Of a stretch of DNA of 64,000 nucleotides, positions 1 to 64,000 are shown one piece after another. Made by a program: the position numbers and the translations under genes. Source of the stretch: Rhodocyclaceae bacterium (GTDB taxonomy: Bacteria > Pseudomonadota > Gammaproteobacteria > Burkholderiales > Rhodocyclaceae); the NCBI GenBank assembly GCA_035444405.1, contig DAOMOP010000003.1, positions 4,423-68,422 on the forward strand, given 5' to 3'. Position 1 is the stretch's first letter. Each line of letters starts with the position of its first letter. The notes under the pieces were generated by a model. It was not told the DNA's origin and made no database searches. It saw nothing but the letters and a program-made list of their open reading frames with translations.

Positions 1-98
1 GGCGGGCCGACCGATGATGCCGGTGTCGATGCCGTTCAGCCAGTGGTCGTCGCAGCGGAACATCTCCGCGCGCGACTGGTGAAACGGCCGCTGCCGCA
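1..98 (-). CDS. Possible 5' end of a CDS that runs off the left edge (33 codons visible); product unknown
   Basis: ATG at 98 (minus) opens a frame with no stop to position 1 (MRQRPFHQSRAEMFRCDDHWLNGIDTGIIGRPA). Co-oriented with and 75 nt downstream of the 173..1864 gene. No clear SD; too short to classify. Confidence 0.2.
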
Positions 99-172
99 TT
101 GGCGGAAGCGGCCGGCGGCTGCGGCGAAGTCAACGGCTCGGGCGCCCGTGCGCGAACCGGGCCGGGCGGCCC

Positions 173-1864
173 TCACACCCCCGCGAGCGGGTTCCACACT
201 TCATCGCGGTGGGCTGCCGCTTGCGCATCGGCGGCGTGGCAGCAATCACCACCCGGCGTCTGCGCGCCGTCGCCGTCACAACAGTTGCCCGGAAGCGCCG
301 CGGCGCTCACGCCGCTGTGGTTGCAGCATTCGCCCTTCCACCATCGCGCGCCGTCGCCGCGGCAGTACTTGTCGTCGGCGCCCACCATCTGCATGAACAT
401 CGGATGATAGTTGCGGCACACCTCGAGCTCGGTCTTGACCCAGTGCAGCGGATCCTTCGCGTAGTGGTCCCAATAGCCTCCGCGCATGTTGATGCCGGGT
501 ACGGCCGGATTCCAGCTCTCGTCGAGCCACAGCTCGGGGTCGCCGTACTTGGCGCACAGTTTGCGGATCTCCGGGTCGTCGAGCGCCAGCAGGCGGCCGT
601 CCTCGATCACGTTCTCGTTGTCGCCGGAGCGCTCCACCGTGAAAGTCGGGAAGTACAGATGCAAATGCCAGTGGCCGACCAGCAGGCCCATGCGCGCGGC
701 CTCGCGCTCGGTCATCGACGAGATGATCGTGCCGAAGCCCATGTGGATCACACCGGAACGCACCCGCTCGTAGAGGCAGTTCACGAAGCCGGACGGAAAA
801 TCCTTGCGCGGCCGGTGAATGTGGGGATTGGTTCCGATCGACGCCTCCCACCAGTACATGATCCCCTTGCCCGGGAAACCCGGATACTGCGCATCCCGGG
901 TGAGCTCCATGACCTCGCGCAGCTTGTCGCCGAACGCACCGCCCGCATTGATCTGCGTGATTTTGGAGTTCTCGACGACGAGCTGCGTCCAATCGCACGG
1001 CGCGATGTGGTTGGTCGTGCCCGCGATGATGCCGCAGCCGTCTTCCTTGAACGGGTGATACATCCAGGGGCGGCCCGTGATGTGGCCGGGCAGGTAGGTC
1101 TTGCCGAAGTGCTCGTTGCCGCGCCAGGTCGCCGCGGTCAGCTCGGGGCTGTAGAACTCGCGCCTGGCGTCCCAGTACTCGTCGTGATTGGTGTAGGAAA
1201 TGTCCGTGCCTTCGGGGTCGGTGATGCGCACCCGCCGTGCGGTGCGAATGCGGTCCCAGGTCCAGCGGTCGAGCGCATTGATCACCTCGATCGGCATCGC
1301 GTGGGCGGGCGAGGCGAGGATCTCGGGAGTGATGAACGGCATGCGCTGGATCTTGATGAAGCGCTCGGCCAGCACTGGGCCGCCGTAGCCCATCAGGATC
1401 TTGTCGTAGTCTTGCTTCTTCTCCTCTTCCTCCCACATGTCCATCCACTCGGCCAGCTCCTTGGTGCGGAAAAGGTAGTAATCGACCTCGTCGGCACCGA
1501 CCCATTGCGGCACCGGCCCGCGATCGATCTTCTGGATCTCGTACTTGACCCCGTATTTCTCGAGGATGCGCTGGCAGGCCTGGATGGTCAGCTCGCTGTG
1601 CCAGTTGTCGACGCGCAGCAGCACGCGCTCGCCCTTCTTCAAGTCCCAGCAGGCATTCAGCCCGTGGTTATACGGCCGGCGGGCGACATGCTCGAGGTAA
1701 GGCAGCAGCTGGTCGGCGCTGGTCACCTCGACGAACGGCGGGCAGCGCGGCGGGCGTTTGCCGAGCAGGGGGGGCTGCGGGTGCGCCGGCAAGCCCGACG
1801 GGGGCGGTTGGAGTGACCTGGAAAGCTCAGCCTGGAGACTCGCAGGCGACGACTGGTGCGGCAT
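173..1864 (-). CDS. NicX / aminopeptidase-T (M29)-like metalloenzyme-fold protein with a Cys-rich C-terminal tail; function unknown
   Basis: Track ORF 173..1951. ATG at 1864 (MPHQSS...) preferred; 1951, 1906 and 1897 are possible. Protein-like composition throughout. His-rich motifs (GTNPHIH, GVIHMGFGT, HWHLHLYFP) resemble M29/NicX-type metal sites by recollection only. Tail has three CC dipeptides. Confidence 0.6.
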   Translation of the reverse strand: MPHQSSPASLQAELSRSLQPPPSGLPAHPQPPLLGKRPPRCPPFVEVTSADQLLPYLEHVARRPYNHGLNACWDLKKGERVLLRVDNWHSELTIQACQRILEKYGVKYEIQKIDRGPVPQWVGADEVDYYLFRTKELAEWMDMWEEEEKKQDYDKILMGYGGPVLAERFIKIQRMPFITPEILASPAHAMPIEVINALDRWTWDRIRTARRVRITDPEGTDISYTNHDEYWDARREFYSPELTAATWRGNEHFGKTYLPGHITGRPWMYHPFKEDGCGIIAGTTNHIAPCDWTQLVVENSKITQINAGGAFGDKLREVMELTRDAQYPGFPGKGIMYWWEASIGTNPHIHRPRKDFPSGFVNCLYERVRSGVIHMGFGTIISSMTEREAARMGLLVGHWHLHLYFPTFTVERSGDNENVIEDGRLLALDDPEIRKLCAKYGDPELWLDESWNPAVPGINMRGGYWDHYAKDPLHWVKTELEVCRNYHPMFMQMVGADDKYCRGDGARWWKGECCNHSGVSAAALPGNCCDGDGAQTPGGDCCHAADAQAAAHRDEVWNPLAGV

Positions 1865-1900
1865 GGCGACTCCTTGGTGGGGTTGAGGTGCAGGCATATT

Positions 1901-1951
1901 CTGCATGCAGCGGGTGTGGCTGTCAGTGCCGCCACGGAGCATTGCATGCAA
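1901..1951. promoter_or_regulatory. Two perfect 10-bp palindromes (CTGCATGCAG 1901-1910, TTGCATGCAA 1942-1951) upstream of the 173..1864 gene; candidate GntR-type operators
   Basis: Read directly. The same TGCATGCA core recurs twice in the gntR/TRAP intergenic region. Confidence 0.4.
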
Positions 1952-2035
1952 TCGGCCGAAAAGTCGGCGTCACCACCAATATAGACGACCGATCCCGGCC
2001 GCGCTCCTGCCCTCGGGCACAAGGGTTGGCCGCGA

Positions 2036-2761
2036 TCACGTCACGAGGTCGGCGCCGGGCAATCGCAAGCCGAGGCGATCGCCCTTCATCGCCTGGAAGT
2101 TCTCGCGCTTGTTGCAGGCGCTGCGATAGGCGTGCTCGCGCACCAGCGCGGCGGCGCGGGTGCCCTGTCGCCGCCGGACGGCATCGAAGATGTGCCGGTG
2201 ATCCAGGTTCGAGGCGCGAATCTGTGCCACGTTGCGCTCGCTGTTGGCGTGAACAAACACGATCGCGCGCGCACCGGCCAACGGGATGCGCGAGACGTGG
2301 TCTATTGCGCTCGCGAGCGCCGCGTTGTCCGCCAGCTCGACGAGGGCACGGTGGAAACGGGCATTGCAGTCGATCCACGCCAGCCGGGTTTCGGTGACCT
2401 CCAGACCCGATTCGGTCAATGCCTCGGCCTCGTCGAGGCAGCTTGCGATCGATCGCGCGAGTTCGGGCGACACGCCGCGCTCGGCGGCGAGTCGGGCCGC
2501 CATCGCCTCCAGTTCGCCGCGCACCTCGATCGCATCGGCGATCTCGTCGATGGTGAAGCTGCGCACGCGAAAGCCACGGTTTGGTTCGCGCATCAGCAGC
2601 CCCTCGGTCTCGAGCGCCGCCATCGCCAGGCGCACCGGCGTACGCGATGCCTGCAGCATTTCCGCGACCGCGATCTCGCCAAGCCGCTGGCCAGGCGCCA
2701 CTTCGCCGGCGAGGATCAGATCGCGCAGGCGCTGGGTAACCGTTTCAAGCTGGCTGGTCAT
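2036..2761 (-). CDS. GntR-family transcriptional regulator (FadR/FCD-type C-terminal domain)
   Basis: ATG at 2761 preceded by GGAG. N-terminal wHTH (LGEIAVAEMLQASRTPVRLAMAALETEGLL) typical of GntR. Helical effector domain follows. Track ORF 2036..2860 extends upstream without support. Confidence 0.85.
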   Translation of the reverse strand: MTSQLETVTQRLRDLILAGEVAPGQRLGEIAVAEMLQASRTPVRLAMAALETEGLLMREPNRGFRVRSFTIDEIADAIEVRGELEAMAARLAAERGVSPELARSIASCLDEAEALTESGLEVTETRLAWIDCNARFHRALVELADNAALASAIDHVSRIPLAGARAIVFVHANSERNVAQIRASNLDHRHIFDAVRRRQGTRAAALVREHAYRSACNKRENFQAMKGDRLGLRLPGADLVT

Positions 2762-2784
2762 GTTCACTCCGGATCCATCATTGT

Positions 2785-2855
2785 TTGCATGCAATCCTAA
2801 CAGCGTCACCCGATCAGTTGTGCTAGAGTGATTCGAGGTCAATGGATGCATGCAA
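2785..2855. promoter_or_regulatory. Two more TGCATGCA palindromes (TTGCATGCAA 2785-2794, ATGCATGCAA 2846-2855) in the divergent gntR / TRAP promoter region
   Basis: Read directly; located between the gntR start (2761) and the dctP-type start (2945). Confidence 0.4.
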
Positions 2856-2944
2856 CGCACTCAGGCGGCTGCGCTGCCGAGCGCGTGTGACAAGCGACAG
2901 CACAACAACACAATAGACCCGACCACCCAACCAGGAGAGAGACG

Positions 2945-4012
2945 ATGCTCTGGAAGATCGCCCGTCCGGCCGCGCTTGCGGCCGTTTTCGCCATTGGCGT
3001 GCTGGTAACCGCGCCTGCCGGCGCCGAAGTCCTTCGCTACTCCGACTACGGCCCCAATCGCGGCACGCGCGCCGAGGCCCTGCAGTGGTTCGCCGACGAG
3101 GTCAAGGCCCGCACCGGCGGCGAGCTGGAATTCGAGTTTCACTGGGGTGGCTCGCTGCTCGGCATGCGCGCGACGCTCGAGGGGCTTTCGTCAGGGGTCG
3201 CCGACGCCGGCACGGTGATCGGCTTTGCCCATCCGCGCGAGCTGCGTGCCTACAACATCGGCGACCTGCCGGTCGAGAACTCCGACATCTGGGTGGGCCA
3301 GCGGGCCATCTACGATCTGGCGCGCGAGCATCCGGTGCTGCAGCGCGAGTTCGAGCGTGCCGGCGTCGTGTATGTGTCGAATTTTTCGACCGGGCCGATC
3401 CAGCTCATCTGCCGCCGCGAGATCAAGAGCCTCGCCGACATCCGCGGCCTGCGCATTCGCGCCTCCGGGCCGTACGGCGATGCGCTTGCCGATCTCGGCG
3501 CGGAGATCGAACGCATGTCGCAGGCCGACGTGTACCAGGCACTCGACAGTGGCCTCGTCGACTGCAACCAGAACTATTACTACGCCATCCGTGCCTATCG
3601 CCAGCATGAGGTCGCCCCGTACGTGCTCGCGCTCGACTGGGGGCAGAACCTGTCGTTCGGTGTGTTCATGAGCAAGCTCGCCTACGACCGGCTCTCCGAC
3701 GCGCACAAGGCGATCATCCACGCGCTCGGCAGCGAGTTCATCGATCGCTTCGCGCGCGCGCTGCAGCAAAGCAGCGACACGGACATGAACGCGATGGTCG
3801 AAGGCGTCGACGGGCAGAAGGTCACGATCGTGCGGCTGCCCGACGCAGACCGGCGCGGGCTGCTCGACGCCGGCGAGAAGTATGTGCGTCAATGGGTCGA
3901 ACACGCCACCGCCGACGGGCTCGACGGGCAGGCGATCCTCGACGCCTATCTTGGATACGTCGACAAGTACGCGAAGGAGCTCGAGGACGAGGGCTACCCG
4001 TGGACCCGCTGA
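2945..4012 (+). CDS. TRAP transporter substrate-binding protein (DctP family)
   Basis: ATG 2945 after GGAGAGAG. Signal peptide (AVFAIGVLVTAPAGA). DctP-like sequence and size. Followed by small and large TRAP permeases. Confidence 0.85.
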   Translation: MLWKIARPAALAAVFAIGVLVTAPAGAEVLRYSDYGPNRGTRAEALQWFADEVKARTGGELEFEFHWGGSLLGMRATLEGLSSGVADAGTVIGFAHPRELRAYNIGDLPVENSDIWVGQRAIYDLAREHPVLQREFERAGVVYVSNFSTGPIQLICRREIKSLADIRGLRIRASGPYGDALADLGAEIERMSQADVYQALDSGLVDCNQNYYYAIRAYRQHEVAPYVLALDWGQNLSFGVFMSKLAYDRLSDAHKAIIHALGSEFIDRFARALQQSSDTDMNAMVEGVDGQKVTIVRLPDADRRGLLDAGEKYVRQWVEHATADGLDGQAILDAYLGYVDKYAKELEDEGYPWTR

Positions 4013-4509
4013 GCCACAGCGAGCTGGCGCCGGTCCACCCGTCGTGGCCGGAGCGCGCGCTGGCGTGGCTCGGCATGGCCGCGGTGGGCCTGCTGTGCGT
4101 GCTGGTCGCCGTCGGAGTGATCTCGCGCCTCGTCGGCCGTCCGCTGATCCCCGACAACGTGTTGCTGGTGCAGGAGATGATGGTGGCGGTGATACTGTTC
4201 CCGCTCGCACTCGTCACCGCGCAGCGCGAACACATCGCGGTGACGGTTTTCACACGACATGCCGGCAAGCGCATGCAGCACGCATTGTCGGTACTGGGTC
4301 ACCTCGTCGGACTGCTGTTCGCCGGCACCTTGTTGTGGGCGAGCGTGCGGCTGCTTCGGCGCTCGCTCGCGACCGCCGAGTACTACTACGGCGTGCTCGA
4401 TATCCCTGTCTGGGTCGGACATGCGGTGTTCGCGGTCGGGGCCGGCGCATTCGTGCTGCGCCTCGTGGCGATGCTGCTGACCGACCTGGCCGGAGCGCTG
4501 CGCCGTTAG
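4000..4509 (+). CDS. TRAP transporter small permease (DctQ family)
   Basis: In-frame GTG at 4000 overlaps the end of the binding-protein gene. ~169 aa, four hydrophobic segments. The track start at 3892 would add an Arg-rich out-of-context leader. ATG near 4075 is an alternative. Confidence 0.7.
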   Translation: MDPLSHSELAPVHPSWPERALAWLGMAAVGLLCVLVAVGVISRLVGRPLIPDNVLLVQEMMVAVILFPLALVTAQREHIAVTVFTRHAGKRMQHALSVLGHLVGLLFAGTLLWASVRLLRRSLATAEYYYGVLDIPVWVGHAVFAVGAGAFVLRLVAMLLTDLAGALRR

Positions 4510-4554
4510 CAGCGGCGACACTGAGCGGCGTTCGTTGCGGGAGGCCAGGCCCGG

Positions 4555-5898
4555 ATGGATCCCAACCTGCTTGTCGGTCTTGCGCTCACCGCCGTCCTCG
4601 TCCTGCTCGTCCTGCGCGTGCCGATCGCGTACGCACTGGGCGGAGTCGCGACCGCGGGTCTGTTCCTGTTCTTTGCATGGCGCCCTGGCGCCGGGTTCGA
4701 TCCCGATCGCGGCCTGACCCCTGCGCTGTCGGTGATCGGCACGACGGCCTTCAACTTCGTTCACCATTACCCGTTGAGCATGATTCCGCTGTTCATCGGA
4801 CTCGGTCACGTCGCCTATCACGCGGGTATCACGACGGACTTGTACCAGTCGCTGCGCGTGTGGCTTGCACGCACCCCGGGCGGCCTCGCCATGGCCTCGA
4901 TCATGGGCTGCGGCGGCTTCTCGGCGGTGTCCGGCTCGAGCGTGGCCTGCGCTGCGGCGATGGGGCGCATCACCGTGCCGGAGATGCTGCGCTACGGCTA
5001 CGACGCGCGACTGGCCACGGCAGCGGTGGCTGCGGGCGGCACGCTCGGTTCGCTGGTGCCGCCGAGCCTGTTGTTCGTGATCTACGCGATCTTCACCGAG
5101 CAATCGGTCAAGTGGCTGTTTCTCGCCGGCATTCTTCCGGGGGTGCTGTCGTTGCTTGCCTACCTCGTGACGACCTGGGTGTGGGTGCGCCTGCGGCCCC
5201 AGGACGCGCCGATGCCCGACCAGATCTACACCCGCGCCGACCGCATGCGCGCGCTGGCCGGGCTGTGGCCGACACTGCTGTTGCTCGGGCTCATCATCGG
5301 GGGCATGTTCCTCGGCATCTTCACGCCGACCGAAGCGGCCGGCGTGAGCCTCGCGGTCGCGATCCTGATCGGCGCTGCGCGGCGCCGGCTGCGCCTCGCC
5401 GATCTGTACACCGCCTTCAGTGAAACCGCCCGGCAGACCGCGACGATCTTCATGATCGCGCTCGGCGCGAAGATCTTCGTGTCGTTCGCTGCGCTGACGC
5501 GCATCGCCCCGAACCTGCTCGACTGGGTTCAAGGCACCGGCGCTCCGATGCTCGTCGTGATCGCCGTACTGGTGCTGCTGTACATCGTCCTCGGCATGTT
5601 TCTCGACTCGATCGGGATTCTGGTGCTGACCCTGCCGTTCGTCGTACCGATCGTCGATGGCTACGGCCTCGATCTGATCTGGTTCGGCGTGGTCGTGATC
5701 AAGCTGCTCGAGATCGGCCTGATCACCCCTCCGGTGGGCCTGAACGTGTTCGTCATCAAGTCGGTCGCGCCCCGCGAGGTGAGCCTGGAGCACATCTTCC
5801 GCGGCATCGGCTGGTTCCTGATCCTCGACTTCTGCGTGCTGCTCGCGATCCTGCTGTTCCCGCCGCTGTCGCTGCTGATCCCGACTGCCGCCGGCTAG
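4555..5898 (+). CDS. TRAP transporter large permease (DctM family)
   Basis: 447-aa polytopic membrane protein in the canonical position after DctP/DctQ. Confidence 0.9.
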   Translation: MDPNLLVGLALTAVLVLLVLRVPIAYALGGVATAGLFLFFAWRPGAGFDPDRGLTPALSVIGTTAFNFVHHYPLSMIPLFIGLGHVAYHAGITTDLYQSLRVWLARTPGGLAMASIMGCGGFSAVSGSSVACAAAMGRITVPEMLRYGYDARLATAAVAAGGTLGSLVPPSLLFVIYAIFTEQSVKWLFLAGILPGVLSLLAYLVTTWVWVRLRPQDAPMPDQIYTRADRMRALAGLWPTLLLLGLIIGGMFLGIFTPTEAAGVSLAVAILIGAARRRLRLADLYTAFSETARQTATIFMIALGAKIFVSFAALTRIAPNLLDWVQGTGAPMLVVIAVLVLLYIVLGMFLDSIGILVLTLPFVVPIVDGYGLDLIWFGVVVIKLLEIGLITPPVGLNVFVIKSVAPREVSLEHIFRGIGWFLILDFCVLLAILLFPPLSLLIPTAAG

Positions 5899-5901
5899 GC
5901 G

Positions 5902-6216
5902 CTAGCGCCGCCGCATTTCGCCCAACTCGACGATCAGCACCGCGATGCGCCGGCGCAGCCGTGCGCGCTGCTCGGGCGCGGCGTCACGCGCCGCAGCGAG
6001 CTCGGCGCGCAGCGCCGCGAGCTCGCGGCGCAGGCCGATCTCGGGCGGCGCGATGCCGGCATTGGCGAGGATGCGGTTGACCATGCGCTGCTCGCCCGAC
6101 ACGAACGGCTCGTCGGCGAGATCGAGCGGCCGCCCCGCGCCGGGCAGGTCGTCGAGCTCGCCGCGCCGGATCGCGTCGGCGATGCGCTGTTCGGCGAGGA
6201 TTTCGAAGATCGACAT
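5902..6216 (-). CDS. DUF1992 (DnaJ-C28-like) domain protein
   Basis: ATG at 6216. MSIFEILAEQRIADAIRRGELDDLPGAGRPLDL is the hallmark N-terminus of this family (recollection). Confidence 0.7.
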   Translation of the reverse strand: MSIFEILAEQRIADAIRRGELDDLPGAGRPLDLADEPFVSGEQRMVNRILANAGIAPPEIGLRRELAALRAELAAARDAAPEQRARLRRRIAVLIVELGEMRRR

Positions 6217-6314
6217 GGCTGCGCATCCGCATCGCGCGTCATCGAGCGCGTACACTACACCGTTCGGCACGCCGAGCGCGGCTACCCCGACCCCGCCATT
6301 CGCCAACAACAACA

Positions 6315-7100
6315 ATGACCGACCTCCTCTGGTACCAGTACGTGCTGATCGGCCTGATCTTCGTCTGGAGCGGCTTCGTGCGCTCCGGGCTCGGCTTCGG
6401 CGGCGCGGTGCTGGCGCTGCCCTTTCTGCTGCTGATCGTCGACGACCCGCTGGTGTTCCTGCCGCTGATCGCCGCGCACCTGATGATCTTCTCGAGCTGG
6501 ATCGCCTGGCGCGGCCACCGCGCCGCGCGCGCCGCCGCGCCGGGCGACGGCGCCACGACGGGCGGCAACATCGACTGGCGCTATCTCGCGCACGCGATGA
6601 AGATCATGATCGCGCCGAAGCTCGTCGGCGTGCTGGGCCTGCTCACGCTGCCCTCGCGCATCATGAGCACGATCATCTTCGTGATCGTGATCTGCTATGC
6701 GATCGGCTACGTGCTGAACAAGCCTTTCCGCAGCAACAGCAAGGGGCTCGACGTCGTGCTGCTGATGCTTGGCGGCTACGTGAGCGGCACCTCGCTGATC
6801 GGCGCGCCGCTGATCGTCGCGGTGTTCGCGAGCAGGGTCGCGAAGCACCAGCTGCGCGACACGCTGTTCGTGCTGTGGTTCATCCTGGTGCTGATCAAGA
6901 TGGTGTCGTTCGTGATCGCCGGCGTCGACCTGCAGCTCGTCCACCACCTGTGGCTGCTGCCGTGCGCATTCGTCGGCCACCTCGTCGGCGAGCGCTTCCA
7001 CCGCCACATCGTCACCGCCGAGACGCCGCTGTTCTTCCGCGTGCTCGGCGTCGTGCTGATCGCGGTCAGCGTGATCGGCATCTTCTGGCCGCCGACCTGA
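6315..7100 (+). CDS. TauE/SafE (DUF81) family anion-exporter-like membrane protein
   Basis: 261 aa, multiple TM segments, GxGGG-type motif (SGLGFGGAVLALPFLL). Confidence 0.75.
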   Translation: MTDLLWYQYVLIGLIFVWSGFVRSGLGFGGAVLALPFLLLIVDDPLVFLPLIAAHLMIFSSWIAWRGHRAARAAAPGDGATTGGNIDWRYLAHAMKIMIAPKLVGVLGLLTLPSRIMSTIIFVIVICYAIGYVLNKPFRSNSKGLDVVLLMLGGYVSGTSLIGAPLIVAVFASRVAKHQLRDTLFVLWFILVLIKMVSFVIAGVDLQLVHHLWLLPCAFVGHLVGERFHRHIVTAETPLFFRVLGVVLIAVSVIGIFWPPT

Positions 7101-7175
7101 GCACGAAGAACGGGCCGCAGGCACGCAAAACAGGTACATTCGCATATTCGGAATCTTGACTGGCGAACTCACCCG

Positions 7176-8357
7176 ATGAAGAAGAACCTCTGGCTGCTGG
7201 CGATCGCGCAGGGCCTGTTCCTGACCAACAACGTGGTCTTCATCGCCATCAACGGCCTGGTCGGGCTGAGCCTCGCGCCGGCCAGCTGGATGGCGACGCT
7301 GCCGGTGATGGGTTACGTGGTCGGCGGCGCGCTGTCGACCGGCCTGGTGGCGCGCAGCCAGCAGCGCTGGGGGCGCAAGGTGTCGTTCCAGCTCGGCCTG
7401 CTGGTGGCCGTCGCGACCGTGCTCGTGTGCGCGTTCGCGCTCCACGTGCAGAGCTTCTGGCTGCTCGTGGCCGGCACCGTCGCGGCCGGCTACTACAGCG
7501 CCAACGGCCAGCTCTACCGCTTTGCCGCCGGCGAGCTGGCGACGCCGTCGTTCCGCGAGAAGGCGGTGTCGCTGGTGCTGGCGGGCGGGCTGATCGGTGC
7601 GGTGATCGGCCCGAACCTCGCCAATCTGACGCGCGACACGCTGACGATGCCGTTCCTCGGCTCGTACCTCGCGCTGGCGCTCGTCGCACTGGTGTCGATG
7701 GCGGTGATGGCGGCGATCCGCTTTCCGCCCGAGCCGGTGCGCACGGGCGGCGCCAGCGACGGCGGCCGCCCGCTCGCCGAGATCGTGCGCGAGCCGGTGT
7801 TCATCGTCGCCACCGCCGGCGCCGCACTCGGCTACGGCGTCATGAACCTGCTGATGGCGGCGACACCGCTGGCCATGGACATCTGCGGCATGCCGTTCTC
7901 GGACGCCGCGCTGGTGCTCGAATGGCACGTCATCGGCATGTTCGCGCCGGGCTTCTTCACCGGGCACCTGATCAAGCGCTTCGGCGTGCTGCAGATCATG
8001 GGGGTGGGCGTGGCGCTCAACCTGGCCTGCATCGGGGTCGCGCTGTCGGGTCAGGACCTGCACCAGTTCCTGATCGGGCTGTTCCTGCTCGGCGTGGGCT
8101 GGAACTTCCTCTTCACCGGCAGCACCACGCTGGCCATGCAGGCCTACCGGCCCGAGGAGAAGGACAAGGCGCAGGCCGCGATCAACTTCGCGGTGTTCGC
8201 GACAATGGCGCTGGCCTCGTTCGCCTCCGGCGCGCTGGTGACGACGCAGGGCTGGACCGTGCTGAATGTCGGCTCGCTGGTGCCGGTGGCGCTGACCGGG
8301 GCGGCACTGCTGTGGCTCGCCGGGCGGCAGCGCGCCGAGTTGCGGCAGCTGTCGTGA
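7176..8357 (+). CDS. MFS transporter
   Basis: 393 aa, ~12 TM segments, typical MFS loop (QRWGRK). Confidence 0.8.
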   Translation: MKKNLWLLAIAQGLFLTNNVVFIAINGLVGLSLAPASWMATLPVMGYVVGGALSTGLVARSQQRWGRKVSFQLGLLVAVATVLVCAFALHVQSFWLLVAGTVAAGYYSANGQLYRFAAGELATPSFREKAVSLVLAGGLIGAVIGPNLANLTRDTLTMPFLGSYLALALVALVSMAVMAAIRFPPEPVRTGGASDGGRPLAEIVREPVFIVATAGAALGYGVMNLLMAATPLAMDICGMPFSDAALVLEWHVIGMFAPGFFTGHLIKRFGVLQIMGVGVALNLACIGVALSGQDLHQFLIGLFLLGVGWNFLFTGSTTLAMQAYRPEEKDKAQAAINFAVFATMALASFASGALVTTQGWTVLNVGSLVPVALTGAALLWLAGRQRAELRQLS

Positions 8358-8486
8358 CGCACATGTCCGCTCGCCGCGAGCCGGGCGCGAGGTGCCGCGC
8401 ACCGGTCGCTGCAGTCGTATCGTGGCCGCCGTGCTCGCATGTGTCGGATCCTCGAGGCTAGCCGCCACGGCGCAGGTGATACCGGC

Positions 8487-9224
8487 TCACCTGGGAGTCA
8501 CATTGAATAACAGCGCACCCTGTTCGTGGCCATCGTACCGCAAGTCCGGCCCGTAACTCGCCGAATAGAGCTGGATCAAGACGCTTCCGATGCGCAGGCC
8601 GCCGAGCTCGCGCGACATCCGTCGTGCCGAGAGCAATTCCTGCGGCGCATGAATCACCAGGCGGTCGTGTTCCAGGTCGAACTCGAATACGCGGATCACG
8701 CGCCACAATCCGTGGGGAACGGCATCGAAAACCTTGCGGTCGATGATCACGATGTCGCGGTCCGTGTCGCGGCCTCCCCATGAGCCGAGAGTGATCGAGG
8801 CCGTAAGCCCCGCCATCGAACACAGGATGACCGTATCGGCCCCTGCTCCCCCTTGCGCGCTGAACTCGGGGCCGACGTCGTACAGCAGCGCGATGTCGTC
8901 GCCATCGCCAAGATCCACCGCTTCCATCGTATCCTCGCCGGTGACTCGGACCAGGTCGTCGCCGGCGGTATACGAAACCCACAGCGCCATTTCCGGCGAC
9001 GGATCGATTGCCGCCGGAGCGACGAACGGCCCCTGCGCATCCTGCGGTGGGCAGCGAAGCCGGAGCCGTTCATCGAGCGAGCGCATGCCGTCCGGAGCGA
9101 ACACGGCGGCCCTGTCGGCCAGCGCCGATCCCGCACCAATGCACCCGGCAATCAGGATGGCGGCTGCCGCCGTCCCCTCCAAAAGGCGCAGCCAATCAGC
9201 TAGCCTCGTCATCGGAGCGGTCAT
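8487..9224 (-). CDS. Putative lipoprotein carrying one copy of an RTX-like ~190-aa module
   Basis: ATG at 9224 forms an ATGA overlap with the stop of the upstream gene. Lipobox-like ILIAGC. Module motifs GDDLVRV, GDGDDI, GGAGADTVILCS, HDRLVIHAP match the three modules of the upstream protein. The track ORF (to 9548) is an over-extension. Confidence 0.7.
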   Translation of the reverse strand: MTAPMTRLADWLRLLEGTAAAAILIAGCIGAGSALADRAAVFAPDGMRSLDERLRLRCPPQDAQGPFVAPAAIDPSPEMALWVSYTAGDDLVRVTGEDTMEAVDLGDGDDIALLYDVGPEFSAQGGAGADTVILCSMAGLTASITLGSWGGRDTDRDIVIIDRKVFDAVPHGLWRVIRVFEFDLEHDRLVIHAPQELLSARRMSRELGGLRIGSVLIQLYSASYGPDLRYDGHEQGALLFNVTPR

Positions 9225-11890
9225 TGGCGCTCTCCACGGACTATGACGATCGACGCAAAAACAAACGGGCGCTTGATCCACCCGAGATATGGATCGGCAA
9301 TGCTGATCTCGACATCGCCGACCTTTATCACAGGCGCCTGCGTCCCCGTTTTCACACGGCTTTCGACCGACAGTCCGGCGGGAACTCGCAGCTCCAGCCG
9401 ATCGAGCACTGACACGAAACCCTGTATCTCGATTCGGCGCCCGAACCCCGGAGGTACGTCCAGAAAGACGGGCGGCTCGATCACCACAAGATCGGGATCC
9501 AAATCCATGCCGAGGCTCAGGACGACCCTGACACCGCGCATCGAACACAGCACAATCGTGTCGGCACCGCCGTCGCCGAGAACGTTTACGCCATCGCCGG
9601 CATCGAGCAGATAAACCACATCATCGCCCCGCCCCGCCTTCACATAGGCGGAGTCCACCGTATCCTCTGCTGCAAACCGGATTAGATCGTCGCCGTGGCT
9701 GTAGAACGCCCAGTCGTCGTTATCCATCGACCCGCCGCGCCGAAAGATTTCCGAGACGTCGGTCAGTCGCTGCTTGAGATTGATGGTTGCCTCAGGCTCT
9801 TGCATCGCGTCGCATCGATAAGGAAGCGTCGCAACGTCGGCCGCCACGCCATCAACGGTGCGCGCCTCGCTCCAACGCCAACCCGCCGTGGTTGCGGCCG
9901 CCCGCGTCTGACCTGCACGGGCGACTGCGGGACGCTCGAAACCGGCCGGCACGATAATGACGCTATCCCAATCGAAGGGCTCGTCGTTCTGCCAGTCGGC
10001 GATGTAAACCCTGACCTCGACGTTGCCGATCTTGATCAATGCGCTGCCGACCTGCTGATCGACAAAAGATACCTGCATCCCTGCCGGCACGCGCAGTTCC
10101 AACCGGTCGTTGACATCGGCAAATCCGAAAACCTCCAAGCCGCGCCGATGCCCCTCGGGAACCCCCTCGAAGAAGGCTGAACCGATCACCAGCCGGTCGG
10201 CATCGATGTCTGCGCCGTGAGTGCCGCCAAGCTCCACGGATGCCGACAGACCGTCTTCGGCCGGCGAGCACAGCATGATGATGTCCGCCCCGGCGCCGCC
10301 GCCGATCGCGGTTCCGGAGGTGACATCGTATGCGAACACCCTGTCAGCACCGGCCCCTGCGGCCACCGATTCGGCCGCCGGGCGACCAAGGTGCAGCACG
10401 ATGTCGTCACCGTGGCCGTAACTGACATGCCGATAGTTGGCGATTCCGCTGGTCGGCACCGGTCTGGACGGCTCGGTAATAGCGGACGGCTCGGGGCACG
10501 CCTCGAACCCCATGGCACTATCGGGTTCGTTGCCGGCAAGCGTCAGCGGGCGTGGACCGACAACCGCAATCTGCTCGGGCAACCCGTGATATGCGGGCGC
10601 CAATGGGGGCAGGTGCACACGGCGTCCATCGGTCGTTCTGATATCGACCGCACGCCGAATGGACTCGTCGAATGTCATGATCGGCTGGCCCGCATGCAGC
10701 GTGACCGTTACTGCGCCAATCGTGATCGCGAGGCTAATCGGAGAGTCATCGTTGTTGAAGCTGACCTTGGCGCCGTCGGGCGCTCTCATCAGCACGCGAT
10801 CATTGACCGCATTGAGTCCGAAAATCGCAATGTGTGAGGGATCAAGCGGCGGATCGGCGAACACTGCCTCATCGATATATACGGTATCGCCGGCAAGATC
10901 ATGCGGCCCCACCTGAATCACGGTCGTGGCTTCGCCGATCGCGCAGACGATGAACGTATCGGCGCCGTTCTCGCCCCAGATCCGCGTTGCGATCGCAGGC
11001 CCATCCACATAGATGACATCGTCGCCAGCGCCGGTGAAGTGATTACCCGCCGAATCGGCCTTGCCGATTCGAACGACGTCGTCCGTGTCCGTATAGAGGT
11101 AAATGGCGCCTTCGGACCGACTGCCGGATGCCTCAGGAATGCTCGGCCGGGCAAAGGCATCGTCCGGCGGGCGATCGGTACAGGAGAATCGATGATGGGC
11201 ACCGGACCATGCGTCGCCGGACGCCTCTGGCGCCGCCGAAGCAGCAGGCGCTTCAACGTGCGCCGCTGAGTCATCCCGGCTCACGCCCGGCTGCGGTGGG
11301 CGCGCCGGCATGTGCTCGCTGCCGCGGATGTCGCGTAAAGCAGCAAGGAGCGCGCCGTCGATGTCACCTGTCACAGCCATGCCCACATCGCTCTGGAACG
11401 CGCTGATGGCTCGGCGCGTCCGGCGCCCCGCAACCCCGTCGACAGGACCCGCATCGTATCCCAGCTCATTCAGAAGCGCCTGCGCCTGGGCGACCCGTTC
11501 GCGCTCCGATCCGCTAGTGCCCCGTCCGGTATCCATCAGAGCATCGATGCGGAGTCTGAATGGCTCCGCATCGATGCTTCGCATCAACTGCCCTACCACC
11601 ACCCGGTAGGCATCATGGGTCGCCGAGAAACTGTATCGGTCGTGAGCATCCACCAGCCCATCGATGGAGAAGATGACGTTCACGCCTTCGGTAACGACAA
11701 TGGAAACACGCCTGCCATTCAAGCCCGTCACAACGAAGCAGACTACATCGTCCGGCGGGGCCAGGCCGGAGAGTTCCACAACGTCCTGGCCCGCCGAAAC
11801 CACGACGCGCCTGCAGTCTGACTGTGCCGACGCCGACTCCACGACGAACCAGGCCATGCAGACGGCGAGCAGGGAACCAATGACATGCAT
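9221..11890 (-). CDS. Large secreted protein: signal peptide, beta-rich N-domain, PG_binding_1-like peptidoglycan-binding domain, then three ~190-aa RTX-like modules
   Basis: ATG at 11890 preceded by GAGGAGGAAA. Signal peptide MHVIGSLLAVCMAWFVVESASA. PG-binding motif LGYDAGPVDGVAGRRTRRAISAFQSDVGMAVTGDIDGALLAAL. Three repeats with GDD..., GG/ENGAD(T/I)(I/F)(I/V)(V/M/L)C, DR(L/V)(E/L)(L/M)R(V/A)P. Confidence 0.8.
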   Translation of the reverse strand: MHVIGSLLAVCMAWFVVESASAQSDCRRVVVSAGQDVVELSGLAPPDDVVCFVVTGLNGRRVSIVVTEGVNVIFSIDGLVDAHDRYSFSATHDAYRVVVGQLMRSIDAEPFRLRIDALMDTGRGTSGSERERVAQAQALLNELGYDAGPVDGVAGRRTRRAISAFQSDVGMAVTGDIDGALLAALRDIRGSEHMPARPPQPGVSRDDSAAHVEAPAASAAPEASGDAWSGAHHRFSCTDRPPDDAFARPSIPEASGSRSEGAIYLYTDTDDVVRIGKADSAGNHFTGAGDDVIYVDGPAIATRIWGENGADTFIVCAIGEATTVIQVGPHDLAGDTVYIDEAVFADPPLDPSHIAIFGLNAVNDRVLMRAPDGAKVSFNNDDSPISLAITIGAVTVTLHAGQPIMTFDESIRRAVDIRTTDGRRVHLPPLAPAYHGLPEQIAVVGPRPLTLAGNEPDSAMGFEACPEPSAITEPSRPVPTSGIANYRHVSYGHGDDIVLHLGRPAAESVAAGAGADRVFAYDVTSGTAIGGGAGADIIMLCSPAEDGLSASVELGGTHGADIDADRLVIGSAFFEGVPEGHRRGLEVFGFADVNDRLELRVPAGMQVSFVDQQVGSALIKIGNVEVRVYIADWQNDEPFDWDSVIIVPAGFERPAVARAGQTRAAATTAGWRWSEARTVDGVAADVATLPYRCDAMQEPEATINLKQRLTDVSEIFRRGGSMDNDDWAFYSHGDDLIRFAAEDTVDSAYVKAGRGDDVVYLLDAGDGVNVLGDGGADTIVLCSMRGVRVVLSLGMDLDPDLVVIEPPVFLDVPPGFGRRIEIQGFVSVLDRLELRVPAGLSVESRVKTGTQAPVIKVGDVEISIADPYLGWIKRPFVFASIVIVRGERQ

Positions 11891-12292
11891 CTTCGCCACG
11901 TTTCCTCCTCTGCGCTGAGTGGCCAGCCGCCACGTGTGAAACTGGACTTGTCGATGGTGGCAGGCCCAATGCGCGCCGTATTTGCTCCACGCCCTTGTCC
12001 CACCCACGCGGTCCGGACTAATTGCGGCCGACGTGCGACTGCGAAATCGAGATTACGCAGGACTATTCGGGCTCGCTGCATATATGGTGCCAATCTCCCA
12101 TGAATTTGAATTTCAAGAGTTTGCGCTGCGTGTGCGAAGCCAGTGCGCGCGAAGTGTAAAATCGCTCGACACGCCGCAGGTTGGAGCGCCGCCCAGTGGG
12201 CTGCCACCGACCACCACGGTAGAATCGCGGCGTTCGGTTTGCCGCGCAGGAGACAGGAGTTGGTGCAATCGGTTGGCGCCGGGACGGCATCC

Positions 12293-12853
12293 ATGACGGG
12301 CACGGCGCAGGTCCGCTGCAACGATTGCAGCTTCTACTACATCACTCACGACGCGGCGTTCCCGTACGGCTGCCGCGTCCTTGCGTTCAAGAGCAGGAAC
12401 CTGCCCAGTCGCGACGTGCTCGCCGCTTCCGGGCAGCCATGCCGGCTCTTCGAGGCGCGGCAGCGGCAGACAGGATCAGAACTTTTCCGGCCGCAGCACC
12501 GCGACATCGGTGACGAACAGAATCATCGCGTAGTCGGCGTAGTAGTGCGCCTGCAGGTGGGCGGCGATGGCGTCGGCGGTTTTCTGATCGCACAGCACTT
12601 CGACGCGGATGTTGCTGCTGGTATCCCAGGCGGAGCTGCGCACGCCGCGGTGGCCTTTGCCGCGTGCATCGCTCACCGTATAACCGTGCGCGCCCAGGCG
12701 TTCGATGTCCTTGATGAGCACGCTTTCGAGGACGGCTTCGGTCACGATGGTGAGCAGTTTCCGTGTGTGACTGTTCATCGCCTCAACCTCCGAAGAGCGC
12801 GTGGGCTCTCGTCGCAAGCGCGTGATAAAGCGGGATGCCAACCAGGACGTTGA
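12293..12853 (+). CDS. Small Cys-containing conserved-looking protein (CxxC ... FPYGC); 3' end uncertain
   Basis: ATG 12293. MTGTAQVRCNDCSFYYITHDAAFPYGCRVLAFKSRNLPSRDVLAASGQPCRLFEA looks like a compact ~60-aa domain. The frame has no stop until 12853 and from 12476 runs antisense through the PII-like gene. Confidence 0.35.
   Translation: MTGTAQVRCNDCSFYYITHDAAFPYGCRVLAFKSRNLPSRDVLAASGQPCRLFEARQRQTGSELFRPQHRDIGDEQNHRVVGVVVRLQVGGDGVGGFLIAQHFDADVAAGIPGGAAHAAVAFAACIAHRITVRAQAFDVLDEHAFEDGFGHDGEQFPCVTVHRLNLRRARGLSSQARDKAGCQPGR
12476..12778 (-). CDS. PII-like signal-transduction protein (SbtB-like)
   Basis: ATG at 12778 with GGAGG inside the end of the upstream permease gene. 100 aa, PII-like fold signature (LLTIVTEAVLESVLIKDIERLGAHGYTVSDARGKG). 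Confidence 0.75.
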   Translation of the reverse strand: MNSHTRKLLTIVTEAVLESVLIKDIERLGAHGYTVSDARGKGHRGVRSSAWDTSSNIRVEVLCDQKTADAIAAHLQAHYYADYAMILFVTDVAVLRPEKF

Positions 12854-13724
12854 ACGGAAAGGTCACGCCGAGCGAGGCCGCCAGCGACAGGGTCGGATTG
12901 GCCTCCGGCACCGAGATGCGCATCGCGGCGGGCACCGCGATGTAGGAGGCGCTCGCCGCCAGCGTCGCGAGCATCGCCGTGCCGCCGACCGACAGCCCGA
13001 GCATGTAGCCGAGCGCCGTGCCCACCAGCGACGAGAAGAGCGGCATGCCAACGCCGAACAGCACCAGGAACACGCCGTATCGCTTCAGGCTGCCGAAGTG
13101 CGCCGCGGTGATCAGCCCCATCTCCAGCAGGAACAGGGCCAGTATCCCCTTGAACAGGTCGAAGAACAGCGGCTCGAGCGGCGCGATGTCCTCCGGTCCG
13201 GAGATCCAGCCGATCAGCAGCCCGCCGATCAGCAGCACGATGCCCTTGCCGAGAAAGACCTCGTGGGCCACGGTGTCGAGCCGGATCTCCCGCGACAGGC
13301 CGCGGGCGAGCACGATGCCGACCAGGATGGCGGGAATCTCGAGCACGGCCAGCAGCAAGGGCATGTGCGCCTCGAACTCGATCTGCCGGCTGGCGAACCA
13401 GGCCGCCGCGACGGCATAGGTGGCGACGCTCACCGAGCCGTAGTGCGCGGCGATGGACGCCGCATCGGCGCGCTTGAAGCGCCCCGCGAAGCGCAACACC
13501 GGGTAGGCGACGACCGGCAGCAGCAGGCCCATGGCCATCACGGCGAGCACCTGAGGCAGCAGTGCGCCAAAGGATTGCTTGGCCAGCTCGACGCCGCCCT
13601 TCATGCCGATCGCAAGCAGCAGCAGCATGCTCACGAGGTCGTAGACCGCCGCGGGAAGACGCAGCTCGGAGCGTAGCAGCCCGGCCGTCAGGCCGAGCAG
13701 AAAGAACAGGATGATCGGATCCAT
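12783..13724 (-). CDS. Sodium-dependent bicarbonate-transporter-family permease (SbtA-like)
   Basis: ATG at 13724 (MDPIILFFLLGL...). 313-aa polytopic protein immediately followed by a PII-like gene, the SbtA/SbtB arrangement. Confidence 0.75.
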   Translation of the reverse strand: MDPIILFFLLGLTAGLLRSELRLPAAVYDLVSMLLLLAIGMKGGVELAKQSFGALLPQVLAVMAMGLLLPVVAYPVLRFAGRFKRADAASIAAHYGSVSVATYAVAAAWFASRQIEFEAHMPLLLAVLEIPAILVGIVLARGLSREIRLDTVAHEVFLGKGIVLLIGGLLIGWISGPEDIAPLEPLFFDLFKGILALFLLEMGLITAAHFGSLKRYGVFLVLFGVGMPLFSSLVGTALGYMLGLSVGGTAMLATLAASASYIAVPAAMRISVPEANPTLSLAASLGVTFPFNVLVGIPLYHALATRAHALFGG

Positions 13725-13729
13725 GGCAG

Positions 13730-14278
13730 TCAGTGCATCACCGCTCGCGAGGCGCGAGATTCGGAAAACAGGCGCGGTCCGGGCGGCAATTGCACAGCGC
13801 CGGCAAGCTCGTCCTGATAGAGCGGCGCCAGCAGGCGGCCGGGATGGCGGCTCTCGAGGCACTGCAACGCGGCCTTGATGCTGTCCGCCGGCGCATCGCG
13901 GGTGAATACCGGAATGAAGCGCCCCGGCGCCGGATCGTCGTGCGGATCGGCGCAAGCCCGCAGCAGCGCTGTGAGCACATCGGCGCGCGACACCACGGAC
14001 GGCAGCGTCTCCAGCACGTACATCATCCAGACCCCGCTCACGCCCGTGGCTTCGACGATGCGGGCGGGCCGGGAGGCTTCCGCCGGCTCGCCCAGCTCCA
14101 GCATGGCCGGCAGCTCCGCCATCGGCCGCTCATCGACCCATATGCCGAGCAGCATCGTACCGGCGGATGCACCACGCCGGCGCAGGGCCGACAGCAGGCC
14201 GGCCAGGTCGCGGCAGGTGCGCTCCAGGTCGGCCAGGCCGCGCACGCGCAGGAAGGCGCATCTGTCCTGCGTCAGCAC
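13730..14278 (-). CDS. Hypothetical protein (182 aa), first gene of the putative sbtA/sbtB-like operon
   Basis: GTG at 14278 preceded by GGCGGAGG at 7-8 nt. Ends 3 nt before the permease start codon. No recognisable motifs. Confidence 0.5.
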   Translation of the reverse strand: MLTQDRCAFLRVRGLADLERTCRDLAGLLSALRRRGASAGTMLLGIWVDERPMAELPAMLELGEPAEASRPARIVEATGVSGVWMMYVLETLPSVVSRADVLTALLRACADPHDDPAPGRFIPVFTRDAPADSIKAALQCLESRHPGRLLAPLYQDELAGAVQLPPGPRLFSESRASRAVMH

Positions 14279-14470
14279 GTCGAAGCCTCCGCCTTGAAAA
14301 TCGCCTTCATGGACCGGTACCTCCCGCAGCCTGCATTGATGGGCTCAGTTGCGGGTCCGCGCGGCTGCCTCCTGCCGCCGGGCGGACCCGGCCGCATTGT
14401 GATGGTCCGCATCGATCAAATAAAGTCGATTAATATTGACGCACACGCAACTTTTCTCGCATTGTCAGCC

Positions 14471-15385
14471 GTGAACCTCAAACACTTGCGCTACTTCTGG
14501 GCCGTCGCTCATGCAGGCAGCATCGCCGGCGCAGCCCGGCAGCTTCATCTGACGCCGCAGACCATCAGCGCCCAGATCAAGCTTTTCGAGGACGAAGTGG
14601 GCGCCCCGCTGCTTCGTCCGGCGGGACGCGGCCTCGAGCTGACCGAGGCCGGGCGGGTCGCGCTGTCCTACGCCGACGAGATGTTCGCGCTCGGAGACGA
14701 GATGCTCTCCTCGCTGCGCACGCATGCGGGCCCGGCCTTGTCCGCCCTGCACGTCGGCATCTCCGAAGTCGTGCCCAAGTCGCTGACGCTTCGCCTGCTC
14801 GCCTCGCTGAAGCGGCTGCCCGAGCGGGTGCGGCTGGTCTGCCGCGAAGCCCCGATCGACTGGCTGCTCGGCGAGCTGGCCCTGCATCGGCTGGACATGG
14901 TGCTGGCCGACCGACCCATGCCGGCGGGACTTTCCGTACGCGGTCACAACCACAAGCTGGGCGAGAGTGCGATCGCCTTCTTCGCCGCGCCGGCACTGGC
15001 AGACCAGTGGGGAGCTTTTCCCGGGTGTCTGAACGGCGCGCCGCTGTTGCTTCCCGGCCCGAATGCGGCAATGCGCGGCGAACTCGAGCGCTGGCTGGGC
15101 GACGCGCGGCTGTCACCGCAGATCGTGGGGGAGTTCGACGACAGCGCCCTGATGAAGGCGTTCGCCCAATCCGGTGAAGGCTACTTTCCGGCGCCGGCCA
15201 TCCTCGCGGGCGAAATCGCCGCCCGCTATGGCGTACGCGAAGTCGGTCGGGTCGAACAGGTGCGCCAGGCCTTCTGGCTGATCAGTACCGAGCGGCGCAT
15301 CCGCCATGCCGCGGTGCGCACGGTCGTCGAGGCGGCGCGCGGCGCCGTGTTTTCGGCTCACGTCGGTTCTGACCGGGCGGCGTAG
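14471..15385 (+). CDS. LysR-family transcriptional regulator, NhaR-like
   Basis: GTG at 14471. N-terminus NLKHLRYFWAVAHAGSIAGAARQLHLTPQTISAQIKLFE closely resembles NhaR-type LysR HTH. Divergent from the permease operon. Track ORF 13733..15385 is over-extended. Confidence 0.85.
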   Translation: MNLKHLRYFWAVAHAGSIAGAARQLHLTPQTISAQIKLFEDEVGAPLLRPAGRGLELTEAGRVALSYADEMFALGDEMLSSLRTHAGPALSALHVGISEVVPKSLTLRLLASLKRLPERVRLVCREAPIDWLLGELALHRLDMVLADRPMPAGLSVRGHNHKLGESAIAFFAAPALADQWGAFPGCLNGAPLLLPGPNAAMRGELERWLGDARLSPQIVGEFDDSALMKAFAQSGEGYFPAPAILAGEIAARYGVREVGRVEQVRQAFWLISTERRIRHAAVRTVVEAARGAVFSAHVGSDRAA

Positions 15386-15415
15386 ACAATACACCGCCGC
15401 CGCTGGGCCAAACGC

Positions 15416-16066
15416 CTAATTGCGCACGAGACTGCCCGTGCGCACACGGGACGGGCGCGGCGCATCCTGCGGGGCGAGCAATTTCGGCAGTTTCGCCTTC
15501 GGTGTGCGCTGGATGCGCCGCAGCAGCTCGACGGACACCTCCTGCACGTGGTGCCGCAGCCGCAACTCCTCTTCGAGGCGCAGCAGCAGGCTCGCCGCCA
15601 TCTCGGCGTCGGCCAGCGCACGGTGGTAACGCCCCGCGACGGGCAGCTTCGCGTAATCGACCAGCGCGCCGAGCTTGTGGCTCGGCGCCAACGGAAGAAG
15701 ACGGCGGGACAGCAGCAGCGAGCAGACGAAGTCCTGGTTCCGCGAGCGCTCAATCCGCGCGAGCTCGGCATCCCAGAACTTCGCATCGAACGCGGCGTTG
15801 TGCGCGACGATGGGGATGTCCCCGACGAAGTCGGACACTTCCCGCATGACCTCTCCGACAGGCGGTGCGCTGCGGATCATGGCGTCGGAGATGCCCGTCA
15901 GCGCTTCGATGTACGCCGGTATGCGCACGCCGGCGTTCATCAGACTCTGGTAGCGATCCACCACCCGGCCGCCGTCGACGATGACCGCCGCGATCTCGGT
16001 CGCCCGATCACCCTGGGCTGGCGACAGCCCCGTGGTCTCGAAGTCGATGACCGCCACAACTTCCAT
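15416..16066 (-). CDS. DEDDh 3'-5' exonuclease (DnaQ / Pol III epsilon-like)
   Basis: ATG at 16066 with GGAG 10 nt upstream. Exo I VIDFETTGL, Exo II VAHNAAFD, Exo III HRALADAE. Confidence 0.85.
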   Translation of the reverse strand: MEVVAVIDFETTGLSPAQGDRATEIAAVIVDGGRVVDRYQSLMNAGVRIPAYIEALTGISDAMIRSAPPVGEVMREVSDFVGDIPIVAHNAAFDAKFWDAELARIERSRNQDFVCSLLLSRRLLPLAPSHKLGALVDYAKLPVAGRYHRALADAEMAASLLLRLEEELRLRHHVQEVSVELLRRIQRTPKAKLPKLLAPQDAPRPSRVRTGSLVRN

Positions 16067-16084
16067 GATCGGCACGCTCCCCGG

Positions 16085-16396
16085 CTAGTCCGGCCACGCC
16101 TGGTGCCGGCACTTGTCGCAATCGTCCCACGGCAGGCAATCGCATCCCCGCGGCAGCTTGACGAAGCGGCTGCCCACCTGCGTCTTTCCGGCCGAGGCTG
16201 GCTGCGCCGGCCGACTCCGGCGCGGCGGGGACGACTCCGTCACCGATGCGTCATGCGGGGTCGGCTGCCACCTCGCGAACAAGGCGGCATCGAGATGGCC
16301 TTCGATGTACCACAGCTTGCGACCGGGGTCCCAGCGCGCACCGAGCTTCTTCGCCTGGTCTTTTTCGGCGAAAGGCACTTTCAGGTCGAGTCGCAT
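16085..16396 (-). CDS. DUF5710-domain protein
   Basis: ATG at 16396. MRLDLKVPFAEKDQAKKLGARWDPGRKLWYI is the DUF5710-type motif. Cys cluster at the C-terminus (CDCLPWDDCDKC). Confidence 0.6.
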   Translation of the reverse strand: MRLDLKVPFAEKDQAKKLGARWDPGRKLWYIEGHLDAALFARWQPTPHDASVTESSPPRRSRPAQPASAGKTQVGSRFVKLPRGCDCLPWDDCDKCRHQAWPD

Positions 16397-16508
16397 GGCG
16401 TAACGGAAAGATCGTGGCGGGCGATCATTATAGGGGTGACCGCCGTCGTTCCCAGCCCGGCCCGTTCCCGGCGTTGAAGGCCAGGCGATTTGACGCTGTC
16501 GCAGGCTT

Positions 16509-16606
16509 GGCCCGGAATTCGTCGGCCAACGGCGGGCCAAACTTGGCCAAGAAGAACGATGGGCCAGGCCCGCAAAAACCTAACCCATTGATTTGTTTGG
16601 CCCGCC
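16509..16606. repeat. Copy A of a ~98-bp imperfect direct repeat (partner at 19240..19337)
   Basis: Hand alignment gives ~70 of 98 matches. 31-nt core 16561-16591 GGGCCAGGCCCGCAAAAACCTAACCCATTGA differs from the partner at 2 positions. Confidence 0.7.
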
Positions 16607-17334
16607 AGAGACGACGAGGATGGGCACTGGAGCGAACACGAAGACTGGTCGCTGGCTCCACGAAACGGGTGGGGTCTGAACGTACGCGGGGACCAAGAAA
16701 GGAGTGTTGCCGGGTCGGTTCCTGCACCCGTGCCTCTGCATCCCACACCGTCGCCAAGCGATGCCCGTCATCGTCACGCCGCCAAGCGCGTCGAATCGCT
16801 TACTGCAACAGGCCGCCAAGCCGGTTCGCCCCACTGCGGGACACCCACAATTCGCAAACGCTTCCGGTGGCAATCTGCGCTTGAGTGACTGATCCGTGCG
16901 CCTTCCTCAGGCGGCGTGTGACTGAGGCTTGGTGCTGCCGTCGAACGGTCACATCCGATCATTCGGGCGCTCGCGATCCCAGACTGTAAGTGGTAACGCT
17001 CAACACCTATCAAAAAAGCAGACCCCCCGGTCCTACGCACCTGACCCACCGGGCTGACAGCGCTGGCGTGCTGCGCGCTGCCGATTCACCCGGAGCGCCC
17101 GATGCGCTGATACTTGCTCGTAAGCGGTATCCGAGCAGCGTTCTTCTCCCACCGCGGCCCGACCCGGACAATCGTGGCTGCGTTTGATCAGGAGGACGAG
17201 CGAGCCGCGATTACGATTGTGGTGAAGGGCAAGCGGCGTCGGCGCAGCCGTACTCAATGGCGGGCGTTGTTCGAGGGTTCGACGCCAGCGGACTGGCTGT
17301 AGTGCCGATCTGCTAGCGCACGATTCGCTTGAAC

Positions 17335-17386
17335 AGCGACAATTGGCGCGACAGAATAATGTCGCTCCTTGTCGCGCTTTGTCGCT
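17335..17386. promoter_or_regulatory. Nested inverted repeats built on TGTCGC/GCGACA; candidate operator upstream of the Fic gene
   Basis: AGCGACAA-ttgg-CGCGACA-gaataa-TGTCGC-tcc-TTGTCGCG-c-TTTGTCGCT. The outer arms AGCGACAA/TTGTCGCT are exact reverse complements. ~45 nt upstream of the Fic start. Confidence 0.4.
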
Positions 17387-17430
17387 CTTGTGGTCATTAC
17401 AGATCCGTACGCATGATGGAGGCCGGACCG

Positions 17431-18846
17431 ATGTCGCGGATTGCCCCTACAGAAGAGCTCAAGCTCATCGAGTCCATCGTCACGGATCACCCGAAGGGGT
17501 TGGGCATATCCGCCATCGAGACCGAGTTCGAGCGTCGTCAGGGCATGAGGCCCAACCGTCGGACGCTGCAGCGTCGCCTGCAAAAGCTCATCGACGCGCG
17601 GCGACTGACGAAGGAAGGCGAGAGCATCGCGCTCGTCTACAAACCGACAGCAGATGCCGAGCGTCGAACCGACGAAGTGAAGGCGCCCGAGGCGGACCTG
17701 TATGTGCCGGTCTCTCCCGAGGGGGCCGCAATCCGGGATCGGATGAGATTGCCGCTGATGCACCGCCAACCGGTCGGTTATCGGCGAGATTTCCTCGAAG
17801 CCTATCAGCCGGGCGCGACATTCTATCTGCCCGAGTCGCTGCGAAGTCAGCTTCACGAAATGGGGCGCACCCCGGTCGGCGAGCGCCCTGCGGGCACCTA
17901 CGCTCGCGAAATCCTTGGCCGCTTGCTGGTGGATCTGTCCTGGGCCTCATCCAGGCTGGAAGGCAACACGTACAGCCGCCTGGATACTCAGAACCTGATC
18001 GAATACGGCCAGGTCGCCCAAGGCAAGGATGCCATTGAGACGCAGATGATCCTCAACCACAAGGCGGCCATCGAGATGCTGATCGAGAACGCCGACGAGG
18101 TAGGCTTCGACCCCTTCACGTTCAAGAACCTCCACTCCGTGCTCTCTCAGGACCTATTGCGCAACCCGGATGCCTGCGGCAGGCTGCGACGACGGCCCGT
18201 TGATATTTCCGGCACCGTGTTTCATCCCCTGGCCATGCCGCAGGCAATCGAAGACTGCTTTGCCCTCCTGCTGGGCAAGACCGCTGCGATCCCGGACCCC
18301 TTCGAGCAGGCGTTCTTCCTCATGGTGCAGCTACCCTACCTGCAGCCATTCGAAGATGTGAACAAGCGGGTGTCGCGAATCGGTGCAAACATCTCGCTAA
18401 TCAAGCACAACCTGTGTCCGTTGTCGTTCATCGACGTCCCCGAACGCGCCTACGTCGAAGGAACGCTGGGCGTCTATGAACTCAACCAGATCGAGCTTCT
18501 GCGGGACGTGTTCGTCTGGGCCTATGAGCGCTCGTGTCAGCGCTACCTGGCCATCAGCCAGACCATGGTCGAACCCGATCCGCTGAAGATCAAGTATCGC
18601 GAAGTCTTGATCCAAGCGGTACAAGCCGTCGTCAAAGGCCTGCAGCCGCCCAATCAAGCGGTGATTGCCCGACTGACCGCAGAAAGCGCACCAGAATCCG
18701 ACCGAGCGGCCTTCGCGGAACTGCTCACTGCGGCCCTCATGCAGTTACATGAAGGCAGCGTCGCCCGCTACCGCCTGCGCCGTTCGGAGTACCTCGCTTG
18801 GCAACCACTTCGTGGAGACGCTTACACCTTTGCCCAACAAAGATGA
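17431..18846 (+). CDS. Fic-family protein with N-terminal wHTH and a degenerate Fic motif
   Basis: ATG 17431 with GGAGG 8 nt upstream. Inhibitory-helix-like SSRLEGN. The Fic core reads QPFEDVNKRVSR instead of HPFx(D/E)GNGRxxR. Confidence 0.8.
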   Translation: MSRIAPTEELKLIESIVTDHPKGLGISAIETEFERRQGMRPNRRTLQRRLQKLIDARRLTKEGESIALVYKPTADAERRTDEVKAPEADLYVPVSPEGAAIRDRMRLPLMHRQPVGYRRDFLEAYQPGATFYLPESLRSQLHEMGRTPVGERPAGTYAREILGRLLVDLSWASSRLEGNTYSRLDTQNLIEYGQVAQGKDAIETQMILNHKAAIEMLIENADEVGFDPFTFKNLHSVLSQDLLRNPDACGRLRRRPVDISGTVFHPLAMPQAIEDCFALLLGKTAAIPDPFEQAFFLMVQLPYLQPFEDVNKRVSRIGANISLIKHNLCPLSFIDVPERAYVEGTLGVYELNQIELLRDVFVWAYERSCQRYLAISQTMVEPDPLKIKYREVLIQAVQAVVKGLQPPNQAVIARLTAESAPESDRAAFAELLTAALMQLHEGSVARYRLRRSEYLAWQPLRGDAYTFAQQR

Positions 18847-19239
18847 ACCGGCGCCGCTGGACACACTCACGCACTCTCGGTCAAGCTGATCTGCGGACCC
18901 GATCCCGACGATCTCGCGCTGATCGCCACCGCGCTGAAGAGCGACCAGGTCTTGGGCTCCCAGGCTGACCGATTATATGGATGTCACGAGTGATGCTGCG
19001 ATTGGCCGGCTTGTCGGTATGTCGCGCACCGCGATGCACCGACACACCACGCGAAACCGCTCAAGAATTGATGAGACGGAAAAGGCGGCAAGAAGCGTCA
19101 CGCGTGATCTTTTTCAGGAAACAGAGCAGCCGCCAGTCGAACATGGCACCGGCGATTGAAACAATGTGCCATGAATAGCCGCGACGATCCTCCACTTTCT
19201 CGCTCCGCTCGCGAGCATTCTACGGATGCCGCGACTCAT

Positions 19240-19337
19240 GGCCCGAAACCGGTGGGTCAAGTTTGGGCCAAACGCTGGCCAGAATGAAAACGGGTCAGGC
19301 CCGCAAAGACCTAACCCATTGAAAAATCTGGCGCGCC
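19240..19337. repeat. Copy B of the ~98-bp direct repeat, abutting and overlapping the tRNA-Arg 3' end
   Basis: Core 19292-19322 GGGTCAGGCCCGCAAAGACCTAACCCATTGA. The last ~9 nt (TGGCGCGCC) are the CCA end and acceptor of the tRNA on the minus strand. Confidence 0.7.
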
Positions 19338-19405
19338 CGGCGCGATTCGAACGCACGACCCCTGCCTTCGGAGGGCAGTACTCTATCCAGCTGAGCTACG
19401 GGCGC
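19329..19405 (-). tRNA. tRNA-Arg (anticodon CCG)
   Basis: Reverse complement reads GCGCCCGTAGCTCAGCTGGATAGAGTACTGCCCTCCGAAGGCAGGGGTCGTGCGTTCGAATCGCGCCGGGCGCGCCA. Acceptor GCGCCCG/CGGGCGC, anticodon stem CTGCC/GGCAG with loop CTCCGAA, T-loop TTCGAAT, encoded CCA. Confidence 0.95.
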
Positions 19406-19511
19406 GGAGGCTGTCGTCGGCCGCGAAGCTGGCCGACGTAAGGCGCGAAAGCATATACCGGTTTGTGCGGCAAGTCCATGCCGCTACGGAACAAAAAAAT
19501 CCGCGCGCGGC

Positions 19512-19517
19512 TATAAT
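19512..19517 (+). promoter_or_regulatory. Perfect TATAAT -10 hexamer ~40 nt upstream of the cytochrome c gene
   Basis: ggcTATAATcgc read directly. No convincing -35 element. Confidence 0.3.
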
Positions 19518-19556
19518 CGCGGTTTTCGCCTCGGCCAGTCAAAAAAAGGATTCAGC

Positions 19557-20015
19557 ATGTCGAAGACCCGTGTCCAGCTTGCCGCCCCGCGGCATCCCCG
19601 CCTCGCCCTGTCCGTCGTCGCCATCCTCGCTGCCGTCATGTTGAGCGCATGCGGCAAGTCGAACGACGTCGATCCGGAAACGACCGCGAGGCTGATCCAG
19701 CCGGTCGCACGCGTCGAGATCGCGCGCGAAGAGGTCAAGCCGGGCGCACGCACGGGCGAGCAGATCTACCAGGCCATCTGTACCGGCTGCCATGCCGCCG
19801 GCCTGCTCGAGGCACCCAAGACCGGCGACGCCGGCGACTGGGCGCCGCGCCTGGCCAAGGGCCTGGAGGCCAACGTCGCCTCGGCGATCAACGGCCTCGG
19901 CGCGATGCCGCCGCGCGGCGGTGGCGCCGACCTGACCGATACCGAAGTCGAGCGCGCCGTGGTGTACCTGCTCAACAGTGCCGGCGGCAACTTCACCGAG
20001 CCGCCGGTCGAGTAA
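19557..20015 (+). CDS. Cytochrome c5-family lipoprotein (monohaem c-type cytochrome)
   Basis: CxxCH (CTGCH), distal Met region (GLGAMPPRGG), lipobox LSAC, AAAGGA upstream of the ATG. Confidence 0.85.
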   Translation: MSKTRVQLAAPRHPRLALSVVAILAAVMLSACGKSNDVDPETTARLIQPVARVEIAREEVKPGARTGEQIYQAICTGCHAAGLLEAPKTGDAGDWAPRLAKGLEANVASAINGLGAMPPRGGGADLTDTEVERAVVYLLNSAGGNFTEPPVE

Positions 20016-20037
20016 AGCCGGCGCGAACTGCGACATC

Positions 20038-20070
20038 GGGGGTGGCCGCGGCCGCCCCTTTTTTGTTGTT
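20038..20070 (+). terminator. Rho-independent terminator after the cytochrome c gene
   Basis: GC-rich hairpin GGGGGTGGCCGCGGCCGCCCC followed by TTTTTTGTTGTT. Confidence 0.7.
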
Positions 20071-20117
20071 GCGCGATGCGGCGGCATGACGCCGGCGGCG
20101 CGCCGTCGGACGACCGC

Positions 20118-20471
20118 CTAGACCTGCTCGACCGGCCCGTGATCGTCGCAGTGATCGCCGTGCGGGTGGTGCAGGTGCCCGTCGACGAGATAGTCGATGT
20201 GGTCGCCGTGCGGCACTGCCTCGTGGCCGCAGCCGGGTCCATGCACGTGCCCGGGCGCGTGTCCATTGCATCGATGTTGCGGCGTGCATACGTCCGGATT
20301 CTTCGCGCCGACTTCGAGCACGTGCTCGTCGACATGATCGCCGTGCGGATGATGAAGATGCCCGTCGTGCAGGTAATCCACGTGGCCGGCGTGCCGAATC
20401 GCCGTGTGGCCGCAGCCGGGTCCGTGCTCGTGCTTGTGGCCGGCGTGGTGGGGTGCGTTGCAGGTGGCCAT
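20118..20471 (-). CDS. His/Cys-rich metal-binding-like protein with an internal tandem duplication
   Basis: Second ATG (20471) sits 7 nt after AAGGAGA; 20477 is an alternative. Two ~45-aa repeats share HGPGCGH..(A/V)..H.(G/D)H(V/I)DYL.DGHLHHPHGDH.D(E/D)H. Confidence 0.65.
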   Translation of the reverse strand: MATCNAPHHAGHKHEHGPGCGHTAIRHAGHVDYLHDGHLHHPHGDHVDEHVLEVGAKNPDVCTPQHRCNGHAPGHVHGPGCGHEAVPHGDHIDYLVDGHLHHPHGDHCDDHGPVEQV

Positions 20472-20717
20472 GCGCATTCTCCTTCGTGTCGGACGAGGCC
20501 ATCACCCGCGGTTCGCCGGTGTGGCAAAGCGCAGCCGGCGACGGCCTTGCCCATGCCCGCCCGAGCGGACAGGCTGCCGCCCGGAGCCGCCATGCAGGGC
20601 CCGGGCCCGTAGTCTCATCATAGTTCACGGCCCTGCTCCGGCCCGAAGCGCCCGCGGCACCATGCTATGGTTGAGGCAAGGGCGCCGCGTCGCGCCGGCG
20701 TCGTCACCGACCCCGTC

Positions 20718-22328
20718 ATGCCTTGTTGCCCGCGTCACCATCGCTGCCGCTTCGTCCTGCTGCCATTCGCGATCTGCGTGTCGCTGCTGCTGCTCGCGGC
20801 GTGCGCGCCGGCCGGCGGCGAGCGGCCCGACGACGTCCTCGTGATCGGCCAGACCGCCGAGCCGAAGTCGCTCGATCCGCATGTCGCGACCTCGCTCAAC
20901 GACTTCCGCATCCTCGTGAACCTCTATGAGGGGCTGGTGCGCTTTCGCGACGGCACGCTCGAGCCCGAACCGGCCCTCGCGCGCGCGTGGACGATCAGCG
21001 ACGATGGCCTGCGCTACACCTTCCACCTGCGCGAGGGCGTGCGCTTTCACGACGGCAGCGCCTTCGATGCCGAGGCGGTGCGCTTCAACTTCGCGCGCAT
21101 GCTCGACGGCGCGCACCCGTTCGCCTTCACCGGCCCGTTTCCGCTCGCGTTCTTCTTCGATCGCATCGCGTCGGTCGAAGTGATCGATGCGCACACGGTC
21201 GCGTTCCACCTCACCGAGCCGTTCGCGCCGCTGCTCGCCAACCTCGCCTACCCGACCGGCCTGATCGTGTCGCCCGAAGCGGTGCGCCGCCACGGCGGCG
21301 ATTTCGGCCGCCATCCGGCCGGCACCGGGCGCTTTCGCTTCGTCGAATGGGCGCCGCGCACGCGGGTCGTGCTCGAGCGCAATCCGGACTACCACGGCGC
21401 GCCGGCGCGTGCGCGCGTGCTGGTGTTCCGCCCGCTCACCGACGCGATGACCCGGGTGGCCGAGCTGATGGCCGGCGGCGTCGATCTCGTCACCGAGCTC
21501 TCGCCGGACAACGTCGCGCAGCTGCGCGGTGACCCGCGCTTCGCCGTGCACGAGGCGACCGGGCCGCACCTGTGGTTTCTGATCCTCAACACGCGCGAAG
21601 GCCCGTTTCGCGACCGCCGCGTGCGCCAGGCCGTGAACTACGCGATCGACAAGCAGGCGCTGGTCGCGAACGTGCTGCAGCACACCGCGACGGTCGCCGC
21701 CGGCCCGGTGCCGGCCGCGTTCGGCTGGGCCCACGACGACGCGCTGGCGCCGTATCCGCACGACCCCGCGCGCGCCCGCGCGCTGCTCGCCGAGGCCGGC
21801 TTCGACGGCGGTCTCACGGTGACGCTGCTCGCGCCGACCGGCGGCGCCGGCATGCTCGCGCCGGTGCAGATGGCCGCGGCGATCCAGGCCGACCTCGCCG
21901 CGGTCGGCATCGACGTGCGCATCAAGACCTTCGAGTGGAACGCCTATCTGGCGCGCGTGAATGCCGGCCTCGCCGGCCGCGGCGACATGGCGCAGATGGC
22001 GTGGATGACCAACGATCCGGACACCTTGCCGCATCTCGCGCTGCACAGCCGCGCGTGGCCCGAGCACGGCGGCTTCAATTCCGGTTATTACGCGAACGCG
22101 CGCGTCGATCGGCTGATCGAGCGCGCCCGCGCCGCGACCGACCGCAGCGAACGCGCGCGCCTCTACCGCGCGCTGCAGCGCGTGGTCCACGACGACGCAC
22201 CGTGGGTCTTCGTCGCCAGCTGGCGCCAAAGCGCGGTGGCGACGCGGCGGCTTGCCGGCTTCTCGCTGCAGCCGTCGTTCTTCCTGCTGCTCGGCGACGC
22301 GCGCCTCGAAGCGGAGCCGCCCCCGTGA
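20718..22328 (+). CDS. ABC transporter substrate-binding lipoprotein, family 5 (peptide/nickel type)
   Basis: ATG 20718 gives a lipoprotein signal (...LLLLAACAPAGG); the track start 20667 is possible. DppA/NikA-like body. Confidence 0.85.
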   Translation: MPCCPRHHRCRFVLLPFAICVSLLLLAACAPAGGERPDDVLVIGQTAEPKSLDPHVATSLNDFRILVNLYEGLVRFRDGTLEPEPALARAWTISDDGLRYTFHLREGVRFHDGSAFDAEAVRFNFARMLDGAHPFAFTGPFPLAFFFDRIASVEVIDAHTVAFHLTEPFAPLLANLAYPTGLIVSPEAVRRHGGDFGRHPAGTGRFRFVEWAPRTRVVLERNPDYHGAPARARVLVFRPLTDAMTRVAELMAGGVDLVTELSPDNVAQLRGDPRFAVHEATGPHLWFLILNTREGPFRDRRVRQAVNYAIDKQALVANVLQHTATVAAGPVPAAFGWAHDDALAPYPHDPARARALLAEAGFDGGLTVTLLAPTGGAGMLAPVQMAAAIQADLAAVGIDVRIKTFEWNAYLARVNAGLAGRGDMAQMAWMTNDPDTLPHLALHSRAWPEHGGFNSGYYANARVDRLIERARAATDRSERARLYRALQRVVHDDAPWVFVASWRQSAVATRRLAGFSLQPSFFLLLGDARLEAEPPP

Positions 22329-23290
22329 GCGCCTACGTCGCACGCCGCCTGCTGCAGCTCGTGCCGGTGCTGTTCGGCATCTCGCTGGTGGTGTTCCTGA
22401 TCATGGCGCTGCTGCCCGGCGACCCGGCGCTGGCGATCCTCGGCCCTTACGCGACCGCCGACTCGCTCGCCGCACTGCGTGCCGAGCTCGGCCTCGACGC
22501 GCCGCTGTGGCAGCGCTTCGCGACCTGGCTCGGCAACGTCGTGCACGGCGATCTGGGCCGTTCGGTCACGTTGCAGCGCCCGGTCGCCGACGAGATCGCC
22601 GAGCGCATCGGCCCGACGCTGCTGCTCGCCGGCACCGCGCTGCTCGCTGCGGTCGTGCTGGGTCTGGCCGCCGGGTTCGCCGCCGCCGCGCATGCCGGGC
22701 GCTGGCCCGACCGCGTGCTGACGCTGCTCGTGCTGGTCGGCATCTCGACGCCGCAGTTCTGGCTCGGGCTGATCTTCATCCTGTTGTTCGCGGTGTGGCT
22801 GGGCTGGTTTCCGGTCAGCGGCATGGTGGCGGCGTGGGGCGGGGGCGGCGTCGCCGACGTGCTGCACCACCTCGCGCTGCCGGCGGCCAGCCTCGCCGTG
22901 GTCGTGGCCGGCGTGCTCGCGCGGCTCGCGCGCACGATGACACTCGAGGAGCTCGCGCAGGACTACGTGCACATGGCGCGCGCCCGCGGCCTGCCCGAGC
23001 GCACCGTGCTGTGCCGCCATGCGCTGCCGAACGTGCTCGGCAAGCTGATGCCGGTGATCGGGCTGCAGGCCGGCTTCGTGCTCGGCGGCGCGGTGTATAT
23101 CGAAACGGTATTCCAGTGGCCGGGCATCGGGCGCATGCTCGTCGATGCGATCTCGACGCGCGACCTGCTGCTGGTGCAGGGCGGCGTGCTGGTGATCGCG
23201 TCGGCCTACGTGCTCGTCAATCTCGCCGCCGACATCGCCCAGCACTGGCTCGATCCGCGCATCCGCCCGGCGCGGCGGGGCGGGCGGTGA
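22325..23290 (+). CDS. ABC transporter permease (DppB/OppB-like)
   Basis: GTG 22325 in a GTGA overlap with the binding-protein stop. N-terminus YVARRLLQLVPVLFGISLVVFLIM is typical. Confidence 0.85.
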   Translation: MSAYVARRLLQLVPVLFGISLVVFLIMALLPGDPALAILGPYATADSLAALRAELGLDAPLWQRFATWLGNVVHGDLGRSVTLQRPVADEIAERIGPTLLLAGTALLAAVVLGLAAGFAAAAHAGRWPDRVLTLLVLVGISTPQFWLGLIFILLFAVWLGWFPVSGMVAAWGGGGVADVLHHLALPAASLAVVVAGVLARLARTMTLEELAQDYVHMARARGLPERTVLCRHALPNVLGKLMPVIGLQAGFVLGGAVYIETVFQWPGIGRMLVDAISTRDLLLVQGGVLVIASAYVLVNLAADIAQHWLDPRIRPARRGGR

Positions 23291-25269
23291 GCGGCAACCG
23301 GCTCGCGTGGTCCGGCGCGGCGCTGGTCGCCGCGCTCGTTGCCGTCGCGCTCGCCGCGCCGCTGCTGCCACTGGCCGATCCGCACGCGACGGATCTGGCC
23401 GCGCGCATGCGCCCGATCGCGAGTCCCGACCACCCGCTCGGCACCGACCACCTCGGCCGCGACACGCTCGCACGCCTGGTCTGGGGCACGCGCACGAGCC
23501 TCGCGGTGGGCGTCTTCGCGGTGTCGGTGGCCGCGCTCATCGGCACCGCGATCGGGCTCGTCGCCGGCTATCTGCGCGGCTGGTCGGACACGCTCTTGAT
23601 GCGCAGCATCGACGTGCTGCTGGCCTTCCCGTACCTGCTGCTCGCGCTCGCGATCGTCGCCGTGCTCGGGCCCGGCCTCGTCAACGCGATGATCGCGGTC
23701 GCCGTCGTCAACATCCCGTTCTTTGCGCGCACGGTGCGCGGCACCGTGCTCGAGCTCGCCGAACGCGGCTTCGTCGACGCGGCGCGCATTGGCGGCGCCG
23801 GCCACGTGCGCATCCTGGTGCGCGAGTTGCTGCCGAACGTGCTCCCGGTGGTCGTGATCATGATGTCGACGAACCTCGGCTGGATGATTCTCGAGACCGC
23901 CGGCCTGAGCTTCCTCGGTCTCGGCGCGCAGCCGCCCGCCGCGGATCTGGGCAGCATGCTCGGCGCCGGCCGCGAATTCCTGACCACGGTGCCGCGCCAG
24001 GCAATCCTGCCGGGCGTCGTGATCATGCTGCTGGTGGTTGGCATCAACCTCGCCGGCGACGGCCTGCGCGACGCGCTCGACCCACGACGGCGCGGTGCCG
24101 GCGAGACCGCCGCGGGCGGGGCTTCGGTGCCGGTGCCGGTGCCGGTGAAGGTGCCGGCAGCAGCGACGCACGGAAGCGCCGGCCGGGCGACCCACACCGG
24201 CGCTGCCGCCACCGCCGACGCCGCGATCGGACCTGACGACCCCGCCGCGGCGGTGTCCGCAACGGCCTCGGGCGGCGCCGCTCTCGGCCCGCCGGCCGCC
24301 GCGCTGCTGCGCGTGACCGCCCTGTCGACGCACTTTCACCTCGACGGCCGCATTCATCGCGCCGTCGACGACGTCTCATTCGCGCTCGCGCCCGGCGAGC
24401 GCGTCGCGATCGTCGGCGAGTCGGGCTGCGGCAAGACCGTGCTCGCGCTGTCGCTGCTCGGCCTCGTGCCGCCGGCCGCGCGCATCGTCGCCGGACACAT
24501 CGAGTTCGACGGCGAGGCGCTGCTGTGCGCGCCCGCCGAGCGCCGCCGCCGGCTGCGCGGCGACCGCATCGCGTACGTGCCGCAGGATCCGATGGGTGCG
24601 CTCAATCCGGTGCTGACGGTCGGCGCGCAGCTGGTCGAGACGATGCGCGCGCACCGCACCATCGACCGCGCGGACGCACGGATCCGCGCGGCGCAGCTGC
24701 TCGAGCAGGTGCGCATCCCGCACCCGGCCGCCCGGCTCGCCGCCTACCCGCACGAGCTCTCCGGCGGCATGCGCCAGCGCGTGCTGATCGCGATGGCGCT
24801 CGCCAACGACCCCGCGCTGATCATCGCCGACGAGCCGACCACCGCGCTCGACGTGACCGTGCAGACCGAGATCCTGAGACTGATCGGCACGCTGTGCGAT
24901 CAGCGCGGCACCGCGCTGCTGCTGATCAGCCACGATCTCGGCGCCGTCGCGCGGCTGGCCGGGCGCGCGCTGGTGCTGTATGCGGGCCGCGTCGTCGAGG
25001 AAGGCCCGCTCGACGCGCTGCTCGCGCAGCCCGCCCACCCCTATACACGCGCGCTGCTCGCCTGCGCGCCCGAGCTCGGACGCCCCGACAAGGCGATCGC
25101 GCCGATCGCCGGCCAGCCGCCGCCGCTCGACGCGCTGCCGGCCGGCTGCCATTTCGCGCCGCGCTGCGAACACGTGCGCCCCGCCTGCCGCGCCGACTCG
25201 ATCCCGCTGCGCCCGTTCGGCGCGTCACGGCGCGTGCGCTGCGTGCGCGCCGAGGAGCTCGCGCGATGA
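23287..25269 (+). CDS. Fused ABC permease (DppC-like) and ATPase (DppD-like) joined by a low-complexity Ala/Pro linker
   Basis: GTG 23287 in a GTGA overlap. Permease part to ...[13 protein letters not shown]. Linker ...[10 protein letters not shown]... ATPase has [16 protein letters not shown] and [11 protein letters not shown] in the same frame with no stop. Confidence 0.8.
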
Positions 25270-26177
25270 GCGCGGGTCGGGCGCAAGCCCCGTGCGAGCG
25301 GACCGGGTCGGCGACACGAGGGTCTGCGGAACGGCACGCGCCGGCGGCGCGCGACGAGGCGGCCTTGCCGTTCGAGGCGGGAGGCGTCACGACGCTGATC
25401 GAGGCGCGCGACCTCACGAAGGCGTTCGTGCGCGGGTCGCGCTGGTGGCCCGGCGGGAAACGCCGCACGCACGCGCTCGACGGCGTGTCGCTCGCGCTCG
25501 CGCGCGGCGCGAGCCTCGGCGTGGTCGGCGAATCGGGCTGCGGCAAATCGACGCTCGCGCGCATCCTGATCGGTCTCGATGCACCGAGCGCCGGGGCGGT
25601 GCTGTGGGAAGGCCGCGCGACCGCGCGCTTCACGCGCGCCGACTGGCGCCGTTACTGGCGCACGGTGCAGTACGTGTTCCAGGACGCACGCAGCGCGCTG
25701 AACCCGCGCCACACGATCGGCACCATCGTCGAGGCGCCGCTCGCGACGATGCTCGGGCTGTCGCGCGCGGAGCGGGCGCGGCGCGTGGCCGCGCTGCTCG
25801 AGCAGGTCGGCCTCGCGCCCGCGTTTCGCGACCGCTATCCGCACGAGCTCTCGGGCGGGCAGGCGCAGCGCATCGTGCTCGCGCGCGCGCTCGCGGTCGA
25901 GCCCGAGGTACTGATCCTCGACGAGCCTGTGTCCGCGCTCGACGTGTCGATCCAGGCGCAAGTGCTCGCCCTGCTCGCCGAGCTGCGCGACCGGCTCGTG
26001 CTGACCTATCTGTTCATCTCGCACGATCTGGCCGTCGTCGAGCAGCTGTGCCGCGACGTCGTCGTGATGAAGGACGGCCGCATCGTCGAGCGCGGCCGCC
26101 TCGACGCGGTGTTCCGCGCGCCGCAGGCGGACTACACGAAAACGCTGCTCGCGGCCGCGCGCGGCGCTGCAGCGTAA
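25266..26177 (+). CDS. ABC transporter ATP-binding protein (DppF/OppF-like)
   Basis: ATG 25266 in an ATGA overlap. GESGCGKST, LSGGQAQR, ILDEPVSALD. Confidence 0.85.
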   Translation: MSAGRAQAPCERTGSATRGSAERHAPAARDEAALPFEAGGVTTLIEARDLTKAFVRGSRWWPGGKRRTHALDGVSLALARGASLGVVGESGCGKSTLARILIGLDAPSAGAVLWEGRATARFTRADWRRYWRTVQYVFQDARSALNPRHTIGTIVEAPLATMLGLSRAERARRVAALLEQVGLAPAFRDRYPHELSGGQAQRIVLARALAVEPEVLILDEPVSALDVSIQAQVLALLAELRDRLVLTYLFISHDLAVVEQLCRDVVVMKDGRIVERGRLDAVFRAPQADYTKTLLAAARGAAA

Positions 26178-26287
26178 TGGCCTGCCTCACCTTCCGAGCC
26201 GGACAAACACGCCAGGAAGACATTGCAAATCCGGGGGCAAAGTAGTAACGTACCTACATCATTGATTCTGAGTGGGGGGGTATTCTC

Positions 26288-26542
26288 GTGGCCATTACGA
26301 CCCTGTCCAGTCGCGATCTCAACCAGGACGTGACCCGCGCGAAGAGGGCCGCCGAGCATGGCCCCGTGTTCATCACGGACCGTGGCAAGCCGGCACACGT
26401 GCTGCTGACCTTCGAGGAATACCAGCGGCTCACCCGGCAACGGCGCAACATCGCCGATGCGCTGGCGATGCCGGGAATCGAGGACATCGAATTCGAGCCG
26501 CCGCGCGTGAGCATCGAGATCCGGCCGGCTGACCTCTCATGA
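26288..26542 (+). CDS. Type II antitoxin, Phd/YefM family
   Basis: GTG 26288. GPVFITDRGKPAHVLLTFEEYQRL is typical. Overlaps the PIN gene start. Confidence 0.8.
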   Translation: MAITTLSSRDLNQDVTRAKRAAEHGPVFITDRGKPAHVLLTFEEYQRLTRQRRNIADALAMPGIEDIEFEPPRVSIEIRPADLS

Positions 26543-26961
26543 TGTTCGTGCTCGATACCAACGTGGTGTCGGAGCTGCGGAAGGTGCGCGCCGGCAAGGC
26601 CGATCCCAACGTCGCGGCCTGGGCGGAAAGCGTCGATGCGGCCGACCTCTTCGTCTCGGCCGTCACCATCATGGAGCTGGAAATCGGTGTCTTGCAGATC
26701 GAGCGGCGAGACGCCGGACAGGGCGCAATGATGCGCGCCTGGCTGGATCACCACGTATTGCCGGAATTCTCCGGGCGCGTGCTGCCGATCGATGCCGCCG
26801 TGGCGCAGCGCTGCGCCCGGCTGCATGTGCCGGATCGGCGCTCCGAGCGTGACGCGCTGATCGCCGCGACCGCGATCACGCATGGAATGACCGTGGTGAC
26901 GCGGAACGTGGCCGATTTCGAACCGACCGACGCTCTCGTACTGAACCCATGGACCGATTGA
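26539..26961 (+). CDS. vapC: Type II toxin, PIN domain (VapC/FitB-like)
   Basis: MFVLDTNVVSE..., conserved acidic residues (D, E, D...), C-terminal THGMTVVTRNVADF. Confidence 0.85.
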   Translation: MMFVLDTNVVSELRKVRAGKADPNVAAWAESVDAADLFVSAVTIMELEIGVLQIERRDAGQGAMMRAWLDHHVLPEFSGRVLPIDAAVAQRCARLHVPDRRSERDALIAATAITHGMTVVTRNVADFEPTDALVLNPWTD

Positions 26962-26986
26962 TCGACGCACGCCGTGCCGGCCCGGA

Positions 26987-27502
26987 ATGAGAATCGGCGT
27001 CGTCTCCGACACCCACATGCCCCGCTTCGCGAAGGCGTTGCCGCTCGCGCTGTGCGAGGGCCTCGCCGCGCAGCGCGTCGAGCGCATCCTGCACCTCGGT
27101 GACTTCACGACCCCGGCGGTCGCGGAGCTGTTCGCACGCATCGCACCGTTCGACGCCGTCGCCGGCAACAACGACCCGCCCGAGCTCGTGGCGCGCTTCG
27201 GCCGGCGCAAGATCGTCGTCCTCGACGGCGTGCGCATCGGCCTGGTGCACGGCGACGGCCGGCGCGGCAGCACGCTCGAGCGCGCGATCGCGGCGTTCGC
27301 GGGCGACGCCGTCGACGTGATCGTGTTCGGGCACAGCCATGTGCCGTATTGCGCGCGGCACGGCGACAGGTGGCTGCTCAACCCCGGCTCGCCGACCGAC
27401 AAGCGCCGCAACCCGCGCTACTCGTGGGCCTTGCTCGAGCTCGACGAGGGCGGGATCCGTGCGACGCTGCAGTTCTACGAGGACAAGCGCTGGGCCGAAT
27501 GA
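26987..27502 (+). CDS. Metallophosphoesterase, YfcE/MJ0936 family
   Basis: IGVVSDTHMP, HLGD, GNND, GHSH motifs. Confidence 0.8.
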   Translation: MRIGVVSDTHMPRFAKALPLALCEGLAAQRVERILHLGDFTTPAVAELFARIAPFDAVAGNNDPPELVARFGRRKIVVLDGVRIGLVHGDGRRGSTLERAIAAFAGDAVDVIVFGHSHVPYCARHGDRWLLNPGSPTDKRRNPRYSWALLELDEGGIRATLQFYEDKRWAE

Positions 27503-27708
27503 TCACGGCTGTGCACGACGAGGATGCCGAAAGTGTCTGGGCCAGGTGCTCGATAGAGCGGAATCGAGAAGCCGTGGTCGATGCCGATGATGCGTGCGAA
27601 GCCGCACAGGCGCGAACCTTGCGTGCCGCAGCAGGGACAAGCAGGCGGCTTGCAGCGCACGCGCAAAACGCGCAAACTGCATTGCAATTGCAACGCAAGA
27701 GACGTGTC

Positions 27709-27987
27709 ATGAAAACTGCGACCTTTCCTTCCTTGCGCGTCGAGCCGGAGTTGCGCCAAGCCGCCGAGCAGGTCCTGGACGACGGCGAGAGCCTTTCCAG
27801 CTTCGTCGAGCAATCGATCCGCGAGGGTATCGAGCGCAGGCTCGCCCAGCGTGAATTCGTCGCGCGCGGCCTGCGTGCTCGCGACGACGCACGCCGCACG
27901 GGCCGCTACGTCGAGTCCGATGCGGTGATCGGGCGGCTCGAAAGGATGCTCGAACGCGCAAAGGCTTCGTCGCAAGCCGGCAAGTGA
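27709..27987 (+). CDS. Type II antitoxin (RHH/ParD-like) paired with a ParE/RelE toxin
   Basis: ATG 27709. 92 aa. GTGA overlap with the toxin start. Track ORF 27349..27987 is over-extended. Confidence 0.65.
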   Translation: MKTATFPSLRVEPELRQAAEQVLDDGESLSSFVEQSIREGIERRLAQREFVARGLRARDDARRTGRYVESDAVIGRLERMLERAKASSQAGK

Positions 27988-28292
27988 GCTACCGCGTTCG
28001 CTTCACTGAAGACGCGGAGGAGGATCTGGTGCGCCTGTATCAGTTCATCCTCGCTCGCGATGAACCCGACTTCGCACTCGCAGAGCGGGCGCTCGAAGCC
28101 AGTCGGCAAGCGATGCGCAGCCTCGAGCTGTCCCCCTTCAGCTGTCGCAAGACGATCCCGTCCAATCCCTTTCTCCGGGAACTCGTGATTCCGTTCGGGG
28201 CGTCCGGCTACGTCGCGCTGTTCGAGATCGACGACGACAAGACCGTCACGATTCTCGCCGTACGTCACCAGCGCGAGGATGACTACCATTGA
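27984..28292 (+). CDS. Type II toxin, RelE/ParE family
   Basis: YRVRFTEDAEEDLVRLYQFI... ILAVRHQRED is typical of ParE/RelE. Confidence 0.8.
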   Translation: MSYRVRFTEDAEEDLVRLYQFILARDEPDFALAERALEASRQAMRSLELSPFSCRKTIPSNPFLRELVIPFGASGYVALFEIDDDKTVTILAVRHQREDDYH

Positions 28293-28404
28293 AACAGTCG
28301 ATTCTTGTCCGGCGCGTCGTCGCGGAATGGAACATTTGCGAGGTGGTTCATATCGCGCACACGTGCAGTGTCGAATCGCGAAGCGCACACATCATGCGCA
28401 CCCC

Positions 28405-29427
28405 TCACCGATGCAGCCAGCACGCCGAATAGTGCTGCCGCCGCGGCTCGAAGTCGGGCGGGTCGTCGCGGTCGCACAGGCCGGCGATCGCGTGCGGGCA
28501 GCGCGGGTGGAAGCGGCAGCCGGGCGGCGGATGCAGCAGGCTGGGCGGCTCGCCGGCGGGGACCTCGCGCAGCCGGGTCGCGTTGGCCGCGTCGGGGTCG
28601 GCGATCGCGGCGAGCAGCGCCTGCGTATAGGGGTGCTGCGGGTGGTCGAGCAGCTCGTCGACCGCGGCGCTCTCGACGACGCGGCCCGCGTACATCACGA
28701 AGATGCGCTCGGCGAAGTGGCGCACCGTCGACAAATCGTGCGTGATGAACGCGAGCGTCAGGCCGCGTTCGGTCTGGATGCGCCGCAACAGGTTCAGGAT
28801 CTCGACGCGCACCGAGGCGTCGAGCATCGACACCGGCTCGTCGGCGACGATCATCGCCGGCGCGAGGATCAGCGCGCGCGCGATCACGACGCGCTGCTGC
28901 TGGCCGCCGGAGAGCATGTGCGGGAACTTGCCGAGGAACTCGTCCGGCGGCGTGAGCCGCACCTCGTCGAGCACCGCGCGGATGCGCCGGTCGCGCTCGG
29001 CGCGGTCCCTGACGCCATGCACGATCAGCGGCTCGGCGAGGATGCGGCGCACGTCGAGAAACGGCGGCAGCGCGCCGTACGGATCCTGCTGCACGTAGCC
29101 GACGCTGGCGCGGTAGGCCTTGAGCTCGCGCGCGTCGAGCGCGCCGAGCGAGCGCCCGGCAAAGCGCACCTCGCCGCGCGTGGGCCGGTGGAGGCCGAGC
29201 AGCGTGCGCGCCAGCGAGCTCTTGCCGCAGCCGCTCTCGCCGACGAAAGCGACCGCCTCGCCGCGCGCGAGTTCGAAATTCACGCCGTCGACCGCATGCA
29301 CCGCGCCGACGCGCAGAAAACCCCACTGACGCAGCTCGAACCAGGTGTGCAGGTCCTTGGCCGCGAGCAGCGGGGCCTGCGTTTGTGCGTCGCGTCCTTG
29401 CATGGTGCGGCCCCGGGTGGCTTTCAT
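28405..29427 (-). CDS. ABC transporter ATP-binding protein (OppF/DppF-like), separated from its cognate operon
   Basis: GESGCGKSS, LSGGQQQR, VADEPVSMLD. Start at 29427 or 29403. Confidence 0.8.
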   Translation of the reverse strand: MKATRGRTMQGRDAQTQAPLLAAKDLHTWFELRQWGFLRVGAVHAVDGVNFELARGEAVAFVGESGCGKSSLARTLLGLHRPTRGEVRFAGRSLGALDARELKAYRASVGYVQQDPYGALPPFLDVRRILAEPLIVHGVRDRAERDRRIRAVLDEVRLTPPDEFLGKFPHMLSGGQQQRVVIARALILAPAMIVADEPVSMLDASVRVEILNLLRRIQTERGLTLAFITHDLSTVRHFAERIFVMYAGRVVESAAVDELLDHPQHPYTQALLAAIADPDAANATRLREVPAGEPPSLLHPPPGCRFHPRCPHAIAGLCDRDDPPDFEPRRQHYSACWLHR

Positions 29428-29673
29428 CGGCGTCCTGCTGCGGCGTAGAGCGTGGAGTGCATTCTGCGCCGAACCGCGAATCTGCTCGATCGCGTGGCGG
29501 TGCCCCGCAAGAGTGGCACAACCGCCGTGCGACCGCGCAAGCGAGACACCCCGCGCGCCCTGCGCAAGACCGGCGCCTGCACACCGCGGCGATGCGGCTG
29601 GCCTGCGGGCCGGCGCGCGCACGGGCCCGCTCGAGCTCCCGGGCCACCATGACGACGGCGCACGCGAAATTTC

Positions 29674-31722
<2,049 letters not shown>

Positions 31723-32000
31723 GACCGTTTCCTCCTGGCTTGTTTCTGGTCCGCCGATCTCCAGTATCGAAGCAGGATCCGGCGGTCGCCACCAGAGTCC
31801 GGGCGCGGCGTCCGGACTGCACCGTTCGTCGCGCCCCTATGCTTTTTTAGCTCAGAGCCGGACAATTGCCAGCACCCGGCGCTGCAAGCCCAGCCTATCG
31901 GCGCGCCCAAAGGGGGCTGCACGAGCACGCCGCGCCTTGCGTTCGCGGCCGGCCGGAACTAGCTTGCACAAAGGGGGCAACGAACGAGGAGGGTAAGGCC

Positions 32001-32423
32001 ATGGATGTGCTCGTGGAAGCTGTCGACGTCTGGGTCGCAACAATCCCGGACCAGCCTGGAGGCCTCGCCGAGGCGCTGGCGGTCGTGCGCGACGCGGGTG
32101 CCGACCTGCAGTTCGTCATCGCGCGGCGCACCCCCGAGGAACCCGGCAAGGGCGTCGTATTCATCACGCCGCTGCAGGGCGACCGGGAAGTCCGCGCCGC
32201 CACGCAGGTCGGTTTCGGCGTTGCCCAGAGCCTGCATTCCGTGCGCGTGATGGGCCAGGACCGCCCCGGCGTCGCCGCCCAAATGACGCGTGCGCTCGCG
32301 GACGCCGGCATCAATCTGCGCGGCTTCTCGGGCTGCTCGATCGGCTCACAGTTCGTCGCCTACATTGCGGTCGATACCCTCGAGGATGCCGAGAAGATCA
32401 CCGACGCGTTGCAAAGGGCGTGA
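32001..32423 (+). CDS. ACT-domain (amino-acid-binding) protein
   Basis: ATG 32001 after GAGGAGGG. Two short ACT-like units (VWVATIPDQPGGLAEAL..., VRVMGQDRPGVAAQMTRALADAGINL). Confidence 0.6.
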   Translation: MDVLVEAVDVWVATIPDQPGGLAEALAVVRDAGADLQFVIARRTPEEPGKGVVFITPLQGDREVRAATQVGFGVAQSLHSVRVMGQDRPGVAAQMTRALADAGINLRGFSGCSIGSQFVAYIAVDTLEDAEKITDALQRA

Positions 32424-32486
32424 GCGGCGCGCGGGCGGGCATATCGGCTATCACAGAACGCACTCGTTCCGTGCCTCTCGACGCGT

Positions 32487-33458
32487 TCATCCACCCCTTC
32501 CCGCATGCAGCCAGCAACGCACCTGATGCCACTCGCCGAGCGCGATCGCGACTGGATCCGCGGCGCAGCGCTCGAAGCGCGATGGGCAGCGCTCGGCGAA
32601 GCGGCAGCCCGGCGGCGGCTCGAACAGGCTCGGCGGCTGGCCGGGAATCGCCTGCGGGCGCTGCTGCTGGCGCAGGCGCGGCACGCTCGCCATCAGCATC
32701 TGCGAGTAGGGGTGGGCGGGCTGCGCAAAAAAGCGCGCTGCGTCGGCGAGCTCGACCAGCTGCCCGGCGTACATCAGCGCGACGCGGTCGGCGAGCTCGC
32801 TCGAAGTCGCGACGTCGTGCGTGATCAGGATGAAGCTCGTGCCCTGCTCGCGCTTGACGCGTTTGAGCACGTTCATGATTCCCGCCTGGGTCAGCACGTC
32901 GAGCGCCGAGGTCGGCTCGTCGAGGATCACCAGCTCGGGCTCGGCGACCAGCGCCATCGCCAGCACCGCGCGCTGGCGCATGCCGCCGGACAGCTCGAAC
33001 GGGTAACGCGCGAGGAAGTCCGGCGACACGCCGACCATCGTGAACACCTCCGCGGCGCGCTCGAGCGCACGCGCGCGGGGCCAGCGCCGCAGCACGCGCA
33101 GCGGCTCGGCGACCTGCTCGCCGACGCGCACGACCGGGTTCAGTGCGTTCATCGACGCCTGCATCACCAGCGCGATGCGCGACCACTGCACCTCGCGCCG
33201 GAAGCGCTCGTCCGGCAGTGGCGACACCTCGACGTCGCCGAGCCGCACGCGCCCGGCGGCGTGATGGACGTTGCGCGGCAGCACCCGCATCAAGAGCTTC
33301 GCGAGCGAGCTTTTGCCGCAGCCGGACTCGCCGAGCACGACCAGCGCCTCGTTGCGGTGCAGGTCGAAGTCGACGCCGTCGACGGCGCGCACGATGCCGC
33401 GCCGCGTCTGGTAGTGCAGCGTGAGCCCTTCGACGCGCAGCAGCGTGTCGCCGCTCAT
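32487..33458 (-). CDS. ABC transporter ATP-binding protein (OppD/DppD-like)
   Basis: The ATG at 33458 shares one nucleotide with the stop of the upstream permease gene. [27 protein letters not shown]. Confidence 0.85.
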   Translation of the reverse strand: MSGDTLLRVEGLTLHYQTRRGIVRAVDGVDFDLHRNEALVVLGESGCGKSSLAKLLMRVLPRNVHHAAGRVRLGDVEVSPLPDERFRREVQWSRIALVMQASMNALNPVVRVGEQVAEPLRVLRRWPRARALERAAEVFTMVGVSPDFLARYPFELSGGMRQRAVLAMALVAEPELVILDEPTSALDVLTQAGIMNVLKRVKREQGTSFILITHDVATSSELADRVALMYAGQLVELADAARFFAQPAHPYSQMLMASVPRLRQQQRPQAIPGQPPSLFEPPPGCRFAERCPSRFERCAADPVAIALGEWHQVRCWLHAGRGG

Positions 33459-34798
33459 CACAGAGTCCTCAGCCGCGGATTGAACACGCGGTCGAGCGCG
33501 AAGCCGAGCATCGCGAAACCCAGCCCGGTCAGCATCAGCAGCACCGCCGGCGCGACGACCCAGTAGTAGTAGCCGTTGTAGAGCGCGCTCTGCGACTGCG
33601 CATCGTTCAGCACCTTGCCCCAGGTCGGCAGCACCGGGTCGCCGAGCCCGAGCACCGCGAGCGAGGCCTCGAGGAACACGAAGGTCGGGATCAGCGTGAC
33701 GAAGGTCGGGATCAGCACCGGCAGGATGCGCGGGATCATGTAGCGCATCACGATGCGCAGATTGCTCGCGCCGTAGGCCTGCGCCGCCTCGATGTAGGGC
33801 GCCTCGCGGATCGGCAGCAGCATCGCGCGGTACATCTTGATGCCGGCGCTGAAGATGCCGAGCACGATCACCACGCCGAGCATCAGCCAGATGCTGGTCG
33901 AGTAGAGCGTGCCGACCATCACGAGGATCGGCAAGAGCGGCAGGATCATGTTCACCTCGGTCAGCCGCTGGATCGTCGCGTCCACCCAGCCGCGGTACCA
34001 CACGCCGACCGCGGCGATGACGAGCGTCGTGATCGTCGTGCCGACCGCCGCGAGCAGCCCGAACGCGAGCGCGACCGGCGTGCCCCACATCAGCGCGAGG
34101 GAAAGGTCGCGGCGCTGATGATCGGTGCCGGCAAGGCCGTGCACGCGCCCGTACACCACCAGCTCGGCGTCGATGCTGGCCCGCTCGTCGAACACCACTG
34201 CGTCGAGCGTCAGCGTGTAGCGGCCCGGCACGACCCGCGGCACGGTGTCGGAGTCGGGCGCGGCGAGCAGACCGATGTGCGGCACCAGCCCGCCCAGGCG
34301 GCGCTCGAGCGCGCGGTCCTGCGACAGCGACACGCGGTCCTCGCGGCCGATGCGATGCCCGCCGAGCGACAGCTCGCGGCCATCCGGCGTCTCCCACAGG
34401 AGCCGCGCGAACGGCCTTTGCACGTGGCCGTCGGCGCGCAGGAACAGGTTGATCTCGCTCGGAAAGCCGGTGTAGTCGTAGTCGAACGTGAGCGGGATGC
34501 GCAGTCGGCGACCGCCTTCGAAGGGCTCCTCGATGACGTCGGCCGCCGCGGCGGTGACGATCAGCGTGCGCGGCGCGCGCCCGCCGACGAGCCGGTCGGC
34601 CCACACCGGGCCGGCATTGACCGGGTGCAGCCGCCATACCTCGCCACCGCGCCACTTGTCGAGCGCGTCGCCATACGGGATCGCCGTGATCGTGTAGAGC
34701 GACAGCGCCACCAGCAGCGCGATGAGCATGAGCCCCACCAGCGCCGACGGGTAGCGGCGCAGTTCGTGCCAGCCTTCGCGCCACGGCCCGGCGCTCAT
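33458..34798 (-). CDS. ABC transporter permease (DppC/OppC-like) with a ~230-aa extracytoplasmic insertion after TM1
   Basis: ATG 34798 (MSAGPWREGW...). One TM segment, a long soluble segment, then a typical OppC-type core. Confidence 0.75.
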   Translation of the reverse strand: MSAGPWREGWHELRRYPSALVGLMLIALLVALSLYTITAIPYGDALDKWRGGEVWRLHPVNAGPVWADRLVGGRAPRTLIVTAAAADVIEEPFEGGRRLRIPLTFDYDYTGFPSEINLFLRADGHVQRPFARLLWETPDGRELSLGGHRIGREDRVSLSQDRALERRLGGLVPHIGLLAAPDSDTVPRVVPGRYTLTLDAVVFDERASIDAELVVYGRVHGLAGTDHQRRDLSLALMWGTPVALAFGLLAAVGTTITTLVIAAVGVWYRGWVDATIQRLTEVNMILPLLPILVMVGTLYSTSIWLMLGVVIVLGIFSAGIKMYRAMLLPIREAPYIEAAQAYGASNLRIVMRYMIPRILPVLIPTFVTLIPTFVFLEASLAVLGLGDPVLPTWGKVLNDAQSQSALYNGYYYWVVAPAVLLMLTGLGFAMLGFALDRVFNPRLRTL

Positions 34799-34889
34799 CG
34801 CAGCCGCCTCCCGGTACCGGGCGCATCCGCGTCGCGCTCGCCGGTGCGTTGTCCGCACGCTCGGCCGTGGACAGCTCGGAAGCATTCGC

Positions 34890-35945
34890 TCATCGCCGCC
34901 CCCCTTCGATGCGCACGCGCGGATCGAGCAGCGCATAAAGGATGTCGAGCAGGAACACCGTCACCGCAAGCAGGTACGCGAAGATCACCACCGCGCCGAT
35001 GATCACCGGCGTGTCGCGATGGCCGATCGCCTGGAACAGCAGCGAGCCGAGCCCCGGCCAGTTGAACACCTGCTCGAGGATGATCGCGCCGCTCCACAGC
35101 CCGATCAGCATCAGCAGGAAGCTCGTCACGATCGGCGACAGCGTCGGGCGCAGGATGTAGCGGCGCTCGATCAGCTTCGACGGCAGCCCCTTCGCGCGCG
35201 CCATCTCGACGTAGTCCTCGCTCGAATGGATGAGGAAGAAGGTGCGCCACGAGTAGATCGAGATGAAGATCGCCGACAGGAACATCGCCGCGAGCGGCAG
35301 CAGCATGTGGCGCAGCAGGCTCGCGGCGTACTCCCAGCGGCTCTCGGGCGGCGGCGCGGCGACCATGCCGCCGGCCGGCAGCCACGGCATCACGAACGCG
35401 AACAGCAGGATCAGGAAGATGCCGTAGAACCACGCCGGCGCCGCCGAGGTCGGCGCGAGCGCGATCACGCTGCGGTCGAGCAGCGTGCCGTAGCGTCGCG
35501 ACAGATACAGCGCGACGAACACCGACGAGAAGAACACCAGCAGGTTCGCCGTGCCGAACAGCAACAGCGTGGCCGGCAGCCGCTCGACGATGATCGCATA
35601 GACCTCGCGCGAGCCCAGATCGCTGTGCATCTGCTCGGCGCGCCCGAGGTCCAGGCGCATCGCGCGCTGCAGATAGTCGACGCTGCGCACGACGAAGGGC
35701 TGGTCGAGGCGCAGGCGCTCGACCTCGAGCGCCACCTGGCGCTCGATCAGCGCGTTGCGCTCGACCGCGGTCAGGTCCTGGAAGGCCGGATCGGCGCGCA
35801 CCGCCTCGGCGGCCTGGCTGCGGATCTGCACCAGGCGCAGCTCGTCGACCTGGCCGCCCATGTTCGCGATGAGGATGGTCAGATAGACGCCGACCAGCAC
35901 CGTCAGCAGCAGCGCGACCAGACGCTTGCCGGCATAGAGCAGCAT
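34890..35945 (-). CDS. ABC transporter permease (DppB/OppB-like)
   Basis: ATG 35945 (MLLYAGKRLVALLLTVLVGVYL...). This is the last 351 aa of track ORF 34890..38546. Confidence 0.8.
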   Translation of the reverse strand: MLLYAGKRLVALLLTVLVGVYLTILIANMGGQVDELRLVQIRSQAAEAVRADPAFQDLTAVERNALIERQVALEVERLRLDQPFVVRSVDYLQRAMRLDLGRAEQMHSDLGSREVYAIIVERLPATLLLFGTANLLVFFSSVFVALYLSRRYGTLLDRSVIALAPTSAAPAWFYGIFLILLFAFVMPWLPAGGMVAAPPPESRWEYAASLLRHMLLPLAAMFLSAIFISIYSWRTFFLIHSSEDYVEMARAKGLPSKLIERRYILRPTLSPIVTSFLLMLIGLWSGAIILEQVFNWPGLGSLLFQAIGHRDTPVIIGAVVIFAYLLAVTVFLLDILYALLDPRVRIEGGRR

Positions 35946-36004
35946 GTGGCGCAGGTCGCGCAGCACGCCGCGGCGAATCGGGGAGGGCCTCGTCGGCGCC
36001 CCAC

Positions 36005-38522
36005 TCACCGCCCCGCCCCTCGGCCGTCGCCCGGCACGGTCGCGAACACGTGCGACACGAACGCCGGCAGCGCGACGCGGCGGCTGGTCACCGCGATTTC
36101 GAGGCTGTTTGCGCCGGCCGCGAGCGCCGCGACCGCGTGCGGCGCCAGGCTCACCCGCCACAAGCCGTCGTCGAGCGCTTCGGCCTCGCCGCGTTCGGCG
36201 AGCTCGCCACGACCGTCGAAAAGCAGGTATTGCACGTCCTCGATCGCCTCGCGTGCATACGGCCTGCCTTCGAAGGTCACATTCACGCGAAACTCGGCGG
36301 CCTCGCCGGCCTGCACCACCATCGGCCCGTCGAGGTCGAGCTCGGGCACCTCGGGCCGCGAAAAGCGCAACCACTTGTCGGCCGGGTCGGGAAAGTCCGC
36401 GAAGCGGCGCAGCACCACGCTGCCTTCGATCGGATGCACCGAGTGCAGCTGGAACGGGCCGTTGCCGACCCAGAAGTGGCCGCGCTGCCGATGCCACTCG
36501 GCGAGCGCGCGGTAACGCTCGCCGACCTCGTTTTTGCCGAGGAAGTCGGCGAGCACGGTCGGATAGGGGACGAGCTCGCGCTCGCTCGCCGAGCGCAGGT
36601 GGCGCGCGAGAATCGGCAGGCTCGGTCCCGCGACCAGGCTCATCCAGGCCACCTGCAGCCGGTCGGCCTTGTTCGCCGAGAATGCGAGTTCGCCGCTGCG
36701 CTCGGCCAGGATGCCGAGAAACAGCGTATGCCACGGCCCCGGCGCCGGCGCGCGCGCGGCGACGATGCTCTCCGCATCGGGAAAGATCTGGTCGCTGTAG
36801 ACCTCGATCACCAGCGGCGCGCGCGACACGATGCGCCAGCCGCGGAAGTGCCGCACGAAGGCCTCGAAGGTCGGCAAGTGGGCAACGTCGAACAGCGGGC
36901 TCGCCTCGTCGGCGCGCTCGAAGGCGAGAATCCACGGCAGCACGAGGTCGGCGAGCGACAGCCGCGAGCCGTCGTGCCAGCGGCGCTCGAAGAACTCGTC
37001 CTCGTAATGCACGCGCACACGCGTGCGTGCCGTGACGCCGTCGGGATACTGCTCGCCGACGGTGACGAAGCGGCCGGCCGCGGCATCCCAGCCGACCCAT
37101 GCGTCCTCGGGCACGACGATCTCGGCGGCGGTGTCCAGGCTCAGCCAGTCGAGCGTGCGGCCGACCGGCACGTCCTGCTGCACGGTGACCTCGGCCGTCG
37201 TGAGGCGCTGCGGCCAGAACAGGCCGGTGAACGGATCGGGTATCACCACCGGGTCGTCGGTCGCGCGGATCAGCATCTGGTCGAAGATCCAGTTGCTGCC
37301 CGCGACCGGGTTCCACGGTTCGGTCAGCAGTCCCGGCGTGCCGAACACCATCTGCCCGCCGACGCGGTCGGTGTAGCGCACCGTGTAGGGCCACAGCGCC
37401 GAGCCGGACAGCCCGCCCGCGAGGTCGATCGCGACCTCGACGTTCGCGGCGCGCGGCGACACGTTGAGCTGATCGATGAGCCACACCCGTACCGAATCCT
37501 GCATCGACAGCTCGAGCGCGCGCGCCATCATCGCCTGCCGCTCCTCCCAGCTGCGGTAGTCGCGCCGCTGCAGCCGCTCGGCCAGCGCGTCGAACTCCGG
37601 CACCGGCCGGTAGGCCTGCCACAGCGGCGCGGCCGCGCGGGGTGTAGAAGTCGCTGAAGTTCTGCGCCTGGTCGCGCTGGATCACGGTCGAGATCCAGCC
37701 GCCGGTGTAAAGGTGCCAGTGACCGGCGCGCGGGTCGGTCGCAATCCACAGCCGCGACGCCTCCTCGGCGGTGCGGTAACGGCGCTCGACCGCAAAGCCG
37801 AGATCCTCCAGCAGATTCGCGACGTAGTCGCCGACGCGCCGGCGCTCGTCCTCGGTGCGGATCAGCACGATCAGCCGCACCGGCGCGTTGTGGTAGGTCC
37901 AGCGCCCGGCCGTAAAGCGCGCGCCGAGCGCCTCCATCTCGCGATCGATCGCCGCACGTGCGGCCTGCGGATCGTGCGCATAGCGCAGCTCGAGCTCGCG
38001 CGCGACGCCGGCGAGCCGTGCGTAATCGGGAAACGCCGTCGTCAGCGGCAGAAAGCGCGGCACCGCGAGGCCGCCGAAGATCTCCTCGGCGATGTAGCGG
38101 CGGTTCACCAGGCGATTGAGCGCCTCGCGGATCGCCGGCACGTGGAACGGGTTCAGCTCGCCATTGGCGAACTCGGGGCCGGCCGGATTGAGCGTCAGCT
38201 CGCTCGACGTGCCGAACGCGAAGTCGTAGGTCGTGGCGAGCGAGTCGCGCACCCGGTGGAACACCGTCGTGCTCGAGATGCCCTGCGTGAACACCTGATG
38301 CGTGCCCGCCTCGATCAGCCCGGCGACGCGTCCGATGTCGGTCTCGCGCGTGAAGACGATCTGATCGACCAGCGCTCCGCGCCGGCCCTGCAGGTCCGCG
38401 GCGCCGACTTCCGCGCCGGCCACCGGCGCCTGGCGCGCGAGCTCGGTCGGCGTCGGGCGCAGCGCGACCACGAGTAGTGCGACGACGAGCAGCGCGGCGG
38501 CCGCCAGTATGAAACGTCTCAT
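36005..38522 (-). pseudogene. Very large (~840 aa if repaired) family-5-like ABC substrate-binding protein interrupted by a 1-nt frameshift near 37630
   Basis: ATG 38522 after GGGAG, with a signal peptide. The N-terminal part is in the frame of ORF 34890..38546 up to ...NFSDFYTPR. The rest is in ORF 36005..37603. Deleting one G in GCGCGGCCGCG restores ...YTPRAAPLWQAYRPVPEFDAL... Confidence 0.6.
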
Positions 38523-38663
38523 CGCGTTACTCCCGTGGCGGGTCACGACACGATGGCGTGGCCCTTCTTACACAATAGTCGCTGTCCGGGACCGACGGCG
38601 AGTGGGGCGAGAGCGCTGCGCATCGATATCTCGCATGCGGCGGAAGCAGGTCTTCGTTCAAGA

Positions 38664-39653
38664 CTACAAGACGCGCGCACTGTTCGCGATCGACCGGTTC
38701 GTCGCGCACGCACGCGCGATCACGTCGGCCAGCGCCGCGCGCTCGCATTCGGGCCGGAACCGCGGCGCCTGCGCGCGGCAGGCCTCACCTAACGCGCCGA
38801 GGAAAGCCGCGTCGCGCTCGGCGCGCAGCAGCATCTCGCGCAGGGCCACGGTGTCGGCGACCGGGTAGTAGCCCGGATAATCGTCGCCGAGCATGCCGCG
38901 ATTGCCCGGGATGTCGGACGCGACGATCGGCAGTCCGGCCATGCAGGCCTCGGCGACCACGTTCGCGCCGCCTTCCATGCGCGAGCTCATCACCATCAGC
39001 CGCGCGCGCGCCATCAGGCGCCGCACCTCGCTGTGCGCGATCTCGCCGCGCCAGTGGTAGCGCGGGTTCGCCGCCATCTCGGCGTGCGCGGCAGCTTCCC
39101 AATCCCCGTTGTGGGCGCGGCCGGCCTGCAGCACGCGCAGGCGCGAGGCGGCCGGCACGTCGCGCACCGCCAGCGCGGCACGCAGCGAATCCTTCTCGTC
39201 GCGCAGGTGGCCGACCACGCACACGTCGAAATGGCGTTGCGCCGGTGCGCGCCGCGCGAGCGGCACGGCCGACTGCAGCACCGTGCACAGCTTCGGACGA
39301 AACTCAGCCGGAATGTCGCCGGCAACGCGATCGTGCAGCCCGACCAGCACGTCGGCGCGCGCCATGCTGTCGCGGGTCGTGTCCGGGTGCGTGTGCTGGA
39401 AGCGGTAGATGTCGGTGCCGGTGAGCACGACGACCAGCGGCGCCTCGGCTCGCGCCGCGGCGAATCGGCGAATCGCCGCGGCGCTGCGCCACGCGTGCAA
39501 CGCGATCATCAGGTCTGCGCGGTGGCCGTCGTAGTCGACGTCCACGGCGACGCGATGCCCGAGCCCGCGCAGAAAACGCGCCCAGCGCGTCGCCGTCGCC
39601 CGGTTGCCGGCGCGCGAGCCGGCGCCGGCGGGCGTGATCAGCGCAATGTCCAT
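38664..39653 (-). CDS. senB: GT-B glycosyltransferase, SenB-like (selenosugar-synthase-type) by context
   Basis: ATG 39653 (MDIALITPAG...GNRATATRWARFLRGLGHRV). GT1/GT4-like C-terminal half (EGGANVVAEACMAGLPIVASDIPGN). Divergent from an EgtB-like gene. The symbol is inferred from architecture, not from a search. Confidence 0.5.
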   Translation of the reverse strand: MDIALITPAGAGSRAGNRATATRWARFLRGLGHRVAVDVDYDGHRADLMIALHAWRSAAAIRRFAAARAEAPLVVVLTGTDIYRFQHTHPDTTRDSMARADVLVGLHDRVAGDIPAEFRPKLCTVLQSAVPLARRAPAQRHFDVCVVGHLRDEKDSLRAALAVRDVPAASRLRVLQAGRAHNGDWEAAAHAEMAANPRYHWRGEIAHSEVRRLMARARLMVMSSRMEGGANVVAEACMAGLPIVASDIPGNRGMLGDDYPGYYPVADTVALREMLLRAERDAAFLGALGEACRAQAPRFRPECERAALADVIARACATNRSIANSARVL

Positions 39654-39808
39654 GCTTGTCCGATCCCGAGGATAGTGCAATCCTTGCAGGCAGCATTCTT
39701 CGGCGGCCGGCACCGGTCTGCGTCTGGACCGGCGCGGTCACGCGGGGCCGTACCCCCTTCAAGCCGGGCGCCGGCTGCCAGCGCCGAACGTCAGTGGAGA
39801 CGCGTACC

Positions 39809-41308
39809 ATGCAGCCTCTCACCGAAGTCCCGCCGACCCGCCCGGTCCCGTCCGAATACCTTGCCCGCATCGTCAGCGATGCGCATCAGCGTACCATCGA
39901 TCTCGCGCGCGATCTCGGCGGCGAGCGGCTTTTCGGGCCGCGGCTCGCGATCGTCAATCCGCCGCTGTGGGAAATCGGCCACGTCGGCTTCTTCAACGAC
40001 CACTTCGCGCTGCATCGGCTCTACGGCCTGCCCGGCTACCATTTTCCGCGCGCCGACGCGCTGTACGACTCGGCGCGCATCGCGCACGCGACGCGCTGGG
40101 ACCTGCCGCTGCCCGATTTCGATACCACGCTCGCCTATCTCGGGCGCGTACGTGCCGAGATGCTCGCGCGACTGCCGGACGGCGGCCTCGCGAGCGAGGC
40201 GCAGAGCTACGTCTATCAGCTCGCAGCCTTCCACGAGGACATGCACGGCGAGGCCTTCACCTATACGCGCCAGACGCTGGGCTATCCGGCCCCGCCGCCG
40301 AACGCGGGGGCACCAAGCACGACGGGCGCGGCGGCGACGGATCCAACCGCGACCGCCGCGGTCACGGCCGCCCCGACCACGACCCTCCCGGCCCAGAGCG
40401 TCCCGTCCCCGACCGCGTCGGCCGGCGACGCGTCCGTCGCGCAGACAGCCGACGGCGCGGGCGGGTTGCCCGGCGACGTGTATGTCCCGGGCGGCACCCA
40501 CCTGCTCGGCTCGGACGAAAGCGTGCCATTTCGCTTCGACAACGAGAAGCACGCCCACCCGGTCGAGGTCGCGCCGTTCGCGATCGCCCGCGCACCGGTC
40601 ACGAACGCCGAGTTCGCCGCCTTCGTCGAGGCCGGCGGCTACGCCGAGCAGCGCTGGTGGTCCGAGCCCGGCTGGCAGTGGCGCACGCATGCGGGCCTCA
40701 CCGCGCCCGTCTATTGGCGGCGCACGAGCGGCGGCTGGGAGGTGCGCGCATTCGACCGCTGGGTCGCGCTGCCGCCGCACCAGCCGGTCGTGCACGTGAG
40801 TTGGTTCGAGGCCGACGCCTACTGCCGCTGGGCGGGCCGGCGCCTGCCCAGCGAGGCCGAATGGGAGGTCGCGGCCAGCCGCATGCCCAACGCCGCCGGC
40901 ACCGGGCTCGCCGCCGGCAAGCGGCGCTACCCGTGGGGCGATGCGCCAGCCGACGGCTCGCGCGCGAACCTCGACGCACGCCGCATCGGCTGCGTCGACG
41001 TCGCGGCGCACCCCGACGGCGACAGCGCCTTCGGCTGCCGCCAGATGCTCGGCAACGTGTGGGAATGGACGAGCTCGCTGTTCGGCCCGTTCCCGGGCTT
41101 TCGCGCCGAGCTCTATGCCGAGTATTCACAACCGTGGTTCGCCGAGGGGCGGCGCGTGCTGCGCGGCGGCGCCTGGGCCACGCGCGGGCGCATGATCCAC
41201 AACGGCTATCGCAACTTCTTCACGCCGGAGCGCAACGACGTCTTCGCGGGGTTTCGGATCTGCGCGCTCGACGGGCAACCGCGTCGCGACCGCTTGCCTC
41301 GCAGATAG
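39809..41308 (+). CDS. senA: EgtB-like C-S/C-Se bond-forming enzyme (DinB_2 + FGE-sulfatase domains), SenA-like by context
   Basis: ATG 39809 with GGAGA upstream. NPPLWEIGHVGFF (DinB-type), later HVSWFEADAYCRWAGRRLPSEAEWE and RGGAWATRG...GFR (FGE-sulfatase). Low-complexity Ala/Thr/Pro insert between the domains. Confidence 0.6.
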   Translation: MQPLTEVPPTRPVPSEYLARIVSDAHQRTIDLARDLGGERLFGPRLAIVNPPLWEIGHVGFFNDHFALHRLYGLPGYHFPRADALYDSARIAHATRWDLPLPDFDTTLAYLGRVRAEMLARLPDGGLASEAQSYVYQLAAFHEDMHGEAFTYTRQTLGYPAPPPNAGAPSTTGAAATDPTATAAVTAAPTTTLPAQSVPSPTASAGDASVAQTADGAGGLPGDVYVPGGTHLLGSDESVPFRFDNEKHAHPVEVAPFAIARAPVTNAEFAAFVEAGGYAEQRWWSEPGWQWRTHAGLTAPVYWRRTSGGWEVRAFDRWVALPPHQPVVHVSWFEADAYCRWAGRRLPSEAEWEVAASRMPNAAGTGLAAGKRRYPWGDAPADGSRANLDARRIGCVDVAAHPDGDSAFGCRQMLGNVWEWTSSLFGPFPGFRAELYAEYSQPWFAEGRRVLRGGAWATRGRMIHNGYRNFFTPERNDVFAGFRICALDGQPRRDRLPRR

Positions 41309-41411
41309 CGCTCCGGCTCGTCGGCGGCACGGCAACGCCCGAGCGATCGCTTCTCACCTCACCGCCCATCGACTACACTGCTTTCGTGCGCAATATTGTC
41401 GTGAGGCGAGC

Positions 41412-41633
41412 ATGAAGAACATCACCCTGAGTGCCGACGAGCATCTGATCGAAGCGGCGCGCGCACGCGCGCGCGCCGAGCACACCACGCTCAACGAGAA
41501 ATTCCGCGAGTGGCTGGGCGAATACGCGCGGCGTGAGGCACGCCTCCTGCGCTACGAAGAAGTGATGGCCGAGCTGAGCGGCAAGGTCCGCGTCGGGCGC
41601 AAACTCACGCGGGACGAGATGAATGAGCGCTGA
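41412..41633 (+). CDS. Type II antitoxin (VapB-type) preceding a PIN toxin
   Basis: 73 aa. Overlaps the PIN gene start by 11 nt. Confidence 0.65.
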   Translation: MKNITLSADEHLIEAARARARAEHTTLNEKFREWLGEYARREARLLRYEEVMAELSGKVRVGRKLTRDEMNER

Positions 41634-42054
41634 CTTCCTCGACACCAATGTCTTCATCTATCACATCGACGACACCGACCCTCGCAAACATGCCATCGCA
41701 CGCCGACTGGTCGAGGCCGGGCTGACCGACGGCAGCGCCTGCATCAGCTTCCAGGTGGTCCAGGAATGCCTGAATGTCGGTCTGCGCAAGGCCGAAAAGC
41801 GCATGAGCGCCCCGCTCGCCCAAGCCTATCTCGATGCGGTCCTGGCGCCGCTGTGGCGCGTGATGCCGGGTGCGGCCCTGTACCGTCACGGCATCGAGCT
41901 TCAGGAACGCTACCGCTTCGGCTTCTACGACAGTCTCATCATCGCCGCCGCACTCGAGGCGGGCTGCACGCGCCTGTACTCCGAGGACTTGCAGCACGGC
42001 CAGCGCATCGGCAAGCTGACCATCCAGAACCCGTTCCTGGACGGGGGCGCCTGA
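41623..42054 (+). CDS. vapC: Type II toxin, PIN domain (VapC)
   Basis: FLDTNVFIY..., YDSLIIAAALEAGCTRLYSEDLQ. Confidence 0.85.
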   Translation: MSADFLDTNVFIYHIDDTDPRKHAIARRLVEAGLTDGSACISFQVVQECLNVGLRKAEKRMSAPLAQAYLDAVLAPLWRVMPGAALYRHGIELQERYRFGFYDSLIIAAALEAGCTRLYSEDLQHGQRIGKLTIQNPFLDGGA

Positions 42055-42068
42055 TTTCCGCCTATCAA

Positions 42069-43283
42069 ATGCCCGACGAATCCACCCGGCGCGTCGCCCG
42101 CGGCCCGCTGATCGCCAACCTGTTGGCACAACTCGCGTTCGGCCTTCTGGCCATGACGATCTGCATCCCGTCGATGCAGGAATGGGGGGCGATCTTCGGC
42201 GCCGGCCAGGCCGACGTGCAGCTCACCTTCAGCGGCTACGTGGTCGCGTACGGCGGGCTGCAGCTCATCTACGGCCCGCTGTCCGACCGCTTCGGGCGCA
42301 AGATCGTGCTGATGTTCGGCCTCGCGCTGGCCGGGCTGGGCTCGGTGCTGGCCGCGCTGGCGCCGGATCTGGCGACGCTGACCGCCGCGCGCGTGCTCCA
42401 GGGGGCGGGCGCCGCCGCCGGCATGGTGGTCGGGCGCGCGCTGGTGCAGGACCACTTCGAAGGCACCGAACGCGCGCGCATCATGGCCTACGTCGGCATG
42501 GCAATGGGGCTGTGTCCGCCGCTGGCGACCGTCGTCGGCGGGCAGCTTCACGTGCTGATCGGCTGGCAGGCCAACTTCGTCGTCATCGCGGTGCTGGCGG
42601 CGATCCTGCTGCTGGCGGCCTGGCGCGGTCTGCCGGACCCGCCGCGGGCGCGCGCGGCGGACGAGCGACGGCACTGGCTCGGGGCGATGGCCTCGTCCTA
42701 CGCCAGCCTCGCACGCGAGCCGGCGTTCCTGCTGTACGTGGCGATCCTGGCCATGACCACGGCGACCTTCTACGCCTTCATGGCCGGCGCGCCGGTCGTG
42801 CTCGGCAGCTACGGGGTCGGACCGGAGCGGGTCGGCTACTTCATCATGTGCATACCTTTCGCATACATCGTCGGCAACTACCTGACCTCGCGCCTGGTCC
42901 ATCGCCGCGGCGAGCGCACGATGATGCGGCTCGGGCAATTCTTCACGCTGGGCGGGCTCGCGCTGATGCTGTCGCTGGGGCTGGCCGGCGTGAACACCGC
43001 GTTCGCCTTCGCGCTGCCGCTCATCCTGCTCGGCATCGGCCACGGCATGCTGATGCCGCCGACGCTGGCCGGCACGGTCGGCCTCGTCCCGGCCCTGGCC
43101 GGCTCCGCCGTGGCCGTCGCCGGCGTGATGCAGCAGCTGCTGGGCGCCGTCGCGGGCTATGCCGTCGGCCTCGTCCCGCACGAGGGCGCGGTCAATCTCG
43201 GGTTTGTGATGATCGGCTTCGCGCTGTGTTCGGCGGGCGCGCAGGCGGTGCTGCATCGCGGCGGGGCGGCGTCGCGGCAGTGA
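42069..43283 (+). CDS. MFS transporter, Bcr/CflA drug-resistance subfamily-like
   Basis: ATG 42069. GPLSDRFGRK motif, 12 TM segments. Track ORF 41766..43283 is over-extended. Confidence 0.8.
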   Translation: MPDESTRRVARGPLIANLLAQLAFGLLAMTICIPSMQEWGAIFGAGQADVQLTFSGYVVAYGGLQLIYGPLSDRFGRKIVLMFGLALAGLGSVLAALAPDLATLTAARVLQGAGAAAGMVVGRALVQDHFEGTERARIMAYVGMAMGLCPPLATVVGGQLHVLIGWQANFVVIAVLAAILLLAAWRGLPDPPRARAADERRHWLGAMASSYASLAREPAFLLYVAILAMTTATFYAFMAGAPVVLGSYGVGPERVGYFIMCIPFAYIVGNYLTSRLVHRRGERTMMRLGQFFTLGGLALMLSLGLAGVNTAFAFALPLILLGIGHGMLMPPTLAGTVGLVPALAGSAVAVAGVMQQLLGAVAGYAVGLVPHEGAVNLGFVMIGFALCSAGAQAVLHRGGAASRQ

Positions 43284-43293
43284 GCGGCCGGCC

Positions 43294-43452
43294 ATGCAAG
43301 ACGGGCTCAAGACCATCGAGCACCGGCTCGAAACCCCTGCCCGCATCACGTCGCTTCCCGAACGCGGCGCCATGATCCAGCATCTGCAGAAGCTGCGCGG
43401 CGCGCTCGAGTACGCCCACAGCTTCGATCTGGATGTGGCGCTCGGAGACTGA
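43294..43452 (+). CDS. Candidate small protein (52 aa), unknown function
   Basis: ATG 43294 to TGA 43450-43452. MQDGLKTIEHRLETPARITSLPERGAMIQHLQKLRGALEYAHSFDLDVALGD has balanced, protein-like composition. Below the track length cutoff. Confidence 0.3.
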   Translation: MQDGLKTIEHRLETPARITSLPERGAMIQHLQKLRGALEYAHSFDLDVALGD

Positions 43453-43494
43453 TACTTGATACTCTATGCAGAAATCTGCACTGGAGATACAGCC

Positions 43495-43755
43495 ATGCGT
43501 ACCACGCTCGACATTGACGACAACCTGCTCAAGCAGGCCAAACAACTGGCGGCGCGGGAGCACACCAGCCTCACTCGCCTGATCGAAGAAGGCTTGGCCG
43601 CCCGCTTGCGCAGCGCTGCCAAACCGGTGGGAGGCAGCAGCCGCGTCCGCCTGCCGGTGTTCGCCGGCCAAGGGGGGCTGCAATCCGCCATCAAGGACGC
43701 ACGCAGCCACCAGGCCATTCTCGACGCCATAGACGAGTTGGACGGCCCGCAGTGA
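43495..43755 (+). CDS. vapB: Type II antitoxin VapB (MRTTLDIDD-type)
   Basis: ATG 43495. The MRTTLDIDDNLLKQAKQL N-terminus is characteristic. GTGA overlap with the toxin. Confidence 0.8.
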   Translation: MRTTLDIDDNLLKQAKQLAAREHTSLTRLIEEGLAARLRSAAKPVGGSSRVRLPVFAGQGGLQSAIKDARSHQAILDAIDELDGPQ

Positions 43756-44186
43756 CGCCCGACGTCAACATCCTCGTCGCCGCCTCGCGGCAGGATCACC
43801 CACATCATGCGACGGCACTCGCCTGGCTGGAGCAGGCCATTGTCGCGAGCGAAGCCGACACGCCGCTGGCGATCCTGCCCATGGTCGCATCGGGCTTCCT
43901 GCGTCTGGTCACGCACCCCCGGGTGTTCGTCCAGCCCACGCCGCTGGCGGACGCTCAGGCGTTCCTCGATGCCGTCCTCACCGCACCCGGCGTCAGGATG
44001 TTGCCGCTCGCGGGCGAATGGCCGCATTTCACCGCCCTGTGTGCGCAACGCGGCCTCACCGGCAACGCCATCCCAGACGCCTGGATCGCGGCCGCCGCAC
44101 ATCACCACCACCTGCACCTGGTCACCTTCGATAAAGGATTGCGCAAACTCCTCAAGCCAAGCCTGGTTACCGTGCTCAAAGGCTGA
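43752..44186 (+). CDS. vapC: Type II toxin, PIN domain (VapC)
   Basis: GTG 43752. DVNILVAA..., NAIPDAWIAAAAHHHHLHLVTFDKG. Confidence 0.8.
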   Translation: MTPDVNILVAASRQDHPHHATALAWLEQAIVASEADTPLAILPMVASGFLRLVTHPRVFVQPTPLADAQAFLDAVLTAPGVRMLPLAGEWPHFTALCAQRGLTGNAIPDAWIAAAAHHHHLHLVTFDKGLRKLLKPSLVTVLKG

Positions 44187-44303
44187 CCCGCACTCACGAT
44201 CAGCAACGATCCACGAAGTCCGGGGCGGCACGGTTCAATACGACGGTGTCGGCCGGCAAACACGCCCCGCAAGCCGCGGAAGAAATCGGGCGCTCGTTGC
44301 GCG

Positions 44304-44792
44304 TCATGCGCCCCGCCGCTTCTGCTTCAAATGCTCGACATGGACGATCAGCGTGTCGACGGTCTCCTTGAGCAGGTCGAGCTCCTCGACGCTCAGATCC
44401 TCGAGCTGCTCGAGGTTGAATTCGATCGTGTCGATGATCTTGCGATGCGGGCGCTGCATCGGTTTGTTGAAGTAGGTCGTGACGGTCGCCACGATGGTGC
44501 CGAAGAACAGCACCGAGCCGACCACCATCCACAATCCCCCGACGAGACGCGCCATTCCCGATGCCGGCATGTCGGCGATCCCCGCAGTCGTGAATGCGGC
44601 GACACCCCAGTACAGCGCCTCGCCGTATGAATCGATGCTCGATGAATCGGCCGCACGTTCTGCCAGATAGACGACGGCCGAGAACGCCAGCCAAAGGACC
44701 ACGAGTGTGACGAGCATCCGGTTGAACGGCGTATGCACCGACACGTCCTCGACGAATCGCTTGAACCGCGCATTGCGCTTCACTTGTCTCAT
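44304..44792 (-). CDS. Two-TM ion-channel (K+ channel-like pore) protein with a non-canonical filter
   Basis: TM1, pore helix (YGEALYWGVAAF), filter TTAGIAD, TM2, then a coiled-coil-like tail. Confidence 0.65.
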   Translation of the reverse strand: MRQVKRNARFKRFVEDVSVHTPFNRMLVTLVVLWLAFSAVVYLAERAADSSSIDSYGEALYWGVAAFTTAGIADMPASGMARLVGGLWMVVGSVLFFGTIVATVTTYFNKPMQRPHRKIIDTIEFNLEQLEDLSVEELDLLKETVDTLIVHVEHLKQKRRGA

Positions 44793-44885
44793 GCTGTCAC
44801 CTTTCGTTGCGAGTCGCCGCGGGCGGCGGCACCTGTAGGCGCCGGTCGCGCGGCGCTTGTCGACATTCGCCCCGGATCCTGCGCG

Positions 44886-45305
44886 TCAAGCATCGGCCGG
44901 CGGCCCGTGGAGCACGCCGTCCACGTAATACCAGCGCCCGCCGTCGATCACGAAGCGGCTCGTCTCGTGCAGCCGGTGGGCGCGTCCGCCGACCTTGTAG
45001 CGCGCAACGAACTCGACCGTCGCCGCGCCCGCGCCGCTCGTCTCGTGACGCCGCACGTCCAGCCCCAGCCACCGCAGCGTGTCGCCGGCATCGAGATCCA
45101 GGCTGGCCGGCCGCGTCGTCGCGTGCCAGGTGGCGAGCAGATACGCTTCGTTGCCGAGCACATAGGCCGCGTAGCGCGAGCGCATCAGCGCTTCGGCGTC
45201 GGGCGCCGCTTCGCCCGCGTGGTAGCGGCCGCAACATTCGGCCAGCGGGCGGCCGCTGCCGCAGGGGCAGTTGGCTGCGTCGGGGGAGGGTGAGCGCTTT
45301 TTCAC
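44886..45305 (-). CDS. ychJ: YchJ-family protein (SEC-C motif, UPF0225)
   Basis: GTG 45305 (KKRSPSPDAANCPCGSGRPLAECCGRYH...). Only the last ~139 aa of track ORF 44886..46070 are credible. Confidence 0.8.
   Translation of the reverse strand: MKKRSPSPDAANCPCGSGRPLAECCGRYHAGEAAPDAEALMRSRYAAYVLGNEAYLLATWHATTRPASLDLDAGDTLRWLGLDVRRHETSGAGAATVEFVARYKVGGRAHRLHETSRFVIDGGRWYYVDGVLHGPPADA
45129..45252. repeat. Copy 1 (inside intact ychJ) of a 124-bp direct repeat; partner at 47576..47699
   Basis: Hand alignment gives ~16 mismatches in 124 positions and no gaps. Confidence 0.75.
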
Positions 45306-45536
45306 GGGGGCACGTCCTGGGATGGGGTGATTGCGTGACGATATGTGAATCGATCCGGATCGGGGAACAGTGGCGTCACCGTGCCGAGGTCGGTGCGAGG
45401 CCTCCGTCCGGAGAGTGTAGACCGAGTACAGGGTGCAGGCGATGAAACGGTAATACAATGGGTTCGGGCCGCATCCCCGGAAAAATGGGCAACAGCACGC
45501 GTCGACGGCCCCCACAATGCCACAGGAGGGAAGACC

Positions 45537-45923
45537 ATGTCCTATTCGCTGCCCGTATTCCTCGCCCATGCGATCGCCATGGAGCGGGAGGCCGCCGAGC
45601 GCTATCTGGAACTGGCCGACATGATGGAAGCACACAACAACCTCGACGTCGCATCGCTGTTCCGCGACATGGTGCGCTACTCGACGATGCACGGCGATTC
45701 GATCGTCGAGCGCGCCGGCAAGCTCGAACTGCCCAAGCTCCAGTCCTGGCAGTATCGTTGGGTGGCTCCGACCGAAGTCGGCGACGAAGAATGGATAAAT
45801 GAGCCTGGCCCTTGTTGCAGAGATCGACCCGGCGATTTTCGACGACAAGGTCGAGCGGGTGAATATCACCTTGCCGCGTCGCGTGCTGGCCCGTCTCGAC
45901 GCCAAGGCACGCGCGGCAGGTGA
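45537..45923 (+). pseudogene. Ferritin/rubrerythrin-like four-helix-bundle protein gene, probably 3'-truncated near 45795
   Basis: ATG 45537 after GGAGGGAAGACC. The first ~85 aa are protein-like (LAHAIAMEREAAERYLELADMMEAHNN...). The remainder is Arg/Gly/Pro junk overlapping the next ORF. The family call is tentative. Confidence 0.4.
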
Positions 45924-46044
45924 GACGCAGTCGGGGTACATTGCCAAGCTGACTATCGAGGCCAGGCCGCGAGCCAGAATTTGGATGAACGGTTTAAAAG
46001 TGAATAAAAACCAGATAGATGCAGACATCTGCCGGATAATATAA
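45799..46044 (+). CDS. HicB-family antitoxin C-terminal (RHH) fragment or CopG-like small protein; no HicA partner present
   Basis: KVERVNITLPRRVLARLDAKARAAGETQSGYIAKL matches the HicB C-terminal DNA-binding part. The usual N-terminal domain is absent. The tail runs into an AT-rich stretch. Confidence 0.45.
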   Translation: MSLALVAEIDPAIFDDKVERVNITLPRRVLARLDAKARAAGETQSGYIAKLTIEARPRARIWMNGLKVNKNQIDADICRII

Positions 46045-46056
46045 AAACTTTTATAT
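46039..46056. promoter_or_regulatory. AT-rich near-palindrome ATATAAAAACTTTTATAT just upstream of the ATPase gene (promoter/operator candidate)
   Basis: TATAAAA/TTTTATA arms. An unusual AT-rich patch in a GC-rich genome, ~20 nt before ATG 46078. Confidence 0.3.
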
Positions 46057-46077
46057 AACCAGCAGCGCATCTACGAC

Positions 46078-47541
46078 ATGTCGCAGAACGCCCCCTGGAC
46101 CTTCTACGGTCGCCGTCTTGAACTGCAGCAGCTCCAACGTATCCTGGAGCGGCGGCGATGGTTCTTCCTGCAGATCTCCGGTCGTCGGCGCATCGGCAAG
46201 ACCACGCTGATCCAGCAGGCCCTGCAGGGTGCAGGAATCGCGAAAACCTTGTACATCCAGATACCCGACTCGGACCCGGCGGGCGTCGTGGCTGCCTGCA
46301 ACGGACACCTGGAGACCTTCGGCATCGACATGCGAGTAGCAAGCCTCGCCGAGCTCGCACGGCTGATCGGTCGATTGGCCGCCGAAGGCTACGTTGTCGC
46401 GCTGGACGAGTTTCAGTACTTTCACCGCAAGCAATTGTTCGACTTCTGTTCCCTGCTGCAGGCGGAGGTCGACCGCCTTGCGTCGCGTGCGACCGACATA
46501 CCGGGCGGGCTGATCGTTCTGGGATCTCTGCATGCCGAAATGACGGCGCTTCTGGAAGACCGAGATGCGCCCTTGTTCAGTCGGACCACGGACACACTGG
46601 AGCTGGGTCACCTCGACATCGCGTCGGTGCTGGAGATTCTGCGGGTCCATGCCGATGACGATCCCGAGCGGCTACTGTTCCTGTGGAACCTCTTCGAGGG
46701 GGTGCCGAAGCTCTATCGGGATGCGTACGAGCAAGGCGTGCTGGACGCGGACCGTGCCGCCGTGTTGCGCAGTCTGTTCTTTTCCAGCTCGTCGCCATTG
46801 CGCAATGAAGCGGACAACTGGTTCCTGCGGGAACTGCGTGGGCGCTACGACATGGTGCTGCAGTATCTCGCCCGACACCCCGGCTGCACCAATGCGGACA
46901 TCGAGGCGGCGATGGCCAATCTGTCCGGTCCGGGCGAAGTGCGCCAAGTGGGCGGGTATCTCAAGATCCTGTCCCAGCGCTATCGCATGATCGAACGCCG
47001 TTTGCCGATCTTTGCGCCACCCCGTGCACGCAGCGGGCGGTACTACATTCGCGACAATTTCCTGCGCGCATGGTTGTCCGCGCTGCAGCGCCCCGTTTCC
47101 GCAGTGGCCTTCCGGCCAATGGAAATGCTGGTCGCGCAGGCAGACGGGCGTTTGGCCGAGGTCGAAGGCCACGCCCTGGAAGACTTGGCGGGCCAGCTCT
47201 ATGAGGAGCGGAGTCGCCTTGGCATCGGCGACTTTCCGCTTAGCGAGCGCATCCGCGGCTATTGGGATCGGGCCGACATCGAGATCGATCTGGTGGCAGT
47301 CAACGAGGAGGAACATCGGATCCGATTCGGCACATGCAAGCGTAACCCTGATCGCCTGATCGGCGCGGTCGATGGGCTCAAGCGCTGTGCCGGGCGTTTT
47401 CTGGACGCCCATCCGCGCTTTGGCGGCTGGCAGGTGGGATACGTCGTGATCGCCCCTTCGATTTCACCCAGCCTCCACAAGGCGCTCGCCGAGCAAGGCG
47501 TTCTTTCGCAAAGCCTGGCGGATCTCACTGAAGATCTGTAG
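46078..47541 (+). CDS. AAA+ ATPase of the Arch_ATPase/DUF234 type with a C-terminal nuclease-like region
   Basis: Walker A ISGRRRIGKTT, Walker B VVALDEFQY. C-terminal IEIDLVAV...FGTCKR resembles a PD-(D/E)xK-like motif. Confidence 0.75.
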   Translation: MSQNAPWTFYGRRLELQQLQRILERRRWFFLQISGRRRIGKTTLIQQALQGAGIAKTLYIQIPDSDPAGVVAACNGHLETFGIDMRVASLAELARLIGRLAAEGYVVALDEFQYFHRKQLFDFCSLLQAEVDRLASRATDIPGGLIVLGSLHAEMTALLEDRDAPLFSRTTDTLELGHLDIASVLEILRVHADDDPERLLFLWNLFEGVPKLYRDAYEQGVLDADRAAVLRSLFFSSSSPLRNEADNWFLRELRGRYDMVLQYLARHPGCTNADIEAAMANLSGPGEVRQVGGYLKILSQRYRMIERRLPIFAPPRARSGRYYIRDNFLRAWLSALQRPVSAVAFRPMEMLVAQADGRLAEVEGHALEDLAGQLYEERSRLGIGDFPLSERIRGYWDRADIEIDLVAVNEEEHRIRFGTCKRNPDRLIGAVDGLKRCAGRFLDAHPRFGGWQVGYVVIAPSISPSLHKALAEQGVLSQSLADLTEDL

Positions 47542-47575
47542 GGCGAGTTCCGGCGGGGTGGCTCGTCGCATGTTA

Positions 47576-47699
47576 GGTGGCAAGCAGATATGTTTCGTTG
47601 CCGAGCACGTAGGCCGCGTAGCGCCACGGCATCAGCACTTCGTCGTCGGGCGCCGGTTCGCCCGCATGGTATCGGCCGCAACCATTGGCCATAGGGCGG
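47576..47699 (-). pseudogene. Displaced ychJ fragment (codons ~20-60 only); copy 2 of the 124-bp repeat
   Basis: Translates (minus) to ...[35 protein letters not shown], against intact Ych[36 protein letters not shown]. Lacks the SEC-C CPCGSG motif and the 3' two-thirds. Confidence 0.75.
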
Positions 47700-47708
47700 T
47701 CGATCCTC

Positions 47709-49593
47709 CTATGCCCGGAGAACCGAATACCGCTGAAACAACGCCAACGGCACTGCCTCCTCCAGCCGCCACACGATCGACATCGGCCGATCACCGGTCG
47801 GCTCTTCCGCGAGCGTGACGGCACCGAGCGCCGAGTACGGGTCCTCCGCCGTCTCGCGCACGAACAGAAAGAAGCGCCAGCCGTTACCGGGGCTCTCCAC
47901 GTAACGCCGGCCCGCCACCGTGTGCGGGCCGGCGGAATTCTGCGTCTGCCAGTGGAACCGCGTCGGGCTGATCGCGTAGTCGTGATAGGCGATGCGCTCG
48001 TGAAAGCCTTCGCGCTTGTCCAGCGTCACCAGCAGCAGCTCGATCTGCTCGTCCAGCAAGGGCACGACTCCGGAGCGCGATGGCGGCCGCCGCTGTGCAG
48101 ACCAGCACGCGACTGCGCTCAGGATCTCGGCGCGCGAATACGCCCCATGCAACACCAGCGGCCACGCGTCCGGCATGCCGCGACAGCCCCGGTCATCGAG
48201 ATCGTGGCGCATCTCGAGGCAATCCACCAGCTCCGCAAGCTCGGCGCGCAACAGCGGTGTGCGGTCGAGCCGGGCAAGAAACGCCTGACCATCCATCAGC
48301 TCGTTGCGACTCGCATAGAGCTGATACGCGAGCATCTGCACCAGCCGCCGCCCGCAAGCATCGAGCACCGGCCAACACCCCGCGCCCTCATCCGCAATGC
48401 GGCGCATCAACTGCAGCCGGCGCGGATCGTTGATGTGGATGAGCGCGCCAAGCCGCCCGCCGAGATCGTCCTCTTCCGCGCCCGCCTCGCGCTGCTCCAG
48501 CCCGGCCGAGCGCCGTAGCGCGGTCCAGCAGCGGCTGCGATACACGTCCTCGAGCTCGACGCACTGATCGTGCAGGAAGTGCGCCAGCCGGATGTCATCA
48601 GCGCTGCGCCCGAGTGCATAGGCGCGCAGCTTGCCGGTCAACCGCGGCCAGGTCTGGTTCGCGATGTGGCGCAGCGAGTCGAGCACGCGCTGGCGCGCGA
48701 CGCGGTCGAACTGGATATGACAACCCGGCGGCAGCGACGTGAAGCCCGCGTCGAGCTCCGCGACGAGTTGCCGCCGCGTGAGCCCGGTCAGCGCCTGATA
48801 CAGGCGATCGAAGCGGAAATCCTGGCGCACGCGCCCGACGAAATCGAGCACCAGGCAACTGTCCTTGCCGTCCGCAAGGCACAGCCCGCGCCCGAGCTGC
48901 TGCTGGAACACCACCGGGCTTTGTGTCGGCCGCAGAAACAGCAGCGTGTTCGCCTCCGGGATGTCGACGCCTTCGTTGTACAGATCGCAGGAGCACAGGA
49001 TCTGCATGTCATCGGCGGCCAGCCGCGCCGGTGCCGCATCGCGCTCGGCGCGCGCCACCAGCTCGAAGACCGTGTTCTCGGCCGGGCTGCGTTCGAGCCG
49101 CACGCTGAGCGGCGGCGCGCGCCGTGCGGCTCGTCACCGCGACCGCTTTCCAGCCGACCTCGACAAACGCCGCAGCCATGAACTCGGCATGGGCAATATC
49201 GACGCAGAATGCGATCGCCTTCATCGTCGTGGGATCCGCAACATAGTGCACGAGCGCGCCGCAGATCAACCGCGCACGTACGTGGTCGCCGGTCACGATC
49301 CGGCTCAGCTGTGCGAGCTCGGTCGCGGTGTTGCCCCACGACACGGCGCTGAAATCGCTGTCGTCCTGCGTCGCGTAATACTCGAACGGCGCGAGCAATT
49401 GCTGCTCGAGCGCATCCCAAAGACGCAGTTCCATGGCCGGACTGCCGTCCGGCCGCTGCTGAAAATACGCCGCGATCGGCTGCCCGTCCGCCCGCTCGGG
49501 CGTCGCAGTCAAGCCCAACAGCACGTGCGGATCGACGGCACGAGCAAAGTCGGCAAACGATCGCAACAGGTAAGCAGTCGTGCGCGTGGCCAT
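47709..49593 (-). pseudogene. SF2 helicase with C-terminal DUF3427, 5'-truncated and frameshifted
   Basis: ORF 49009..49593 begins just before motif III (LGLTATPER) with no Walker A or DEAH upstream. The frame changes near 49103-49135 into ORF 47709..49103 (DLYNEGVDIPE, FLRPTQS, QQLGRG). DUF3427-like end (FHWQTQNS...). Confidence 0.7.
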
Positions 49594-49719
49594 CTAACAG
49601 CAGCATGACATATACACGTGCGCTGATGTTGCCGCGAATGTATTATGCCGTTGGAGCAGCTCGAATCGGCACTCGTGAGTGAATGCTGCCCGCACCAATC
49701 GCTACCACGGCAAGGACGA

Positions 49720-50667
49720 ATGGCTCGACGTCGCTACCGAAAGAATGCGGGGCTCATTGAAGTCGCGCTGCAGTCGGACTGGAAGGTGTCCGCCGTGCTC
49801 GCCGTGACCGTCGTTGTCGTTGGCATCGGGCTCGTGCCGATGCTGTTCGATTCGGCCTCTCCGCTCGCGCCGCTCAGTACGGTGATTGCTCCGGCGGCTT
49901 GGCTGCTGGCGGGTATCCTCGGGTTCATCGCGCTCATCCGCTTCGTCACGACAGGCCGCACTTCGGATCAACGTGCTTACAAGCAGGCCGCGCGTATCCG
50001 GGCACAGCTGGACAACCGATCAGCTTCGGGTGCGCAGGATCGGCGCGAACCGTTCGAGTCCGCTGCCGCGCTGAATGTCTGCGCTCTGGAGGAAGACGCG
50101 CCGCCACGGCCCGAGTGCTGGTCGCTGGCCGTCCTCGATCGGATTGAATGGAAGCGCTTCGAAGATTTGTGTTGTGCCTTCTACCGTGAGAAGGGCATAC
50201 GTGCTGAAACCACACGTCTCGGCGCGGATGGCGGCATCGACATCCGTCTGTTTCAGGACCCCGACAATCCGGAGCGCCCCACCGCAATCGTCCAGTGCAA
50301 GGCGCTCAGCAAGCAGGTCGGCGTCAAACCGGTTCGTGAGCTACGCGGTGTGATGGCACACGAGAAGGTCGACAAAGCCTTCTTCATGGCCCCGAACGGC
50401 TTCACCGACGAGGCCCGCAGCTTCGCGGTCGAAAACCGCATCACGCTGCTCGACGGCAAACTGTTCCTCGCGATGCTGCAACGCTTGTCGAACGATGCAG
50501 GCAAGCGCCTGCTGGACTTCGCCACTGAGGGTGACTGGACGACCCCGACGTGCCCGAACTGCGGCACGAAGATGGCCGCGCGGGACAGCCGGCGTGGGCC
50601 GTTTTGGGGCTGTCCTGCTTACCCGAAATGCCGCGGAACTCTGCCGATGCGCGCAAGTGCGAGTTGA
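49720..50667 (+). CDS. Membrane-anchored Mrr-like (Mrr_cat) restriction endonuclease with a C-terminal topoisomerase-type C4 zinc ribbon
   Basis: ATG 49720 after AAGGA; the track start is 49645. Two TM segments. Nuclease core GADGGIDIRLF...AIVQCKA. CPNCG...WGCPAYPKC. Confidence 0.75.
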   Translation: MARRRYRKNAGLIEVALQSDWKVSAVLAVTVVVVGIGLVPMLFDSASPLAPLSTVIAPAAWLLAGILGFIALIRFVTTGRTSDQRAYKQAARIRAQLDNRSASGAQDRREPFESAAALNVCALEEDAPPRPECWSLAVLDRIEWKRFEDLCCAFYREKGIRAETTRLGADGGIDIRLFQDPDNPERPTAIVQCKALSKQVGVKPVRELRGVMAHEKVDKAFFMAPNGFTDEARSFAVENRITLLDGKLFLAMLQRLSNDAGKRLLDFATEGDWTTPTCPNCGTKMAARDSRRGPFWGCPAYPKCRGTLPMRASAS

Positions 50668-50821
50668 GAAGTATGCCCGGCCCGCGTAGAAAAATTGGCA
50701 TAATCTGGCGAGACCAGCACAACGGCACCAGTTCATGTCGGCCGGAGACGTCGCAGTGCCGATCAGCATGTGATGGTTTGCACGTCATATCGAATCACCG
50801 GCCGAGTCGAATCACGCACGC

Positions 50822-53800
50822 ATGAGCAATCCCTTCTTCGAGCATTCCATTCTCAACTCGCCCTACGCATACCCGGCCCGGCACTGGGAGCTGGACGAGC
50901 AAGGACAGCCGACGCAGAAAATCATCGAGCGTCGCCGCCGCGCGGAGTTCATCACGCCGATCCCGAAACCGCGCAAGCGCAAGGGTGCCGGCGTACAGGG
51001 GTCGCTGCTCTTCGACGAAGGCAAGGGTCTTTCCAACGACGCCCAGCAGTACGATCACACCGCCACGATCAACGCCGTGCGTGCCGAGGTGGACAAGTGG
51101 CGGCAGCTCCCGAACCCGCGCGACTGGCGCGTCACGCCAGAAACCGCCCGCCTGCTCCAGCACTGGCGCCACCACACCTTCAGCGGCATCCGTCCATTCT
51201 TCTGCCAGATCGAGGCGGTCGAAACCGCCATCTGGCTCACCGAGGTCGCGCCGCAGATCGGCAAGAACGGGCAGCGCTTTCTTGACCACCTTGCCAACGC
51301 CAACGCCGAAGCCAACCCGGAGCTGATGCGCCTGGCGCTCAAGCTCGCCACCGGTGCCGGCAAGACCACGGTGATGGCCATGCTCATCGCCTGGCAGACG
51401 ATCAACGCGGTGCGCTACCCGAACAGCAAGCGCTTCACCCGCGGATTCCTGCTGGTTGCGCCGGGGCTCACCATCCGCGACCGCTTGCGCGTGCTTCAGC
51501 CGATCGACCCCGACAGCTATTACGCCAGTCGCGAGCTGCTGCCCGGCGACATGCTGGGCGATCTTGATCGCGCTCGCATCGTCATCACCAACTACCATGC
51601 CTTCAAGCTGCGCGAACGCATGCCCCTGTCCAAGGGTGGCCGGCTGCTGCTGCAAGGCCGTGACGGCGCGCCGCTCGACACCCTCGAAACCGAAGGCCAG
51701 ATGCTTCAGCGCGTGATGCCCGAGTTGATGGGCATGAAGAACGTCATGGTCATCAACGACGAGGCGCACCACTGCTACCGCGAGAAGGCCGACCCGCTCA
51801 CTGACGAAGTCCTGAAGGGCGACGAGAAGAAAGAAGCCGCGCAGAACAACGAAGCCGCCCGTTTGTGGATCTCGGGCCTCGAAGCGGTCAAACGCAAGCT
51901 CGGCATCGCCCGGGTCATGGACCTCTCCGCCACGCCGTTCTTCCTGCGCGGCTCGGGCTACGTCGAGGGGACGCTGTTCCCCTGGACCATGAGCGACTTC
52001 TCGCTGATGGATGCCATCGAGTGCGGCATCGTCAAGCTGCCCCGCGTGCCGGTGGCCGACAACATCCCCGGCGGCGAGATGCCGAAGTTCCGCAACCTGT
52101 GGGAGCACATCCGCAGCCGCATGCCGAAGAAGGGCCGCGGCAAGGCCAAGACGCTCGACCCGCTCAGCTTGCCGGTAGAGCTGCAGACCGCACTCGAAGC
52201 CCTCTATGGCCACTATCAGAAGACCTACGAGCTGTGGGAGAAGGCCGGCATCCGCGTGCCGCCCTGCTTCATCGTCGTCTGCAACAACACCTCGACGTCG
52301 AAGCTCGTGTACGACTTCATCTCAGGCTTCCAGCGCGAGAACGACGACGGCTCCACCACGCTGGAGAACGGCCGCCTGCCGCTGTTCCGCAACTTCGACG
52401 AGCACGGCAACCCCGTCGCCCGCCCGCGCACCCTGCTGATCGACAGCGAGCAGCTCGAGTCCGGCGAGGCGCTGGACAAGAACTTCCGCGACATGGCCAC
52501 CGACGAGATCGAGCGCTTCCGCCGCGAGATCATCGAGCGCACGGGCGACCGTCAGCGCGCCGAGAACATCACCGACCAGGACCTGCTGCGCGAGGTCATG
52601 AACACCGTCGGCAAGGAAGGCAGGCTCGGCGAATCCATCCGCTGCGTGGTGTCCGTATCCATGCTCACCGAAGGCTGGGACGCGAATACCGTCACCCATG
52701 TGCTCGGCGTGCGCGCCTTCGGCACCCAGCTGCTGTGCGAGCAGGTCATCGGCCGTGCGCTGCGCCGCCAGTCCTACGATCTCAACGAAGAAGGGCTGTT
52801 CAACACCGAATACGCCGACGTGCTCGGCATCCCCTTCGATTTCACCGCCAAGCCCGTCGTCGCGCCACCCCAGCCGCCGCGCGAAACCATCCAGGTCAAG
52901 GCCGTGCGCCCGGATCGCGACGGACTCGAGATCCGCTTTCCGCGCGTGCAGGGCTACCGCGTGGAACTCCCCGAGGAGCGCCTCACCGCCGACTTCAACG
53001 ACGATTCGGTCCTCGTGCTCACGCCCGACCTGGTCGGCCCTTCGATCACGAAGAACGCGGGCATCATCGGCGAGGTCATCGACCTCAGCCTGGCGCACCT
53101 CGGCGACATGCGCCGCTCCACGCTGCTGATGCACCTCACCAAGCGCCTGCTCTACAGCAAATGGCGCGACCCCGGCGAGGAGCCCAAGCTCCACCTCTTC
53201 GGCCAGTTGAAGCGCATCACCAAGGAGTGGCTCGACACCTGCCTGCAGTGCAAGGGCGGCACCTATCCCGCCCAGCTCATGTACCAGGAGCTCGCCGACA
53301 TGGCCTGCGAGCGTATCACCGCCGGCATTACCCGCGCGCTCGAAGGCGAGCGCCCGATCAAGGCCGTGCCCGATCCCTACAACCCCACCGGCTCCACCGC
53401 CCACGTCAGCTTCAACACCTCGAAGACGGACCGCTGGCAGACCGACCCGCGTCGCAGCCATCTCAACTGGGTGATCCTCGATAGCGACTGGGAGGCTGAA
53501 TTCTGCCGCGTCGCCGAGGCGCATCCCCAAGTGCTCGCCTACGTCAAGAACCACAACCTCGGTCTCGAGGTGCCCTATCGCTACGGCTCCGAGACGCGTC
53601 GCTACCTGCCGGACTTCGTGGTGCTCGTGGACGACGGCAACGGCGAGGGTGACCCAATGAGCGACCCGCTGCACCTCGTCGTCGAGATCAAGGGCTACCG
53701 CCGCGAAGACGCCAAGGAGAAGAAGGCCACGATGGAAACCTACTGGGTGCCCGGTGTGAACAACCTGGGCCAGTACGGCCGCTGGGTCTTTGCCGAGTTC

Positions 53801-53893
53801 ACCGACGTGTGGCAGATGCAGGACGACTTTGCGAAGAAGGTGGAGGCGGAGTTCGAGCGGATGTTGCTGGCAGCAAGCGAAGGTAAATCATGA
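50822..53893 (+). CDS. res: Type III-like restriction enzyme Res subunit (SF2 helicase + C-terminal PD-(D/E)xK nuclease)
   Basis: N-terminus NPFFEHSILNSPYAYPARHWELD. Walker A LATGAGKTT, DEAH (NDEAHHCY). C-terminal YLPDFVVLV...LVVEIKG. Confidence 0.85.
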   Translation: MSNPFFEHSILNSPYAYPARHWELDEQGQPTQKIIERRRRAEFITPIPKPRKRKGAGVQGSLLFDEGKGLSNDAQQYDHTATINAVRAEVDKWRQLPNPRDWRVTPETARLLQHWRHHTFSGIRPFFCQIEAVETAIWLTEVAPQIGKNGQRFLDHLANANAEANPELMRLALKLATGAGKTTVMAMLIAWQTINAVRYPNSKRFTRGFLLVAPGLTIRDRLRVLQPIDPDSYYASRELLPGDMLGDLDRARIVITNYHAFKLRERMPLSKGGRLLLQGRDGAPLDTLETEGQMLQRVMPELMGMKNVMVINDEAHHCYREKADPLTDEVLKGDEKKEAAQNNEAARLWISGLEAVKRKLGIARVMDLSATPFFLRGSGYVEGTLFPWTMSDFSLMDAIECGIVKLPRVPVADNIPGGEMPKFRNLWEHIRSRMPKKGRGKAKTLDPLSLPVELQTALEALYGHYQKTYELWEKAGIRVPPCFIVVCNNTSTSKLVYDFISGFQRENDDGSTTLENGRLPLFRNFDEHGNPVARPRTLLIDSEQLESGEALDKNFRDMATDEIERFRREIIERTGDRQRAENITDQDLLREVMNTVGKEGRLGESIRCVVSVSMLTEGWDANTVTHVLGVRAFGTQLLCEQVIGRALRRQSYDLNEEGLFNTEYADVLGIPFDFTAKPVVAPPQPPRETIQVKAVRPDRDGLEIRFPRVQGYRVELPEERLTADFNDDSVLVLTPDLVGPSITKNAGIIGEVIDLSLAHLGDMRRSTLLMHLTKRLLYSKWRDPGEEPKLHLFGQLKRITKEWLDTCLQCKGGTYPAQLMYQELADMACERITAGITRALEGERPIKAVPDPYNPTGSTAHVSFNTSKTDRWQTDPRRSHLNWVILDSDWEAEFCRVAEAHPQVLAYVKNHNLGLEVPYRYGSETRRYLPDFVVLVDDGNGEGDPMSDPLHLVVEIKGYRREDAKEKKATMETYWVPGVNNLGQYGRWVFAEFTDVWQMQDDFAKKVEAEFERMLLAASEGKS

Positions 53894-54010
53894 TCGGAGT
53901 GCATGGAGACCATATTGCCGATGTCGGGAAGATGGTCGAGCTGGCGGCTGTCGACGGAGCGGCACGCCACTTCATAGGTCGGAACTATTGCTCCTGCATG
54001 CACTCGGTGA

Positions 54011-54039
54011 TTGACCTCGCTGTGTTTCGCAGCTATGGT
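54011..54039 (+). promoter_or_regulatory. Candidate sigma70-type promoter (TTGACC, 17 nt, TATGGT) in the res / NYN intergenic region
   Basis: -35 at 54011-54016, -10 at 54034-54039, spacer exactly 17 nt, ~120 nt upstream of the NYN start. Confidence 0.35.
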
Positions 54040-54158
54040 TCACCCCACATCCGCCCCTTGGCAGTACGCCCTCTCAACCATCCCGAGAGTGTGCCGAACC
54101 CCTGGGGCTTTTCCTTTTTCGGCGTGCAATACCGTCCGGTTTGCGGCGAGGCTCGGCG

Positions 54159-55034
54159 ATGAGCACGGGCCGCATCGCCATCCTGATCGACGGCGGCTTC
54201 TTCCTGAAGCGGCTTCCACGGCTAGTCCCCGCAAATCGCTGCGAGTCTCCGGGCAAGATCGTTGCATGTATTCGTCATCTTTGCCGAACGCACGTCAAGC
54301 TGCTGACCGGCAGCAACGAGTCTCGTTGGCAGCAACACGTGTACCGCATCTTCTTCTACGACGCGGTGCCCTACGATGGCAAGGCTCACCACCCAATCGA
54401 CAATCGCTCCATTGATTTTGCCAAGTCAGCCATTGCCCGGGATCGTCTCGCGCTGTTCGAGCTCCTGCGCAAGGAGCGCAAGCTGGCGCTGCGTCTCGGC
54501 AAAGTCATTCGTGATCACGACTGGGCGATCTCCCCTTCGTTGACCAAAAGGTTGCTGCGGACCCGCAACTGGGTGACTGCCCTCGATGGGCTCGATCCTG
54601 ATGCTGCAGCCGATCCGGGAGATGGGTCCGTCAAGCTGAGTCTGTCGCAAGAGGAGGCGCGCAGCCTGATCGAGCTGCGCCAGCTCTGGCGATCGCTCGA
54701 CGGAGGAACGGTCAACCTTGGTCTGCGCCAGAAGGGCGTCGACATGCGCATTGGGCTGGATATCGCCAGCCTGACGCTGAAAAAGCAGGCCGATACCATC
54801 GTTCTGGTCGCAGGGGACAGTGACTTCGTTCCGGCCGCCAAACTTGCTCGGCGTGAAGGCATGGAGTTCATCCTCGATCCGCTCTGGCAAAAGGTGAATG
54901 CCGACCTTTTCGAACATATCGATGGACTTCAGTCCGGTCTCAGGCGGCCCGGTATGAGCTCCCCGTCGCCTCACGTACCCCTCGCAGCGAACACAGAAGC
55001 ACCGATGGCCGGTGCGCCGGAAGCAGAGGACTGA
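54159..55034 (+). CDS. NYN-domain (LabA/DUF88-like, PIN-fold) protein nested between res and mod
   Basis: ATG 54159 (MSTGRIAILIDGGFF...); the track start is TTG 54141. Late motif GVDMRIGLD...IVLVAGDSDFVPAAKLARREG. Confidence 0.75.
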   Translation: MSTGRIAILIDGGFFLKRLPRLVPANRCESPGKIVACIRHLCRTHVKLLTGSNESRWQQHVYRIFFYDAVPYDGKAHHPIDNRSIDFAKSAIARDRLALFELLRKERKLALRLGKVIRDHDWAISPSLTKRLLRTRNWVTALDGLDPDAAADPGDGSVKLSLSQEEARSLIELRQLWRSLDGGTVNLGLRQKGVDMRIGLDIASLTLKKQADTIVLVAGDSDFVPAAKLARREGMEFILDPLWQKVNADLFEHIDGLQSGLRRPGMSSPSPHVPLAANTEAPMAGAPEAED

Positions 55035-55037
55035 ACC

Positions 55038-57842
55038 TTGGCCCGCAAGCAGAATTCCACCTCCCTCACCGTCGAAGCCCTTACCCACGACGACGCGACC
55101 CGCAAGAACATCCCCACCGCCGAGTACCAATCGGTGATGCAGAAGGACGAGCGCTCGCCCGTCCGCGTCGCCTACGAGCGCCGCAACCGCGACCTCGATC
55201 CGCAACTGGTGTGGCGCGGCAAGGATCAGCAGGACTGGTCCGACCTCGTCGTGAACGCCCCGCCGCTCTACATCCAGGAAAAGGTCCACCCCAAGGCGCT
55301 GATCGACGACCTGAAGAAGCAGAGCGAGGCGCGCTCGGAAGGCGCCGACGCCCAGCCCGACCTCTTCGTCGACTTCAACGGCTTGCCCGACGATAACGCC
55401 AAGACCGAGTTCTACCGCCACGACGGCCACTGGTCGAACCGCATGATCCTCGGCGACAGCCTGCAGGTCATGGCCAGCCTCGCCGAGCGCGAAGGCCTGC
55501 GCGGCAAGGTGCAATGCATCTATTTCGATCCGCCCTACGGCATCAAATTCAACAGCAACTTCCAGTGGAGCACCACCAGTCGCGACGTCAAGGACGGCAA
55601 TGCCGAACACATCACCCGCGAGCCGGAGCAGGTCAAGGCATTCCGGGACACCTGGCGCGACGGGATTCACTCGTATCTCACGTATTTGCGCGACCGGCTG
55701 ACGGTGGCGCGGGATCTGTTGACGGAGTCGGGATCGATCTTCGTCCAGATTGGTGACGAGAATGTGCACCGGGTAAGGGCCGTGATGGATGAGGTGTTTG
55801 GGGAGGAGAATGCCTGCGCCCAAATTTCGGTGCTCAAGACAGCCGGCCAGACGTCTGAGTTGATCGCAGGAACGGCGGATTATGTTCTTTGGTTCGCGAG
55901 GAACAAAGGAACGGCGAAATTCCGTACTCCGTTGACGGAAAAAGGTCTTGAGGCAGACAAATCTGGTGTTTACCGATGGGTTCGGGATGATGATGGATCT
56001 AATAGACGCATTTCGGACGACGAGCGGTTCGCCGGCGTAACGCGTGGTGTTTTTCGTTACGACAATCTGACCTCTCAGCGTCCCCCGGGCTCGTTCCCCG
56101 TGAACCTGCGCGGAAAGACTTTCGGTTCAGGTAAGGGATACTGGAAGACCGGTGAAATCGGCATGGCGCGCCTAATAAAATCTGATCGTGTCGGAATTGC
56201 TGCGAACAGTCTGACCTACGTGCGATTCCTTGACGATTTCCGCGCACAAGCAATCGGCAATGTCTGGACTGATACGGGTACCGGCAGTTTCACCGATGAA
56301 AAGATCTACGTCGTTCAGAGCGGGACTAAGCTCGTTCAGCGCTGCTTGTTGATGGCCACTGACCCCGGCGACCTCGTCCTCGACCCCACCTGCGGCTCCG
56401 GCACTACCGCATATGTCGCCGAACAATGGGGCCGGCGCTGGATCACCATCGATACCTCCCGCGTCGCCTTGGCGCTCGCCCGTGCCCGCATCATGGGCGC
56501 GCGCTACCCCTACTACCAGCTCGCCGACAGCCGCGAAGGCCAGTTGAAGGAAGCCGAACTTACCCGCAGTGCGCCGTCCAGCCAGCCCACCCGGGGCAGC
56601 ATCACGCACGGCTTCATCTATGAGCGCGTGCCGCACATCACGCTCAAGTCGATCGCCAACAACGCGGAGATCGACGTCATCTGGGAGCACTACCAGCAGA
56701 CCATCGAACCCCTGCGCCAGCAACTGAACCAGGCGCTCGGCAAGACCTGGGAAGAATGGGAAATCCCCCGCGAGCCCGGCGCCGAATGGCCCGGCGCCGC
56801 AAAGCAGGCCCACGCCGATTGGTGGCAGGCCCGCATCGCCCGCCAGAAGGAGATCGACGCCTCCATCGCCGCCAAGGCCGATACCGAATACCTCTACGAC
56901 AAGCCTTACGAGGACAAGAAGAAGGTCCGCGTCGCCGGCCCCTTCACCGTCGAAAGCCTGTCGCCGCACCGCATGCTCGGCGTGGATGAAAACGGCGACA
57001 TCATCGACGAGCGCAACCGCGCAGCCGAACCGGATGCCGGCTATGGCGATGGACCGCGCGAGGAACGCGACTTCACCCGCATGATCCTCGAAAACCTCAA
57101 GACCGCCGGCGTGCAACAGGCACACAAGGAAGACCGCATCGCCTTCACCTCCCTCGTGCCTTGGCCCGGCGACCTGATCTGCGCCGAAGGCCGCTACATC
57201 GAGGGCGATCCCGAGTCAGGCAAGGAGAGACGTGCCGCCATCTTCATCGGCCCCGAGTTCGGCACCGTCTCCCGCCCCGACCTCGTCGAAGCCGCCCGCG
57301 AAGCCGGCGACGCCGACTTCGACGTGCTCATCGCCTGCGCCTTCAACTACGACGCCCACTCCAGCGAGTTCGAAAAGCTCGGCCGCATCCCGGTGCTCAA
57401 GGCGCGCATGAACGCCGACCTCCACATGGCCGACGACCTCAAGAACACAGGGAAGGGCAACCTCTTCGTCATCTTCGGCGAACCCGACATCGACATCCTC
57501 GAAGTTGGAGACGGCAAATTCCAAGTCAAGGTCAACGGCGTCGACGTCTTCCACCCCAACTCCGGCGAAGTCCGCAGCGACGGCCCCGAGGGCATCGCCT
57601 GCTGGTTCATCGACACCGACTACAACATGGAATCCTTCTTCGTCCGTCACGCCTACTTCCTCGGCGCGAATGACCCGTACAAGGCGTTGAAGACGACGCT
57701 GAAGGCGGAGATTGATGCGGATGCCTGGGCGACGCTGAACAGCGACACGTCACGGCCGTTCGAGAAGCCGAATTCCGGGCGGATTGCGGTGAAGGTGATC
57801 AATCACCTGGGGGACGAGGTGATGAAGGTGTTTAGACTTTGA
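55038..57842 (+). CDS. mod: Site-specific DNA methyltransferase (beta-class N6A/N4C, Type III-like Mod), 934 aa
   Basis: TTG start 55038, 3 nt after the NYN stop. Motif IV IYFDPPYG precedes motif I DPTCGSGTT. Long C-terminal extension. Confidence 0.85.
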   Translation: MARKQNSTSLTVEALTHDDATRKNIPTAEYQSVMQKDERSPVRVAYERRNRDLDPQLVWRGKDQQDWSDLVVNAPPLYIQEKVHPKALIDDLKKQSEARSEGADAQPDLFVDFNGLPDDNAKTEFYRHDGHWSNRMILGDSLQVMASLAEREGLRGKVQCIYFDPPYGIKFNSNFQWSTTSRDVKDGNAEHITREPEQVKAFRDTWRDGIHSYLTYLRDRLTVARDLLTESGSIFVQIGDENVHRVRAVMDEVFGEENACAQISVLKTAGQTSELIAGTADYVLWFARNKGTAKFRTPLTEKGLEADKSGVYRWVRDDDGSNRRISDDERFAGVTRGVFRYDNLTSQRPPGSFPVNLRGKTFGSGKGYWKTGEIGMARLIKSDRVGIAANSLTYVRFLDDFRAQAIGNVWTDTGTGSFTDEKIYVVQSGTKLVQRCLLMATDPGDLVLDPTCGSGTTAYVAEQWGRRWITIDTSRVALALARARIMGARYPYYQLADSREGQLKEAELTRSAPSSQPTRGSITHGFIYERVPHITLKSIANNAEIDVIWEHYQQTIEPLRQQLNQALGKTWEEWEIPREPGAEWPGAAKQAHADWWQARIARQKEIDASIAAKADTEYLYDKPYEDKKKVRVAGPFTVESLSPHRMLGVDENGDIIDERNRAAEPDAGYGDGPREERDFTRMILENLKTAGVQQAHKEDRIAFTSLVPWPGDLICAEGRYIEGDPESGKERRAAIFIGPEFGTVSRPDLVEAAREAGDADFDVLIACAFNYDAHSSEFEKLGRIPVLKARMNADLHMADDLKNTGKGNLFVIFGEPDIDILEVGDGKFQVKVNGVDVFHPNSGEVRSDGPEGIACWFIDTDYNMESFFVRHAYFLGANDPYKALKTTLKAEIDADAWATLNSDTSRPFEKPNSGRIAVKVINHLGDEVMKVFRL

Positions 57843-57876
57843 TCGCGTGATCGAAAGACAACAAGGCGAGCGACTG

Positions 57877-58728
57877 ATGAGTTTCCCGAGACCGGATCCA
57901 TTCTTGAGTATCCGAGTTCATAACCTTGATCTGGATCCTTCCCTATCTGCGTTGTGCGTTGGATACGAACGTGGGGAGTGGCGTGCACGCCAACTGGCAG
58001 ATCACGTCATGGACTGGTTGCCGGAGTTTGCACTTACTGCCACGGAATGCGCCGCATTAGGTCATCAGAATGCGACAAAACTGATGCGGAGTGCTGCCAG
58101 ACGGGTCTACGAATCAAAGAAGTTCGAGAGGCGAGGCGAATTTGGTGAACTCCTTCTTCATGCCGCGATAAGACAGACATTTGATTCTCTCCCAGCAGTT
58201 TCGAAGATTTACTACAAGTCCGCCAACAATGACACGGTGAAGGGCTTCGATGCTGTCCACGTTGTGGGGACTCCTGACGAGCTTGAGTTGTGGTTAGGTG
58301 AAGCAAAATTCTACAACGACATCTCGCGAGCGATCTCTGACGTAGTTGCAGAGCTTGAGGCTCACCTTGGCACGGACTATCTGCGCGACGAGTTCGCGCT
58401 GATCGTCAATAAAATCGACCAAAAATGGCCTCATGCTGAAGTGCTGCGAAAACTACTTCAGCCGGAAGTCTCCCTTGATGAAGTATTTCAGAGAGTGTGT
58501 ATCCCTGTTTTGCTGACATACGACAGTCCGTGTATTTCGGAACACCAGTCTTGTGACGCGAGTTATGCACGGTCGTTCGAACAGGAGATCACGAAACACT
58601 ACAAGACCTTCTCGCGATGCAACCTGCCCAAGGAGACCCGGGTCCACTTATTCCTACTTCCACTTCAGAAGAAGGCAGCCCTTGTGAAGATCCTGGATGA
58701 AAGACTCAAGCTATGGCAGCAGCTATGA
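57877..58728 (+). CDS. hamA: Hachiman HamA (DUF1837, PD-(D/E)xK nuclease-like)
   Basis: ATG 57877; GTG 57847 is an alternative. GEFGELLLH...KGFDAVHV...LWLGEAKFY. Immediately followed by, and overlapping, an SF2 helicase gene. Visibly lower G+C than the flanks. Confidence 0.7.
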   Translation: MSFPRPDPFLSIRVHNLDLDPSLSALCVGYERGEWRARQLADHVMDWLPEFALTATECAALGHQNATKLMRSAARRVYESKKFERRGEFGELLLHAAIRQTFDSLPAVSKIYYKSANNDTVKGFDAVHVVGTPDELELWLGEAKFYNDISRAISDVVAELEAHLGTDYLRDEFALIVNKIDQKWPHAEVLRKLLQPEVSLDEVFQRVCIPVLLTYDSPCISEHQSCDASYARSFEQEITKHYKTFSRCNLPKETRVHLFLLPLQKKAALVKILDERLKLWQQL

Positions 58729-60845
58729 ATATTACTGCCCTGAGAGACACTCTGCGCGTCCCGGAAAAACTGCAGCAGCAAGCTTTCAGCGTTCTGCAGG
58801 ATATCTCGCGTCTCGTAGCCAGCCCTGAGCATGAGTCTGTGGCAAACGAGATGGTTCTGCGGGCTCTCGAATGTCGAGATTATTTTCATCCGTACCAAGA
58901 TATACTCGACTCACTCGTGCGCGCCGTAGGATTGTTTCCATATCTCGAGCAAGATGGTCTGAGTTTTCGGGATGCAGTGGCCTATGAGTTCCATCGTCCA
59001 GAGAATATGGGTGAAGAGTTCGTGTTTCACCGAGAGCAGGCGGAAATATATCGACGTCTGCTGGATGGTGATAGCGTTATCCTCAGTGCGCCGACTAGCT
59101 TTGGTAAAAGCAAGATAATTGATGCTCTCATTGCGTCGGGCCGGTTCCGTAATGTGGTTGTAGTCGTTCCGACTTTGGCATTGATCGATGAAACGAGACG
59201 ACGTCTTTCGCAGTTTTCGGAGCGTTTCAAGATTGTTACGCATGTCTCGCAGGAGCCAGCGGATTCAAATATCTTTGTCCTTACTGCCGAACGAGCTATT
59301 GCCTACGAGCGTTTTCCTCTCATAGAGTTCTTTGTCATCGATGAGTTCTACAAACTGGACTCCATTTCCAACGACAGTACGCGTGCGGTTGCGCTGAATC
59401 AGGCGTTCTATAAGCTTCGTAAGGCCGGAGGTCAGTTCTACCTTCTCGGGCCAAGTATTCAACATATTCCTAGCGGGCTCGAAGCGGCATTCAAGTGCTA
59501 TTTTTATCCAACTAAGTTCGCTACCGTAGTGTCGGAGCAAATTAAGGTACCTGGTGACGGTGACGACATTGATCGTCTCATTGAGCTGTGCGAAACGCTT
59601 ACGGATCCAACGCTTGTCTTCTGCAGGTCCCCTGCGCGCGTGAATGAAGTTGCGCATGCCCTATTGGCGCGGGGAGTGGGTATTGACGCGCCGGAACTTT
59701 CACCTGCTGCTGAATGGTCAGGTCGCAACTATCATCAGGAGTGGGTGCTAAGCAAGTCGCTGCCTAGAGGAATCGGAATTCACCATGGAAAGCTCCCGCG
59801 TGCCTTGGCGCAGTACGTGGTGCGTATGTTTAATGATCTCAAGCTGCGCTTCTTGATTTGTACGTCAACTCTTATTGAAGGGGTGAATACGAAGGCAAAG
59901 AACGTTGTGATATTCGACAACAGGATTGCTCGCGAAAAGATCGATTTCTTTACCTTCAATAACATCAAGGGTCGGTCTGGGAGGATGTTCGAGCATTTTG
60001 TCGGGAATGTGTATCTTTTTAACGATCCTCCTACTGAGAATTTGCCCTTTGTTGATTTTCCTTTGTTTACTCAAAATCAAGATGCGCCAGACAGCTTGTT
60101 GGTGCAGATGGACGATGGCGATCTCGTTCCGTCGTCGCGCGAACGGATGCGAAAGTATCAGGATCAGAATGTTCTGCCAGTCTCAACGCTACGAGAAAAT
60201 TCCTCAATTGATCCAGACGCCCAGATGCGGCTCGCTAGTCATTTGATGCAGGCGCCAAGGGAATGGTCGGAAAGTCTTAGTTGGAGTAGTTTCCCAACCA
60301 GTCAGCAGCTTGAAGCGGTGTGCGAGCTTATTTGGTCGTTCTTGGTGCAGGCTAGTCGAAGTCGTGGGGGGGTGTTTTCCGCGAGGCAATTGGCATTCAA
60401 AGTGTGGCAGATGAAGAGGGTTCCCGATACATCAGAAAGAGTCAGACAGGAGCTTCGACCGGGAAAGTATGCTGCTAGATCACCAGATGAAGCCGTCGAA
60501 CGAGTTCTAGAGTTTGAGAGGACATGGGCGAGCTTTGAGTTGCCGCGTTATCTAATGGCGGTGTCGCGGATTCAGCGTACTGTTTTTGAACGTATGGGTT
60601 TGCCATTCGGGGATTACAGCGGTTTTGCATCTCAGGTCGAGTGCCTTTTTCATACCCCAGTTGTTGCTGCGCTCGATGAGTATGGCGTTCCGCTTCCAAT
60701 GGGCGTTAAGATCTCCAATGCCCTAGGGGAGACTGACGATCTCGATGCTGCATTGGCCAAGCTCAAGCGGCTAAGAGGTTCGAGGCTGAATTTAGATGTG
60801 TTTGAGACGGAGCTACTGCGCGACGCAAAGGCATACCTTCCTTGA
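58725..60845 (+). CDS. hamB: Hachiman HamB (Ski2-like SF2 helicase)
   Basis: ATG 58725 in an ATGA overlap with the hamA stop; 58713 is an alternative. Motif I SAPTSFGKS, motif II VIDEFY, TSTLIEGVN, GRSGR. Confidence 0.75.
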   Translation: MNITALRDTLRVPEKLQQQAFSVLQDISRLVASPEHESVANEMVLRALECRDYFHPYQDILDSLVRAVGLFPYLEQDGLSFRDAVAYEFHRPENMGEEFVFHREQAEIYRRLLDGDSVILSAPTSFGKSKIIDALIASGRFRNVVVVVPTLALIDETRRRLSQFSERFKIVTHVSQEPADSNIFVLTAERAIAYERFPLIEFFVIDEFYKLDSISNDSTRAVALNQAFYKLRKAGGQFYLLGPSIQHIPSGLEAAFKCYFYPTKFATVVSEQIKVPGDGDDIDRLIELCETLTDPTLVFCRSPARVNEVAHALLARGVGIDAPELSPAAEWSGRNYHQEWVLSKSLPRGIGIHHGKLPRALAQYVVRMFNDLKLRFLICTSTLIEGVNTKAKNVVIFDNRIAREKIDFFTFNNIKGRSGRMFEHFVGNVYLFNDPPTENLPFVDFPLFTQNQDAPDSLLVQMDDGDLVPSSRERMRKYQDQNVLPVSTLRENSSIDPDAQMRLASHLMQAPREWSESLSWSSFPTSQQLEAVCELIWSFLVQASRSRGGVFSARQLAFKVWQMKRVPDTSERVRQELRPGKYAARSPDEAVERVLEFERTWASFELPRYLMAVSRIQRTVFERMGLPFGDYSGFASQVECLFHTPVVAALDEYGVPLPMGVKISNALGETDDLDAALAKLKRLRGSRLNLDVFETELLRDAKAYLP

Positions 60846-61026
60846 AGACATTTCAGCGCGAGTTGATTTTGCGTGTTCGCCGTTTCGGGGCTGGCGGTAG
60901 GTCTCGGTAAGTATCGAGTTGAGAGCGGGAGTTGCAAGACGAGGGGAAGGTGAGGCTGATCGGTCAAAGGCGCTGGGCCAGGTGGTTTGCCACCACGGGG
61001 GCTAAAGGACACGAAGTAAAGAGCTA

Positions 61027-61048
61027 GACCTTTAGGTGACCTTTAGGT
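61027..61048. repeat. Tandem direct repeat 2 x GACCTTTAGGT, each unit containing the palindrome ACCT-TT-AGGT; operator candidate
   Basis: Read directly. ~70-90 nt upstream of ATG 61120. Confidence 0.5.
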
Positions 61049-61119
61049 GCCGTCCTGGACAGCGTTTTCTTCCTTATCGTCAAAGACTTCCAAATACGGA
61101 GAAATCAAGCCCCGACGTT

Positions 61120-63192
61120 ATGGACTTCCGCATCGCCGACACCTTCACCGACACCCTCGCCAAGCTCACCGGTGAGGAGCAGAAGGCCGTCAAGACCACG
61201 GCCTTCGATCTCCAACTGAACCCCGCCAGTCCGGGATTGAGCTTCCACAAGCTCGATCAGGCGCGCGACAAGCATTTCTGGTCGCTGCGGGCGAGCAGCG
61301 ATCTGCGGATCATCGTGCACAAGACTGCGAGCAGCCTCTTGCTGTGCTACGTGGACCATCACGACAAGGCTTATCGCTGGGCCGAGCGGCGCAAGCTGGA
61401 GACGCATCCGACCACCGGTGCGGCGCAGTTGGTGGAGATCCGCGAGACGGTGCAGGAGATCACCGTACCGAAGTACGTCGAGGCAGCAGCGCTTGCCCCG
61501 GCAAAGCCGGCCTTGTTCTGCGGGGTGACCGATAGTGCGCTGCTGAGTTACGGCGTGCCGATGGAGTGGCTCGATGACGTGCGACGGGCCGATGAGGACA
61601 GCCTGCTGGCGCTGGCCGAGCACTTGCCGAGCGAGGCGGCGGAGGCCTTGCTGGAACTGGCGACAGGCGGCACGCCGCAACTTGCGCCGGCTGCGGAGGC
61701 GGGCGCGGACCCGTTTGACCATCCGGATGCGCTGCGTCGTTTCCGGGTGATGAACGATGTCGAAGAACTCGAGCGGGCGCTCGCCTACCCGTGGGACAAG
61801 TGGATGCTGTTTCTGCACCCGGCGCAGCGCCAGTGGGTGGAGCGCAGTTATGGCGGGCCCGCGCGGATCGCGGGGTCGGCAGGCACGGGCAAGACGATCG
61901 TCGCCCTCCACCGGGCGGCCTACCTTGCCCGCAGCAACCCCGAAGCCAGGGTGCTGCTGACGACTTTTTCCGACACCCTGGCCAACGCCTTGCGCGCTCG
62001 GCTGAGACGGCTGATCAGCAATGAACCCCGACTGGCGGAACGGCTGGAAGTGCATGCGATGAATGCCGTTGGCGAGCGGCTCTACGAGCGCCATTTCGGT
62101 CGTCCGCGCATCGCGTCGGCTGACTGGATCCGCGAACGCCTTGTTGGCGCGGCGCAGGCTGAGGGGGCGAACCGGTTCAGCGCGCGCTTCCTGCTTTCGG
62201 AGTGGGCTGAGGTTGTGGATGCCTGGCAACTGGAATCGTGGGAGGCGTATCGCGACATCAAGCGGCTGGGGCGCAAGACGCGCCTGCCGGAAGCCCAGCG
62301 GGCGGCACTGTGGTCGGTGTTCGACACGGTACGCAAGCAGTTGGCCGACGAGGGGCAGGTGACCCATGCGGGCATTTTCACCCGTTTGGTGGCGGAAATG
62401 GCCGGGCGTAAGCATCCGCCGTTCGATTTCGTGGTGGTCGATGAGGCACAGGACATCAGCGTGGCGCAGTTGCGCTTCCTCGCAGCGGTGGGGGCCGAAC
62501 GGCCCAACGGCTTGTTCTTTGCGGGTGACCTGGGGCAGCGGATATTCCAGCAGCCGTTCTCGTGGAAGGCGCTCGGGGTGGATGTGCGGGGTCGGTCGCG
62601 CACGCTGCATATCAACTACCGCACCTCCCACCAAATCCGCAGCCAGGCCGACCGCTTGCTCGGGCCGGAGCTGGCAGACGTCGACGGCAATGCGGAAAGT
62701 CGGCGCAGCACGGTGTCGATGTTCAACGGGCCGGCGCCCGAAATTGCCGTCTATGCCAGCGAAGAGGAGGAGGGTGACGCGGTGGCTGCCTGGCTGGAGG
62801 CACGCACCGCCGATGGAATGATGCCGCACGAGATCGGCGTTTTCGTCCGCTCGCCATCTGAGCTCGAACGCGCCCAAGCGGCGGTGAAGCAGGCGGGGTT
62901 GCCGTTCAGGATGCTCGACGAGCACGCCGAAACGACCAGCGGGCAGGTATCGATCGGCACCATGCATCTGGCCAAGGGGCTGGAGTTTCGCGCCGTGGCG
63001 GTGATGGCCTGCGACGATGAAATCATCCCGCTACAGGCGCGGATCGAGACGGTCGCCGACGATGCTGACCTGGAGGACGTTTACAACACTGAGCGGCACC
63101 TGCTCTACGTCGCCTGCACGCGGGCGCGTGATCACTTGGTGGTGACCAGCGTGGAGCCGGCGTCGGAATTCCTGGATGACTTGCGGATGTAG
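61120..63192 (+). CDS. RelE/ParE-like N-terminal domain fused to a complete UvrD/Rep-type SF1 helicase
   Basis: ATG 61120 (MDFRIADTF...). N-domain LNPASPGLSFHKL...WSLRASSDLRIIVHK...LLLCYVDHHDKAY. Helicase motifs GSAGTGKT, VVVDEAQD, GDLGQRIF, NYRTSHQI, TMHLAKGLEF, YVACTRAR. Confidence 0.75.
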   Translation: MDFRIADTFTDTLAKLTGEEQKAVKTTAFDLQLNPASPGLSFHKLDQARDKHFWSLRASSDLRIIVHKTASSLLLCYVDHHDKAYRWAERRKLETHPTTGAAQLVEIRETVQEITVPKYVEAAALAPAKPALFCGVTDSALLSYGVPMEWLDDVRRADEDSLLALAEHLPSEAAEALLELATGGTPQLAPAAEAGADPFDHPDALRRFRVMNDVEELERALAYPWDKWMLFLHPAQRQWVERSYGGPARIAGSAGTGKTIVALHRAAYLARSNPEARVLLTTFSDTLANALRARLRRLISNEPRLAERLEVHAMNAVGERLYERHFGRPRIASADWIRERLVGAAQAEGANRFSARFLLSEWAEVVDAWQLESWEAYRDIKRLGRKTRLPEAQRAALWSVFDTVRKQLADEGQVTHAGIFTRLVAEMAGRKHPPFDFVVVDEAQDISVAQLRFLAAVGAERPNGLFFAGDLGQRIFQQPFSWKALGVDVRGRSRTLHINYRTSHQIRSQADRLLGPELADVDGNAESRRSTVSMFNGPAPEIAVYASEEEEGDAVAAWLEARTADGMMPHEIGVFVRSPSELERAQAAVKQAGLPFRMLDEHAETTSGQVSIGTMHLAKGLEFRAVAVMACDDEIIPLQARIETVADDADLEDVYNTERHLLYVACTRARDHLVVTSVEPASEFLDDLRM

Positions 63193-63249
63193 TTGCTGGC
63201 CGGTGAGCGCGTACTTACGAATGCGTGCCGAATGGACGGGGGAGGTTGA

Positions 63250-64000
63250 ATGGCATCGCACGTCGAACGCATTCTGATCCTGGCGAAGACCTATCCTTCG
63301 CCCAGCGCACAATACGTCGAGACCTCCTGCGTGGCGGGGATCAACGAGCACGGGGTGATGCGGCGGCTCTTCCCGGTGCCGTTCAGGCTCGTCGAGCGAG
63401 ACCAGCAGTTCAAGAAATGGCAGTGGGTCAACGTCCGGGTCGCGAAGGCGAGCAACGACCACCGTATCGAGAGCCACAAGATCTACGTCGACACCATCCA
63501 GTGCGGTGACGCCATCGATACCCGGAAGCAATGGGCCGCCCGGTGGCCGTGGATCGAGAAGATTCCGACGTTCTCGAATTTCGACGACCTCGAGGCCAGC
63601 CGGCTTGCTGACGGGACGACGCTGGCGCTGGTGCGCCCGAAGGCTGTTCTTGGGCTCGAAATCGAAAAGGCGCGAAATGCGGACTGGACCGACGACGAAA
63701 AGGAGAAGCTGCTGCGCGAGCAGATGCAGGGGGATCTGTTCAGTGAAGCGGAGGTGAGAAAGGAGATCCGCGAGTTGAAGAAGATTCCGTTCGACTTCTA
63801 CTACCGGTACCTCTGCGACACGCCGGACGGCGAGAAGACCTTTACCCACAAGATCGTCGATTGGGAGGCCGGCGCGCTGTACTGGAAATGCCGCACGAGC
63901 CATGGAGCAGGCTGGGACGTGCCGTTTCGCCAGATGTACGGCGAGAAGCTCTTGCAGTCCGATCTCATGCTCATGATGGGGAACATCCACCGCTTTCCCC
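63250..64000 (+). CDS. Hypothetical protein, partial (runs off the right edge); no family recognised
   Basis: ATG 63250 preceded by GGAGG at 63241. Open to the window end (250 codons): MASHVERILILAKTYPSPSAQYVETSCVAGINEHG... Absent from the track because it has no stop in the window. Confidence 0.65.
   Translation, partial: MASHVERILILAKTYPSPSAQYVETSCVAGINEHGVMRRLFPVPFRLVERDQQFKKWQWVNVRVAKASNDHRIESHKIYVDTIQCGDAIDTRKQWAARWPWIEKIPTFSNFDDLEASRLADGTTLALVRPKAVLGLEIEKARNADWTDDEKEKLLREQMQGDLFSEAEVRKEIRELKKIPFDFYYRYLCDTPDGEKTFTHKIVDWEAGALYWKCRTSHGAGWDVPFRQMYGEKLLQSDLMLMMGNIHRFP

Follow-up and report, generated by a model that had tools for sequence, protein, structure and literature searches.

The window analysed here, a 64,000-nucleotide stretch of contig DAOMOP010000003.1 from a Rhodocyclaceae bacterium, ends with a gene for a 690-aa helicase (61120-63192, forward strand) and a truncated open reading frame, ORF2. 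The first-pass annotation proposed that the two form an undescribed, autonomous defence cassette of two or more genes. Do these genes belong together and, if not, to which systems does each belong? The features that bear on this question are listed below.

50822-53893, forward strand: Res, restriction subunit of the SF2 helicase type (1023 aa), which opens the operon (NCBIfam NF046055, Pfam ResIII)
54141-55034, forward strand: NYN-domain gene at a minor cargo site between Res and Mod (Pfam NYN, E 1.4e-8)
55038-57842, forward strand: Mod, a 934-aa Type III-like N6/N4 DNA methyltransferase (PADLOC MTase_III PDLC03632, Pfam N6_N4_Mtase)
57847-60845, forward strand: Hachiman (HamA 57847-58728, HamB 58713-60845), cargo at the Mod-helicase junction (PADLOC, GC content)
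60846-61119, no strand assigned: 274-nt lineage-specific spacer with two tandem copies of GACCTTTAGGT at 61027-61048 (sequence comparison)
61120-61455, forward strand: N-terminal domain of the helicase (residues 1-112), predicted RelE/YoeB fold (AlphaFold2, Foldseek)
61456-61809, forward strand: conserved helical middle region of the helicase (residues 113-230; homologue alignment)
61810-63192, forward strand: UvrD/Rep-type SF1 helicase core (residues 231-690) and stop codon (Pfam, PDB profile search, PADLOC)
63250-64000, forward strand: ORF2, a PADLOC PDC-M19B homologue, first 250 of 275 codons (PADLOC, contig extension L001)

ORF2 and its convergent partner

ORF2 begins with an ATG at 63250, 57 nt past the helicase stop codon and preceded by GGAGG, and runs for 250 codons to the end of the window, as originally described. 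Extension of the contig, a step that the first-pass annotation had recommended, showed, in three Logan contigs whose helicase is identical, that the complete protein has 275 aa. It also uncovered a DUF488 gene just past the window end, which encodes 160 aa on the opposite strand and overlaps the 3' end of ORF2 by 44 nt. ORF2 had been considered impossible to assign to any family, and this holds for Pfam and NCBIfam, neither of which gave a match. PADLOC, in contrast, identified it as PDC-M19B (E 1.3e-53 for the window form and 6e-56 for the full form), and the neighbouring DUF488 protein matched PDC-M19A (E 9e-34). ORF2 is already part of a named candidate system, albeit an unvalidated one. 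The DUF488 protein differs from the described component in covering just the C-terminal half of the 294-position M19A model (positions 151-288; positions 91-225 of 234 in a second model). PDC systems are unpublished and unvalidated PADLOC candidates (PMC11811056), and no mention of PDC-M19 was found in the literature searched. The predicted structure of ORF2 weakly hints at tandem OB folds, which would imply nucleic-acid binding; the hint is weak because the model is poor (pLDDT 65).

The genomic distribution of ORF2 provided a direct view of its partnerships. A convergent DUF488 gene with an overlap of about 40 nt was found in 78 of 80 ORF2 genome loci, and the other two loci end at a contig edge. 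The remaining neighbours were variable, with 284 flanking ORFs falling into 232 clusters, and some of them were R-M, Hma, BREX or DISARM components. ORF2 and DUF488 therefore constitute a mobile, convergent, 3'-overlapping gene pair, corresponding to PDC-M19. Meanwhile, none of the 80 loci displayed the N-domain or middle region of the helicase within 8 kb, and ORF2 and DUF488 were likewise absent from all 115 helicase loci (85 from metagenomes or genomes and 30 from IMG/VR). Aromatoleum bremense, the closest named relative, has an intact helicase with 87% identity, whereas a decayed remnant of 98 codons is what is left of its ORF2.

The arrangement in the window does resemble a cassette: the genes are co-directional and 57 nt apart, ORF2 has its own Shine-Dalgarno sequence, and the adjacency recurs in three Logan contigs and, as a remnant, in A. 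bremense. Read-through co-transcription of the two genes in the window is possible. Against a joint cassette stand the failure of homologues to co-occur in either direction, the near-universal association of ORF2 with a different partner, and the decay of ORF2 beside an intact helicase. Taken together, these findings refute the proposed cassette, a lack of synteny being part of what the first-pass annotation had itself listed as grounds for rejection. The two genes are not syntenic and each has other partners; ORF2 adjoins the helicase only in this Aromatoleum-like lineage, and coordinates 61120-64000 cover parts of two unrelated modules. This correction has practical consequences, as a clone of the helicase plus ORF2 would probe a non-existent pairing, and the relevant units are Res-Mod-helicase and ORF2-DUF488.

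A Res-Mod-helicase operon with internal cargo

The helicase displayed a consistent association with the genes upstream of it. Where at least 8 kb of upstream DNA was available, Mod was found upstream of the helicase in 35/35 loci and Res in 33/35. Among all 85 metagenome or genome loci, same-strand upstream homologues of Mod and Res occurred in 64 and 41, respectively, and nearly all of the rest were short of upstream DNA. A plasmid of Pseudomonas avellanae carries an annotated operon in which Res, Mod and helicase are contiguous, and the same operon occurs in IMG/VR contigs with helicases at least 59% identical, wherever the upstream DNA suffices. Because the helicase follows homologues of the window's own Res and Mod across loci, we read the window as a Res-[NYN]-Mod-[Hachiman]-helicase operon. 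We are confident that Res, Mod and the helicase make up a three-gene operon in which the helicase is the conserved final member, and that ORF2 is half of the separate DUF488 pair.

Both restriction-modification genes were recognised by profile models. Res matched the NCBIfam family NF046055 (BPTD_3080 family restriction endonuclease) with 1386 bits against a cutoff of 800, and Mod matched PDLC03632 over its full length with 1470 bits. These results, together with the PADLOC matches of HamA (E 5e-125) and HamB (E 1e-246), agree with the original description of Hachiman and a Type III-like R-M system directly upstream, and with its placing of both genes among defence genes. The system shares with Type III enzymes such as EcoP15I an SF2 ResIII ATPase and an N6/N4 methyltransferase. 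It differs from them in its res-mod gene order, in the size of Res and Mod, which are both larger than their classical counterparts, in the marginal match of Res to the PADLOC REase_III models (E 3.5e-4), and in having, besides a conserved third gene, two cargo sites within the operon.

The distance from the Mod stop codon to the helicase start was 2-6 nt in 17 loci and 84-788 nt in 8, while 43 loci contained 1.5-7.2 kb of same-strand cargo between the two genes. In the window the cargo is Hachiman, and its GC content (0.48-0.52) contrasts with that of the flanking Res, Mod and helicase (0.64-0.68). Hachiman occupied the same junction in two further loci (L097 and L147), and other loci carried other systems or none. 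Overall, the inserts of 51 loci comprised some 60 ORF clusters, with almost every ORF in the orientation of the operon. Representatives of these clusters matched PADLOC models of Hachiman, IetA/IetS, NsnA/B/C, GajA/GajB, DRT RT_UG14, pAgo and Ppl, as well as PDC-S06, PDC-S68, PDC-M66 and OLD/AriA-like ATPases. The Mod-helicase junction thus serves other defence systems as a landing site within the operon. The Res-Mod junction is a second, less used cargo site: the two genes are separated by no more than 25 nt in 25/40 loci and by an insert of 155-2020 nt in 15/40. The NYN gene of the window lies at this second site, and a 42%-identical homologue occupies the same position in locus L187.

The autonomy of the proposed cassette had also been argued from tandem palindromes upstream of the helicase, in the spacer that follows HamB, the preceding gene in the window. 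The repeat exists, as a perfect tandem duplication of GACCTTTAGGT with 4-bp inverted arms in each copy. Searches for promoter-like sites, terminator-like sites and Rfam families there gave nothing, and the 274-nt spacer does not resemble the DNA preceding the helicase in any of 85 other loci. Since the helicase starts 2-30 nt past the preceding gene in most loci, it is not an autonomous unit, and the repeat is a lineage-specific feature.

The divergence of the three operon genes was correlated over 29 loci (Mantel r 0.88 for helicase versus Res, 0.66 for helicase versus Mod and 0.73 for Mod versus Res; p <= 5e-4). The helicase thus diverges in step with Res and Mod about as closely as these two do with each other, which indicates joint inheritance. 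Synteny and correlated divergence could, instead of reflecting functional coupling, equally come from the co-transfer of a fixed island. Some loci also depart from the common arrangement. In Tistrella the helicase lies on the strand opposite to Mod, and on a Qipengyuania plasmid, a single case, it occurs in a different, non-R-M defence context. BPTD_3080-type Res-Mod loci without the helicase were found on Picosynechococcus pAQ5 and on a Methylomagnum plasmid, in which CBASS follows Mod. The existence of such loci indicates that restriction can do without the helicase, which might itself be a further cargo gene.

These exceptions bear on whether the helicase acts on its own, as a defence or abortive-infection protein encoded by a single gene, fixed in one clade at the cargo site downstream of Mod and with no functional link to restriction. 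The presence of other cargo in same-family Res-Mod loci that lack the helicase, the Qipengyuania context, and the combination of sensor-like and effector-like domains in one chain are all in line with such a protein. Nevertheless, the helicase invariably closes the operon, cargo being inserted before and not after it, and its divergence tracks that of Res. Furthermore, full-length homologues with 33% identity (E 4e-102) occur on plasmids of E. coli (IncY), Thermus and cyanobacteria. In these several phyla they once more take the third position, in this case behind an unrelated pair formed by a different methyltransferase and a DEAD/DEAH helicase of about 2100 aa. This repetition of the third-gene position behind an unrelated methyltransferase pair makes a link to methylation-based systems hard to avoid, and we regard a protein without any such link as rather unlikely.

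Domain architecture of the helicase

The C-terminal part of the protein is a full UvrD/Rep-type SF1 core, in agreement with the initial reading of the sequence. Pfam detected UvrD-helicase (residues 233-477, 64.7 bits) and UvrD_C (residues 602-678, 61.9 bits) above their cutoffs, and motifs I (GSAGTGKT), II (DEAQD), III (GDxxQ), IV (NYRT), V and VI were invariant or nearly so in an alignment of 14 homologues down to 43% identity. A PDB profile search matched the core to UvrD, PcrA, Rep, UvrD1 and HelD. In the same alignment the helical middle region retained the motifs LLSYGVPxEW, HLPxEAxEALLELA and HPDAxRRF; its sole sequence matches in the PDB were compositional, to designed armadillo repeats.

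Databases name this protein a 3'-5' exonuclease or helicase (NCBI) or a generic helicase (RefSeq), while many homologues bear the JGI label "RelE of RelBE", and no description of it was found in the literature searched. The generic RefSeq names would suit an ordinary housekeeping UvrD/Rep paralogue next to an unrelated hypothetical gene, with neither of them related to defence. The NCBIfam equivalog models speak against orthology to UvrD, PcrA, Rep or HelD (37-75 bits against cutoffs of 419-1170), with scores of 50-75 bits against cutoffs of 900-1170 for UvrD, PcrA and Rep. In addition, helicase genes reside on plasmids and within variable islands, beside R-M genes and defence cargo, and ORF2 matches a PADLOC candidate and occurs in variable contexts. 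A housekeeping role is therefore barely credible.

Among defence proteins, the best PADLOC matches were to the NERD+UvrD model C3a187 (E 1.4e-29) and to GajB models, the latter partial. The helicase shares with these proteins a compact UvrD-type SF1 core and a defence setting, but its N-domain has a predicted RelE fold instead of NERD. It also has no adjoining GajA or OLD gene, its neighbours in the window being HamB upstream and ORF2 downstream, and loci L104 and L137 carry true GajA and GajB pairs as cargo of their own, upstream of the helicase. The earlier view that this is not Gabija is consequently upheld.

The N-terminal domain had been suspected of resembling RelE/ParE toxins, and structure prediction favours this view, while the sequence signal remains below thresholds. 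The AlphaFold2 model of residues 1-112 (mean pLDDT 92.5) displayed a beta-alpha-alpha-beta4-alpha topology. Its 50 best Foldseek matches in the PDB were RelE, YoeB, YafQ, HigB, ParE, related toxin-family entries or Cami1 (CARF-RelE), except for two chains of the insecticidal toxin Txp40 at ranks 25 and 40. The best match was YoeB (2a6r, E 4.8e-5); the matches had a probability of 1.00 and target-normalised TM-scores of up to 0.75. The modelled domain thus has the RelE/ParE toxin fold. In Pfam the N-domain falls below threshold (HigB-like_toxin, E 0.04, 14.7 bits against a cutoff of 27); among 35 family members, sub-threshold matches were found to HigB-like_toxin in 30 (best 5e-5) and to ParE_like in 14. 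A PDB profile search was likewise negative. Cami1 is a defence protein in which a RelE domain is fused to a sensor domain.

The catalytic residues of the RNase branch are, in YoeB, E46, R65 and H83/Y84. In comparisons with a manually entered YoeB sequence, H43, S55, R63 and H81 of the N-domain aligned with YoeB E46, S57, R65 and H83; hhalign likewise placed R63 opposite R65 and H81 opposite H83, and a MAFFT alignment with distant homologues retained H/E43, S55, R63 and H81. The YoeB-type catalytic positions therefore appear to be retained, and RNase activity may be predicted from the aligned residues. The domain shares with RelE/YoeB/HigB/ParE toxins their fold and, with YoeB, the FWS..R...H motif. 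It differs from these toxins in its sub-threshold Pfam scores, in its fusion to a 580-aa unit of middle region and helicase, and in the lack of an adjoining antitoxin gene, as no small ORF lies between Mod and the helicase in the 17 loci with a 2-6 nt gap.

Instead of an RNase, the RelE-fold domain could be a non-catalytic docking or nucleic-acid-binding module of a DNA-processing accessory to restriction, which would unwind or clear DNA ends after cleavage by Res or load the Res-Mod complex. That the core comes closest to UvrD, PcrA, Rep and HelD, all of them DNA helicases, fits this role, as do the tight coupling to Mod (genes 2-6 nt apart or overlapping) and the NCBI name of 3'-5' exonuclease or helicase. 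However, the positions equivalent to the Glu/His, Arg and His of YoeB are conserved from Aromatoleum-like bacteria to Thermus and cyanobacteria, which would argue for retained catalysis. To our knowledge, none of the R-M Types I-IV requires an SF1 helicase. Hence, we judge a purely accessory function unlikely.

Proposed role in restriction-coupled defence

Based on these findings, we tentatively propose, as a plausible though far from assured reading, that the helicase is a restriction-coupled second-line effector in which SF1 sensing releases a RelE-like RNase that aborts infection. The signal perceived by the SF1 ATPase would be DNA ends, or Res-Mod complexes that have stalled or been inhibited, and sensing would lead to the release of the RelE-like RNase domain. 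Once released, this domain would cleave ribosome-bound mRNA, so that translation is shut off and the infection aborted. Since there is no antitoxin gene, restraint of the domain would have to be intramolecular, by the middle region or the helicase core, or come from Res or Mod.

Such a protein would be conceptually reminiscent of PrrC in the EcoprrI Type I locus, or of Cami1. As in PrrC/EcoprrI, and also in RloC and the Type I "rlo" genes, an R-M operon would encode an RNase that targets translation and has a regulatory NTPase domain. The differences are that the R-M system is Type III-like (BPTD_3080 Res and Mod) and not Type Ic, that the NTPase is an SF1 UvrD-type enzyme and not an ABC-type ATPase, that the putative RNase has a RelE/YoeB fold and is not an anticodon nuclease, and that the helicase gene is terminal and does not lie between hsd genes. 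PrrC is believed to be kept silent by its R-M enzyme and to step in, as a backup, once restriction is countered (PMC12707154). Should a functional tie to Res-Mod exist, the helicase would represent a second case of R-M with its own translation-targeting backup effector, mechanistically distinct from PrrC, and one in which a RelE-family domain is controlled by an SF1 helicase and not by an antitoxin.

A wider generalisation is also conceivable, although we hold it as speculative and somewhat doubtful in its entirety. RelE-fold::UvrD helicases might form a widespread and uncharacterised class whose members serve as dedicated third components in methylation-based restriction systems, found behind two unrelated backbones (BPTD_3080 Res with Type III-like Mod, and a giant methyltransferase with a DEAD/DEAH helicase of about 2100 aa). 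They would couple SF1 DNA sensing to ribosome-dependent mRNA cleavage as an abortive-infection backstop, and the Mod-helicase junction would be a selected docking site that allows at least 12 defence systems to ride on the R-M promoter.

Whatever the mechanism, the Res-Mod-[cargo]-helicase arrangement provides two conserved anchors that bracket a defence site, which hosts Hachiman, Gabija, Ietas, Nsn, DRT, pAgo, Ppl and several PADLOC candidates. Because the site bracketed by these anchors hosts known systems, unannotated inserts at the Mod-helicase junction are strong candidates for new defence genes. Candidate inserts include a 1552-aa ORF in locus L131 and the insert clusters c3, c10 and c19.

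Association of the helicase with upstream restriction-modification genes

Four genes of the window are relevant here:
50822-53893, + strand, Res, Type III-like restriction gene
55038-57842, + strand, Mod, the accompanying modification gene
61120-63192, + strand, helicase ORF, 690 aa
63250 to the window end, + strand, ORF2, 250 codons, starting 57 nt past the helicase stop with GGAGG ahead of it

The helicase belongs with the upstream restriction-modification (R-M) genes and not with ORF2. Across 80 metagenome and five genome or Logan loci, homologues of Res and Mod were found upstream of the helicase, on the same strand, wherever the available DNA sufficed. Where 8 kb or more of upstream DNA was available, Mod was present in 35/35 loci and Res in 33/35. 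Res scored 1386 bits (cutoff 800) against NCBIfam NF046055, the BPTD_3080 family restriction endonuclease, and Mod matched the PADLOC model MTase_III PDLC03632 from end to end. The distance from the Mod stop to the helicase start was 2-6 nt in 17 loci, 84-788 nt in eight, and 1.5-7.2 kb in 43. On a conjugative plasmid of Pseudomonas avellanae (p1NCPPB4222, 18967-27027), Res, Mod, and helicase are contiguous, annotated, and free of cargo. Mod also occurred on 10 of the 11 plasmids carrying a close helicase homologue, with the helicase downstream on the same strand in nine, and IMG/VR contigs with close homologues (at least 59% identical) displayed the Res-Mod-helicase layout wherever upstream DNA sufficed.

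These genes also diverge together. Over the 29 loci in which all three are complete, helicase divergence correlated with that of Res (Mantel r 0.88) and of Mod (r 0.66) as strongly as Mod and Res correlated with each other (r 0.73). When the co-occurrence check suggested in the first-pass annotation was run, helicase homologues tracked the upstream Res and Mod, and ORF2 homologues tracked a DUF488 gene that lies beyond the window end.

Distant full-length homologues of the helicase (about 33% identity, E 4e-102) form the third gene of a three-gene unit. Ahead of them are a DEAD/DEAH helicase of 1840-2120 aa and a large DNA methyltransferase, whose length is about 1330 aa in Thermus and about 1640 aa in both E. 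coli and Pseudanabaena. The units are located as follows:
NZ_AP027623.1 11266-24953 (L170), E. coli IncY plasmid
L171, Thermus megaplasmid
L173, Pseudanabaena plasmid

Two IMG/VR loci with similarly distant homologues (L195 and L199) encode an unannotated ORF of about 2100 aa directly upstream. That the helicase recurs with methylation-based systems whose backbones are unrelated speaks for a functional tie. An obligate tie to Res and Mod is disfavoured, since BPTD_3080 Res-Mod loci that do not carry the helicase occur on Picosynechococcus pAQ5 (L174) and on a Methylomagnum plasmid (NZ_AP019789.1, L175). On the Methylomagnum plasmid, Mod is followed by a CBASS pair. On one further plasmid, the helicase is flanked by a RecB-like nuclease and a DUF4011 protein.

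Within Mod, GC content falls to 0.55-0.58 (window 55400-56400) compared to 0.64 in the rest of the gene, and the dip falls in the region where Mod aligns most poorly across loci. This segment may be an exchanged target-recognition domain.

Defence cargo within the operon

The junction between Mod and the helicase is a site of defence cargo. Inserts at this position in 51 loci fell into about 60 ORF clusters, nearly all on the operon strand, and often ended 10-30 nt ahead of the helicase ATG. PADLOC identified among them Hachiman (in the window, L097, and L147), IetA+IetS, NsnA/B/C, GajA+GajB, a defence reverse transcriptase (UG14), a long pAgo, Ppl, and OLD/AriA-like ATPases, together with the candidate systems PDC-S06 (with RhuM), PDC-S68, and PDC-M66. 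The Hachiman segment of the window has a GC content of 0.48-0.52, compared to 0.64-0.68 in Res, Mod, and helicase. The Res-Mod junction takes up cargo too, though less often: 15 of 40 loci carried inserts of 155-2020 nt there, such as an NYN-domain gene in the window and a UPF0175/DUF3368 toxin-antitoxin pair in Picosynechococcus pAQ5. As a backbone, the BPTD_3080 R-M genes carry defence cargo in general, with or without the helicase. Type I R-M and BREX operons are already known to harbour embedded defence genes; our literature searches on BPTD_3080 and on RelE, UvrD, and restriction, which were of incomplete coverage, returned no description of a Res-Mod-helicase unit, a RelE::UvrD architecture, or this cargo site.

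Several insert clusters at the Mod-helicase junction had no PADLOC match. Because of their site, these ORFs are candidate new defence genes:
L131:5221-9876, 1552-aa protein
L157:5249-5860, 204-aa protein, found in four loci
L159:6630-7909, pair of 255 and 205 aa

In the window, the 274-nt spacer ahead of the helicase contains a tandem GACCTTTAGGT repeat. Upstream tandem palindromes had been taken as a sign of an autonomous cassette. We discarded the idea that the repeat is an operator or promoter of such a cassette, since neither a promoter-like or terminator-like element nor an Rfam match was detected in the spacer and the repeat is absent from the other loci.

The helicase might itself be an independent single-gene defence protein that became fixed at the cargo site. 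The existence of helicase-free Res-Mod loci would fit this explanation, while co-divergence with Res and Mod and the recurrent methylation link speak for a tie; we consider it unlikely.

A RelE-fold domain joined to an SF1 helicase core

Pfam models UvrD-helicase (residues 233-477) and UvrD_C (602-678) both exceeded threshold in the 690-aa protein. Motifs I (GSAGTGKT), II (DEAQD), III, IV (NYRT), V, and VI were invariant or nearly so when 14 homologues, the most distant at 43% identity, were aligned. Meanwhile, scores against the NCBIfam equivalog models UvrD, PcrA, Rep, and HelD were far under their cutoffs. The protein is thus an SF1A helicase and no orthologue of these housekeeping enzymes. 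Membership in Gabija was ruled out because the GajA partner is absent. The family is very large: among 8000 scored candidates, the top 120 were all about 690 aa long and 73-99% identical. From the PDB, the middle region (residues 111-232) retrieved designed armadillo repeats alone, and these matches were compositional.

The N-terminal domain gave a weak Pfam signal (HigB-like_toxin, E 0.04-0.07). Among 35 non-redundant family members, sub-threshold matches to HigB-like were obtained for 30 and to ParE_like for 14, and many homologues carry the JGI label "RelE of RelBE". A profile search of the PDB returned only a chance match to TTC5. The RelE/ParE-like N-terminus recognised in the first-pass annotation was borne out by structure: an AlphaFold2 model from a 35-sequence alignment reached pLDDT 92.5, and its top 50 Foldseek matches in the PDB were RelE, YoeB, YafQ, HigB, ParE, related toxin-family entries, or the CARF-RelE protein Cami1, except for two chains of the insecticidal toxin Txp40 at ranks 25 and 40. 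In a profile comparison, residues 51-81 stood opposite E. coli YoeB 53-83. The columns of YoeB E46, S57, R65, and H83 hold H/E43, S55, R63, and H81 in the helicase alignment, where homologues from E. coli, Thermus, Pseudanabaena, and Qipengyuania were included at 28-43% identity. Judging from these residues, the domain may well retain catalytic activity. Alternatively, the protein could be a DNA-processing accessory whose RelE-fold domain is non-catalytic; the occupied YoeB columns speak against this, and we regard it as quite improbable.

Beyond its directly observed properties (fold, conserved positions, helicase motifs, operon position, cargo site, and co-divergence), we tentatively propose, at less than even confidence, that the helicase acts as a second-line effector coupled to the R-M system. 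The SF1 motor/ATPase would sense DNA ends or an inhibited Res-Mod, and this would unleash a RelE-type, ribosome-dependent mRNase. The model for such a role is, by analogy, PrrC in EcoprrI, and Cami1 is an analogous fusion of a sensor to RelE.

The ORF2-DUF488 pair and the end of the island

Three Logan contigs encode an identical helicase, one of which (L001, 15 kb) reaches past the window. On this contig ORF2 is complete (275 aa) and is followed by a convergent 160-aa DUF488 gene with a 44-nt 3' overlap:
L001:5465-6731, convergent, ORF2 (window 63250-64000) and DUF488 (past the window)

PADLOC assigned ORF2 to PDC-M19B (E 6e-56), and the DUF488 protein matched PDC-M19A over the C-terminal half of the model (E 9e-34). 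The PDC entries in PADLOC are candidate systems that have not been published (PMC11811056). A search of the protein collection returned over 1700 ORF2 homologues, none of them named, with identities typically of 66-71%. The claim that the helicase and the downstream ORF form one module proved wrong. Among 80 species-representative genome loci (L004-L083), neither the N-domain nor the middle region of the helicase was found within 8 kb of ORF2, and the single UvrD-core match was unrelated (23% identity); DUF488 lies tail-to-tail with ORF2 in 78, and the remaining two stop at a contig edge. Aromatoleum bremense encodes an 87% identical helicase, followed at 57 nt by only a remnant of ORF2 and then by katG:
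L084:10131-10427 (CP059467.1), 98 codons, first ~53 residues recognisable, small internal deletion

This remnant records the deletion of the remaining ORF2 and the DUF488 gene; hence the adjacency of helicase and ORF2 is lineage-specific and dispensable.

The pair occurs in Beta- and Gammaproteobacteria and a few other phyla. Its flanks are highly variable (284 flanking ORFs in 232 clusters), and its nearest neighbours include Type III and Type I restriction enzymes, Hma, DUF499, BrxH, and DrmD. ORF2-DUF488 is a mobile convergent pair and a listed defence candidate, possibly nucleic-acid binding. The AlphaFold2 model of ORF2, built on an 88% identical homologue (P0001), was poor (pLDDT 65). 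Its Foldseek matches to RPA, POT1, TEBP, and ribosomal S12 (whole-chain TM at most 0.3) give a mere hint of a tandem-OB, ssDNA-binder-like protein. Profile searches of the PDB with ORF2, and searches with the DUF488 protein, found no match. In our incomplete coverage of the literature on DUF488 and PDC-M19, we found no mention of PDC-M19 and no description of the module; the one relevant DUF488 mention was a ParB-CTPase::DUF488-HTH fusion that binds CTP.

The conserved tail-to-tail overlap, about 40 nt in most of the 80 loci, is unusual in a defence candidate and suggests antisense or transcriptional-interference regulation. The commonest left neighbour of the pair (6-7 loci) is an ORF of about 900 aa (up to 1554 aa) with no match in PADLOC or the PDB:
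L004:5175-7958, same direction as ORF2, stopping ~40 nt before it (595 nt in L054); homologues in L005, L009, L015, L022, L043, and L054

This long reading frame may be spurious, given the GC-rich DNA, or may represent an optional third partner for the PDC-M19 pair.

Directly upstream of Res lies a gene whose 340-aa product combines an Mrr_cat restriction-endonuclease domain with a topoisomerase-type zinc ribbon at the C-terminus; it is likely a further defence gene of the island:
49645-50667, + strand, Mrr_cat gene, adjoining Res

Past DUF488 (L001:6799-9919) are a 411-aa methyltransferase::PLD-nuclease fusion with a weak PADLOC match to Type IV restriction endonucleases and two PhdYeFM/PIN toxin-antitoxin pairs. 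The housekeeping genes mreB and amidase come next, which places the end of the island about 4 kb beyond the window.
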